From assembly GCA_973895155.1 (NCBI GenBank), contig OZ316899.1, positions 13,085,934-13,149,933 on the forward strand: a stretch of 64,000 bases of DNA, given 5' to 3'. Source of the DNA: Marsupella aquatica. Lineage: Eukaryota; Plantae; Marchantiophyta. The translations under genes were made by a program, and so were the position numbers. Shown in pieces: positions 1 to 64,000 of this stretch; the first letter of the stretch is position 1, and every line of letters begins with the position of its first letter. The notes under the pieces were generated by a model that worked only from the letters and a program-made list of their open reading frames with translations, did no database searches and was not told where the DNA came from.

Positions 1-1576
1 TCAGGAAAGAAACCACAAAATCCAGGGCATAGGCTGCAAAGTTTCCGAAGTATGCCAAAACCAAATCTGGATCCTCTACCTCTACATCACCTTGAAGTAG
101 CATCATAGCAAGAGTAGGTCGGAAGTAGAGAGAGTCAGTCCAGAACTCATCAAATTGTGCCATCTCCAACCTGGAAGTCCCAAAACACCTGAGGTCAAAG
201 ATATAACTGGCCTCCGTCTTCTTGATATAATAATATCTCCAAAACTCTCCAACCGGTGGTCTGTTGGCCTGCATAATCTTACAGGTCTCCACATACCTGC
301 GTACTTGGAATTCGGGGGGTCTCGGGTATTTTTTCTCGATAACAGCATTCCGGGGGGTCTGAGTAGACGAGGTGATAACTGCTACTAAGTTTGGATTGGA
401 TCTTAAGGCAGTATCATCATCTTCAAATCCCTGCCTTGGTGACGGTGTTAAGGAGTTATCATAAGATCGAATGGAATTAAAATCAGAGGGTGGATCAGAA
501 TCTTCAGATAGATCCTCTCGAACGTAAGGATGCTCATACTGTGGCTGATTGTAGAGCGGTCCTTCTGTGGGTTCGTAGTTGGAATCAGGACTGTAAGGGT
601 GGGAACTTGGACTAAGAGAAGGTGTAGCAGTTGGACATTGCTGCACTAAGTTGCTGACCACAGATGTTATCTGTCAAGGTTCACATTGTAGTATCTCTAG
701 TAGATCATCTACGATAGCTGCACAACTGATACCTTCTGTCATTGGAACAAGGTCACTTGATTTTAGAAGAGGGACCTGTTGAGTAGCAAGGGTGAGAGTC
801 ACATATTCCATTGGTGTTGATTCTCCTGGGGGGGAGATCATCCTGATAGGACTTAACTGGTCAAGGAATGGTGACTTCAAGCTAACAGCTTCCATTCTTA
901 AATCATTAACAGCATCATAGAGTCCATCATCACTGCAACTGAGAAGAGATATCAACTTATCAATGAGTTGCTGATTTGATTCTGCTTTCGAAGGAGTGGG
1001 CGAGCTGGTCCTTAGGATGACAGCAATTGTTGGTTCCGCAATATGCTCTTGTTGCTCAAAGAGGTTTTCATCCTCTTCATCTTCTTCAGCTGCAGGTTGT
1101 TCTCCCATGCTGACTTCTCGTGAGTACACTTGGTTATTCAGAGGGTGTTGGACTAACTCCAAGTTGTGTTCAGGCAAAGCTTCAAGATCTCCTACAGATA
1201 CATTTTCTATATCCATATCAATATCCTCATCATTGGATTTCAGGGAAATGGCATCCACTGGTTCTTCCACATCGATTTCTTCCTCAATGCCCATCTCGAT
1301 CAGAAGTAATCCCCTTTCTATTCTCTCCTCGAAATGTAAACAGTCATAGGTATAATAGAGTTGAGAGAGATAATGTTGTAAGTAAGTAGTCCTCCCTGCT
1401 TTCAAGCTCCTCACTTGATCTTTCATAACGTTAAATAAAAGTAGGGCCCAATTTACTTCTATAACTCCACTGTGAGCAGCGACAATAGTGTTAGCCAAGG
1501 ACACAGGGCAAATAGTTGGCTTTTTTGGATGGAGAATGGGTACTAGAAATTCCAAAAGAATTCTCAGATCAGGGTG

Positions 1577-4500
1577 TGTGACACGGGTAACATGTCACTT
1601 GACCGAACCCAGGTCGTAGATTAGGACTTATACGGTCATTAGGACCGTAGCCATAGCGTAGAATAGCACGTATAGCCGTCAAGTTGCCATTATGATTAGA
1701 TTAGGAGTAGGTTAAGATAACCGAATAATTACGAGTTCAGGAAAGGGATTATTACGCATGACCGAGGTACGGTGGCGGCAGCGGAGTAAAAATCAGTTAG
1801 AAGAATCACGCTTGGACCGAGACGCCGACTTCAGCTCGTTATCAATGACCAAACGGCCTGACCTTCTCACGCTCGGGCTCGTTCGGGCACCCCCATAAGA
1901 GAGGAGCCGATGGCACTGCGGGCCATTCGCTCACGTTTACCTTTTTGGAATTCACGGACGCTGCCATCCGCTTGCCTTTTTGATTGAATCCAGTCGACCT
2001 TTACGAGGAAATTATCAAGGGAGAAGAGCGGAATGTGGCGAGATTTAGTCAGGACAAGCGAGGCCTCCGCGAAAAAGGACCAGCCAGGTGGGAACGTGGA
2101 CGCAACGAACCGGACTACGAGGTTAGTATGACCCTCACAGCCTTGGGATTTTGGACCTTGTTTGGCAAGGTAGGTGCTAAGTTCTCCGAGACTTACTGGT
2201 ACTCTTGCCCCGAGAAAGCCGCTTACAAACGAAGGTACGCAAAGCTGGTAACCAAGGTAGCACTGGTTAATTGCGAAAGGACAGCCATCACCAGGGATTC
2301 TAGCTATAACGAGCTGCGAGACTACATCACCGAACTATATCTCAGCGAGGAAGGGCTTAGATCGGTAGCAGAGGCGATTCTTGAGGTTCTAGCTAAGTTC
2401 TTTAAGCTGAAGGGCAACCAGCGGCTTACTCAAGCGGAGTTCGACAAGATTCCGGGGTACCTAGACCAGCAAATCGCAGCCGAAAAGCGCCAAGAAGACA
2501 TCAGTAGACAACGGGAAGCGGCGCGTAATCTCACATTCCTCGGGGAAAGCTCCAACGCCTTCAACTGGGATATGGCTACCCCAGCGCCTCAACCGATGAC
2601 CACCGGAGTACCGCCGAACCAGTCCCAAGTCCGTCCAGTAATCAACACGGAGTGTTCTTCGGGTTCCGAGCGAGCTAGTCCGCAACTCGAACAGCGTCCT
2701 CGTAAGCGGTCAAGGACTACGACGGCCCCCAAATCAACACGGACCGACGCCGCGCCTGCACCTGCCCCGGCAAACCCCCCGACCAACCAGACCCGACGGC
2801 CCCCGGATAACCCGAAGTCCAACTTATTACAGGTAATCCGCGTCCCCGAGGTAGTCTGGATCGCGATCAAGAAACTCGAACATGCGGACTATCTCAAGGA
2901 GCATCAGTTGGAGCGGTTCGCCCACTTACTATGGAGGCCGTGCGCCGCCGGGCCGAAGGAGATTTGTGAGTTCATCTCCAATTTCGACACTGATGCGTCA
3001 ACCACCAAGGTTTCGGGGCAGACCTTATCACTCACGGAGCATCGGTTAACGCAAATTTTCGGCCTACCAACCGGGCCGGTGCCGGTGGAAATCCAAATTC
3101 GGGATAAGGAGTATACGCCGCGGCACTTCAAACCCAAGGGTAAGACGGACAACGGATACAAGCAGGGGGCGTGCACCAACTTAACCTGTATGGAGCGGCT
3201 TAACTTCATACGGACTACCCTACACATGATTGAGCCACGATCCGAGATTTCCCTCTGCACGATAGTGCAGGTGGAACAGTACAAACGACAAAACTGGGCC
3301 CAATTCTTCTACCAAAGATTCTTGGGGGAGCTGAAGCGGGCTCAGGGTGGTATGGCTATTGGAGGAAAGACTTACTTGGGGAGTCATATCGCCATTATCC
3401 TCGCCTGGTACAAGGCACGGCGGGAGGCCAGAGGAAAGAATACGGCCACCTCAGCCCCGGGTAATGTCACCCCCGCCCCAGAGGAGGCAACCCCGACTAC
3501 GCGGACTACTGTCCCTCGGACAAACCCCGAGCCGGAAGCCCCGACTAATACTCCGCAACCGCCCCCTGTGGAAATTCCACCGCCTCCTTCCGTTGAGCCT
3601 CCGCTACCTGCAGTACAACCACCCCCAATCCCTCCACCACCTGAAGAAACCTTCCCCTCCCCAGCGCTGACTACGGAGGAGCTCGTTGCCCCTGTCGAGG
3701 AACCACTGGTACCCGAGAGGATGGAGGACTACCAAGTAGCCCCGGGGACCATGGCCTACGACCTGGTCCAGAAGTTTAGCCAGACTATGTCTGGGGAGTT
3801 GGCGACATACATCGGACAACAAGTCTCGGCGTACTTTCAGCCAGCCTTCTTCATGTTAGAGCACCAACCACGGATCGTCAGCCGCTTGGAAGAAGAACTC
3901 ATGGCGAAGGGGAATGAGATCGGGCGTCTCCAGATGCTGGTAGAGCACCTCGAGGAGGAGGCAACGACCCGCCGCGAGGATTTAGTCCGCACTGTCGAAC
4001 AGAGGGACGGACTAACCTAGGAGTTAAGCGGAGCGCAGGCCAAACTCAAGAAGCTGGACGACACCGTGCTTCAATTACGCTCAGAATCTCCGGCTCGGGT
4101 TACCAGCCTGACCGACCTCAACAAACAATTCCTACAGGCAGCACAGTAGGTGGCTAGTCTCTCCGCCGAACGAGATAAATTGCTAGCGCAAGACCAGGTC
4201 CATCGCGACGCCATCGACCAGCTCAACTTGGAGGTGGCGCGGCTCCAGACTGAAGCCGACGAAGCTGCAAACGAGGCGGAGGAAGCATTACGGGACAACA
4301 AGGCTTTGCAGGACCGCATCACCCTGCTCGTCCTCCAATGGGGAAAACCTGGGCCCACCTCTGATCAAGGCGGCTCGAGGTCTCGCCCCGACAAGGGGAC
4401 CAGCCCTGGTCCAACCACTGCACACACGTAAGGGGTAGTTAGCGAAGGGTAGAAGCAGGCGCCGCGCGAAGCGGTTAAGTCAGCGGCATCTTTTAGTTAG

Positions 4501-5414
4501 GCGTAACGACAGAATGACTGTCATTAGGCGCCGATTAGCGGCAGTAGGAAGAATTAGGGCCGGTCAGTTAGGATCAGCCAACGTAGGATTGAGTCCATCA
4601 ACGGACTTGAGTTTGTCAGTAGGCTTGGCCGCTGCCATTCCGGTTGGCACACTCGTAGTCGACGGTCAACCGGTCAGTGCAGCGCGACCGGTAGTCAGCA
4701 GTTAGTTAGTCAGTAGGTAGTACCCCGGAAGGTAGTATCCTCCGGTTCTCTTCCGCTATGGTAGTATTTAGGCTTCCCCTTCCGCGATGGGAAGGGGGAG
4801 AAGGCTTAGTTATCTCAGCAGAAGAAAGGCGAGGCACGGGGAGTCCCGGCCTGAGTAGGGTCAGAGCGTACCAAGGAGTGAGAGCCAGAGTCGAGCTTGC
4901 TGGGCAAGTGCGAGGCAGGGCCTCATAGAGACTGGGCATCGACTGCCGTTGGACCTGCTGACCCCCTTTGAAGTCGAGTCAACCATGTAAACTGATGCTT
5001 CGCTGAGTAAATGTAGTCTTTTCCCCTTAATGTTTCTGAGAGTAACTGGTGTTGTGTGTATGCTTTGTCCGGGCAAAGGCGCCATTTTAAGGGACGTACC
5101 GGGTGCGGACTAATGGTAGGGATTGCCGCTCATTGCATGTCACAAGGTCCTGTCATGTCGATGGCTTGAAAAGCCCCAAGTCGGGAGTTAGTCCGCGTCA
5201 CTAACTGAGGGAAAATTCCAGCGGTGGAAAATAAATATACCTATGACAAGTACGAATTATGCGAGTGTTATACCAGTAAGTATAGCGGCTTAGCCCGACT
5301 TAGGGCTATTGAAGGTCACTACACACCTCCTTGCCCGAACCCTCACCCCTACTGGTGGTCGAGGTCGCACCACGACACTAACCCGGATTTAAGGCCCAGG
5401 GTAGGGGTGCGACA
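1577..5414. mobile_element. 3.8-kb TG...CA-bounded insertion with 5-bp TSD (solo LTR or LTR-less non-autonomous retroelement)
   Basis: Starts TGTGACAC (1577) and ends GTGCGACA (5414). Flanked by GGGTG at 1572-1576 and 5415-5419. Removal restores the host reading frame. CpG-rich relative to the flanks. No terminal direct repeats seen. Confidence 0.9.
1984..4431 (+). pseudogene. Accessory TE protein (plant-mobile/putative transposon domain, Pro-rich linker, coiled-coil tail) with two in-frame TAG stops
   Basis: ORFs 1984-4020 and 4150-4431 share one frame, with TAG at 4018-4020 and 4147-4149. Motifs EFISNFD..TKVSGQTLSLT..IFGLP and NWAQFFY..TYLGSHI. No gag or pol motifs. Confidence 0.55.
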
Positions 5415-6004
5415 GGGTGATTGCACTGAGTCAGATTCCATCCATTTGCGAGGTTTCTGATTCCAGAGAAGTAAGGAGTTGACAAGTCCTTCTTCTTGGA
5501 ATACAATGCCGATCCTTCTGATGAGCAACCGAAGGCAAAAGAAATTTGTTCTACTGTCCACAGACTTGGTCGAGCTCGGATTGTTTGATGGAATTCACGG
5601 GAAATGGTAGTGCCTTTGACAAAATCTTGCAAGTATGTGTCTAACTCCACATTCCATGGTATATGCAAGAGGAGTTCTAATCCCAGCTGCTGTAGCGTCA
5701 TCCTTAAATTGGCGTAGCTATCGGGCGCCTGTGGGATTCGGACCAACACTGCCTTGGGAAACACCAGGGATTCAACGCGGTACTGCTCATCAGCTCCGAG
5801 GTCTGCCATAGCTGGTTCTCCGGATGTTCTTGCTGCTCGAGTTGCTACTAAGATCGTGGAATAAGATAGAGGCAGAAGAGATCTTAACAAGGCGCGTTTC
5901 TCTATTGCGCTTCAGCTGCTCTCGTTGCATACTCCCAACCCGTAGAAAGGTCCATTGAGATAGCCATAAGACGTCGCGATCGTAAGGCTCCTCCGCACAC
6001 TGCG

Positions 6005-6150
6005 AACTCGTAACCCTTAACTTGTAAGTCGTCAACTCGTAAGCCCGTAATCCAGTAATTACACTCGTGGTCGATACTCGTCAACCCGTAAACCCGTAAT
6101 CAGACTCAACTCGTAAACCCATAATCTCGTAAACTAGTAAACTCGTAAGA
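6005..6150. repeat. Cluster of short ACTCGTAA/CCCGTAA-like motifs
   Basis: About ten degenerate copies in ~150 bp directly upstream of the minus-strand ORF starting at 5809. Confidence 0.5.
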
Positions 6151-6344
6151 AGTTTACTTAGCGACTTGTAAATTGTCAGAGTTTAGTCGGAATGCAGTTT
6201 ACTCTACGGTTAGCAGTAAACATAGTTTAAATACCTCAAAAAAAAATTTAATTCCCAGTTTCTTTATACTTTTGGAATTACTCACTACTTACAAAGTGGA
6301 CCAATGTGGGCTGCCTGCACTTGTCTGCAATCAGTTTGGGTGCT

Positions 6345-6800
6345 CTATTCTACCATTTGAATGTGGGCATCTTGTTCTAGAATGCTTGCACTTAGGGACC
6401 CCTGCCTAGACTCTAAAAGCTTGGCAAGGCATGAATGTGCAGTCTCCATAAGAATTTCACTTTCTTCTCGGGCTGTACGCAAGACCACACTGGCAGCTTC
6501 ATGAGCCTCATTACTAATTCTGATCACCTCTGATTGCCCAGCAGCCAATATCTCTCTTCGCCTTTGGTTGCCATCAATTACTAAATCTTGGCATTGTTGC
6601 TTTGCACTCTCCATCATGAGATCGCATTGCTTTTGTGCTTCAAGAATCATTTCATCAGAGAGAGATGGTTGGTGACCACCTCCTTGCTGACCACTTGCTA
6701 TCTGCTCTTGTTTTTTCAACTTGGATTTGCGGTTTGCCAATCTTTGCTTCTCCAGCTTCTCTCTTGCTAGGGCATCAGATACCTGATTAATTGTGACCAA
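6345..6800 (-). other. Coiled-coil ORF fragment of unknown origin, probably TE-derived
   Basis: 151-aa open frame rich in E/K/Q/A heptads, no ATG start, no recognisable domain. Confidence 0.25.
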
Positions 6801-8249
6801 TTTGGCCTACTCATGTAACATAAAGAAGGCGCTGAAAAGCTCTGCACGGCCCCTGCTCCCACTCTTTGCTCGCATGTCAAGGAGCGCAATGCAAATTAAC
6901 ACGCGTGACTCAACATCGGCACGATCAAAGGCTTGAAACAATCACAGTAGTCCCGCTTTGACAGTCCCACTTTGATAGCCTGGCGTTGAACTTCCTCGTC
7001 ACCTAGTACATACCATGCATTTCAATTTATAACGAGTACCTCACAAAATCTGAATGCATTTAATCTCTCCTGCTACCCTTCCTGAGGCCAACGCAACCTA
7101 GATCTGTTATGTTCTCTTGAAAAACAAAAGCGAACCTGCATTTCAAACTATTTCAATTCTGTTGATTCCAATGCAACTTCAGATCCTATTTCCAAACGAA
7201 AGCAAAGCAAGATTTAGAGTGGCACCTGGTGATTGAGTGACTGCTCGACCATCCTCTCTGTGCTCTTTTCCAATGTTCCCTTCCGGAATCAAATGTCATC
7301 GACAAACCTACAAGCTCACAGCATAATCAAATTTGCAGCTTGATTGGCCCTCTTTCTTTGCTTGTTCCCGCTGCTCCTGTCTAGATTTGAATGTCATTCG
7401 CCAAGAGAGGGCTCTAGACCCTAAATTAAATCTGCAGCTCGACCAAGGCCTTTCTTTTTGCGTTTAACATCAATGTCCCTTTTCGCGCTTGATTGGCCTT
7501 TGCATCTGGGCTCACACCGCACGACTACTCTTTGAATCAATTCAACCCATGTAGCTAGACATGAATGCAGCAATTCTAGAGGACTTTGCAACCCATTTGC
7601 GCTCCAAAAGGCTCAGCTTTGATACTTTCTTGACGAGTTGCAAGTGGAAAGACAAGAATCTTGAACACCAAAAGCGCCCGAGTACTTCTATCTGCCACTA
7701 CTCTATCCCGCACCTAAGTCCAAAGGAGTCTGACTCCTTGTTTTCAAAAAGTCCTAAGGGAACGAATAGCGCCGACACTCTCCCATAAAACCAGTTATCC
7801 AACCATAAAATACATGTCGAGACAAGAAAGGAGTTCCCTCGGGAGCTCAACACAGTAATGAATGCGCCTCATACGTATTTGATTTGTAAAAGTACTTTTT
7901 GCTTTAGATCAGCCTAATCTTGGCCATTGGCAGTGCAAGGACTTTAAAAAGGAGTGGAGACATTTTTGCCTCCTTTGGTAGTCCTCAATCATGCAATCCA
8001 CCGAAAGGTAATCTTTACTGTGTCACCTTGGTTGGACGAACAAAATTTGAAGTGACATTATGATTGATGTATTAGGTGATTCAAAGACAAATAATGAAAA
8101 AGATGTGCCCAGTGCCTCAGTGTCCATAGCCAACCTGGAGGTATCAGGTGCGCTTATGCTTTAAATTTCTGTATATGAATGTTGTGAAACAATTCATTGG
8201 TTAACAGATTCAACCTGAATATTGTGGTGTGTTTATTTTTATTCATTTA

Positions 8250-9023
8250 GGATCAGTAGAAGCAAACATGGAGGACGTGGCAATGGCAAAGAAGGGGAAG
8301 AAGGCTGTTCATAATGGTAAGGTGATAGTGACAAGTATGATTGTGGTTGGTGACATGTACATTTAGCACATATGATTAGTGATTGACTTATGCACTGAAC
8401 AATGCACTGAATTCTAGTTGATGCAGAGTTGACAGACTCTCAACCAAGTGGAAGCAGGGTGAAGCGACGCCGAAACTTGGGAGCAACATTGGATGCAAGT
8501 AAACTTGTAGATGCTTCAATTGAAGCAAGTATAATGTTTGCAGATACTGAGATGATGTCGCAGGGAAATCCTGCTACACAATCGGAAGTGTCAAATATGG
8601 ATGCAGATTCTTTGAAGAAGAGTGTCCCCAATTCTCGATCACTAGCACAAAACACTTGTGCCAAAGTGATGACTCGCAATCAAGGTATGAACAATGTCAT
8701 GTATAAGCCACCTAGGAAAGCCAAGAAAAACAGCCACGGTAAAGTGGAGGTGATAACCACAGCAGAGCCAGTCCATAATCTTCTATCATGGGAGGATGAC
8801 TCACAAGTATGTGTGGGTACAGGCATTTTACGTGGGATCATGCTAAATTCCATGGCAAAGTGGTCCCGGATGACCATGTAGTACAGTGTTATTGACTACA
8901 GTGATTGTATCTGATTGTAATTTGCCATTTCCAAATAGAGTTGATGATCCACCTCAGGAAGTAATTGCAGATGCAATAGGATCTCTTGTGCTTTGGCCAT
9001 CAGAGTGTGTTTGTCTCCCGTAG
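8250..9023 (+). pseudogene. Relic of a CACTA/En-Spm second-ORF (TnpA-like) C-terminal domain
   Basis: Frameshifted translation VGTGIL..FHGKVVPDD..LPFPNRVDDPPQEVIADAIGSLVLWP resembles the HG..LP...T..DA.G..V.WP domain of En/Spm-associated proteins. Short GT-AG exons lie upstream. Confidence 0.5.
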
Positions 9024-9602
9024 TGAAAGAATCATGTGAATTGTGTTACATTTTCACATTGACTTGGAGAGATCCAAGAACTACATGTACCAATTTTGAA
9101 TTTGGTAAAGAGGATGAAGGATTTGTTGTCATTTATGTGTGACATGTGTATTTCTGAATTCTGTATGTATGTATGTATGCAACAAGTGATTCATGCCAAA
9201 CTATGGATCAATGGTGATTGTCTATGATACTTGAATCTGTTTTGTGAAATTTCAGATTAGTTGACATGGTGTAGAAGAATGCCTTGTGACCTATGGGGAT
9301 GGTGAATAATGTTTGAACTTGTGACAAGGCTGTGGGAAGATTCACAACCCGTCACTCCCCTTGCCGTTGGCCAAGAGTGAAGGTTAGTGCCTTGTTGTCG
9401 GCTTTGAGAATTATTGTTATGTTTGATGAAGTGTTGACTTTTAGAGATCTGATCAGGTATATAGAAGCAGATTAGTCAACTTCTCGTTATAATAACTCTC
9501 TTTTGTTACATCTCTTTATGATTGATTCCCTTGACGGCTGTCGAAGGGCGGCACAATTTGCTTAATCTGCTCCTGATGTGCTGCTTGGGGTTGGGGACAC
9601 AG

Positions 9603-9920
9603 GTGACAAAGAAACACAACAAAGATTGCCGAAAGTTGCTTTGCTTGATAGGTGTACCTGTTGTGAAGGTATTGACAAATTTTCATAATTTGCAAGTTGT
9701 AGCCAGCCCTAATGACCTGGGTAGATGCGTAGATCCTTTTTGCTATGTTTTCGGCACCTGTCAGACCATACTTGGTCCGTGCTTGCTCAACTATAATTTT
9801 TAAAGCATTATTGGCTTGGACAAATGATTCTCTACTGGCTGCATCTGTCTAGCTTAATTCACCTTATGCTGTTTGGTCTATCAGGCTCCCTCAGAGGCAG
9901 AAGCTGAGTGTGCTGCTCTG
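9603..9920 (+). pseudogene. FEN1: Two-exon fragment of flap endonuclease 1 (XPG-I region)
   Basis: Exon 9603-9668 (AG|...|GT) encodes VTKKHNKDCRKLLCLIGVPVVK and exon 9885-9920 encodes APSEAEAECAAL, matching plant FEN1 [34 protein letters not shown]. Similarity stops abruptly at 9920. Confidence 0.75.
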
Positions 9921-10683
9921 ATTTGGGTCTAATTTGCTCGAGGGTAGGATTTTTTGCACAAAATGTGGGCTCCCAATATTTGCAGATGATTAATTTCACA
10001 ATGTCAAATTACCTCTATTTCTTTTGAAGTTTCTCATTTGCGTTTATGGATGACTTTTTTGTCATGTGGCCTCTTCGTTTTATAATTAGAGAATGGTGCT
10101 ATATGTAGATGTTATCAACTCCTAGTTATGACCTGGATTCCTCAGCAGTTGTAAACATTTTGACGATTTAGTAATACTCTAAATCTACTTTAGAAGGTGA
10201 ATTTGCCTCTCCCGCACATTTTGGGAAAATTCAGGATTATTGATGCACAAGTTTTTCTTGCCACATGTATATATTGGAGCTCAAACAGCTCTGAATTTGA
10301 TAAGGGAACATGGGTATTTTGGAGAAAGTTGTGGAATATTTTATTTTGAATAAGACTAGGTCAGCAATGTAGTATTGTTGAAGAATACTATGCTGGGCTC
10401 GAAATCTGAATAGGTTATTGATGTCATGGTGCTGTTGGTGATTGCCTGACTTCAGCTTTAGCTTCAGCTTCTGTAGACACTTGTTCAGGATCATTGTATG
10501 GCCCCCCATAATTTATAACCTACATTTGTCTGGTTGATTCTCTTCATCCTACCTTTTTGTCCTTGCCTGCTCTCTTAGTATACTTTTATTGCAAGTCCTT
10601 TTTGACCTTGGGCTTCATAATTCAGTCATTGGCCGCTACAGACCAAATGTACTAGTCTATAACTAGGTTAGTTCTACATTGTG

Positions 10684-10939
10684 CAGTAACTCGTGGCTTC
10701 CATGAAGTGAGCTAGAATATATTTCTGAGTTGATCACATGTCAATCTTGGTTTGGCAGATGTTGTGTGAGGATTTGTATTGTATGAACGTGGGTGCCAAT
10801 GCTTTGTTTCACAGTAACTCGTGGCTTCCAAGAAGTGAGCTGGAATATATTTTTGAGTTGATCTCGTGTCAATCTCGGTTTGGCAGATGCTGTATGAGAA
10901 TTTGTTTTGTATGAATGTGGGTGCCAATGCTTTGTTTCA
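10684..10939. repeat. Tandem duplication, 2 x 128 bp, diverged
   Basis: cagtaactcgtggcttcc...gctttgtttca at 10684-10811 and 10812-10939. Confidence 0.9.
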
Positions 10940-13900
10940 CAAAGGATTGGTTCATTAGCTCCAAATGAAGAGTGTAAGCATATGGCACGCAATTGTGAAA
11001 TCCCCTTTGGATCCTCTAAGATGCAATCACATAACAACATTCCTCCTTCAATGGAATGCAATACAGGGACAAAAGAATATGATCCCGGGATGACCAATAC
11101 ACACAATTTCTTGTGAATCCCTTTATCAGGATCTCAAAGTGTAAAAAGTGTCTTGTACAAGACCGGGAAACTCAGATGTCAATCATGGGGAAAATCAAGG
11201 AACAAATAACTTTTAACCGTTTAACTCCAGTCACTGTGCCTGCTCTACCTTGCTCACAACGCCCTCCCGCCTTGATAACATGTGTTCGAGTATGACAGCA
11301 TTAAAAGAGGGTCGACATGCTGCAATCATAGTAAAGTAAGAGCAAGTTAGAGATGTGTGGTAAAATGAGCTGCATGCACAACCTAAAAACTACTTCTTAT
11401 CCATTATTAAGTCAATATTACACATCATCTATATGCAATCTTTTTATGTTTAATACATGGACATATGGTAGCAATTTGTTGTTAATTTTTAATGTCTATC
11501 GGATATCTAACTGACGTCGGTTCAAGTACATGAACATTACAATTAAGCCATGATATGTTTTGATGTAAAAGTTATGACTCATATGTGTCAATGGGATATG
11601 CAATCCAATTTACATCAGAATCACATACAACCAATATAAACTTAGCATATTAAGCAGTTTGATACAAAATGATTGTCCAATACACTCATAGAATTGACAA
11701 AGAAACCATGTACTAATCCAACTTATGTCAAATACATATACACCTCAGTTTCGTGATGAATATTAATGGAGTTTATGGCCGCCTAAGCCGAAATCCGATT
11801 AAGGACAAATCTTTTGGCGTGATAGCTAACATGGTAGCTTTTGCCCACGCCCATTTCCTTGGGCGTCTCCAAGACCATTGAAACCGGATTATCCTTGTGA
11901 GTCCATTGTATGATGCGATAAGGCCCCACATATCTGGGAGCCAACTTCCTACTTATGTTTCCATGGTATTGTTTACGTCTCAACTATAACCAAATGCTCT
12001 CCCCAATTTCAAAGCTTACCTAGTGTCAATGCTTCTCCCCTTGCTCCTTGTACCAACTTTGGGCAAGGGTCATACACTTGGTAGCCACTTCCACAACTAG
12101 GTGTTGCTCTCGAATAAAATTGTTTGGAGAAGGAACCTTGCATTCCGTTCGCCAAGCTTCCGGATTTATGAACTAGGAGGGCACCCTTGGCGTCCTCCCT
12201 GTGGCCAACACAAACAACGCAAACCCCGTCACCAAATGCTTGGTCAAGTTATACCTAAACGTGGCCATTGTTAAGTGCTTTGCCCAATCCTTTTGATTGG
12301 CCATCACAAAATGACACAAATAGTCCTCCACAATACCATCCACCCGTTCCATTTGGCCATTTGTCTCATGATGATACGCCGGTCCCCTAGTAAGGTATGT
12401 GTCGGATAATAAGAACAACGCCTTCCAGAAGTGGCCCGTGAACTTAGTATTGCGGTCGGATAGGATGCAATGACAATCCCCATTGTCTAAAGACATTGTC
12501 AAACACTAGACCAACAACCTCTCAAGCCAAAACCATTTTTGTAGTTGGCAAGAAATATGTCATCTTGGAAAAATGATCTATGATTGTTAAGATGGAGTTA
12601 CTGCCGTGGGACTCAGATAACCCAACAATGAAGTCCATGGAGATGGACTCCCATGGAGCCGCGGCTATAGATAACAATTGTAGAAGTCCTCCTTTTGCCC
12701 TAGAAACCGTTCGATTCTTTTGGCACAAGTAACAACTTTGCACGTGGCAAAGAACCAATTGCTTCATGTCTGGCCAATACACATCTTGCGATATACTGTG
12801 GTATGTAACAACTTGTCCGCCATGCCCACCCCATGGCGAGTCGTGGTACTTATGCAGAACCTCAAGTCTTAGGGACTCTGGTATGTACACATGCCTCTGC
12901 TTGTATTGCCATAATTGGACATCATGCGCAACATGCAACCCTAATAAAACGTGTCTCACCTTGCCTTGGCTACCCCCATTGCTTTGTCATTCCTTGGCTA
13001 ACTTGTCATCCCCATACGCCTCGGCCAAAACCGTTGGCCACTTGGATTTGAGCATCGTAATCCCATTGACACGATGATGGTCCCTACGCGATAAAGCATC
13101 AGCTACCGTGTTTGTCTTTCTAGGAACGTGACGGACTTCAAATTCAAAATCAAAATCAGGTTTTAACTACATTGCCACTAAAGACGTGGCTTATTATAAT
13201 ACTGCCACGGTTTTTACAAAATTTGTAATACTGCCATGGTTTCCGTATGTGGTTACTTGGGTTTAGACGAGTTAACCCAACTGAAGCAATACATGTCTCA
13301 TCCTTGTTGGGTAAAGAATCCGTCCAGTTTCTAAGAATTTGGTTTTTGTCAACTGTTTTGCCCGACTCTCTATTTGTGAGTGCGCGCTCATTTGCCTCTC
13401 CACTATGGGGAGACAAGAGTTTGAAATAAGTCCCGTCGTGATGTCAAACAAAACACCCTAGGCAGCCGTCTGATATTGGTTGGCTCTGCAGCCTAAATGT
13501 CGATGCTTTGGCAAGAACTTAGCAAACCTTCAAGTCTCTACAAACTAGAGAATCAACAAACTTGTCATTGGGTAGTTGTTTCCTCAAACATTGCTTACTC
13601 TCGCCCACTGCGGAGCAATCGTGCCCTGAAGGAGAACGTCGGTACATTTCACTAAAACAAAGCAAGGCCCATGTGCTGTTGAATTCTACAGCAGCGTATC
13701 AACTCTCAGTTGTCGTGCATCTATCATCAATGTTCCTATGTTCACAAATTGACTCTTGCTCATGGATCTAAATGCACATGCATTTATCAATAGTGGAGGG
13801 ATTTTGCAAGGAGCCAGTCAAAGCTGTTGACGCTGTTGCTAATTACAATGAGGGGAGAGGTAGCGCCACTGGAAAGGTAGCGCCACTAGAGAGCTAGCGC

Positions 13901-14334
13901 GAGTGGAGCTTACATCGATCAACATTTCATACCGAATCATTTTCAGGTGGGAATCACTGTACATTTGGATTATGTACCTAGAAACATAGCATTTAGTAGG
14001 TCTGCGTAGTAATTAAGGCACTGCCTTCTACATTATGTGTTGTGAAGTGATTCCACTGTCGACATTCTGAAATGTTGTCGCCTGACTTGCGAAACATTCA
14101 GAATGTATTTGTTTAGTCAACAGTGACCTCCAAATTGCTATGTTTAGTCAACTGGTGTTATTCCTGACTTCACTTAGCATGTTATAATTTGTTTGGCTCC
14201 TGTTGTACCAATCTGTTAAAACTGATAAAAAAAACTGGTCATTCCTATTCCATTCTGAATTCTCCTGTGAATCTATGTTTGGCTTCTATTATTCTCACTT
14301 CTAAGACATCATTTTTTTTCTGGATTGTATGCAG

Positions 14335-15546
14335 AGGCGTGGAGCCATGGTTCAAGCTTCCTTGAATAAAGGTGACACATTTCAGAGTTGGCAAGATGTC
14401 AGGAGAGCAATTGTCAGACACGGAGTGGCAACTGAGCGGGTAATTACAACATACAAAAAGGAAAGTTTGCATTTTCTTAGAAAGTGCAAGATGTGGTGGC
14501 ATGAAAACCCTGTCTAGAAATGTTTGTGGTCTATTCGAGTGATTATGAGCTCCAAGACGGAAACCATTACCGTCACACAGCTCAATGATCACCATAGTTG
14601 TTGTGCAGCAGACCATTACACCAAGAGAATGCATAATTCTTTTGACTACTTGGCTACTTTGATATTTGACATCATAATAAAAAATAGACAAACCAGAGCA
14701 TGTTCTTTGAAGGATACTGCCCAGGCTATTCATGCCCTACCCCAGGTGACCTCTTCTTGGCTGTGTGTGCTGTGTGATATTACTGAAAAACATTGTTTTG
14801 TTTTCATTCTTTAACATTGATTAACACTGATTATGCTTAATTATCAGGTGGGGCCATGAGACTTCCTAGCAAGCAGAGAGCACTAATCGAGCACTGAAGG
14901 CTGAACGATAGGAAGTTGCCTTCAAACAATCAAATCTGATTTGGATTACATGATGAAGCACTACTATGACAAGAGGGTGCTTGCAGAGTCCCTAACTACA
15001 CCATTTCCTCCCAATACCATGGCTATATTAAGGGACCAACATGAGGAAGCCCTTCAACTTGTTGCAGATCCATCCAGCCCTACGGAAGTTAGAATTACTG
15101 ATTCTAGCGGTAGATATTTCTTGGTGAGTTTGGAGCCATTGGAGGAATGTTCTTATGGTGATTGGCAGGATGTTGGTATTCCCTGCATTCATGCGTGGAG
15201 AGCCATTACAAGATTGCATCTTCACCATTACAATTTTGTTTCTCCATTTTATTCCCTAGAGTCGTTTAGACTCACATACAGTGGTAGCATACCGGCTATT
15301 CTGAAAGATGACTTGCAACCAGATTCATGGTGTGGTCCACCTGAGAAGAAGCAAAAGAGAGGTTGTCCCAGAGAGAAGCCAAGGCTTAGATTCCCGGAGG
15401 AGGAATTAGTCCACTTGTCCAGGGCTTGTGGCTTTTGCAAGCAAAGGGGCCATGATAAACGGACTTGCCGGGTTAGGAAAGACCACCTTGGACATGGAGT
15501 GGAGCAGGACATAACTGAAACTTCTGAACAGGTGTTGGAAGATTGA
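14335..15546 (+). pseudogene. MuDR-type transposase remnant: N-terminal DNA-binding region plus SWIM and CCHC; DDE core absent
   Basis: GDTFQSW..CLWSIRV..QLNDHHSC N-terminal motifs, degenerate SWIM ECSYGDWQDVGIPCIHA, KRGCP, CGFCKQRGHDKRTC. Confidence 0.8.
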
Positions 15547-16060
15547 TATAGTCGGTTCAGGCAAAGAGAACCAGAGTGATGAGGTTGTAGACATAAACCA
15601 GTCAGCACCATTCATGGAGGAGGAGGATGAATGCGGCCCATCATTAACTTGCCCTTTTGAAATGGGTTCATTCAGTGCCCTTCTAGCCAGTTGTTCTGAA
15701 GGACTTAGTTTGAAGCTTTAGATAGAGTTTCATCTCTACAGAATGCTTAAGTCTGAACTACTTTTGAGTTCCTTTTTGTGTGCTTGGACACAATGTATGC
15801 AATCCACAAGAGCTGGAGCTGTACTTCATATATCCAACACATTCCTCTGTCATTTTGCATTTGCTTTGCTGTGGGGTGTTATGGCCTTCTCATGTCTCTT
15901 TCATGGTTTTCTGAGTATGAGCCATCTCTGGAGCTGGCCAAGTGACCCATGGATGATAGCATCAAACACAAAAAACAGAGATCCACTACCAATTTGGTTT
16001 TCATAACTAGCATGAAATGAAAGTACCATACATAATTTAGCTCTCTATCCAAGACAAGTC

Positions 16061-17319
16061 CTATTCTGTGTCCAAGCCAGGATACCTATGCAGCAATGGT
16101 AATGTCAAAACTTTCAAGTAACCTTTTCCACAAATGAACAACAAATCACAAAGAAGCCAGTTCCATCTATGCAGTCCCCGAACACATATACATCGACATA
16201 AATAAACTACAGCCAGATTTGTAAGTTGGTTTAAATTGTTCCAACAAAGATCATGGCAGCAACTAGGAAACGCCTTGCAAGGACTGTAAGCATGAATGTA
16301 CAAAGTACTCATTGTAAATAATGGAAGAAAAGAAAAATTCTCTGATTCTTTCAAGCTCCACTGAAGTAGAGCAATAGAGAGTACATTGCCATGGTCAAAG
16401 TCTCCTTCGAGCCAGATAAGCAAGTATGATACCAAAAATCTTGCCTAAACTAAGATTCTAGGATGAACAATTAGAGAGAGCCAGATAGCCAAACCATGGC
16501 TCAAAATTCAGATCCGTGATGGTGTGCATCTACTTGTTATAGACCTTAAAGCTACCTGGCTGCTCATGGAAGTAATGCACTCCCACAAGATTGGATATAG
16601 TACTTTTCCAATCAGCAAGCACTGAAGTGGCAGGCACCCACTTATGAGTACCATAGACAACAAATCCTTTCTTGGCACTAATAATCTCAAGATAGAACAA
16701 CTCAGTGATGTGGAGACAGTCATCCTCCTCTCGGAAACAATAGCACAGGTCTCCATCTCAAAATGCCTTCCCTTGTAGTAAAATATCTGCTGGATTTCCA
16801 AATTTGATGTTCTGTTGCTGACCAATTTTGCAATCCTCAAAGCGGAAATAGTAAGTCCGCCCAATGTTGTTGCTGTCCTCCACTGCCCAAAAATGAAATG
16901 AAGTAAGGCGTACCCAGGCCCTATTCATCTACCCGAGTGGACAAGGCAAGCTTCCATTTCCATTTAGGATTGGCCAAAAATATGTGATACTCTTGTATAT
17001 AATCTTTCATAGCTTTTGCACTGAAACAATTGGATTCGATCTCATTGGACACTGGAGCCCTGAGCAGAAAGCACACTGGAACAATGTGTAAGAATAATTC
17101 CACAGAGAAGACACATCACACAGAAATTCTAAGTTTACTGACTGAATTCAAATTGACAAAGTTGTTCAAATTCATTGAGTAGAAATGAGGAAACCTATCC
17201 CATGAAGGCCAAAATGTAGGATCAATCCGTCTTCGCAGTGATTCCACAATTTCTGTCGTTGGATCGTAAAGTGTGACCTTGGCAATCTTGCCCCACTTCC
17301 TCGATGATGCAACTGCCAT
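16061..17319 (-). pseudogene. Degraded cargo gene in the MULE, possibly F-box-like
   Basis: Consecutive broken minus-strand frames: IDPTFWPSW...LNSVSK then IFLANPKWKWKL, weakly resembling plant F-box proteins. Confidence 0.25.
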
Positions 17320-20300
17320 TTTTGATCTAACTAGTACACAATTCAGGCAACCTGAACATGATTAATACTACAATGTAGTGAGGTTCAACAATAGGTCAGG
17401 TGTATTCAGGTCATTTTAACTTAAGGGTAATACATGCAGAAATGAAGGGATAAAATTGCCTCTAGCCTATATTCATGACAGATACAACAGCTAAAGTTTT
17501 GGATCACGGCTAGTCCTTCAGCCAAGCGCATAAAAAGTCAAAGCATTGAATGAAATAGAGAAAGCAGTGATCAACCAAGCATTGATCAACCAAGCATTGA
17601 ATGAAACAGAGAAAGCAATGATCGACCACATTGACCACTGACATTGACAAAAGGATTTAGTTGGCAACAACAGGTAAGTTCAACATTAGGGACGCGCAGT
17701 ACAAAGTAGAGCCATGGGAGGATTTGTCACCCCACATCCCGTCCACCTGAACATAGGTGTACATGGCCTCCGACCGCTAAATGAATTCTCACCACTAAAT
17801 GGCCACTGGCTCGCTGCCCGCGATAGATATCCAGGCTTAATGGAAGGAGCACCTAACAACGAGTTGCAGACAAATGCTTTCAACACTGCATAAAGCACTA
17901 TGGAACACTGCAATGCAATCAATACACAAGCAATGTGAAGTACCAACGTGATGTGCGCGAGTAACTTGTTGACCTTGCCTGCACCCACGCCCTCGCCCTT
18001 GCTCCACTTCTATTGCCGTTTTGACCTTCGACTGATCATCGACAACTTCCTGCACATAGAGTACCGCTGACCCTATTTTCAAAGGTCGATGCAGTAGTTT
18101 CAACTGGCAGGGTTTAGTAGCCAGGGGATGGAGAGTTCAAACAAAATTCACCAGAATATGACATGTGTCCCCAAAGGACGGAGACTGACCCATGGTTAAC
18201 CTTGGTTTCCATTGGGTTAAGTGAATACAAAAACCGTGGCAGTATTACAAATTCTGTAAAAATTGTGGCAGTATTGTAATAAGCCACATCTTTAGTGGCA
18301 ACTTAGTTAAAAACTGAAATCAAAATTTGCCAAGAACATCTGCCATCGCATTTCCTCAGGGTTCAGCCTTGGCTTAAATTTGAAGTACCTGACCAACGAG
18401 CTATCTGTGTGTATTATCACCTTGGGTCCGTTCTTAAGGTAAATCTCCCACTTCTTCAACACATAGATCACAACATACATTTCCCTTTCCAGAGTGATCC
18501 AATAATTTTTCAATTTACATGACTCCTCAAAGGCCACAAGACGCCCATCTTGGTGTAAACAGGTGTCTATGGCATAATCACTAGCGTCTATCCAAATCTC
18601 AAATGTCTTCCCCATCTCAGGTAACTTTAGAACTGGCGACGTTATCATTGCCGCTTGAGTTCCAGGAATGCTAATTTGCAATCTTGTGTCCACACAAACA
18701 CCTTGTTTTTCATTATTAGCGCATTTAGGGGCCTTGCAATCCTTGCATAGTCTTTCGTGTATCTTTGATAGAACTCCGTAAATCCTTAGAAGGCCCTAAC
18801 TTGCCTTACAATGGACAGGCGTTCCCATTCTTTGATTTCCTTAAGCTTGCCCTGACTAGGCGTAATCTCCTTCGGGGTGAAGGTATGGCCGAGGAACTGA
18901 ATCTAGTTCATTGCAAACTCGCACTTGCTAGGTTTAGCAAAGAGACGAGCCTTACAAAGGTGAGAGAATACTTCCACGAGCAATTGCTCATGCTCCTCCA
19001 ATGTTTTTGAGTAGATCAGGATGTTGTCAATAAATCTACCAATCCTTGGTCTAACAAGTCATGAAAAATAGTATTCATCATTTTCATGAACGTTGTAGTT
19101 GCATTACACAACCCAAATGACATAACCAAAAACTTGTAGGATCCGAACCTTGTGCGCATTGCGGTCTTATACTCATCCCCATTTGCCATGCGGATCTGAT
19201 AATACCCAGACTGCAAGTCCACCTTTGAAACTTCTTAGCCCCAGAGAGGCAATCAAAGAGGTCATCCATATGAGGTAGTTACGCGTATTTGTTCTTTATT
19301 GTTTGCTTATTGAAGGTCTGGTAATCTGCACACAATCTCACAATACCATCCTTTTTGGACACAAATAGCGTGGGCACCCCATAAGGACTCTTACTAGGAC
19401 GAATAAACCCTTGGTCAATTAACTCTTCCAAGGCGTTATTCAGTTATATCATTCGTTTGTTCAAGTTCAGACGATAAGGAGCTTTAGCCTAAAGAGCCAA
19501 ACCTGGCTCCAACTCAACTTGGTGATCCACTTCCCTTAGTGGGGGTAAACTTTAGGTAGCTTCTACGAGAGCATGTCATTGAATTCCTCTAGAATCTGAG
19601 AAATTCAACCGCAATTGGGCCTGACCTTAGCTGACATAGGTTTTGGCTGCTTAGCAGCCTCCTTAACCGGGTGGAGATGAAAGAAGAAGCATTCATGTCC
19701 ACCCTGAAGTCCTTCCACAATTGCGTCGCCGATACACACGGTGACAACCACGACACTTTACTTACTTTGTGACATCTTTCTTTATTTTTGGTAATTTTGT
19801 GTACAACGATGGGCTCATCGCCCTTATTGGGAAAATTGAGCACCTCGTTCTCCGGGTTCAAGATAACATTGTGCTTTCTGAGATAGCCTACCAACAAAAT
19901 AAAGTCTACGGCTAGGCCCTCTAGAACGTAGAACATCTCCTGACTAACAATATTTTGTTGTTTGCATATGACTTCTACCCAAAGTCTATGTACCACTCTC
20001 GACACTATCCCTTTTGTGTCATTGGCAAAATTGCACACTAACGGTTGTAATAACTCTTGCACATCCACCCCAAGACGTGCGGCCGCCTGCCCGCTTATGA
20101 AGCAGGGTGTCGTGCCTGTATCCACCAAAGCAACACCCAGATTACCATTAGAAGTGACATTCACAAAAATTAGTTTGTCAGGATCCATTGTCTTAACCTT
20201 AGGTACCTTCTCTTGCGACAACACCTTCTCTTTGGTAGGAATATCCCCTATAGGGACCTTGTCAACTACTAAGGTTTTGGTTAGAGCGATACTTACCTTA

Positions 20301-21624
20301 AAGCTCTTCTGCCTCCCATCTCCACTCGACTTGCCACCTTTCATGGGACAATCCTTACTCTGATGGTCCATGGCAACACATGTGAAGCATGAGCCTTCTA
20401 CCCGCCTCGTCTCTATGAGTGCTTGCTTTTTCACTTCTTGCACCGACAAGGGTCCTTTCTTAAAGTTGTTGGTTTTTTGGTTGCACTTTGCATCTCCATT
20501 TTGGGGCTGAGGATCCAAACTACCGGCCCCACCCGCCTCGAGCTGCTTGCGCTTGTTTCCGGGACCTTTTGCTTTCCTAGCTTCCCCTTCAAATCCCTTG
20601 CCACTCACCTTTGCCAAGTCCGGTCGGTTATTCACGAGCGTAGTGGCCTTGTCGAAGGTGTCAAAAAGTGTTTTAAACTCATGACGCTTTTCCTATAACT
20701 TTTCCCTGAGCAACGGTGGGAGCTTCACTATAAAGTTGTGAAGCTGCGTATGTAGGGTTTCCTGCCCCTATGGGATCTACATGCCAATTGGTTCTAGTAA
20801 TAAGTAATGAACTTTTGGATATCACCCTTGAAACTCATCTCCGGTACACATTTTTGAGCGTGTCGCTCTAGGTACTTAGTGGTGACATGAGCATGAAGAC
20901 CCTCAACCAGGTTTCCCCAAGTTACTGGCAAGGAGGAGTCCTTTGACTCGCGCCTTCTTCCAAGACTTGTACCAAGTCAAGGCATAGTCTGTCAGGTAAG
21001 GAGCGGCTGCGGTAGCCCCAGTGGAGCGTTCAGATTGGAGATGAATCTCCGTTGTGGAGAGCCAACTCAGAAACTTTTGTCCACTTTGCTTGTAGGCCCC
21101 ATCATAAGTTGGAGGAGTCAGTAGCTGGTTCACTTGGAACATACTCCGTCCAACTACCATTTCCCCCCTCGGGACGTGACACACTCTGACTACCTAGACT
21201 TAGTCAGTACTTAATTTGGGTCCCCTTGTTGTGTTCCAACTACTCATAAATGAGACGTTGGTGTTGAGTCAACGATCCCAAACCGTCGTCAGCGGTTGGG
21301 ACCTTGCGGGTTGTGTGAGGATAGTCATCAAATCATCTATCCTTAGGTTCTCATGTGGATTTTGGTGACACCCCCCGCAATTTGCGGGCACCGTGACCTC
21401 CTAGGGCTATGGCATCACCCTCATCACCCTGGTTATGCTTGGTCAAATTATCCACAATGGCGTCCAACTCAACATCATCCTCTAGTTCTACGTCCAACCC
21501 TCTTAAGGTAGGGATCAATCCCTCTTTTGGGTCCTGACCCCCTCCCTCTGATTTGACTTCCAAATTGTTGTCTTTCTTGTCTGAGTCGGTGTTGTCGTCG
21601 CTTGACTTGTCCTCTAGAGTACCG

Positions 21625-22703
21625 TGTCGTGCGCATAAACATTGCTACACAACATACATCGCTTGTCACACATATCTAAGCATAGTCACAATCAACATCA
21701 CAAACATAAGAGAATGGAGTACAAGTGGAACTCCTATACACACATGTCCAAAACCCACAATAAATCTTCAAGAGCAATCAAACAGCGATTGATGCCAATC
21801 AAACACACAATCTTGCTCGATGTAATCACACACTTATGTCAAGTCAAACACACCTTGCGCCTCAAGGAATCCACATTACGTACACACAACCTAGACAGCC
21901 ACACGATAGCCGCTAGAGTTTGTGCTCAAAAGGCTCAACATCAAAAGATGAGACCTTTGAGCCAACACAAAGAGATATAACTATCCCTCACAAGTTACAT
22001 ACACTAACCCTAAAACACTTAGATAACACACATATGAAAGCCTCAAACCTACATAGTCCGATATCCTATACTACCACTCATAATGGTGTGACAGTTGTCG
22101 TGCGCATAAACATTGCTACACAACATACATCGCTTGTCACACATATCTAAGCATAGTCACAATCAACATCACAAACATAAGAGAATGGAGTACAAGTGGA
22201 ACTCCTATCCACACATGTCCAAAACCCACAATAAATTTTCAAGAGCAATCAAACAGCGATTGATGCCAATCAAACACACAATCCTGCTCGACGCGATCAC
22301 ACACTTATGTCAAGCCAAACGCACCATGCGCCTCAAGGAATCCACATTACGTACACACAACCTAGACAGCCACACGATAGCCGCTAGAGTTTGTGCTCGA
22401 AAGGCTCAACATCAAAAGATGAGACCTTTGAGCCAACACAAAGAGATATAACTATCCCTCACAAGTTACATACACTAACCCTAAAACACTTAGATAACAC
22501 ACATATGAAAGCCTCAAACCTACATAGTCCGATATCCTATACTACCACTCATAATGGTGTGACAGTTGTCGTGCGCATAAACATTGCTACACAACATACA
22601 TCACTTGTCACACATATCTAAGCATAGTCATAATCAACATCACAAACATAAGAGAATGGAGTACAAGTGGAACTCCTATCCACACATGTCCAAAACCCAC
22701 AAT
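21625..22703 (-). repeat. 3' terminal array of the DNMT-gypsy: B1-A2-B2-A3-B3 with a 471-bp period
   Basis: Full 469-bp TG...CA units at 21625-22093 and 22096-22564, separated by GT, plus a partial unit at 22567-22703. Confidence 0.95.
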
Positions 22704-22714
22704 CGCCCCCCTAG
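22704..22714 (-). other. Polypurine tract candidate
   Basis: Minus-strand TAGGGGGGCGA immediately precedes TTGTGGG, the start of repeat B1. Confidence 0.6.
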
Positions 22715-22874
22715 CTGGGAGTGAGGTCCCCTAACTCTAGCTAGCCACAAGTTCTACAAGGTTGGTATACACTTTTTTAAGTGTGAAGATCAGGAGGCCG
22801 GGTAAGTGAGCCCCATTGATCACCTTCCTGCAATCTATACTTTCCATGAGAACACAAATGGTAACTAGTCGGCT

Positions 22875-24583
22875 TCACCGACATTGAGGACACAACCATG
22901 ATCCGCTAGGAATCACCTCCAATGGTGGTGTCAAACACGACATGTGCCATCCTCTAGAACACTTATCACAAATCAACATAGTGGGTGCTCCTTGAGCAGA
23001 TCCACACAACATACACTTCAAGCCGGCACGAACCTGAGCCAAGCTTGGATCTACTGTACCATCAATGTTTGAAAGATGACATGGTGCACAATTGCGTACA
23101 TGATCCTTCCAAACCATACCATCACGTCCTTCCAACATTAGGACACCAGAAGACAATACTTCACGCACACATAAGATTGTTCGACCTGCGGTCACATCAA
23201 GTGTCGTTGGTGCTGTTTGCTGCAAATAAACAAAATCACCAGGATGAAACCGTCGAATCCTCGCACGATAACCTCCTCCACGAATAGTGGCATACCTCAA
23301 AGTATCACGATGTTGAGCAATGGCAAGGTTTTCAAAGGCCATGGGCATGACTCTCTCAAAAACTTGTGCCCTCTCTGAACACACCTTGACCCAAACATCA
23401 GGATCATCCAAATCCACAACAATTGCCACATCACGACCAGCAAAGTCCAAACTCCATCGATATCCCAAACCCATTATTGGTAATGGATGCAATTGGGGAG
23501 TGGGAGCATTGAATGATGCTCGCACTCGATCACATACCACACACTTAGCAATCAATTGTTGGACATCAGTGCGCATACCACGCCACCAATATTGTGTTTG
23601 CAACAAGCTATATGTGCATTTCACACCAAAGTGCCCCAACTCCTTGTGCGCATGTCGCACCAAACGTACTCGTTGTGACGGTTTTGGTACAACCAACACC
23701 TTGCCATCACGTAGTATCCTCAAAAGATGGTTTCCTTCCCATCAGAATCTCTTAGCTCGTTGTAGAACCCTATCTCGCTCCTTAGCATTACAATTGCCAA
23801 CAATGGAGCCACCACGCAAATATTCCAACACTCTCTTGTCGTTATGAATATCTTGTTGCCCAAAAACTACCTCATCAACATCCAAATCTGAAGATTCAAC
23901 GTCTACCCCATCCAATGAAGTAGAGTCCATAGATCCACTATATGTTGGAACCCAAAAAAGAAAGGCAGATGCATGCCATCCTGGCACACTCTCCTTATTT
24001 GACTCATCATGCCATCGAGCTCTAGTCTCATCCTCTTGACTGGTACATGGATTACGGCTCAACCCATCCGCATCCAAGTTCACTTTACCAAGCCTATGTA
24101 CAACCTGGAAATCATACTCCTGTAACAACAATGCACATCGTGCAAGCTTCCCTGTAAGCTTGTTAGACTCCATTAACCACTTGAGGGGCTGGTGATCAGT
24201 GATCAAGGTGAACGGATTACCAAACAAATAGCAACAAAAATGTGCCACAGCCCACACTGCCGCCAAACACTCTCCCTCATACGAGCTATACTTAGCCTCT
24301 ACTGAATTGTTTGATCTACTGGCATACGTCACAACAAACTCATTCCCCTCATCATCCTTCTGAGTCAGTACTGCTTCAAGTCCTAATCCACTCCAATCAG
24401 TGTGTAGCTGAAATGGTCATCCCAAAACGGGTCTTCTCAAAATAGGTGTTGACACCAATCTTTCCTTCAACTCTTGGAAAGCATGCTCTTGGTCGTCACC
24501 CCAAATCCACTCCTGGTCCAACTTAGTGTGTATAGTTAAAGGCTTAGCAAGTTGGCTAAATCCTTTAACATACCGTCTATAAT
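22875..24583 (-). pseudogene. 3' part of Pol: RT end/RNase H, integrase (catalytic core deleted) and C-terminal PHD finger
   Basis: YASRSNN..YSSYEGECLAAVWAV..TDHQPL..DADGLSR (RNase H); HKELGHFG..CVVC (HHCC); WSLDFAG followed by a jump; CMLC..ICDKCSRGWHMSCLTPPL..GSWLCPQC (C4HC3 PHD). Confidence 0.9.
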
Positions 24584-25544
24584 CACTACAACATATTTGA
24601 CACTTTTGCGAAGGTATTTTTGTCGACGCTCTTGTATTTCCGATGGGCGGCGCTTTGCATATTTTGCGAATCAACCCGCATCGCAATTTGCGATTCTATC
24701 CCTATCGCAAATATAATAGCTGAAGCGCATTATATCGCTAATAAATTGCGAAGTAAGTGGTTTTGCAATTTTTACCGAAATGCGTCGAATGGAAAGGCAC
24801 CTTCCGAAGACGGAAAAATCGCTCGCCGACTCCGAAACTAACTCATGTAAATATTTGCGAAGAATATTGGATTGAAAATGTTTTGCGATAGTAGTTGTTT
24901 GACAAGTTTAAGAATGTCGGAGGATGGAAGATTTGCGAAACGCTGAAAATATGAAATTTGTGATTGATTTTGCATCACAAGTTTGCGAAGAGTGTAGTAT
25001 GGAAATATTGAGAAACGAGAAGCTTCATATAAATTGCGAGTCCGGTGAGAGTTTGTGAGCTTCGCAAATTGTTCGCAAACTAAAAATTAAGGTTATTGTG
25101 AGGTGAGACAATGAAGAGGGTGGATGGTCCAATATATGGATGGGGCAGGAGGGAAGAGGAAGGGAGGATGGAGGGAGGTACAATGAAGGATGGAAAAGGG
25201 AGGGAGTACAATGGAAGAGGAAGGAGGGAGGAGAAAGAGGAAGGGAGGAGGAGGGACAGACGTACCACGGAGGAGGGAAACACGAGGGTGAGAATGAAAA
25301 TTATGGAATAAGTAGGAAATAAAGTTATATTGAGCAACAGAGGTTAGATAGAAAGTTGCATGTAAAATTCATAAGTGATCACAAGAAAACAATACAATAC
25401 ATATGTCATGAGTATGACTCATTCAAAAGTGAATGGCAAATATAAATATAGACAATCCTTTTTTTTATATCACCAAACATGAACAAATCAAATATAACAT
25501 GAACAAATGTCTAGGCTGGACCCAAGTGCATATAAATATGTCCC

Positions 25545-28500
25545 TCACACTTGGTCCTCATCGGCCTCAAGGTCATCTAGGTCTGATACAATAACATCTG
25601 GCTTCTCAGAAACAATGGAACGAGAACGTGGCACATAGGTGATGACAATTGACCACTCGGTGTCTAAGGGGTATGGAATGTAGAAACATTGCTCCAAGTG
25701 TGATGGGAAAGCAAATGGTTCTGACGTTTGCCAATGAGATGCTTGAACACTAGTGGCACTTGTCTTCAACCGTGTAAACCCACTCTCATCTTGAAGTACA
25801 GTGCAATTTTGACCAACAAGGTTCACTTTGAACCACTTGCACTTGAAGACATATTCCTCAAACTTTGAATGGTTGTCATATGATACCACCAAGATCTCCT
25901 CTATCTTCCCATAGTGTGGCACAACATCTCTAACAATGTTCCTGTCATGGCGGCTGCTTCTGGAGTCTTGAGAAAATTCCCCTTGAACTCCACAATCAAA
26001 AGTACGACCCCTCTTCTCATCAAGGGAAGAAACCCTAAAATTAACAAAACCCACAAATTTTTATTACACTGTAAAAGATACCATTAATGTAATAATCATC
26101 AAAATATGACACCCATCCCTAAATAGCCAAAACCCACATGGCCTATGGCATAAATATAGAAGCCAACATTACAGTTATGGATGTCATTAATGATAATAGA
26201 AAGTTTTTAAACAATAGAAATAACTAATCAAAATAAGGTCTACATGAATTAATTGAGGAAGAAAGGTTAGGTACTAGTGGACCTGAAGTGTCTCCCTTGT
26301 GTCCACATAGCCGTCTTGGATGTCACCACTCTCAAAGGGCCATGAACAATGGTCCGAACGTCATCTGTGATGGTAGGAAAGTGGGACACATCTCCTCCTT
26401 GTGTCACCATGTCATCCAACTCAAGCAACTTTTGCTTCATATACTCATGCATCTTAGGAAAAATTCTTGCTCTTTGACTTGTTCTCTTGGCATTCTCATA
26501 AAACTCTCTCCATTTCTCCATGATATTACTATTACTCAACATAAATGTTGTCAACTGTGACCACTCTGTTGATGTCAACATGCGTGTTTTTGTGGCACCT
26601 GTTAAACGGTCCTCCTCCTCTTCTCTTTCCTCCATCCAAGTACGTGGACAAGTAGGATCAATGGTGGCCAAGATGTTACTACAATAAAACATACTCTCTG
26701 CTGCCAAGTATCCTGTAGCTATGCTTCCCTCCACCCGTGCACGGTTACATACATAAGCCTTCAACACCGCCATGTAATGCTCAAGCCAATACATCCATCT
26801 ACAATGCACTGGACCTGCAATGGCAACCTCCCGCACAAGATGCACAAGTAAATGAACCTGACAATCAAAGAAGGAAGGAGGAAGGGCTTTCTCCAACTTG
26901 CATACCACCTCAGCTGCCAATACCTCCATCCCAGGGATCTCTTCTACATATATCTCCTTTGAGCATATCCATCTCAACAAACGACCCAATGACCAGATGG
27001 CATCTTGCACTTCTTCACTCCCTATACCTATAATTGCCACTGGCAATATATGCTGCAATAGGCGATGATAGTCATGTGTCTTCAGATATCGTGGCCACTT
27101 GTGATTGTCCTCCATCCCAAAAGCTTTTCGAAGGTTGGCACCATAGCCTATAGGAAACCGCATCTCTCCTATACGGTTCCGAAATTCACGTCTTTGGCCA
27201 ACACTCAACACCCAAGGAGCAGAAGGACGATTCTCCACACCTGTGATAGGATCAATTGTCACCCAAACATCTGGATGCATTTCCATCTCCTCGCATGCCT
27301 CCCTAAAATTAGTGTCCTTCTCCCCATAAAAATGCTTTATCAAAGCCTTCCCCACATTTCCCTCTATGTGCATGGGGTCTAAAAGATGGCGGATCTTCAA
27401 CTCAGACCAATAGGGCAAAGTGGCTAGTATACTCCACCTGGTCAAACCTGTCCTATCAAAGGTGAAGGAATCATTTGAGTCTGCCACCCTATTAGCTAGT
27501 GACTTCCAATGTGCAAAACTTGTTGCATCAGGAATTTCACGCTCATCACCAAATGGCATGTCAAAGGAGGAGAATAGAAGTGGGTCAAACCTCATCTCAT
27601 GCCCCATGGGAAGAAACTTTGTATGCCCAATATAAACAATCTTTCTAATCCATGAACAATATGTGGCCATGTCCTCTAAGCTTGGGCCACAAGTAGAGCA
27701 AGCTTTGTACCCCTGAGTTTGCAATCCAGAGACAAAACCAAACCCTGCTTACATAGAAGAAATCAAACCATGCAAACTTTATGTTAGGGTTGTCACATGA
27801 GAAACATCAATAGGAACTACACATTATTGAAGGGTTGCAAATGGCATGGAAGTCATCTTACCAGGATAGTCATGCATTGTCCAACAAATGATCCCTCTCA
27901 ATTGAAAGACACGTGGAAAACCTCCTGTAATTTTCCTGCCATCATATGCCCACACTCCATTCCATAATTTTTGAAGTTCTCCAACCAATAGTGCCAAGTA
28001 AGTGTCAAAGTTCTTCACCTTTTTTGGACCTGGGATAATCAAAGACAATAAAAGGAACCCCTTCTTCATGGATAGCCATGGTGGGAGGTTATAATTCATG
28101 ACAACCACAGGCCAAACTGATGTAGGTTGCCCCTTTCCTCCAAGTGAATGAGGGCTAACTCCATCAGATGCCAATCCTAGCCTCACATGGCGAGGATCAT
28201 GTGCAAAGTCTGGCCATGTTGCCTCAATATGTTTGTGAGCAGGGGAGTCAACTGGCAACCGCATGACACCAGACTCTGATCGATGAGTCTTATGCCATAC
28301 CATCAACTCTGCCAAGTCAGAACACCGATACATGTGCAACAACCGAGGAATGATGGGAAACCAACGAACAGCCTTCCTTGGCACCTTCTTTGTTAGCATG
28401 TTGGGGTCATAGCGAGGCTCATCACATGTTGTACATTGTGTCATGTTTGCATTGGCCCCATGAAATAACATGCAATCATTCACACATGCATGAACAATAT

Positions 28501-30364
28501 GATATTCCATGCCAATAGATGAGAGAACACTCTTTGCCTCCTTCCAAGTTGCTGGCAACACATTCTCAGTGGGCAACATAAGGTCATGGCAAAGTGCAAA
28601 CATATCAGATAACAAGGCATTGCTTGCCTTGTGTTTGGCCTGTAGGTTCATCAACCCCAAGATGGCTGAAAGACGACTCAAACGAGCACCCTCATAGATA
28701 GGTGTTCGGGCATGTTCCTCTGCTTCTTCCCATTGGCGTTGTCCCTCAGGGGTATGCCTTGGGCGTGGATCATTGGGGGGCACCTGCCCTTCATTGGGAA
28801 GGTCATCACCAAGGTTGTCGGCACCAAACCAATCAACCATAAAGTCATCCATGGCTCTATCCTGGTCATCAGTTACTTGTTCATCCGTCCGAGGTACCTC
28901 TTCATCAGGGTTACTGCTTCCACTAGCACTTGATGAGGAGTGTGACTCTGATCCATGTCCTTCTTCTGGCATACCCATTTCTCGATATGTTGCTCTCAAT
29001 CTCCGTGGTAACATATTTGGAGAGGGTCGCACATTCTAAAAACAAAGCAAACAATTGAAAGTTATATTGCAAAGAGAACACACACAAAAATGGGCTAGGG
29101 GTGTGCAAAAATGAAATAATATTGGTTGTGGTGCAAATACAAAATGTGGCCAAAGGCCATATGTAGTGCCCTTTGATATGCAACATACCACCTATGACCC
29201 TTAACTTAACCCTAATCCCACTCATAGTGAGTAAATAACTCATCCTCTGAGTTAATGGTCCTTGTTGCTACAACTAGGCAATGGTCATGATGATATGTCT
29301 GGCCATAAGGTGCTGGCGGAGGACCCTCAATGAAAACCCACTCACAATTTTGCCTACGCTTAGGGCGAGTCCCCACGGTACTGTTTATGAAACCAGCAAT
29401 ATTCCCAGTCCGTATGGGGTCCCCATCTATGACACGCTGCTCACTATACCTTCTAGTGTTTCCATCAAAAGTATCCATGTCCAATGCATAAGTCTTCCAC
29501 TCAGGGTGTTGTGCAAGGATCATGTTCCAATGTCTTCTCTTGTAGATGGGTCCACCATAAGGAAACAAAGTAGGCCCCTCTCGGCCGCGTCCACCTCTAC
29601 CACTCTCGGCGTCCACAATGATGTCCTCACAGGCAAAAACTCCATAGCCATGTCTATCCCCAAGTGTGGAAGGTTTGATAACCCAACGTCTACCCCAAAC
29701 CTCTACCTCCGCACCGTAGGAAAGCTGTTGTGGCAAACCAAGAGTCTCAGGATCCCAGTCCTTGATGATAGGGACACATCTGCCAGTGAACTCACAATCA
29801 CCCCACCGACCCGTAACCACTGCCTTGTACAAATCAGTATCCCCTCGGGCCCGCCTCTTGGAACGCTTTCTCCCTCTTGGGACAATAGCCTCAACCCCAA
29901 CTTCCCTAGGACTGGTGGGCCTTGCCGCTAGACCCAAGGCTTTTGAGAATGCATTGCCTATAGCATCTAGAACACCTTGTGATGGGACATAGGGTGCTTG
30001 TGCCGCAGGTCTAGGCCTATTGGATACCTATTCCACCGAAACCAAAACAAACAAAAGTAGGTGTGAAATTGCAAACCTTCAACCATTGAGTAATGGGAAT
30101 AGGGTAGGAAAACTAAGGCATAACACTTACCATATGAGATGAAGAAGCCCCTGCCGTATGACGTCCACAACGCCCATATCTCTCAATATGTTGGGCACAT
30201 ATGTAAGATTTTTGGGAAACCTGACCCACACATCTGGAACATTCACAAAGTTGACGGGGTGGACCGCGAGGAGAAGGTGCGGTCGTGTGATGTTGAGGTG
30301 GAGGTGGTGTATCTTCATCAGAGGAGGACGAGTCTGTGGTGGAGATTTCAGAAGATGAAGACAT
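25545..30364 (-). CDS. CACTA transposase (TnpD/Tnp2-like), 4 exons, 1119 aa, open frame
   Basis: Exons 30364-30131, 29035-27862, 27744-26283 and 26034-25545, all GT-AG and phase-consistent (3360 nt). Motifs CECSRC..HIERYG, HACVNDC, LASDGVSP, YNLPPW, DYPG, LDPMHIEGNV, LKTHDYH, PPSFFD, GPVHCRWMY. Confidence 0.9.
29212..30027 (-). CDS. SET-domain (lysine methyltransferase-like) exon inside intron 1 of the CACTA transposase
   Basis: IKPSTLGDRHGYGVFACEDI, FPYGG, IDG..GNIAGFINS, NCEW, VVATRTINSEDELFTHY. Polypyrimidine tract and AG acceptor before 30027, in phase 0 with exon 1; the spliced product is 349 aa. Confidence 0.85.
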   Translation of the reverse strand, partial: VSNRPRPAAQAPYVPSQGVLDAIGNAFSKALGLAARPTSPREVGVEAIVPRGRKRSKRRARGDTDLYKAVVTGRWGDCEFTGRCVPIIKDWDPETLGLPQQLSYGAEVEVWGRRWVIKPSTLGDRHGYGVFACEDIIVDAESGRGGRGREGPTLFPYGGPIYKRRHWNMILAQHPEWKTYALDMDTFDGNTRRYSEQRVIDGDPIRTGNIAGFINSTVGTRPKRRQNCEWVFIEGPPPAPYGQTYHHDHCLVVATRTINSEDELFTHYEWD

Positions 30365-31663
30365 ATCCCCTGTAACAAGATATAATTAAAATGGGCATGT
30401 TATGACCAAAACATACCACAAAATGATATAAATCAAAGTTCCCAAATAATGATGACAAGAAACCCAAACCAAAATGACCATAGCAATAAAAAAGGTACCT
30501 TTATGAGACCCGGGCTCAGCAGTGCCAATAGCTCTTGTGGCTCTAAGATAATTAATGAACCCAATCTAAAAGTATGAGGGAAAAGCTGCAACCATTCCAT
30601 GTATATGTAAGCACAATAATCTGGACCAGACAAGAACAAAAAACCCTATATACATGTCCCCTTTATACATAGTGGCAACCAAAAGTGTTAAGTACATGAA
30701 AGGAACACTTTAGCCGATCATGCAATGTTTACCTTTCAGATGCCCGGGCTCTCACAATGCATATGCATTAGTATCAAATCATCAAAAAGTGCCGCACCCT
30801 GCAAGCTATCATATATTCCCCTCCTTTGTTAGCAAAACCCATGCCAATCCCCTTTTGATTCATAAACCCAATGAACCTCTCTTAAACCCAAAAGGCTGCA
30901 ATATAAATCTCATGAAACCTTGCTTTGTCTTATCCAAACCTTCAACCCCAAACCGCATCCTACCTATTAAACCTAAATCTGACTTACACACAAACCCAAA
31001 CCTTTCTTCAACCCTAGAGACCTTTCTATTTAAAAACTCCAAACCCTAAAACCCTAAACCCAAACCTTACTTATTTCTTGTAAACCAAATCCCACACCTT
31101 TATTATTTCTTCTAAACTAATGTAAACCCAAACCTTAGCCTAAACCAACACCATACATAACCCATTAACCTGAAATCTGCCTAACCCTTCAAACCCGCCT
31201 TCAACTATTATCTAACACCCAAAACATGGCCAAAAAGCATTCCAAATATGAGTATAGAGGGGTCCACTTCACCTTTGAAAAAAAACCTTTCAAATGAAAC
31301 CAACATTCCCCAAGGACGAGTTGCCAATGTCTTGCGAAGCCGCTTCCTTCGCAAATACCATCACAAATTAGAATTGAAGTTTGCGAAGCTACTGCTTTCG
31401 CAAGACCTTCAGAAAAACAGAGCCCGAGAGCATTTCTGCGAGAGAGCGAAGGTGTTGCGAAGCCTTTCACGTCGCAATGGTTTCGCAAAATTGAGAAACT
31501 ATATACGAAACAAGAAGAATTGCAACTTGCGAAACGGGTTGCTTCGCAAGTCTTTCCCGCTTGTACTTTTGCACTCGGCCGCGGCGTACTCAGCGGCATT
31601 TGACAAATTTCAAGCGTAGGGAGGGAGAAGGGAGCTCGCGCGTGCTCGGGGGGTGGCTTGGCT

Positions 31664-33633
31664 ATGGATTCCAGTGGAGCAAATGGAGGTGATAGGGCAG
31701 GGGTGAGTGAGAGTGGCAATGGGAATGAAGGCAATGGGGAGCAGGAGAGGAATCGATGGACCGATTTGATGGCTGAGCACCTCAATGCAGCACAGTTGAG
31801 CCACTTAGATTTGACTACACCAGCAGGGATTGATTCTTTGAGTGCAATCCTTGGGCAAGCCTTGCAAACGGGAGTAGATGCAGGGAACATTGCAAGGGAG
31901 GAGGAGCAAAGGAGTGCAGCTCAACAGAAGGCAAGAGAGAAGAAACGTAAGAAGGAGGAGAGGGCCAAGGCAGGAGTAGTCTCACCTGTTGCCCTAGAAA
32001 AGAAGAGGAGGAGAGAGGAACGAGATGAGATAAGAGCACAACGGGAGGAGCAGCGAAAGAAGGAGGAAGAGAGGAAGAAGCTGCCTATGATTGCCTTGAT
32101 CGAAGGCATTCCTACTGAACTGGCCTACACCGGGGCAAAGAGCACTATCAGGCTTATGGTGCGCTCCAATTTTGCACGAGGAGTTGAGTGGGGGAAACTC
32201 AGCAAGGCAGACCAGAAGAAAGTAATGAGTCAAATCAAAGATTCATTTCGAAATGGAGCAGAGATTGATGAACAGTGGCTTGCAGATAGAATTTCCAATT
32301 CAATGTCTCAAGCACGGTACCATGATAGGAAGAAGGTAAGGGCCTACCTGGCAAACTTGGAGGAGAACAGAAATGTGAGGAGGCCACTGCAATTCACTGA
32401 GGACGTGTGGAATGCCTTTTACAAAGTGGAGGTGCAGATGAGAGCTGCCAGGAACCTTCTCTTCTGGAAGGAGATGGAAGCCAAGGCACAGAAGGCCGGG
32501 AAGTCCGACCGAGAGCTCAGGCAATGGCTGAGAAAGTGTCTCACATGCAGCACATTGTGGATGAAGTGGGTGCACCACCCCAAAAATTCATCCTTGCAGC
32601 TGAGCGAGTCAGCAAACGGCCCAAGACCACGCACAAGATGGGCCAAGGTGGACTTCCCGGCCTCAAAGCACACTTTGTGAGTGGGCCCTCTCCTCTCCTC
32701 CCCTGCTTCTGTTTCCTTGCTTTCAATTGCTATCCAAACCTGCAATGCCCCCCCTGCATACCTCTTGTTTCTTTCTTACGGCCTGCCTTGTACTTTAGGT
32801 CACCCTGACACATTGCGTGCCTTAGAGATTTCTCGGAATTTTTTAAAAACAGAGTTTGCGAAGCTTTTGCGATGCGGGTTGCTTCGCAAATGTTTCGCAA
32901 AGTCTATCATGGCAGTTTTTAAAGTTGTAAATGCGAAGCTATTGCGAAATAACTCGCTTCGCAAACTACTTCGCAAACAGCCAATTTATTTGAATTTGCG
33001 AAGTGGGGAGTTTCGCAAGTGTGTATTATGTTTTAAAAAAACCGCTAAGGGTTATTGAGCCCAGTTTTGTGTTAGGGGGCACCCTATTAGCACCTCCATG
33101 CATTTTTCTTGGGTTTATAGCATATTAACCTCGATCTATTTTGGTTTTGGAATGTTTGGTTGTGGTAGTATAAGAGGTACCGCAGGAAGATAACAGCAAA
33201 AGAGATGGAGATAGGAGCTGCGCATGGAGCCAAACATCTCTTTGACTTGGTTGACGCAGAGTTGGCGACTGTAAGTGCATGTATCCCCTTCAGTTTTTCC
33301 CACCCAATCCACTTATCTTTTCATTCCGTAAACCTAAACCAATTTGGCGTTGTGCTGTGCAAACAGGATGATGAGGATGCCAGTGATACCAGCAGCACCG
33401 ATGAGAACAATGAGGGGACCACGACAAAGGGGCCCAAGGTAGGAGGGAGTAGTGGATCTGGACTAGTAGGAGGAGTTTCCCAGCAGGAGGGGGAGGAAGA
33501 GGATGAGGACGAGGACGAGGAGGAACCAGATGTGGAGGAGCAGCCAGCACCACCTCCTGTGCCACGTCCGGATCGTCGCAAGAGGGACAAGGGGAAGAGG
33601 CCGGCGACAAGGAGTAGGAGGACCCCATTCTAG
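31664..33633 (+). CDS. CACTA second gene (TnpA-like), divergently transcribed, with an apparent frameshift near 32515
   Basis: Exons ~31664-32676, 33169-33270 and 33367-33633. Motifs RPLQFTEDVWNAF and HKMGQGGL resemble En/Spm TnpA-type proteins. Acidic and basic tail. Confidence 0.6.
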
Positions 33634-34316
33634 AGCTTGGTGGTGTAGTGCCTATGGGATGCCCATTTACTTAGTGTAGTATATAGTTTTGATATGGGTA
33701 GTCTTATAGGGACCTAGCTTGTCATATGACACCCATCTAGGGTTTAGGGTTTAGGAAACCCTAATTTTTGTGTACCTATCAATTTTCTATAAAGCAATTT
33801 TGATTCAGACCTCATTCTCCGTGTTGGACGACAAGACCCCAACCATAATTCAAAACTCTAAATCTAAACCCTAGCCTCAAGACATCTTGCGAAACCTATG
33901 CGAACAACCCAATTCGCATATTTACCATATTGAAGGTATCGCAAACATTATGCAAACCACATACGTTCACAAAAATGCGAAGCCATGTTCATGGCATAAC
34001 TACCATTAACTTAATATCGCAAACCGATTACCAAACTTATGGGATTGCAAATATTTAACTGCTTGATTATTATCGCAAGCCTCTCGCGACGCCCACGGAG
34101 TCGCTTAAATGTGAGTCCTTTGCGATTCTATTAGTGTCGCAAGTTGCGAAGGCGTTGCGAAGGTCTTGCAAAAGACCGGATGCGAACCTTTGGGCTTCGC
34201 AGTTTGCGATTCTATTGCGATGCGCGATACTTCGCAAAGGCGAGTTTTGTTTTTTGATTTCCTTTGTTGTTTGCGATGCTTTCAAGTTCGCAAAAGGTGT
34301 GGGTAGTGTTGTAGTG

Positions 34317-35200
34317 AATAGCTCGCCAATCCCAAGAATGCACGAACTCTACTCACATTGGTAGGACAAGGAATCTGTGTAATGGCCTCCACCTTAGTCT
34401 CTTGCACACCCAATCCTCTTGGGTAGATAGTGTGGCCCAAATACTCAATTTTGTCTTGGAAGAACTTACATTTTCCAGGATGGAGTTTCAACCCATGTTC
34501 TCTCAATCTCTCCAACACAATTTGCAAGTGTCTATGATGTTCTTCCACCGTAGCAGAATAGACCAAAATGTCATCAATGTAACATCTCACAAAATCCAAA
34601 CCTGCAAGAATTCAATCCATGACTCTTTGGAATTCAGCCGGTGCATTCTTCAACCCAAATGGTAAGAACAACCACTGATACAGACAATCTTTGCCATAAG
34701 AATCAATTCCCCAAAATGTTGTCTTGGATCTATCAGAATGCCTAATTGGCAACTGATCAGCCTGAATCAGTTTCAGCTACACACGACCGTTTCAGCTACA
34801 CACAGCATCAAAGATCTCCTTTGGTGTGGACATGGCATATCAATCAGATTTTGTTTGACAATTAATAGGTCGATAATCACCACACATTTGCCTATCTGTG
34901 TAATTGCCATGCACATGCTTCTTGGTTGACATCACTGTGGCAGATGCATACTCCCCATATGAGATCTCCACTAGACCAGCCTCCAACAAATCCTGAGTTC
35001 TACTCTGGATCAAAGCCCTCTCCATGTCACTATACCGATACGGTCGTCAAAAGATTGGCGCATCACTAGCCAATTTGATCTAAATACCAGGATCCTTCAA
35101 TGTCCCCAAATCCTTCATACTAAATGCAAAATAGTTCCAATAACTCTTCAAGAATTGATGCATGTGACGTCTCTCTCCCCCGGTCAACTTAGGACCAATT
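34317..35200 (-). pseudogene. Reverse transcriptase of the DNMT-gypsy element
   Basis: LLEAGLVE..YASATV..MCGDYRPIN, LPFGLKNAP, CYIDDILVYS (~34570), KLHPGKC, EYLGH; frameshifted. Confidence 0.92.
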
Positions 35201-35479
35201 TGTGGTTCCCAAATCTCCATCAAAGTTGTGACATCTTCCTTTGGGGTTGAAGAGGCCACTGACCGTGGGTCGTGGGTGGAAGAGATACTCGCTCGTTGCT
35301 ATTTATCAATGGTTTGAGCAAGCTTCTTTTGCTCCACAATCTGTTCTGACTTGGCCAATCCTGCCATAGGTCCATCAATAGTCTGCTCGCCCCCAACTGT
35401 GGTCGCTACTATCTCAGTAGGCCGCAAGCTCACCAAAGGATGATTAGTAACATCATTAGTGCGCATTCGCACCTGTTCA

Positions 35480-36440
35480 GCTAACCCCAAGCTGATAATC
35501 CAAGTCAAGCAATTCAAATCCATGGCTTGACCAAGGACTTGACGACGTGAATTCTCCAAGACCGAGGCCACTGCCGTGGTGTTGGTCAAAAATCCCATAG
35601 CCCGCTTTCTCTCATTAGCGGTAGGCTCTACTAGTTGTTGTAGAGCTGTATCCCACACAAGTCCAGGGCCACCTGCTCGAAATGCGTATGAAGCAGAATG
35701 ACTCACAAAAGTGGGTAATGCATAACGCGGATGCCCAACAACATTCACCACTGCCAATGGGGGTCGATCAGATTGGGTAACACTTTGTGCACGACGCCCT
35801 GGATCCAAAATATCATCCACCACTAAGGTTGTCAAGCGAGTAATACCATCAAATGCTTGCTTTAACACCTCACATGGTAACAAATTAGTCCACCACAAGC
35901 GTGGACGATGTGCACGGGAACCCACACATGCAACATCCAATAACACAGCAGGCCAATCAAAGATTGAACCTGATGAACACTAGCAACAATTTGATGACGA
36001 TCATCACCCAATAGTGGCACATTCTCTAAAATGTATGCAGGAGAATGTGTCTGATGCAATTGGAGATAACGCAATGCACGTAACATCTCCCAAAATAGTG
36101 TAGATCTTGGATCACAAAATCCATGTCCAATTCCAGCCCGAGATTGACCCTGACATGGCCAACCCGCAATCACCAAATCAATGGGGCCAACACGATCCAA
36201 ATGATCCGCCCCCAATAATGAAATATCAGCAGACAATGCATGCTGATAACCATGAACGGCATCCACTGGCAACAACTATGGATAACATTCCACCAACATC
36301 GCTACATGACGTAGTGAGATCCTCTGTGTTATCTCATCATTTTTCACATACAAGTAACGACGCACAGGAATTCCTGCTTGAAGAACAACAGCCAATCCAG
36401 TGCTAATCCCACCAAATAAATCCAACAAACAAATACCCTC
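35480..36440 (-). pseudogene. DNMT3-like C5 cytosine DNA methyltransferase domain within gypsy Pol
   Basis: Motif I LLDLFGGISTG; IV DLVIAGWPCQG; VI YILENV; VIII AHRPRLWWTNL; IX ERKRAMGF; X RRQVLGQAM. One TAG (36276) and one frameshift (~35945). Confidence 0.92.
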
Positions 36441-36799
36441 CTCTGGATACTGCCACGCAATAGGAGTGGTATCCAATGGTGAAAGGGTCACCGGTCCATC
36501 TACAAAAGACTGTTGTGCTCTTGACTCTGGTGTGAAAGCATGACGCCATGCATCATGTATCAATTGGGCCGCATTTTGTTGCAAGGCCTCTCCAGTACCC
36601 CATATTGGTGCCACAATAGGCAGGTAATACACTCATCATGTGTTCTTCACGTGGCTCCTCCATTGCCGGAACATCTGTTGCATGTGCGTTACCTTCAATC
36701 AAATCATCAGATCCAGTAATCAAACTACTGAATGCTTCCAAAGACAATGGTGCAGATTTAGGACCTCCCACCGGTCCACTAAATTGCACTGGCAATCGG

Positions 36800-37200
36800 C
36801 TCAATTGAGCATCTCCAGATTGCCAATTGGGTTGATATGACACCGACTCATCCCAAAAATCAAGAACAAATCCCATAGGATAGAGTACTATACATCCCAC
36901 TAACACATTATATGACTCAGCCTTAGTCAAAATAGCTTGAGCCTGGATCCGTGAGTTATCCTTTGGATGATCCTCTTGAATCCTAAGTTCAAGTGCTCGT
37001 CTGGTGATATGTTGTTTGGGTGTAGGTCCTCCCAATGAAGTCTAAATGGGAAAGGGACACTCCTCCAAATCATCTGGACGCAATCCCAATCCTTGTATCG
37101 CAGACTTACCCAACATCAAGGGCTGAGCACCAGTATCCAATAACACTCGTTCTGGCTGGTATATTGCTCCAAAAGGCCCAACTAATCAGAAGATATCACT
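36800..37200 (-). pseudogene. Aspartic protease of the DNMT-gypsy element
   Basis: RVLLDTGAQPLMLG (DTG at ~37129-37137) and downstream YNVLVG. Confidence 0.85.
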
Positions 37201-37300
37201 CCGATTATCCAATGATACCACACTAGGTTTAAACCTAGTTCTCTCAAAGGCAGGGCGGGCTGGTAACTCCATCAACCTCGTCGTTGCTGCTTGCCATGTT

Positions 37301-39200
37301 TCACCATTGTCTAGCAATAGGTGGAATCAACTCCACAACTTCAGATTCATGCATTGTCTCTGCATGAGAAGCAACAACTGGAGTGTCTTCACATAATGTG
37401 GCCGCCAATTTGAACACTTCAATTGGACTAACTCCCAATGCCAATATATCTGTTGCTGAAAATAGCGGGGTGCGCACAATGTTTGTGGCTGCCCCCAACA
37501 AGGTACTTTCCCTTGCTACAACATCATCCGAATCTACCAACTTATCCACACTTGGATTTATCTGAATCGGATTCATAGAGGTAGTTTGAGCTGCCTCTAA
37601 CAATGTAAACGACTGGGGAAGCTTCGTTTGTCGACGAGCCTCCCCCCTTTGAGGATCCAACTCTACCATTGCTCCTCTGGGCTCAAGGGCTTTGGTTGCT
37701 CCTTGAGTTAAAGTTGCCGATGCATCAACATGGGCAGTGCCACACATGAATCCCATGGTGGCCAAGTCTCCGTCAGCTCCATAAGATGTAGAAGCTCCAT
37801 CACCAGAAGTAGGTCTAACCTGAGAACTGGCCATGGCAGCTAGTTGTTGCTCCAATTGAGCAATCTTTGCATCCTTTGGATCTATGGTAGTGGCAGGAGC
37901 ATCACCTCCTTGTCTCCCTCCATATGGCATCCCTCGTCCACGACCACCACCTCTACCTCCTCTTCCTTGATCATACATACACGATCCTCCCCGTCGTAGT
38001 TCAGGATGGAGTATAAAACACCTATCCTTGGTGTGACCAGAAACTCCACAATGATCACATAATCGTTGATTGGGCATAGATGCCCCTCCAGATTCTCTAT
38101 TATCTGGGCAATATCTTTGTGCATGATTTCCACCACAAGTCCAACATCCTGATTGCTGTCTAGCATAGGAGGGCACAGGTCTCTGACTAGTAGATTCTCG
38201 TGTTGTAGGCTTCTCCCTCTGGCTCTTCCTTACAGTAGGTTGCGGTGTGGGTGTAGATGCAACCTTTGGTGAGCCTTCCTTGACAAATCCAGAAGTCACC
38301 ACCTTCTCATTCACCATATTGAGCTCAATGCGCTTAGCAAGTGCAAAAACAACAGCCAATGTGGGATCTGAATCCCTCAATAGAGTGGCGTCTCTTACTC
38401 TACGCTGCAACTCTCTATCCAAAATTGCATACCAAAATTGAACTGCTTGGGCCTCCGTCACTCCCTTGGTGACAGTAATCAATCTTTGCATACAAGTGTA
38501 TGCTTCGCGTAACTCTCTCCAGTCTTGCGCTGAAAATCTTGAAGACCCATCAACTTATCAGTTCTCACACCTTGGTAGTTCTGCTTCAACACATCAAAGA
38601 ACTTCACCACAGGGTTAAGTGTTTGGCACAACTCCACTCCCACCCACAATTGTACCGATAGGAGTAACGGTGGATGCTGGTGAAGTGCCACTCTGGCTAG
38701 TGCTACTAGAAGAAGCAACAGCTGGAGCAATAGGTTGAGAAACCGCACTTGTGCCGTAAGTGATGGACACATAGTTTGGTGACCAATGTTATCTCCATAT
38801 CTCAATGTCAACCAAATGGGTCTTCTGAAACTCATGGTAATCATCCATGGGTGGACCTTCCAAATGTTGAAACAACCCTTTCCATGCCATGAAAGGTGTA
38901 AACAATGTGGCATTACGCATTGTTTGCATATCACACCACATATCAAACTCTTGGATGAAATCATCCAAATCAATTGTGCCAACTGCACCTGAGTATCTCC
39001 TAGGGCCCTTAGTGGACCCATACGTCTCCTCCATATCCCACAACAATGGTACAACTACCTGATGATGAGGAGACTTGGTTACCAAGTCCTCGTTAGAATC
39101 GCTATCTGAAGCTCCACTGGTAACTGCTAGCAATGTTGTTGGTCAAAATTGCACTCCACTTCGAGTGAAACCGGTTGGTCGTTCATCCGCTAGCCATGCA
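37301..39200 (-). pseudogene. Gag of the DNMT-gypsy element
   Basis: YSGAVGTIDLDDFIQEFDMWC; two zinc knuckles CWTCGGNHAQRYC and CDHCGVSGHTKDRC; RGG-rich tract; frameshifts. Confidence 0.85.
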
Positions 39201-39309
39201 TCACTAGGAGACTCCGTTGGAGATCCTTCTCACCACCACACACCTGCAACACAATGATATCTCACAACACCATTTCTTGTAAGCTTCAATGCTTCCAAGA
39301 TGATCTCTC

Positions 39310-39685
39310 ACAAACCATGGGTCGTGGGTACCTGCCTACCCAGGCACACCCAAATCACTCACAAGCCGTGGGTTGTGGGATATCTCCTCACTCAAATCGA
39401 AACCTCACGGACCGTGGGTTGTAGGCTATCCGCCCCCACACACAATATAATCAAGACCCCTCACAGACCGTGGGTTGTGGTACCTGCCTACCCAGGCACA
39501 CCCAGATCACTCATGAGCCGTGGGTTGTGGGATATCTCCTCACTCAAATCAAAACCTCATGAACCATGGGTCGTAGGCTATCCACCCCCAAACACAAAAT
39601 AATCAAGACCCCTCACGAACCGTGGGTCGTGGGTACCTGCCTACCCAGGCACACCCAGATCACTCACAAGCCGTGGGTTGTGAGC
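39310..39685. repeat. Tandem repeat in the 5' leader: ~152-bp unit x ~2.5, built from ~50-bp subunits sharing CCRTGGGTYGT
   Basis: Units start near 39316, 39467 and 39620. Confidence 0.85.
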
Positions 39686-40334
39686 TCACTACTCACTCAA
39701 GTCAAGCGCAAAATACGGCGAAAATTACGGACAAAGTACTATTCCCTAATTTGTCATTTTCTCTGTGCCCTAAGTCACAGCCGCACCTCGCCTTTCCGCA
39801 GTGCCTTCTCCATCGCGCGTCGACAACACAATTCACCAACATTCAATGTTGTTTCCTTCATAGAAACGCACTATCCATCAACAAACAACTTGATGCAAAT
39901 CAAATTGCATCCTACAACAATTGTAAACACATTCAACTATCGGGTTTGCAATTGAACCGCCTCAATCATAACCACAAAGAGTCGTACATCCGACTACTTT
40001 CCCTTCACAAAATATCAGCCAATGCCACCGCCTGACTCGCACATAATTGTCGACAGCAACATCCGCTTGTCGATTACACAATCAGTCCTCCACGATGCAG
40101 CAACGCATATCGATGAAGACCGCAACTCCAAAACCGCAACTTAGCAACAACAACTTGAAGCTTCACTTCCACACAAGCACCGCACCAACTTGCAATAGAT
40201 TGAGATACCAACGATCCGTTCAATAACAACACCCGATCCGAGCTACCACGAATCGTCAACAACAAAACCAAAATGAAATCAAACTTCTGTCTGCACAGTC
40301 CGCACAACAGAGTTTGAAGCTGATCTTTTGATGT

Positions 40335-40662
40335 AATCTTCAAGAGCAATCAAACAGCGATTGATGCCAATCAAACACACAATCCTGCTCGACATGATCA
40401 CACACTTATGTCAAGCCAAACACACCTTGCGCCTCAAGGAATCCACGTTACGTACACACAACCTAGACAGCCACACGATAGCCACTAGAGTTTGTGCTCA
40501 AAAGACTCAACATCAAAAGATGAGACCTTTGAGCCAACACAAAGAGATATAACTATCCCTCACAAACATACACTAACCCTAAAACACTTAGATAACACAC
40601 ATATGAAAGCCTCAAACCTACATATTCCGATATCCTATACTACCACTCATAATGGTGTGACA
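40335..40662 (-). repeat. 5' terminal repeat A1 of the DNMT-gypsy (only the A part of the 469-bp unit)
   Basis: Near-identical to 21763-22093 and 22234-22564 (3-bp deletion, a few substitutions). The B part is absent here. Confidence 0.95.
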
Positions 40663-40984
40663 ACTGGCCGCCTCCTTCCCTAAGATCGACAGCGCTCTGC
40701 ACTTGACATATTGGCTGCCGCGGCCGCCATGTCGTCCTTGTCTTGCTTGTAGCGTTTATCTAGGGAAGTGGACCCATCCTTCTATTCTTCTTGAACTTGA
40801 GCCTTTCCCTTGGCGGGAAGAGCCTTCCTGCCACTCTTTGATTGAGTATCTTATCCATGTCTCCAGCAATCCGCCCACAATTGACCCTCTGGGCACATCA
40901 GAGCACTAAGTCCCCGCAAATTTCCACCAAGAGTTTTGGATTCTGACCTAGCCCAACTCCGACCCAGTGTCTATGCAAACAATT

Positions 40985-40996
40985 GCTCTGATACCA
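40985..40996 (-). promoter_or_regulatory. Primer binding site (tRNA-iMet) of the outer gypsy element
   Basis: Minus strand reads TGGTATCAGAGC. Confidence 0.9.
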
Positions 40997-40999
40997 CAA

Positions 41000-42570
41000 G
41001 TGGTGGACCTTGCCATCCAACGCCCTCACTAACCCCAGCGCCCTCACCAACCCTAGCCTAAGTGCCCCTGGTGCCCAAATGCCTCCACAAAACTCCTTGA
41101 GCAAGCAGCTCGATGCCCCTTGCACCATTTGCGGCCACTCCCATACAAAGCCGCACTTGCTCCCTAACATGATCGTTGCTCAACAGTCCTCACTGTCTGC
41201 ACAAGCAACCAAGTACCTCGATAAGTAAACCGACATGATCTAGATCTCCCCAAGTTTAGCATCCTAACTCAAGCTCAACAGACATTGGTAAGTAGGTCAG
41301 CAATAGGTCCTCCCGTTGCCATAAGCCAAAACCAAAGCCGACACCCACTGTTCATCTAAAACAACCTCTCTTTGGGTGTGGGCCAGGTTTCCCCTTGTAC
41401 CTATCCATCACCAATTGACTGCCTTGTCCCTAAGACATGCTCATGGCCCAAGTAGCGTAGCTTGTCCTAAAGCTTGTCCCAAGCTTGCCCCAACTTGTTG
41501 GGACCAAAATGGCCCTGACTCTAGCAACCAACTCCTGGTTCTCATCCCATTGATGGCCTAGGGGCCAAGTGCCCTTGGAACTCAACCTCCATGCCTCTAC
41601 TTGGACTTGCTTCCTCAACACAAGTTCCCTTGGGAGACTGAATGCGGCTTGGCTGCTATTTCGATAGGATTTGGCAAACAGGTGAGATAGCCCCCGCAAA
41701 ACCTGAGAACCCATGGCACCTCTAGCCCGACTGAGCTCTGAAGGATATAGTCCTCCTCAAGAGCTTCCCAAAACCCAAGAAGTCCTCCAACGGATTTCTC
41801 ATTGGGCAGTTCTCGCCGTTTCTGTTTGATATTTTTCCTTAGTGTTGCGACCGCCGCGGCTCATGACTTAGGCTCACCCTTAGCCCCCAGGGAGACACCA
41901 CTCCCCTCATATATGCTTTTGGAGACCTGCCACCCCCGGACCTACTTTGGTCCCCAAATTTTGGCCCCCCACCTAGACCCCAACCCGCATGTCTGGGCGC
42001 GCCACCAGTTGGCTCTGCCCATAACTTTATAGTTAGGCGTCCGTAGGCGGACTGCTTTAGCCCATTGTGATCAGGCCGGCCCAGTGCTCATGCCAAGGCC
42101 CTCAAAACCCGTTGTCGCTTGGGACCCCCTATCGGCCAAATTTGGGTCAGCCCGTAACTCGTGCCCCAAGCGTTCGTTGCCATGGAGTAAACTCCACTTG
42201 CATTGGGCCCAGTGGAGCTCTCAGAACTCAAAGTCCGTCTGGGGGTCCGGCCCTTTCCCTGACCCGACCAACCCTCTGCTAGTCTAAGTCCTTAGTGTGT
42301 GTCACCAGCTTAGCGCCTTGCCTTTGCCAGTGCCACGCCCATTGCCCACAAGTCTCCCCATGCTAAGTCCTCCACGGATGGCCGTTCCGGGCTTGGACCA
42401 TAGGGGAGCTCGGCGTTGGAGTAAGCGACGCCAAAGCTAAATGTTAAGGTATTCGAGTTCCACGATTGCCGGTCATGAGGAGTTTGCTACTCTGACTATA
42501 GTCTCTAAATCCCTTGTTTAGTTGCCCTCTTTTGGGGGCCTCAGCTTCTTCCCTGGTTTTGGCCTCAGCA
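41000..42570 (-). repeat. Probable 5' LTR of the outer gypsy element; far boundary uncertain
   Basis: Non-coding GC-richer block directly upstream of the PBS; no second copy in the window to confirm it. Confidence 0.35.
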
Positions 42571-42687
42571 GTCTTAGGATGTTGACCTTTGGTCCCCTGG
42601 GCTGTATCCCCCTTTTAGAGCCCCCCTTTTTGTATGTTGGCTATTTGAAAGGAATTCATTTGGCTCTTTCGAAGTAAAACAAAAGGC

Positions 42688-42867
42688 AGGATGAAAAAGT
42701 CTACAATGGCAAAATGCGTGGTACGCTAGACATAGAGAAACCTCAAATGCACAGTACTTTGGTGAGCACACATGCCAAGGATGAAAAAGTCTACAATGGC
42801 AAAATGCGTGGTACGCTAGACATAGAGAAACCTCAAATGCACAGTACTTTGGTGAGCACACATGCCA
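42688..42867. repeat. Perfect tandem duplication, 2 x 90 bp
   Basis: aggatgaaaaagtctac...cacacatgcca at 42688-42777 and 42778-42867. Confidence 0.95.
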
Positions 42868-43439
42868 AGTGCCCCCATCGACATTACACTACAATCACTT
42901 AGGGAGCAAGGTGGACAGCAAGGTTGATAGAAAGAAAACCTTAGGGAAGCCAGAAAAAAATGCATAGTAGCATTGATGCAAACACAAAGAGCTGCTGAAA
43001 TTTAACTTACAAATTCAAGCAGGCGAAGGAGCAATACATGCAATACAAATCAACAGAAAAAGCCAAAGCAGAGAACACACCACATTGTCTTAGGTAGACA
43101 GGCAGAACACAAACTACAGTTGGCAAAGTGACACTTTGCGAACTCCGTTGATGCAGGCATAAAGGCAGAACGCACACTACATTGAAGCAAACATTGACAC
43201 ATTCAGGTATGCACAAATCCACAACGCACAAAACATTGACACCACAAGGACAACAATGACATCACCAGTAAGGCATCTGCTTTGTGTATTTAAGTTCAAA
43301 GATTTTGACAGTTGAGTATTGTAGTGTGACCGGGGTGACAATGCTTGTGAGAGGTGCACGGTATGATGAAGCTCTTGCCCATTTCCAAACTTGGCAGAAA
43401 CCAAATGGGATGAAATGTTTATTGTCTGCAAGAACATAA

Positions 43440-43590
43440 ACCCACATCCGTCAGTGCAAGGCGGTCAGAGTGCAGGTTGCCCCCCCACATCGGTCGGTGC
43501 AAGATGGGCAAAGTCTGGGCGAGGCGGTCAGAGTACAGGTTGCCCCCCCCACATCGGTTGGTGCAAGACGGGCAAAGTCCGGATCGCCCA
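43440..43590. repeat. Short GC-rich tandem repeat (~65-bp unit, ~2 copies)
   Basis: ggcggtcagagtRcaggttgcccccccacatcggtYggtgcaaga repeated. Confidence 0.75.
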
Positions 43591-44668
43591 GGACCCTGGA
43601 GGGCATTAACTTGATGTAGATTTAACCCATGGTGAAACCCCACTCGCCCTCCTCTCGTAGATACCGATCGAGGCCAGCGAAGGAAGTGAGGTAAGGGGGT
43701 TTGAGGGCTATGTACTCTTACCGAAGGACCATGGCAAAGGCCAATAGCCTTTATGCTTGTTATCTCTATCTACTAGCATAAGTAGATATCTATCTCTCTG
43801 TCTATATTGCTATCGGGGTCGAGGGGTATCTTGGGGTAGGGCAAATCTCCTGTCAAATACTTCGCTACTGCCGCTGGCATCTAAAGGAAAGGTCACACAT
43901 TCTTCCGAGTCATGGTCGTGTGATGGTTTTTATCCTTTCCCCTGCAAATGGTCCACCATTATTTGGTTCTAGCTCCGGTGGTCTTGAAGAAATGACTCGT
44001 TTGCTGCCTCATTTGCTTTCAGTGCTCTGTGCTTGTATCCATATGGCTTCGTTCTATTGTCTTGACTTCGTATCGAACCGCGATAGCAGGCTTTGCCGGC
44101 AACCGCTCGTACAAACTCAAAAACACGGACGGAAAGAAAGTTTCCCAAAATTTTCAATGTCTGTTCGCAAATTTTGGAGCCTTCCCGGTCCTTGTCGAAA
44201 AAGATGTTGAATCTTTGTCTGTGGGAAACATCCTCGATATAGTCTCTCTCATTTCCATCTACTCTGCATTGCTTTCATTCTCTATCATATTGGTGTCTCT
44301 GTGTTGTACATGTTTGAAGCGCTGTTTTGACATCTTCCTGTAGGTCGTTTGGGCTGTAATCTGTGTGAGTGCACTTAAACTGCAGCGTGCCGTACGTAGC
44401 TCCACCTTCACTTGATCCAGCTCTTTGTAAGAACCACTACTCAGCTTCATCAGTGTGCCGCAGTGCTGGCCGCACCTAGTGTCGTGGTGGATTCTCTCAA
44501 TCTAATTCTCCCATGTCCCAGACGACACCGATATCAATGCGACTTGAAAGGGAAGTAACAGGCAATCCAGATACGCTCGCTTAGCCGGGCTACGAACCGG
44601 GAAGAGCATGTTGTGGGAAGTGTTTGATCACGTCAGAGTTCGGGTGCTGCCACCATAGCGTGACGACT

Positions 44669-47600
44669 ATGGAAAGAGGTCGTGAAGGTCGACGGGGAGT
44701 TATAGGTGCAGGCCCAGCCTCTGCACCCCGCCGCCCACGGACTAGCGGCTTCAAAGATACTCCAGGTCTGGCCATCTTTGAATCTTGTTTCTCGTTGAAT
44801 CTCGAACAGCATACCTTAGACACATCGGCGTTTACCCGTTGAATGAATCTTTTTAAATCAACTACTATCCAATCCATATCTCCAAGTTCTCACCTCTGAC
44901 TGTTTGTAAACAATTGCGCTTGTGGGAGAAGAAAGGTTTTGTTTCCTCGCGTGACTTTGTTCCGGTGAGTCGTTAATGGTACGTTACCATGGAACGCCAA
45001 CGTGGGTGAATTATCCCGAGTGCTCAGGTTTTTCAAGATGGGCATGTCCTGCTCGTTTTCACGTTTGTTTGTGGATCGGTATCACACAGGTGTGCCTGAT
45101 ATGGTGTGTTCGTTTTCGACGTTGCACCATCGTGGCTTCCAGTCACACAGAGGTTGTCGGAGAAGTGCACGCGATAAGTCTCTGAATATAGCACTAGGCA
45201 GTAGTTTTGCACCTGAATATGTTCGATTTATACGAAGACCTATCTCTAAGCCCCTAAGATGCTGTTGCGGATGGGCCTTTCCCGTCACGGTGGCTGTATA
45301 TCTGCTCATGTCGTTACACAAGTAGGCTTTATCGACCTGGATCGCATGCAGTTGTTTAATTCTATCAGGCCTGTGTTCGATGATTCGATAATTTTTCGAG
45401 TCTAAACTGTCAAGTACGGTCGTGTTGGAAGATGACTGTTTTCGTCGGGGTCGCCTAGGCTCTATTTAACAGTAAAACTTGTTTATAGGTATTGGAGGTC
45501 TTAGCCTGCATTTTTTGTTTTCACAGTTGCTGAAGAGGGAGAGGATGTGATGGATGATGTCCATAACCCACGATTGCGGGAACGGCCTAAGAAGGATAGT
45601 TCTGGCACTGTAGCTCAAGTCATGCTGTCAGGCAGCTTAGGATCTACATCTCGTAATAAGAGAAAGCGACAGGGATCGCAGGAGCTGCAAGGCCAAGTTC
45701 GTAGTAGTATTGTGGATGAACTTGATGAGACAACTGAGGACATGGAAGTGGGAGCTTCAGAGGATGATGACGATCCACCCCCTCCCCCCATTCCACGCCG
45801 CCCTGGAAAACTACGACCTCAAGGAAAGGTCAGCGTCGCCTCTGTGTCGCTCCAATTTTGATGTTCTGCAGTTTATTGATCTGTTCAGCATCTGACGTTT
45901 GGAGAATTGGTCTGCAGTTCGTGGATGATGGAATTCCCGCTGATCTCCCTACTGTTCCGCGGAAGGCCAGGACTGGTGAGGAACTAGCCTGCATCCAAGA
46001 AGGGTTGTAAAATCCGTGCCCAGGGTCGCTTAATAACATTGACATTGAGTACTATCTGTTGTAGGTTTTTCCGAGTTAGCTGATTGATGTTGATGATAAT
46101 CGGCAATGGGTGGGGCGCTCTTTTGCAGCAATTCTGAAGCGCCCTCAAGAGTCACCATCTCCTCCAGTTGGGGATTCTATTCATCAAGGGCTTCCTGTGA
46201 TTCCTAGAAGCCCTGCTCCAGTGAGTGCACCTTCTTCATCACCTGTAATTTCCCTGAAACCGGGGCGAAGAATGGTAAGCGAGGAAGTGCGTTTGGTTGT
46301 CCGAAATTTCTCCTGCGATTCTGTTGGCGTCTTTCACCTTGAAGAAATTTACAGTTTGGTTACAGCACCGGATTTTCCTTGTTGCCTGCAGAAGTCAAGC
46401 GGTTTGAAGCTTCGAGCGGTGAAGGCTCCTAAGGTAAGGGTTCTTGTTTGTTCCTTGAAAGGTCCCAATCTTTTGTTATTTACGGCGGTACAAAATTTTG
46501 AAGCTGCCAGTTCCTATTTGGTGGTACGACCATTGTACCAACCCTGCTTGTGCTTGTTTATCGTATTTCATCACCTGAATTTGCTTGCTATGGTGTTTAT
46601 TACTCCCAAGGACCACGTGATCTTGTGAAGTGAACTGATACAGCCGATCCTGTTCAATTTGGTTAATAACTTTATAACAGGTGTCCACTCCAATAGTCAT
46701 ATCTGAGCAGGAGGTTGAGGTCGCAGAAGCACTGTTTGATCTGGCCAGAATGTTCACCAACCAGTCCAATTCTTCCAAGCTGGACGTTATTGTAGAGATG
46801 AATTCTGATCCCAAGGAAGAGAGCAAGCGCAAGGTGGATCCCGAGGCGATGTTGGAGGCCAACGAGTCGGCCAACAACATTGTAGCCTATCCACAACCAA
46901 CCTTCCCGACTTGCCGTTCGGTACCAACTTCTACAGCTGTTTCCTCTCCCATTGTCCCTCAGTCCTCACCTGTTGCACCAGGGACATCCCCCAATGCGTT
47001 GCTCTCCTGTGCGGTCTCTTCAGCAATTGTTCCTGCAGTAGGCACTGTTCTAGTCCCGCCGATGACGGCTACTTCTCTTCCACCAGTGACTGCAACAGCT
47101 GCCGAAGGTATACCTCTGTCTGTTTGAGTTGTACGTTGGTTTTTAAAGTTCTTTTGAGTACGTGTGATGGTATGTTTCTCACAGAAAACCTGGGGTTTGT
47201 GCACATTGGAGTTGCAGCTCCCAAGCGGAAGCGCCCACGATTGAGGACAAGACCTGATCTAATCGGATATATTTCCGAGGTGGGGTTGTCTGCTAGCAGC
47301 GGCAACGTGTCAAATTCTTGTGGGCTTACTGTTCCGTCACCTGGGTTAGAGGCTGTGAAGATTTTGTCTTCCTGCCGTCCAAACATAGTTAGGTCTTCGA
47401 TTGACGTAGAGGCTGCCTTACTACCTCCTAAGTCAATATCATTGGTTGTTTCTGCGTCACCATCACTAATGTCATTGCCAGAACCTCAGAGTGTGGGACT
47501 CAGTTCTCCAGCAGGAATGCCTGGAAGTCAGCTACTTGAGAAGGGTTCTATTGCAGCAGATGAGGTCAGGAAAGTAGAAGTGGGCGCTACACCTTCACCA

Positions 47601-50600
47601 CTCCACAGCCTGTATTCAGCCCCACGTGATCAGAAACCTGCAGCTGTTAGTGTTACTTCACCTCCAGCAATTTCGACCTGTCAGATGGACAAGGCATCGA
47701 AGAGGATTTCTGGCAATGAATTTGTCAAGGTTGATCTTGATGGAAGGTACAAACTGGGCACTGTTTATGACGTTTTCAATTTCTTTTGTATATACATGAG
47801 ATTTTTGTTCTGTTACACGAAGTTGTGTAGACTGACGAAAGTGATCCTTTGGTGACTGTCAATGATTGGTCTGGTTGACACCTTTGCAGTCCTTCGCAGC
47901 AGCCAATTTCGGCTCATGATCAAGCTTCTACTGTTAGTGGCCAACCTCCCAAATTTCATTTCGACCTGATGGTATAATTTTTAGTTCTCCTATTTTCGAC
48001 TTGTTGGGTTGTAACAATGTCCAAAGTGCGACCATGAACTCAGAATTATACATTCAATAGTTCAACATTCTTTTCTCAGCTAGAGTAAACTAATTCATGG
48101 CTAGCGTCTGATACGTTCAGGCACCGCCTGTCACGAAGCCTGTAGTATCTCCAAGAAGCGAGAGATTATTGGAGGTTTCTGGAAACACAGTCGAGGATAG
48201 TGTGAAGAAGTGCCTCGTGAGTCACCAGCCATTTTGTGGGGACTTGTCTGTATTTTTGCTATTCTGCCGCGTCTTTAGGGTTACCAACAAATATTCCTAC
48301 GTCTTGGGCTTTTATTGTGTGTTTTTTCCTATCGTTGATAGGTGACCGTGCAAGCTGGATCTTCTGGCCAACCTTCGTGGACAGAGCGGGAGAAAGTCCG
48401 AGAGGGCGAGAAACAGCCAGAGCACGAAATGCAATGGGAGGAGGATAGGAAGTATGAGACGGAATTAGAAAGAGAGAAATGTCAAGAAATAAGGCTCGGA
48501 CGAGAGAGGGTCCATGTGGTACATCGAGAAGGAGAGAGTGAGACACCCTTGCAAGGAGAGGGTGACTCGTCTAAGGAGAAGGACATGGGAGACGAACAGG
48601 AGAGAGAAGAGCCTGCAAAGCAAACCCATCAAAGGCAAGGGAAAGCTCAAAAGTTGGAGTCCAAGGCCCAAAAAACGGAGAGAACTGGTATCCCGCTCCA
48701 AACTTTCTTGACATCCTGCTTCTTCTTCAAACCTTCAGAACCCTGACTTTAAAGCAAACGCAGAGTTGTTTATTGCATACTATTCTCTTTGTGACAAGTG
48801 GATTCTGAGTTTGGCTACATTGGGCATGTATGGATGCCAGCTTCATCCACTGCAATGTCTGCTGCTGTTTCATCATTTTCGCCATCAGCCCCTTTTGTTG
48901 CCAGCAATGTTGCAACTGTCGTTACCAATTTTCCAGGGACTTCAGCTGGAATTCCTAGCTGGCCTGTCGGGCTTCCTCCAATGGGGTAAAAATCTAGTCT
49001 GTTCGATTCACGCCTTTCGCCTCTTCTGCTAGAGTTTGTGAATTTACACTCTTTTTCAATCATTGGTCGTCACTGTTTGTATGTCTGAACCTGGAACTAA
49101 CACGGTGTTCAGGTATTACAGCTCAGCAGCAGCAGCTGCCGTTTGGTCCAGTGGGGCTCTACTTGGTGCAGATGTAGATGAGAATGCTCCACCTGCCCTT
49201 CAGGTACTATGTCATTTAAGTGAACGTCCTCTGATAGTCACGCATAGTAGATTAGCAAATTTGAATATTGTGTGCTGACCAGCTCTACTCGCTCTTAGCA
49301 CTTCTGAGACTAGCTTAGTAAAGTAAAGTTGGTTAATTAGGCTCTGATCTTCATGGGAACGAAATGTGAGTCTTGGTAGATGCGTGTCCGTTTCTTAGTA
49401 GCTGACAATGACAAATTTTAGAGCTGTTCCCGTTTCTGTTTCCCATCCGTCACTGTTCTCAGCCTGATCTTGCTGTTCATCATGTGGGTATCGCAGTCTG
49501 GATTTAGTCAAGAAATATTATTTAAGATGTTGATTTTGCGCAGCTGCCAAACCCCTACGCTGTTCAAGCACGACAGCTTCAACCTTGGAAGCGCTGTGCA
49601 TCTCACGTATACATTGCGCACTTCATTGATTTACAACAACAGATGAACCGGCATCCTTTTATGCATGCTGCCTACCAGAATTCCGGGAGTTTATTCGGGG
49701 CTAAGCCGTACAATTTGAACAACCCTTTGCCTCCAGCAGAGGCACTGTTCGGTAATCGCTCTGGAGGACCCTTACTAGGTTGTGTGGGTGGCGTGGCCGA
49801 AGTAAGTGTCGTTGGTGGGGACGGAAGTGGTTCTGGGCTGGGTGTTCTTCCTAGCAGCGAAAGAAATCTTGGAGTTGCGTCTACAATAACTAATGCACAT
49901 TCCAAGGACAGACCATATGGAGAAGCATCATGTAAGAAGCAACCGCAACCACAGCAAGCATCGCCAAATCTGGTATCCCAGGTGATGAACTGTCCACGTC
50001 CTTCCATGATTTTTTATGTTTGTGTCGTGTCACAGCAGTAGTGTCCCTAATTTTCATAAAATGAAGGCCGGATGGACTGCAATGTTTGTCTATAAACTCG
50101 GATGGATAGTTTTAAACGTTGTCTTTGAACTTAAATAGCTAACTCGGATGGACCGCTTTTAAACGTTGTATTTGAACTCAAACAGTATTATTCCCTTGTA
50201 TAATTGTTATATTTTTAGGTCTCAAAAGCTTCTATGTCAATCCGAGTTGTATGGTTTAACATTGTGGTCCATCCGAGCGTGAAATTTTTTATTGACATCT
50301 TCTGTATAGCTATTTGTTTGCCCTGCAACATAAGGTTATCAATTTCTGAGTGTGAGTCATCGGATTGTAGTCCGGCCCAGGATTTGGCTTTCCAGTCACC
50401 CAGGCAAGCACGGGTGCAGTTGGAGGCCTGGCAACAGCTGCTCCAGCTGCATGTGGAGGACTCGTGGGAAGTCCAGGATCTGGAGGTGGGTCTGTCCCTG
50501 TAAGTGGAAGTTCAGCTTCCGCAACTGGTTCCAATATAGCCGCAGGTCCTGGAGCTAGTAATGGGGGTGTGGTGAGTCACGCAGTGGCGCAAGCTCAGTA

Positions 50601-53600
50601 CTTGCAAGCTGTCATGCAGCAAGGTGGTTTTCCTTTTCCATTTCAGGCTGCTGCTCATTTTGGACCGAGTTTCAGTGGGCCTTCTGGGCATATGGGACCC
50701 CAACAGGTGATTATTGTGTGTTTTGAGTCTCCTATCCAGTTCGAGGTGTAGCAAGTTGTTTTGTTTTTCCACCACGAGTACTCTATCTAACATCCAGGTA
50801 TTTATTTAGAGTGTTTCTTACCCCTAGTTTACAAAGATTGTGTCTCAGTTGCTTGACACTCTTGTGTCTATTCTCTTGTCTGCCATGTATTACACCGTCT
50901 CAAACTTGCTTATAAACACGTTTTTCAGTAATTATATGGGGCAAGAAGGTGGTTCTGTTTCTTCAGAGTCTTACTCTTGTTGTTGTCGCTGCAGGCCACC
51001 CAATTTTTTGGCGGCCCGTTTTATACCACCCACTTGGTTCATCCGCCCCCTCTTACACAGCAACAGGTAGGCACCAATGTATCCGGTGGGCTGCCGTCTG
51101 TGCAACAGCAACATGCACTACAGCAGGTTGGGCGTAATTTTCCACCCGCGTCTTATCAACAGCCAATTTCGGCGCCGGTGACCCACTCATCCTCCCAGTC
51201 GCAGCAACAACACCCTCAGGGTACAGCATCACAGCAGATACAGCATCTTCCTGAGAGGGAAGGAAGTAATATAGGGGACAGCAATTCCAGTTCTGAAAAC
51301 CAATTCTCTATGTTGCAAAGGAACGTTTATGGTCAAGGAAATCCCCATGTGACAGCCTCTGCTGTAAATCCATCTTCAGCCTTGGTCTTAGGAGGAGGTT
51401 CACAAACTCTGCCCCCTCAAGATTTCAACCTCCTCTCAGCACTGGGAGCAAAGCAGCAGCAAGGTCAGTTGGCTTCTCAACAGCATCATGCAAATGGTCC
51501 TTCTCTACACACAAGCTTCAAGGATATAGATCAACAGTCTCCACAGACGTTCTCTGCAATGTCAATTGCTTCGATGAATAAAGGTGCGGTACTGGGACCA
51601 GGACCTTTGGGGCTGGCTCCTGTGGCTGCTGTAATGGCACCCCAAGGGCATGCGATGTTACACAATGTAGCAGATCCTTCCAGAGGCCAAACACAGCATC
51701 AGCATCCACAAATTCAGCAGCCAGTTACTGCGCAGTCACACCAGCACTCTCTTCAGTCTAGTCAGCAACGTGGAGTTGTTCAGATTCAGAAGACACCTCC
51801 TGCAATCAGCAGTATGGAAGATGGTAGAACTCCTGATGGAAACAACTTTTCGAGTAGAACTGGCAGGGAACCTGCGGAGGATAGGAAAATACCACCAAAA
51901 CGGGGATTGAGTTCAACTTCGAATCTAACGAGGGTTGATCTTGACAATTCTTCAACTGTTCAAGGAGCATCAAGTAATAGTGGAATCTTGCATAGCAGGA
52001 TTACTAGCAGTGGCGCTCCAACCCTGAACTTAATGACTCCTGCGCCCGCCATTCTGCTTTCTCGTCCTGTTGGACACCCTCCTGGAAGTGGTGTCCAACA
52101 GCCTGGTACGACCCCTCCAGGGAACCAGAACTCAAAGCAGGCCCTTCCTCGTGGTAAGTTACTCGCCGGTTATGGAGGCGGGGGATCTTTGGTCTCATCA
52201 ACCCAGACTCAGGTATCGTTTTGTGAGAGACCTTCCCCTGGTCCTTCATTGCCGAGTAAATCTCAAGGAACTCCTTTGTCTCCACCAGGACAAAATATTC
52301 CTCAGAGCAGTCAAGTGCCAAGGCAGAGTCAAATTCCCCAGCATTCACAGCTAAAGCTATCCAATAGGAGTACATTAAGCTCTTTACAAACACCATCTGG
52401 TACAGCTCCTCAAGCAGTGCTTGCAGCTGCTATAGCGAAGAGTCAGCAAGTACCGCAGCAGCAACAATCAAGGTCACAGTCGATATCGGGCACAAACACA
52501 GGGCCGTCGCCACGATTGCCGCCCAGTTTTGCAGGCACCTCTGCAAGCATCGGCCTTCCGCTGCCCCCCTTGCCTCCAGCATCAAAATCTGCTCCAACTA
52601 GTACCTTAAAAAGCAATCTGACCTCTAAAAATTCGGTCACTCTGCCTCACAAGCCTTCAAGTGGTGTTTCTAGTAAGCGCGCTACAACTCCGAGTGTATC
52701 ACACGTCTCTTCAATACTGGGCCCGAGTCCTCTTATTCAAAATCTCCCACTGAAGTCTGTGTTAAATCAGCATCGTCCACAAGTACCCTCACAGCAGTCT
52801 CAGCAAAACACGAGCCAGTATCACACACAGCCATCAAATTTGCCACAACAATCCCAGCCTTCTCAGGCTTTGGTATCCACTCAGTATCATCAACAAGCTC
52901 ATCTTAGCTCACAACAGCAGCTACATCAAGTGCACAATAAGCTGGCAATTGTACAACAGCAGCAGTCACATCAGATGCAGAGAGTATTCCTCCAGAATCC
53001 TGCATTCCAGCCGCTTCAACTGTCAACTGGATCCGTGTTGAATCCTCTTCCACAGCAGCAGTCATCACAGCAAGTGCTTCATCAAACCCCTCCACCGCCC
53101 TCGCAAACACAACAGCGGGCATCTTCTCCTCAACAACAGCAACACCCACAACAGCACCAGCATAACTTACAGGGTGGTCCAGGATCGAGCTCGGGGATTA
53201 GTTCAAATAGTAGTCTGTCCTTGGGTCCTCCTACGCTGACTTTGGGAACTGGCAGCAATGGAAGTGCTACCTGTCTACGAGCACCGGGCTCTGACTCCTT
53301 GGCTACATCTCCGGCTCCGACGTCGAGGTCTAACTCGACAGCTAATAAGCTGATCAGTGGACCTGGTGCATCACAGCCCAGCTCTAGAGTCAATACGGCT
53401 GGCCCCTCTTTCCTGCAGGCTCATTTTGTTACGAATGTCTCATCTGGGCCGCACCCTTCAGGGAGTCCTCGGCATAGCTCTGGACCTCAGTATTTGCAAG
53501 CAATTGCGAATTCCGAATCCAGCAGCAAACTGACTGAGCAGAAAGTCACGACTGGTATGTGCTACTCCAGGAATAGTTATGTGGTGGATGCAGCTAAGCT

Positions 53601-54256
53601 GAACTTATGGGTTCGTCATGGAATCTTTAAAAGATTATTGTTGCATAGAAATTGAAAACTTGTGGGTCATGATGTGTTGAATTAGAAAAGGTGTAAATAT
53701 GCAGATGCGAGAGATTTCTCTAAATGCAGTGCACTTGTATACAGATGGGAATGGTCAAGAGCAGGTGAATGGGAGACGCAGCTTGTCATCACCATTACTG
53801 ATGCCACAGATGCCCCATTCAGGGTCACCTAGTCTTCAGCCTGTTTTAACTCGCCAGTTGACTGCAGGCAATTTGACTGGGAACTCATTGGGCGTTCAAT
53901 TTTCTGGAAGTAATTACAGCGAAGGTATTGGATCTCAGAGCGGGTTGATACTTTCTGCCCCCTTCTTCCCGCCCGCTCCCTCACATACACACACCGTGTC
54001 ATCTAAGAATATTTCTCAAATTCTCAACCAAAGTTGTAATAATTACAGCAGTAGCGGCTTTAATTCTGTTGTGGTTGTTGGTGTAGATGGAAGGCCGTTG
54101 TTTGGGGGATCCCCATCAGTGGCTAATCCTGGAGCAGTTTCAAGTCAAAGTCTTCCGAGTTCTGCACATCAATCCTTGCACTTGATGGCATCTGGGCCTG
54201 CAACTAGTAACTCTCAGAGTGTTGGTCAGACTTCGCCTGGTGTTTTGCAACCTTGA
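44669..54256 (+). CDS. TIC: TIME FOR COFFEE-like nuclear circadian regulator, 16 exons, ~2068 aa
   Basis: Exons 44669-44765, 45527-45828, 45918-45975, 46129-46274, 46392-46433, 46681-47107, 47218-47746, 47890-47971, 48121-48216, 48342-48687, 48841-48985, 49113-49203, 49544-49981, 50371-50706, 50995-53554, 53745-54256. All GT-AG, 6207 nt in total. TIC-family blocks: MERGREGRR, VPRKAR, EVEVAEALFDL, APKRKRPR, FDLM-APP, KRCASHVYIA, AQYLQ..GFPFP, FFGGPFY. Confidence 0.88.
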
Positions 54257-56992
54257 GTTGGCCGTTTTGACGGCAAGGTTGGGTTATTCTCACCGTCTTC
54301 AATCGTCAGTTGTTTTTGGTTCTTTCTTGAACGCTCTCTAAGGTTTCTTCAATGCATTTGGCTTGACTGTCTTTTGATGCTGTGATGACTTCAAACATTC
54401 TGCAAACAGTCTGCAAACATTTTCGGGGGAGCTTCAAGAGGCCCAGCTCCAGTGATGGACTTCTGTCTTCTGCGACTGAGGGCTGTTGTGGCTTTGCATC
54501 TGAAGCTTCATGGGCCATCTATTTGCTGTAAGTCTTGTGCGTCCATCCGGTTCCAGAGTCCTGCATTGTCCATCCGAGTCCTCTCAACGCACCTCACTCT
54601 GATGCCTCAGACCTTTTCGGGCGGGCGATTTATGTAGTTGTTGGGCTAATTAATTAACTTTTGTATTTCTTGGATTGGCCTATGCTTGGTTACTTGAGTA
54701 CTTGTGGGGTAAGACCTTGACTTGGCATCGCTATTGCCGATCGGGAGTGTGCATGTCTTGCAGTCTGAAAGTCAAATCATTGAATTGGGAGGAATAATTT
54801 TCTTGTTATTCTTCAGGACTTTTGGAGGCACCACGGGAGGCTTGGATTATCCATTGCCATAATGCAATGGACCGCTAGACACTTGTGGGAAACTGGCTAC
54901 AGTCATTGAATTGTTGAAAGTGACTCTTGGACTCTGAACTGAAATCATTTATGAATGAAAACATAACATCTGCAGGCCCAAGAAGATTCTGTGGACAGGT
55001 TCAATCTCTCTTATGGTGAGAGGATGAAAATTGGACTCTCATAGCTTTGGAGCATGAGTTTTTGCCCAGCACCAATGATGGAAATTTTATAAATGTGATT
55101 GATTATTCAGAAAGAGCATAGCCGAGAGAAATGTTGCGAGGCAACTGGTTTCTTTTTCAGGAGGTTGATCTCTCACTTCAATGCTATTGTTCGCTTATTA
55201 ACCTGTGTATATAACTTCGGGAGAGTATATAGAAAGGGATGCGGAGATTGTCGTTCGAGGTGTCCACTAAAGCTGGTTCTAGAAGCAGAATGAGTTTTCT
55301 GAGGTCTGTCTAACCTTTTTTTATATTGTTTGCTTATTGATACAATTAAAGCACTTCCGAAAAGTACCGAGAAAGATATGATGAAATTGTTGGTCACTCC
55401 GCCGAATTTGCGGAGTCGCTTTTCCATTTTCACTGGCCTCTCAAAAGAAAAAAACATAGTGAAAAACTCAGAACTTTGCGAGTCATCTCGGTAGCCTCGC
55501 TGAGGAAAGTTTTGCACGAGAGTGATTGATAATTGAGACTGATTATTGATATTTGATGGGGTTGAACCTGTCGTGTGCGCACGCACAAGGAACTGTAGTG
55601 AAATCGAGGAACCGCCTCCTGTTACTTGCATCCCACGATCCCAAAACTCAGCACGATGCATTGTAAGGGTTTAGGGTTTACAGCAGAGAACGCCCTGCTT
55701 GTCTGGAGGGGTTCATTGACACAAACCCCGATGAGGTTGGCTTGAACACAGCCATCTGTCATCTCGTGCAATCCGTGATGAGGTTAGCTCGGATACATCC
55801 ATGTGTTATCTATCATCTATGACAGTGTTTATCCTCAAACTTACACTAATGGACTTGAGTATGCTACAGTATAGGTGTTTGTGGCGGACGGATTGGTTCT
55901 GGCTAAAAGTTTATTGCAGTTCTTGAGATGGACAGCTCTCTTTGTTCTCGGGATATGCCAGCATTGAGCAAATTTTTCCCAGCAAATGGATCTGCCTTGC
56001 TCGTTAGTGAAACTACAAGATGCACCAGGTTATATTGCACAAGCCACCCCCTCCCTTCTCGCTCGTCCATTGAATTATGGGAGTACAAAAATAGTGAGTA
56101 AATAGGAAAGAGGATGACTTATATTGAAAGTAGTAAAATGAACCTGTTATTAGGACTAGTATCCCCTGTATTAATATGTACAACATTCAAATAGTCATTC
56201 TAAGGCAATACTACATGATCTTGGGCTTCATTAGGCAGTAAAAATATCAAAGATTCTAAAGACCTCAGGGATGAGAGTACTCCTTGACTAGGTAACTAGC
56301 AAAATGTAAGGGAAGAAATATATACTAGATTTGACACATTAGAAACTTTTGCTGGTCATGGCATTATTGAATAAATCAATTGAGTTAACTACAAAAATTA
56401 TTGCAAGAGTGATCTGTAGTAACTGTAGGAAAGATAGAAATACACAGCAAACAGCCCTGTTTATTGGAATTTAGGTCTGTCTAACCAAGCTGGCCATCTA
56501 TGTCCCTAACTAAAATATCATTATTTTGTGATACTGACCCAAAGGCCAGGAAATGGAGTATATATTTCCATTGAGACACTTCCTAGCTAACTATATAACC
56601 TATGTACAGACACCTTCTTGCAAAAATATTTCTATTGGGGGGTTTGTACCATGCAAGGAAACAGGAGAAATTGCTAGTGAGATGATCTTTTGCTAGTGAG
56701 GGATATGTCATTTTTTGAATGGCATATTTAGTGCCTAGAAAGGATTTCACACAACCAAATTAAGCATTTGTCTAAACTTTGATAATGCACATGAGTTTCA
56801 TCATACACAAAACTGATCAATACAAGGAAACCAATAAAGATTATACTTAAGTTACAGACATTTCTCACTCATCAAAATTGGCTGCCTTGATCACTTTATT
56901 GAAACTGAGAGTAAGTTCTCCAGAATGGCAAAAGAGATCAAGCTTATTCTGCTGCTTCCCATTCAGGGATACACCAGCAGAATAAAACATCA

Positions 56993-59900
56993 CTAATTTG
57001 TGGAATGACTTTCATCTAATTCCAAATCATTCCTACAACTACTGCTGATTTCCTCACTGCTAAACTCCCTATCAGTTGACTCAGCGGACTCGTCCACATA
57101 TCTCTTCCCAAGACCCGCCTCAACATCAATGAAAGGAAGGCTGTACAAATTCCTCCAAGTGCCACAATCTGACCTCCGACCTTTTCCTTCCCAAGTCATA
57201 ACAAAAGTCTCATCTGCTTCAATTGCAAACTTCTCCGCATAGCAAGGTAGAGTGAACGATTTCTCAGGCAAGAAAAGCAAAGCACCCTCAATTTCCTTTT
57301 GGAGCCAAAATTTTTCCTCCGAGAACCAATTGACACGCCGATCACTGAAAGAAGCAAAAAGATTCAGCAGCCAATTAATTCAAGGTGGAAAAAACTGAAC
57401 TGAACTTTTCTCAAGACAGTTGGATTTGGTTGAGACAGGATAAGTACATTACTCCAGGTCAAATTCATTGTGGTCATCTTTCCTATCCGGAGCAGGAACT
57501 TTAGTTCTTCCACCACTCTATCTGGCAAGAGTAAACTCGTCATCTGAATCCCCGTCCTCCAATGGCTCAATACCCGTCCCTACAGTGATGTCTTCAATTT
57601 TCTTATGACGATCCAGGACCAACTTCAACGACTCCTGCTCAGCATCATGGAGAAATTCCCTATCCTCAACCCCAACTACAAACCTCCCGGAGAGTTCCCC
57701 CGCTCGGAATGAACTCCCATCTCCAACATTCCAATCTAGCACAATGTCTCTTGGCTTGTCAAAAGCTCCATCATCGCCTGCATGAATCCAACAGATAATC
57801 GACAAGACCCTGCAAAAGCTAACTCAGTCCTGACATTGATTTTTGGGTAACAAAGACTGAGTAACTTCTTATGAGATGCATCCTCAGATGTTGCCATGGG
57901 GATCTTCCCATCAAATTCAGTTTGACAAAACACATCCAGACTGAGATTGCAAACCTGGAAAAGATCAAAATATGTCAAATACTGAGGCTGTGAAGGCCAG
58001 CGACCTTGCTGACAAAAAACACCCATAATTTAAACCACAAAATCGTGACATCTCACCTCAACATCAATATCTGGCATCCACATTGGGCTCCTCAACAAAA
58101 CATGGTACTGGCTGAGATGTTTGAATTTATTCTTTTGTTCAATGGCAGCAAAAATCTGCTTCATGTGGTTAAATTCTCCACTGTGGACAACAGCCACATA
58201 CCTATCATTGGACAGCATAGGCCTCATGACTCCAAAGAAATAATAAGGAAGTTTCTCCATCCAAACATTCCATTCTGGCACCTTCACATCAGTAACACGA
58301 GGCCTTAGTCTTGTAGGAAGAGCAATGAACCCAATATGGGCACTTGTCCCAGCGTAAGGCTTGCCATTGATTCTAAGTGGATTTGGATGTTCTGAAGAAC
58401 TCAAAATCTCACTCAGCCAGCGGTCCCCCTCCCCCATCCACAAAGGTCAAACTCTCTTCAAAGCAATTGAGTCTGCTGTGAAACGCAAATTACTCCTGGC
58501 AAAGAAATGCTGATTCCCATCCAGTTGAAGTCCACAAATCCTCATCACACCCTCACTGATCTACCCTTCCTCATCTTCTGAATCTAAGAGTACTGGAACC
58601 TTTTTCTTCCTCTTAAGCTTATCACCAATCGGTTTCGTCACAATCTCAAAATCCAGAGATTCAGGTTCAATGGGATCCTGTCGCCCACTATTCTGCACTG
58701 TTTGGACACTCTCTGAACCAGTCTATCTTCTCTTTTCTGGGCAACAAACAAGAACCAAAAACCTCAGAAAACAAGAATTTGCAAAGAAAGGATTGAACAT
58801 TAGAGGCCGATTGAGAGTTAAACTGATGAACAAACTTACTTCTCCTGCTGGAAACCTGAGAGGTGTCTTTTGACACCTCCTTCACAACATCCTTCTTCAA
58901 TTTCCTTGAGCTGCTTCTATCAACAATTGGTGCAACACCAAGGCAAGCCTGCTCCATCGCCTCACACCCGGCTTGCACTGCTTTGGGGCTGGGCATTTTT
59001 GATTCAGAAATATAAAACTTTGGGACTAACACACGGTTTATCTTTTGCAAAGCAAGCTTCTTTGTGCCATCAAATGTCAGTGACCAATTCTTTGAATCTA
59101 AGGACCGTGGATAGTGTAAAACCTCCCATTCACTCAACTTCCGGAGTGGCTCAACGTCTTCACAAGGGTACATTGAGTAGTCACCACATTTATTTTTCCC
59201 AATTGTCAGTCACATATTTGGCCCACTGGGAGAAACACGTGGGGTAACACCACCAGAATGCTCTATTGGCCACCTCCTGGTCAACAAAAAATTGGTATAC
59301 ATATCTTTTTGCCCTTCTCCAAAATGCGACAATATCTATCTTTTCCCCAACTTTTGGGGCCCAAATGCTCTTGAAAAACCTGAATTTAACTCGCTGCAAA
59401 AAGTCCTCAAACTCATCACAAATATCAAGAACAAGTGATGCCTTGTTCTTCTCTGAGTCACTGAGAATCACCTCTGAGACAGCTTTGGACAAAAGAGATC
59501 TAGCAATCGACTCTACTTGTTCCCACATAGCCCACCTATGCAGCCAGAGTTTAGTCTCACTATCTGAGAATTGCCCAAGATGGAAATATTGCTTTTGTAG
59601 CTCGGGCTTGCACTACGCTTTGAGTAGATTACAACGTAGCAGTGGGCTGAGAGATGTTACCCCGGTGAAAAGCCTTGCTCGATCAAGACCACATGAGGCA
59701 TTGCCTCTCCCTTTGTCATCAGTCTCACAGTACGTAGTTGTGCATCTCCACACATTTCTAAAAGAAATCCCTGAATTTGGGATTGAGAAGAGGAGCAATT
59801 TTTGGAACTTTAACATTCCAACCAGATAGCTACTCTTTCATCATTTCTCGCAGAGCAATGTTCTTTGCAGCTTTTGACAATGGTTCTCCAAGGTCCTCCT

Positions 59901-60815
59901 TGAGAGCAAACTTCTTCTGCAAATCCGTAGTCTGGGAAGCTATATTTGCAACTGAAAGAATGTAAATACAAGCATCTAGGGTCATATTTTTTTAATACAA
60001 GAAGGGTTTATTCACATTTTGCATCTTTTGTTGGAACAACTTGAAATTTTCTAGATCAATCAAATCCTTGTAGACCGACAAGTCTGTGTTCAGTATCTTT
60101 TGGACACAATCTGCTTCAAGGACCCATGAATTCTCAACGTGGCATTGAGTGAGCCTGCCAATGAACAAAAGTATCAAAGATGTTTTGATTACAAATCAGA
60201 GATAAGGGAAACCCAAAATGTGAAGTAACAGACATCATTGAATCAATAAGAACAAATCCGATGCTCACCGATTCAGGGCATGCATTGCAGATTCAATCTG
60301 CACAAATGTGTCTTTCTCCCCTTTGAAAATCTTGGTGACAACACGAGGGTGATATTTGATATCATGTGGATTCTCAATGGCAAGCAGATTCCACGAGTAC
60401 AAACAATTACCATCAAAAATACAAAACATTTTGTCCTTCAGCACTACAAAGTCTGGATGAGAATCGCACTCTCTCTCAAAATCTTCATTCTGCAACGCCC
60501 ATATTGGATCCTAGCCCATTCAAATGGTGTCATTGATGAACTGAATGTCACCATTCTCACTCGTCATCTGAACATAAAACCTGGGCGAGTCCTCAATGTA
60601 ACCTTGAGCTCAAAATTCATTCTTGAGGGTTTTGATTGCATTGGAGTCTACAATGACCTCACAAGTTGCATGTTTTGCATCCTACGCAGTGGAATTTGGG
60701 GGGGAACAAGCGAATACCCAAATTCATTCGGCCCAAAGTGGTAGAGGTGATGGTTGATCACCATGGAGAACAGTTCTGACTTAGAAGAGTCCATCGATGG
60801 TGGCAAAATCTCCAT
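56993..60815 (-). pseudogene. Decayed multi-exon TE cargo gene: ParB/Srx-like N-terminus plus beta-class N4/N6 DNA-methyltransferase-like C-terminal domain
   Basis: IKTLKNEF..GY....KMFCIFDGN (ParB-like DGxHR position, ~60410). FFGVMRPMLSNDRYVAV. After restoring a 1-bp deletion (~57755): FMQAMMELLTKPRDIVLDWNVGDGSSFRAGELSGRFVVGVE (SAM-binding motif). Several stops and frameshifts. Confidence 0.55.
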
Positions 60816-61858
60816 TGGATCAACAAGTTTCCTTCAATGAGGAGTCTTCAAACCCGAAGCTAGTGCCTTGTTGGTAGTTGAAGACCTTGTCTCTTGACGC
60901 TAAGAAGCTACTGGCTGCAAATCTTGAGAAGAGATATACCCTGGTGATGCAAAATATGCCATCGGCTGATAAAGAAAACGGAAGGGAGTAACACACAAAC
61001 GAAGCGTTGCAGTGGGTACAATGACTTCTAATTGGTATCCAAAGTAAGATTAGAGGGAGTATCCAAAGTCTCATTAGAGAGAGTATCCAAAGTAAAAATG
61101 GAGGAGGACGACCGAGATTAGCGAAGGACCAAGATGGGAATCCAAAGTTGGATTAGCGGGAGAATCCTAAGGGGCATGGCCACCGAGACAGGAAATAGCA
61201 AACCAGGAATTCTGTTAACAGCAAAACAGTTTCTGGTACCAGGAAACTCATTAGGTTTTAGGGTCATTTTACGGTCCCAAGGATAGACATGGTAGCCAAG
61301 ATTTGTTGTACAAATTACCCGCTAGTTCTGACTATAATAGTACTGACAATATGCGTGAGTCAATACTGTGGGCAGGACTGTGGGTCCCACCCTAATAAAA
61401 ATAATCAGATGAGCCTCATTTAAAAAAAATGTACATCTTCAAAAATATTGCCATCATATTTACATTAATATATTATACCGATGGGCTTTAACCAAAACTA
61501 AATGAAATAGTAACGCCTTCAAGCTCCGTATATTCCAACATGACATACAACATAAAGTTTATGAGTGGAGTGTCATCAGAGTATAGTAGCGTTTGGCGCT
61601 ACCCATATTATATTTCCATGTATCAATCTTGCCTTAGAGTCAGGAAACAAACATACAGTGTATTATACAATCTGAAACACATTGGACCACCCAAATATGT
61701 TTGAATGAGGACCAATTCAAAGTAGCGCCCGACACTAACCAGAGTCAGAATAAAAAATTGACCAATATGTTATGGAAATGCAAAGAGGGTTTGGTATAAT
61801 TAAAAAAGGAAATAAAACTTGCATATGCGACAAACAAGATAGGAGCCGTTCAACGTTC

Positions 61859-64000
61859 CTAAATATCTCCCCTATAAATCCAGAGCATTCTGTCGTGCAA
61901 GAATGAGCCTAACTCCCCCATAGTGAGAATTGGCTGACTAGCCAGTGTTGAATCCACGACATCAAGTTTGAGGACGTTGGTATACACCCAGTATAGGTGC
62001 TTGCAAGGCATGTAGGGTCTTCCATGGGAATGGCGACGATAGAAGTCCTCACAAGAACAACACGGGAAAATGCAAATTTGCACCCAGTACGTCTTCGTTG
62101 TTCGGAGTTTCTCATGGGTTTGGATTTGAAATTGTTTTCCCCAAGAGTTCCCGTTGGAAACATCGCACTGCCAAATTAGGGTCATGGGCTCCTTGCTGGC
62201 AGATTCAATTCTCGTGTAGTGACCTTGTGAAAGATTTGATCGTGGGATTGTATTCTTCCCATTTCTACTCCAAAGGCGAATATTTGGCTCTAGGAGATTG
62301 ATTTTCTCAGGGAAAACATTTACATTGATTTGCAACTCAAACGGAGATGGAACATGCTGAGTTCCGGCCTCACAATCGATTTCAACCCCTTTCTCGATCA
62401 AGAATTGGACTTATGCTTCAGAAAGGTTAGTCCCTTTCAGAACAGGAAGCGTATAGGGAAATGGTGGAAGATTCACGACATTACAACGTGGCCGGCTCTT
62501 ATAGCAAGCATTGTTGGCACAAAACCAAATCATTTCAGGATGAGGTTCTCCCCTGAATATACGATGACCTTTCACAACAATGCCAACTACTCCATCTGTT
62601 GACGGGTACCCAACCTTTTTCAAACGATTGCGGCATTCATCTCGATCTGATCTCCCACCCAACGATCCATTACATTGAGGGCCTGCTCCATGTTTGGTTG
62701 TTCTTCGTAGGTGCCATTCACCAGGTTGGACATCCGTCTCCAACACTAACGATTGATGTAAAGGCCGTTCACAAGTGGGAGGTGCAGTTCGCGGATCCAA
62801 ACAAGACCTGGTGGTTCTCCTCCAAGGTGGAGTAGTCCAATCAATGTCTTCTCCGATATCACTATCAGATATATCCACCACAACATTCTCACAGACAGGA
62901 GAAGTTTGCGCAACAGGGGAGAACTCCTCCCTATTCAATTTTTTTCTCTTCATACCACAAGTATTTGGCAATGTTACCAGAATAGTGTCATGCCGATGGG
63001 AGTCTTGTGCAGAGACGTTCCCTATGGCTCGCCCTTTCCTCTTCATGGACTTTGTGATAACATCCCCATTCAGTGGGGCATTCCTTTCCAAGTTGAATTC
63101 AGCCGCACCGGAAAGGAGCATATTAGAAGCATCTTGGAAAATTTTGGAAGAACCAGCTTGATCTGCATAATGGAATGCCAATTCCCATATCGTAGGCCCC
63201 TTACCACGATTTAGCCCCCTCCGATAGGCTGTATATGCCACAACTTGCGACAATGCTTTGTTTTGATCCATCTCACAAGCTTCGAATAGACCAGCTTTCT
63301 TCTTTGTTTGCCAAGCTTTCATTATAGAATGGACCGCTTCCAAAGTTGTACAGTTGGGAATCATAGCACTTTCTTTGACACTTTTGTCCTGGATTCAACA
63401 TAGGAGCTATATTAAGGAAATGTGTCTTTGAAACCATATTACATAAAGCAATATCCGGACAACGTCAACTATGATTACGAGTCACATTATCATATTATAA
63501 AGCTTTGAGTAAACTAGCGCCAAGCGCTACCATGAATATGATCAAAATAATTTCACAAATACAAAGGAATAACGGTCTTGGGTAATCCTAAGAATGACTT
63601 AGTAATGCTAGCGCCGAGCGCTGGTATTAATGTCAATTGTGAGGAACAAATATGATTAAGAAACTCACCAGACAAATAAAATCTCCCCATTGACGCCATC
63701 GGACAACCCACCACGAAAGCCAGCCTTGGAGCATCTAAAGTTTTCCTAGAACACAGTTCCCGGATCTCCACCATAAATCAATATCCCTTGAAATCATGTA
63801 CGCTCCAACAAAAGTTGAATCATTCCTTAAGGAGTCCCACAACTTGCAGTGCTCCTCTCGTTTCCCCTCCAGGACTCCTTCAACGGAGTGTCGATGAAAC
63901 GATTGATAAAAGTGAAACGCATCGGATCGCTCCTTTTTGGGGTTAGGATGACCACCAAAAAAGACATTCCAAACGGCGTTCCATCCAACTTGAGCATTGT
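61859..64000 (-). pseudogene. MULE-like transposase with C-terminal SWIM finger, 3' portion; continues beyond the window
   Basis: Exon 64000-63669: NAQVGWNAV..KERSDAFHFYQS..WLSWWVVRWRQWG (one TAG). Next exon has TTLEAVHS. SWIM CSCEDF..PCKHLYWVY. In-frame stop at ~62411. Confidence 0.7.

Follow-up and report, generated by a model that had tools for sequence, protein, structure and literature searches.

Why would a retrotransposon carry a silencing enzyme? The question is raised by a 64,000-nucleotide stretch of the genome of the liverwort Marsupella aquatica (contig OZ316899.1), here called the window, in which an original prediction made from the letters alone had seen a DNMT3-like cytosine methyltransferase (DNMT) fused into a gypsy Pol between protease (PR) and RT.

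The methyltransferase of the window copy

The motifs of the enzyme proved to be arranged as predicted, in linear (nonpermuted) order and without an intron, and all of them lie on the minus strand.

35482..36443, minus strand: DNMT3-like C5-cytosine methyltransferase, motifs I to X linear; broken by a stop (36276-36278) and a frameshift near 35950
36425-36408, minus strand: motif I, LDLFGG
36164-36147, minus strand: motif IV, GWPCQG, catalytic Cys intact
36026-36018, minus strand: motif VI, ENV
35913-35881, minus strand: motif VIII, AHRPRLWWTNL
from 35613, minus strand: motif IX, ERKRAMGF
35547-35512, minus strand: motif X, RRQVLGQAMDLN

Both lesions that had been noted in this copy are real. 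The catalytic PCQ, ENV, and the Arg of motif VIII are present; in motif II, the acidic residue has been replaced. The Pfam scan proposed as a check on the prediction was positive, with PF00145 matched at 35865-36275 (E value, 2.8e-12; 47 bits against a cutoff of 22); the two flanking DNMT pieces had no Pfam match when scanned alone and are 64 to 78% identical to intact homologues. For one such homologue, P0002 (77% identical), the closest PDB sequences were DNMT3A, DNMT3B, and DNMT3C, with E values of 4e-11 for DNMT3A, 1e-6 for DRM, and 5e-5 for M.HaeIII. The predicted fold of the relative P0007 (pLDDT, 86) matched DNMT3A with a TM score of 0.82 over the target, and its top fold matches were all DNMT3 (Foldseek E value, 1e-18); a fold of P0002 built from 17 sequences was of low confidence (pLDDT, 43) and was set aside. 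By PDB sequence and fold matches, the retroelement DNMT is nearer to DNMT3 than to DRM, DNMT1, or bacterial enzymes, which upholds the DNMT3-like character first assigned to it. It shares linear motif order and fold with host DNMT3 enzymes (PpDNMT3b [PMC6453930] and animal DNMT3A/B), from which it differs in being intronless, about 21% identical to DNMT3A, and devoid of PWWP or ADD domains.

The host element in the window

The DNMT lies in a decayed Ty3/gypsy element that occupies 21625-40662 on the minus strand and is interrupted by a CACTA transposon. Its features are as follows, in the direction of the element.

40663..40666, minus strand: 5' target-site duplication CAGT; the 3' copy, CGGT, differs by one base
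40335..40662, minus strand: terminal repeat A1, 328 bp, starting with TGTCA
40551-40548, minus strand: TATA-like box inside A1
40521-40510, minus strand: predicted transcript start and self-primer inside A1
40323..40334, minus strand: primer-binding site (PBS), 12 nt, perfect complement of 40521-40510; predicted self-priming
39302..39703, strand not given: 152-bp tandem repeats in the 5' untranslated region
37358..39034, minus strand: Gag with two CCHC-like knuckles, decayed (five stops), 46% identical to residues 1 to 564 of Marchantia P0005
36619..37302, minus strand: aspartic protease (LDTGAQ at 37140) plus linker; PF13650 found on the homologue P0002
35296..35301, minus strand: conserved amber stop plus CAA, end of ORF1 (Gag-PR-DNMT); predicted read-through site
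34320..35217, minus strand: 5' part of RT with YIDD present, several stops, and a small deletion near 34790
24584..34316, minus strand: CACTA (En/Spm) DNA transposon in the RT region, with a 3-bp duplication AAT; foreign to the gypsy element
23745..24580, minus strand: end of RT, RNase H (RH), and linker (PF17917; E value, 3e-32)
22875..23741, minus strand: integrase (IN) zinc-binding domain and C-terminal PHD finger; most of the DDE core deleted here
22704..22717, minus strand: polypurine tract (PPT) directly before B1
22567..22703, minus strand: repeat B1, 137 bp, ending with CGACA; a 2-nt spacer separates it from A2 at the near-palindromic internal att junction
22096..22564, minus strand: repeats A2 (22234-22564) and B2 (22096-22232)
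21625..22093, minus strand: extra repeats A3 (21763-22093) and B3 (21625-21761); element end CGACA at 21625
21621..21624, minus strand: 3' target-site duplication CGGT

The window copy is dead. In addition to the lesions listed, its protease region has two stops and frame shifts at about 37305 and 36615; the RT downstream of the DNMT is still recognized by PF00078 (E value, 1.9e-16). Repeats A1 and A2 are identical at 318 of 328 positions, a divergence of about 3%. The CpG ratio was 0.43 in the coding region, 0.49 to 0.57 in the neighboring DNA, and 0.60 in the DNMT part, figures that do not separate methylation by the element's own enzyme from methylation by the host. The predicted location of the DNMT between protease and RT was right, and the single Pol ORF was not, since ORF1 closes after the DNMT at a conserved TAG-CAA stop.

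A high-copy family in bryophytes

A search with the DNMT returned 34 longer proteins, including many Marchantia polymorpha gene models, two proteins from Calypogeia, and two from Sphagnum, and some of those gene models additionally contain RT and RNase H. All 55 loci obtained by scanning metagenomes belong to one family, with identities to a Sphagnum protein of up to 91%; they include repeated insertions (L010/11, L021/45, L034/35, and L040-42), so that counts among them are not independent. The domain order in these loci is Gag-PR-DNMT-RT-RH-IN-PHD, and protease and RT flank the DNMT wherever the contig is long enough, the exceptions being deleted copies such as L030 and L044. The catalytic Cys is retained in 31 of 32 loci and the Glu of ENV in 29 of 32. 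Contigs of sister copies revealed a high-copy family in two organisms (711 to 4577 contigs per run), and in four runs contig depth was alike over PR, DNMT, and RT, with no major joint skipping the DNMT. The search for intact copies, another proposed check, was successful at the protein level, with intact ORF1-type proteins (e.g., P0002 and P0005), and unsuccessful among the 55 metagenome loci, none of which has ORF1 fully open.

The original prediction had named an independent insertion with termini of its own, absent from sister copies, as its possible undoing; the DNMT is instead present in sister copies, has no termini of its own, and is integral to the element. That it is an unrelated host gene or pseudogene which landed in one retroelement copy was considered and rejected: dozens of loci have the DNMT in the same position, as do proteins from three genera of bryophytes, the tree of the DNMT agrees with that of RT, and we found nothing in support of such a landing, the probability of which we regard as negligible.

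Both trees were built with FastTree, that of the DNMT with 110 rows and midpoint rooting, after exclusion of 24 partial or redundant proteins and all those with fewer than 250 profile columns, and that of RT with 47 rows and one unrelated gypsy element as the root. The bryophyte clade had a support of 1.0 in each, apart from a group with the DNMT after RNase H. The phylogeny that the prediction had called for was obtained in part, as these two trees, and neither tree contains a Klebsormidium sequence; no protein named Klebsormidium was among the retrieved relatives, including look-ups of three clusters (30 proteins). Distant relatives with the PR-DNMT layout came from Mesostigma and Closterium, with weak support deep in the tree. 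The presence of relatives in Marchantia, Calypogeia, and Sphagnum bears out the claim that the lineage occurs in embryophytes, and its vertical descent from a charophyte element, expressed in that claim by the word "persisted," is a plausible reading. The land-plant context was likewise confirmed by the neighboring host gene.

about 44650-54256, plus strand: TIME FOR COFFEE (TIC)-like host gene, closest to Calypogeia fissa

Its conserved exon had 12 matches, the best (63% across 92% of the query) being that of the liverwort Calypogeia fissa; identity to Sphagnum was 41 to 52%, and a Selaginella match is named TIME FOR COFFEE.

Between the window and Sphagnum-type copies, the two halves of the DNMT gave dN/dS values of 0.21 and 0.10, with synonymous sites near saturation, and Gag, RT, RH, and IN gave 0.07 to 0.21 where dS was computable. 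Among Sphagnum-type copies alone, the values were 0.59 for the DNMT versus 0.38 for RT and were dominated by decay. The ratios between lineages indicate that the DNMT is under purifying selection there.

Several further arrangements were seen among the retrieved sequences. At 4206-5080 of L021 lies an older member of the RT clade without a DNMT match alongside, a case of truncation or of true loss. A separate large clade (P0254 and about 30 other proteins) has a DNMT3-like domain between RNase H and integrase and a C-terminal PHD finger; one protein with the DNMT after RNase H is from Chlamydomonas eustigma, and chlorophytes thus carry such elements too. In P0138 a related DNMT domain accompanies a copia-type RT, and in P0155 one accompanies a Dam adenine methyltransferase.

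A conserved stop between DNMT and RT

The in-frame stop at 35299-35301, overlooked in the original prediction, parts the DNMT from RT. Both landmarks were present in 24 of the 55 metagenome loci, 22 of them in frame and two frameshifted, and all 22 in-frame loci had TAG or TAA at one position. A second census, by an upstream motif, found TAG-CAA in 24 cases, TAA-CAA in six, TAA-TAA in one, and a sense codon in none, along with two regular-expression mis-hits. Among sister copies in four runs, positions 35289-35310 had no variant letter at a frequency of at least 5%, and 23 variant rows fell elsewhere in the same 161 bp. The intact proteins P0002, P0005, P0008, P0009, and P0010 terminate 58 to 80 residues past the DNMT domain, and proteins ending at the stop come from Marchantia and Calypogeia, among others; in P0116, P0216, P0222, and P0248, DNMT and RT are continuous, with no intervening stop. 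The stop is a programmed feature of the family and not a product of decay.

The spacer upstream of the stop has no tblastn match between the two lineages, though TAG-CAA is kept, and the distance from landmark to landmark is 321 nt in one versus 348 nt in the other, with the frame kept. Synthesis of RT-RH-IN-PHD likely needs read-through. UAG followed by CARYYA is a read-through signal of plant viruses (PMC4132726); the 3' context here is CAA-CGA or CAA-CCC, short of the full CARYYA. RNA structures folded 3' of the stop, without a shuffle control, differ between the two lineages, and we claim no stimulator. The stop might also be a true terminator, in which case RT-RH-IN would be made separately, through an ATG farther downstream, a promoter inside the element, or splicing of the RNA. 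An in-frame ATG does follow it in both lineages (at the third codon in Sphagnum-type copies and after about 27 codons in the window), the gag-stop-pol junction of Tca2 showed no read-through in yeast and has a minor promoter (PMC2194720), and Neumann et al. list groups with GAG-PROT in a first ORF (PMC6317226). Since the frame is nevertheless kept across a spacer of unequal length, nothing but TAG-CAA is conserved in that region, and the ATG varies in position, we consider true termination possible but rather unlikely. It is fairly probable that most ribosomes would stop after the DNMT, so that the enzyme is made and packaged at the level of Gag, and that RT-RH-IN would arise by occasional read-through. 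Whichever the decoding route, a DNMT on the Gag side would greatly outnumber RT and integrase.

Split repeats, ends, and priming

Domain order (GAG-PR-RT-RH-INT, with a DDE integrase the core of which is intact in relatives), TG/CA ends, target duplication, and PPT are those of Ty3/gypsy elements. In place of two complete flanking LTRs, the element has split repeats, laid out as A1...B1-A2-B2 in the relatives and as A1...B1-A2-B2-A3-B3 in the window. It starts with TGTCA and ends with CGACA, between 4-bp target duplications that were perfect in 7 of 10 loci; L031 also has one once its end is correctly placed, L032 and the window have one mismatch each, the duplication of L023 is eroded, and a 5-bp duplication was seen in none. 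Matching duplications also flank loci consisting of A...B only (L010, L031, L037, and L053). In all eight B-to-A junctions that could be read, the spacer is 2 nt long; the junction sequence is the palindrome GACA-GC-TGTC, with overlapping CAG/CTG sites, or a decayed version of it. A PPT-like tract precedes B1 in 19 of 20 copies of the relatives and adjoins B, not A. B was found upstream of A1 in 0 of 23 A1 copies. The idea that the 471-bp repeat is the LTR of another element split by the insertion was rejected, since the relatives share A...B-A-B, PPT, and duplication.

The PBS of the window is complementary to A1 over 12 nt and that of L010, with a sequence unlike the window's, is complementary to its A over 11 nt; in each case, 0 of 200 shuffles were as good. 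The paired site lies 30 to 31 nt behind the TATA box within A in the two lineages, and the best pairing site was at 166-168 in 12 of 23 A1 copies. Exact pairing was not significant in two of six relatives tested (L021 and L037), and no tRNA match to the PBS was apparent. A PBS after A is predicted to serve Tf1-type self-priming (the arrangement described in PMC7175516): transcription would begin in A1, about 30 nt past the TATA box, and the first 11 to 12 nt of the RNA would very probably prime reverse transcription. The element thereby resembles Tf1/Sushi and Tcn1 (PMC7175516 and PMC6317226), in which a PBS of 11 to 12 nt is complementary to the predicted 5' end of the RNA, a likeness that for the bryophyte element is one of sequence prediction. 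It differs from them in having a DNMT, split repeats, and a PHD finger, with no match to the chromodomain family at the integrase C terminus; of the marks of a Tcn1 chromovirus, it thus has the (predicted) self-priming PBS and not the C-terminal chromodomain.

Split direct repeats of the form A1...B1-A2-B2 are typical of tyrosine-recombinase retroelements of the Ngaro/PAT/VIPER type. The bryophyte element shares this layout with them and with SymbioDIRS-Dnmt3, and a DNMT3 cargo with the Symbiodinium elements (PMC5890265). Unlike DIRS/Ngaro elements, which are defined by a tyrosine recombinase and no DDE integrase, it has a DDE integrase, a protease, TG/CA ends, and a 4-bp duplication and lacks a recombinase ORF, for which six complete copies have no room (longest stop-free leader stretch, 72 to 133 amino acids).

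Integration and the role of the methyltransferase

The PBS and PPT signals would give a linear cDNA of the form B-A-internal-B-A, the ends of which carry no conserved att sites. The integrated ends lie at the internal B-to-A palindrome, unlike the predicted cDNA ends, so that cutting of the palindrome by the integrase is the simplest link between the two. We consider it reasonably likely that the integrase would cut GACA-nn-TGTC within an end-joined circle to yield A...B-A-B and within a linear or one-repeat form to yield A...B; the A...B copies could instead have arisen by recombination between B1 and B2. HIV integrase is able to cleave a palindromic circle junction (PMC1905944). If the integrase does cut the internal palindrome, DDE integration out of a circle junction would have a natural example among eukaryotes. 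Left unexplained is the absence of B upstream of A1, since a symmetric two-repeat circle should also yield A-B-A...B. Two A-to-B joints resemble end-joined circle junctions, one with filler DNA in L007 (10837-10857) and one with a PBS remnant in the rearranged copy L018 (5690-5705).

Reverse transcription of the DIRS/PAT type would give A...B-A-B ends directly, with shorter and longer forms produced by later unequal recombination and the integrase processing ordinary ends. Such a route accounts for the missing A-B-A...B copies, the repeat layout is that of DIRS (PMC5890265), and the third unit of the window shares its A-to-B junction with the second, as expected of a later duplication. However, a PBS following A and a PPT preceding B are the usual signals of an LTR and delimit a B-A repeat, and the A-to-B joint of L007 has filler DNA and an end-joined look, whereas the B-to-A spacer is always 2 nt; the DIRS/PAT-like route is in our judgment somewhat doubtful.

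As to the enzyme, the explanation that we favor with moderate confidence is that the window holds a defunct member of a Ty3/gypsy family with many copies in bryophytes, whose Gag-protease ORF ends in a DNMT3-like enzyme that would methylate the element's own new cDNA. A DNMT made at the dose of Gag and entering the particle alongside the RNA would encounter the cDNA first, which makes self-methylation of cDNA the best reading. On balance, we incline to the view that the particle-borne DNMT would put 5mC on long-lived unintegrated DNA, probably de novo in CG/CH context as other DNMT3 enzymes do, and that this DNA would arrive premarked. Self-methylation of cDNA was proposed by de Mendoza et al. 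for the algal elements, and their Klebsormidium enzyme caused no methylation in yeast, a result that the authors call inconclusive (PMC5890265). Alternatively, the DNMT might act not on cDNA but after nuclear entry, on the insertion site or in trans on host chromatin (e.g., silencing neighboring genes or rival elements), guided with the PHD finger of the integrase. The integrase does bear such a finger, many relatives, including the chlorophyte one, have the DNMT between RNase H and integrase, near the integration machinery, and plant DNMT3b methylates CG and CHH sites of chromatin de novo (PMC6453930). In the bryophyte clade, however, the DNMT lacks a reader domain of its own and lies before the stop, together with Gag, a better fit to a high-dose particle enzyme than to a targeted one, and we consider action after nuclear entry unlikely.

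DDE insertion sequences of the IS3/IS30 type integrate from a cut circle. A broader and quite speculative proposal, to which we give little credence at present, is that there may be a green-lineage-wide Ty3/gypsy class in which the att site of the integrase has moved to a palindrome inside the LTR and integration proceeds from a cut circle; a Gag-dose DNMT3 would methylate the circle, and the methyl mark could choose which att site is cut, which would explain A...B-A-B without A-B-A...B.

Relation to KnitGypsy-Dnmt3 and earlier reports

The element is of the same kind as KnitGypsy-Dnmt3 of Klebsormidium nitens, from which it differs by the conserved stop. Both have gypsy domains, an intronless, nonpermuted Dnmt3 domain under purifying selection, and DIRS-like split repeats (de Mendoza et al. 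2018, PMC5890265). The bryophyte element occurs in land plants, and while the authors put the algal DNMT in the ORF of RT and RNase H, the bryophyte DNMT is in the same frame with the conserved stop in between; predicted self-priming, att palindrome, and 4-bp duplications are features of the bryophyte element that are not in the available text on KnitGypsy-Dnmt3 (PMC5890265).

According to a 2019 paper, land plants such as tracheophytes lack transposons that encode DNA methylases (PMC6338049). Contrary to this stated absence, DNMT-carrying gypsy elements are abundant in liverworts and peat moss. We found no report of them in land plants in the literature: the available texts of PMC12344493 and 10.64898/2026.05.21.726589 say "streptophytes" and do not name land plants, while their supplementary trees may include bryophytes, and those of PMC11982613 and 10.1101/363937 have nothing on such elements in land plants. 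The Marchantia reference holds them as unnamed gene models (e.g., Mp4g09160 and Mp8g17980), which makes the question posed at the outset testable in a genetic model that has methylation mutants. Software that looks for a pair of matching LTRs would likely miss the split ends, and the family may therefore be undercounted.

Other mobile elements of the window

The DNMT element was inserted into another gypsy element (18200-21624 plus 40663-41000) that has no DNMT and carries a tRNA-Met PBS at about 40984-40997; the order of nesting is thus this gypsy, the DNMT element inside it, and the CACTA transposon innermost. Beside the CACTA transposase, an ORF at 29215-30027 has a SET domain (PF00856; E value, 5e-5, just over the cutoff), a second chromatin enzyme carried by a transposon. 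Two ORFs, at 14905-15546 and 61859-63394, resemble what we take, from the motif, to be remnants of SWIM-finger Mutator-type transposases.
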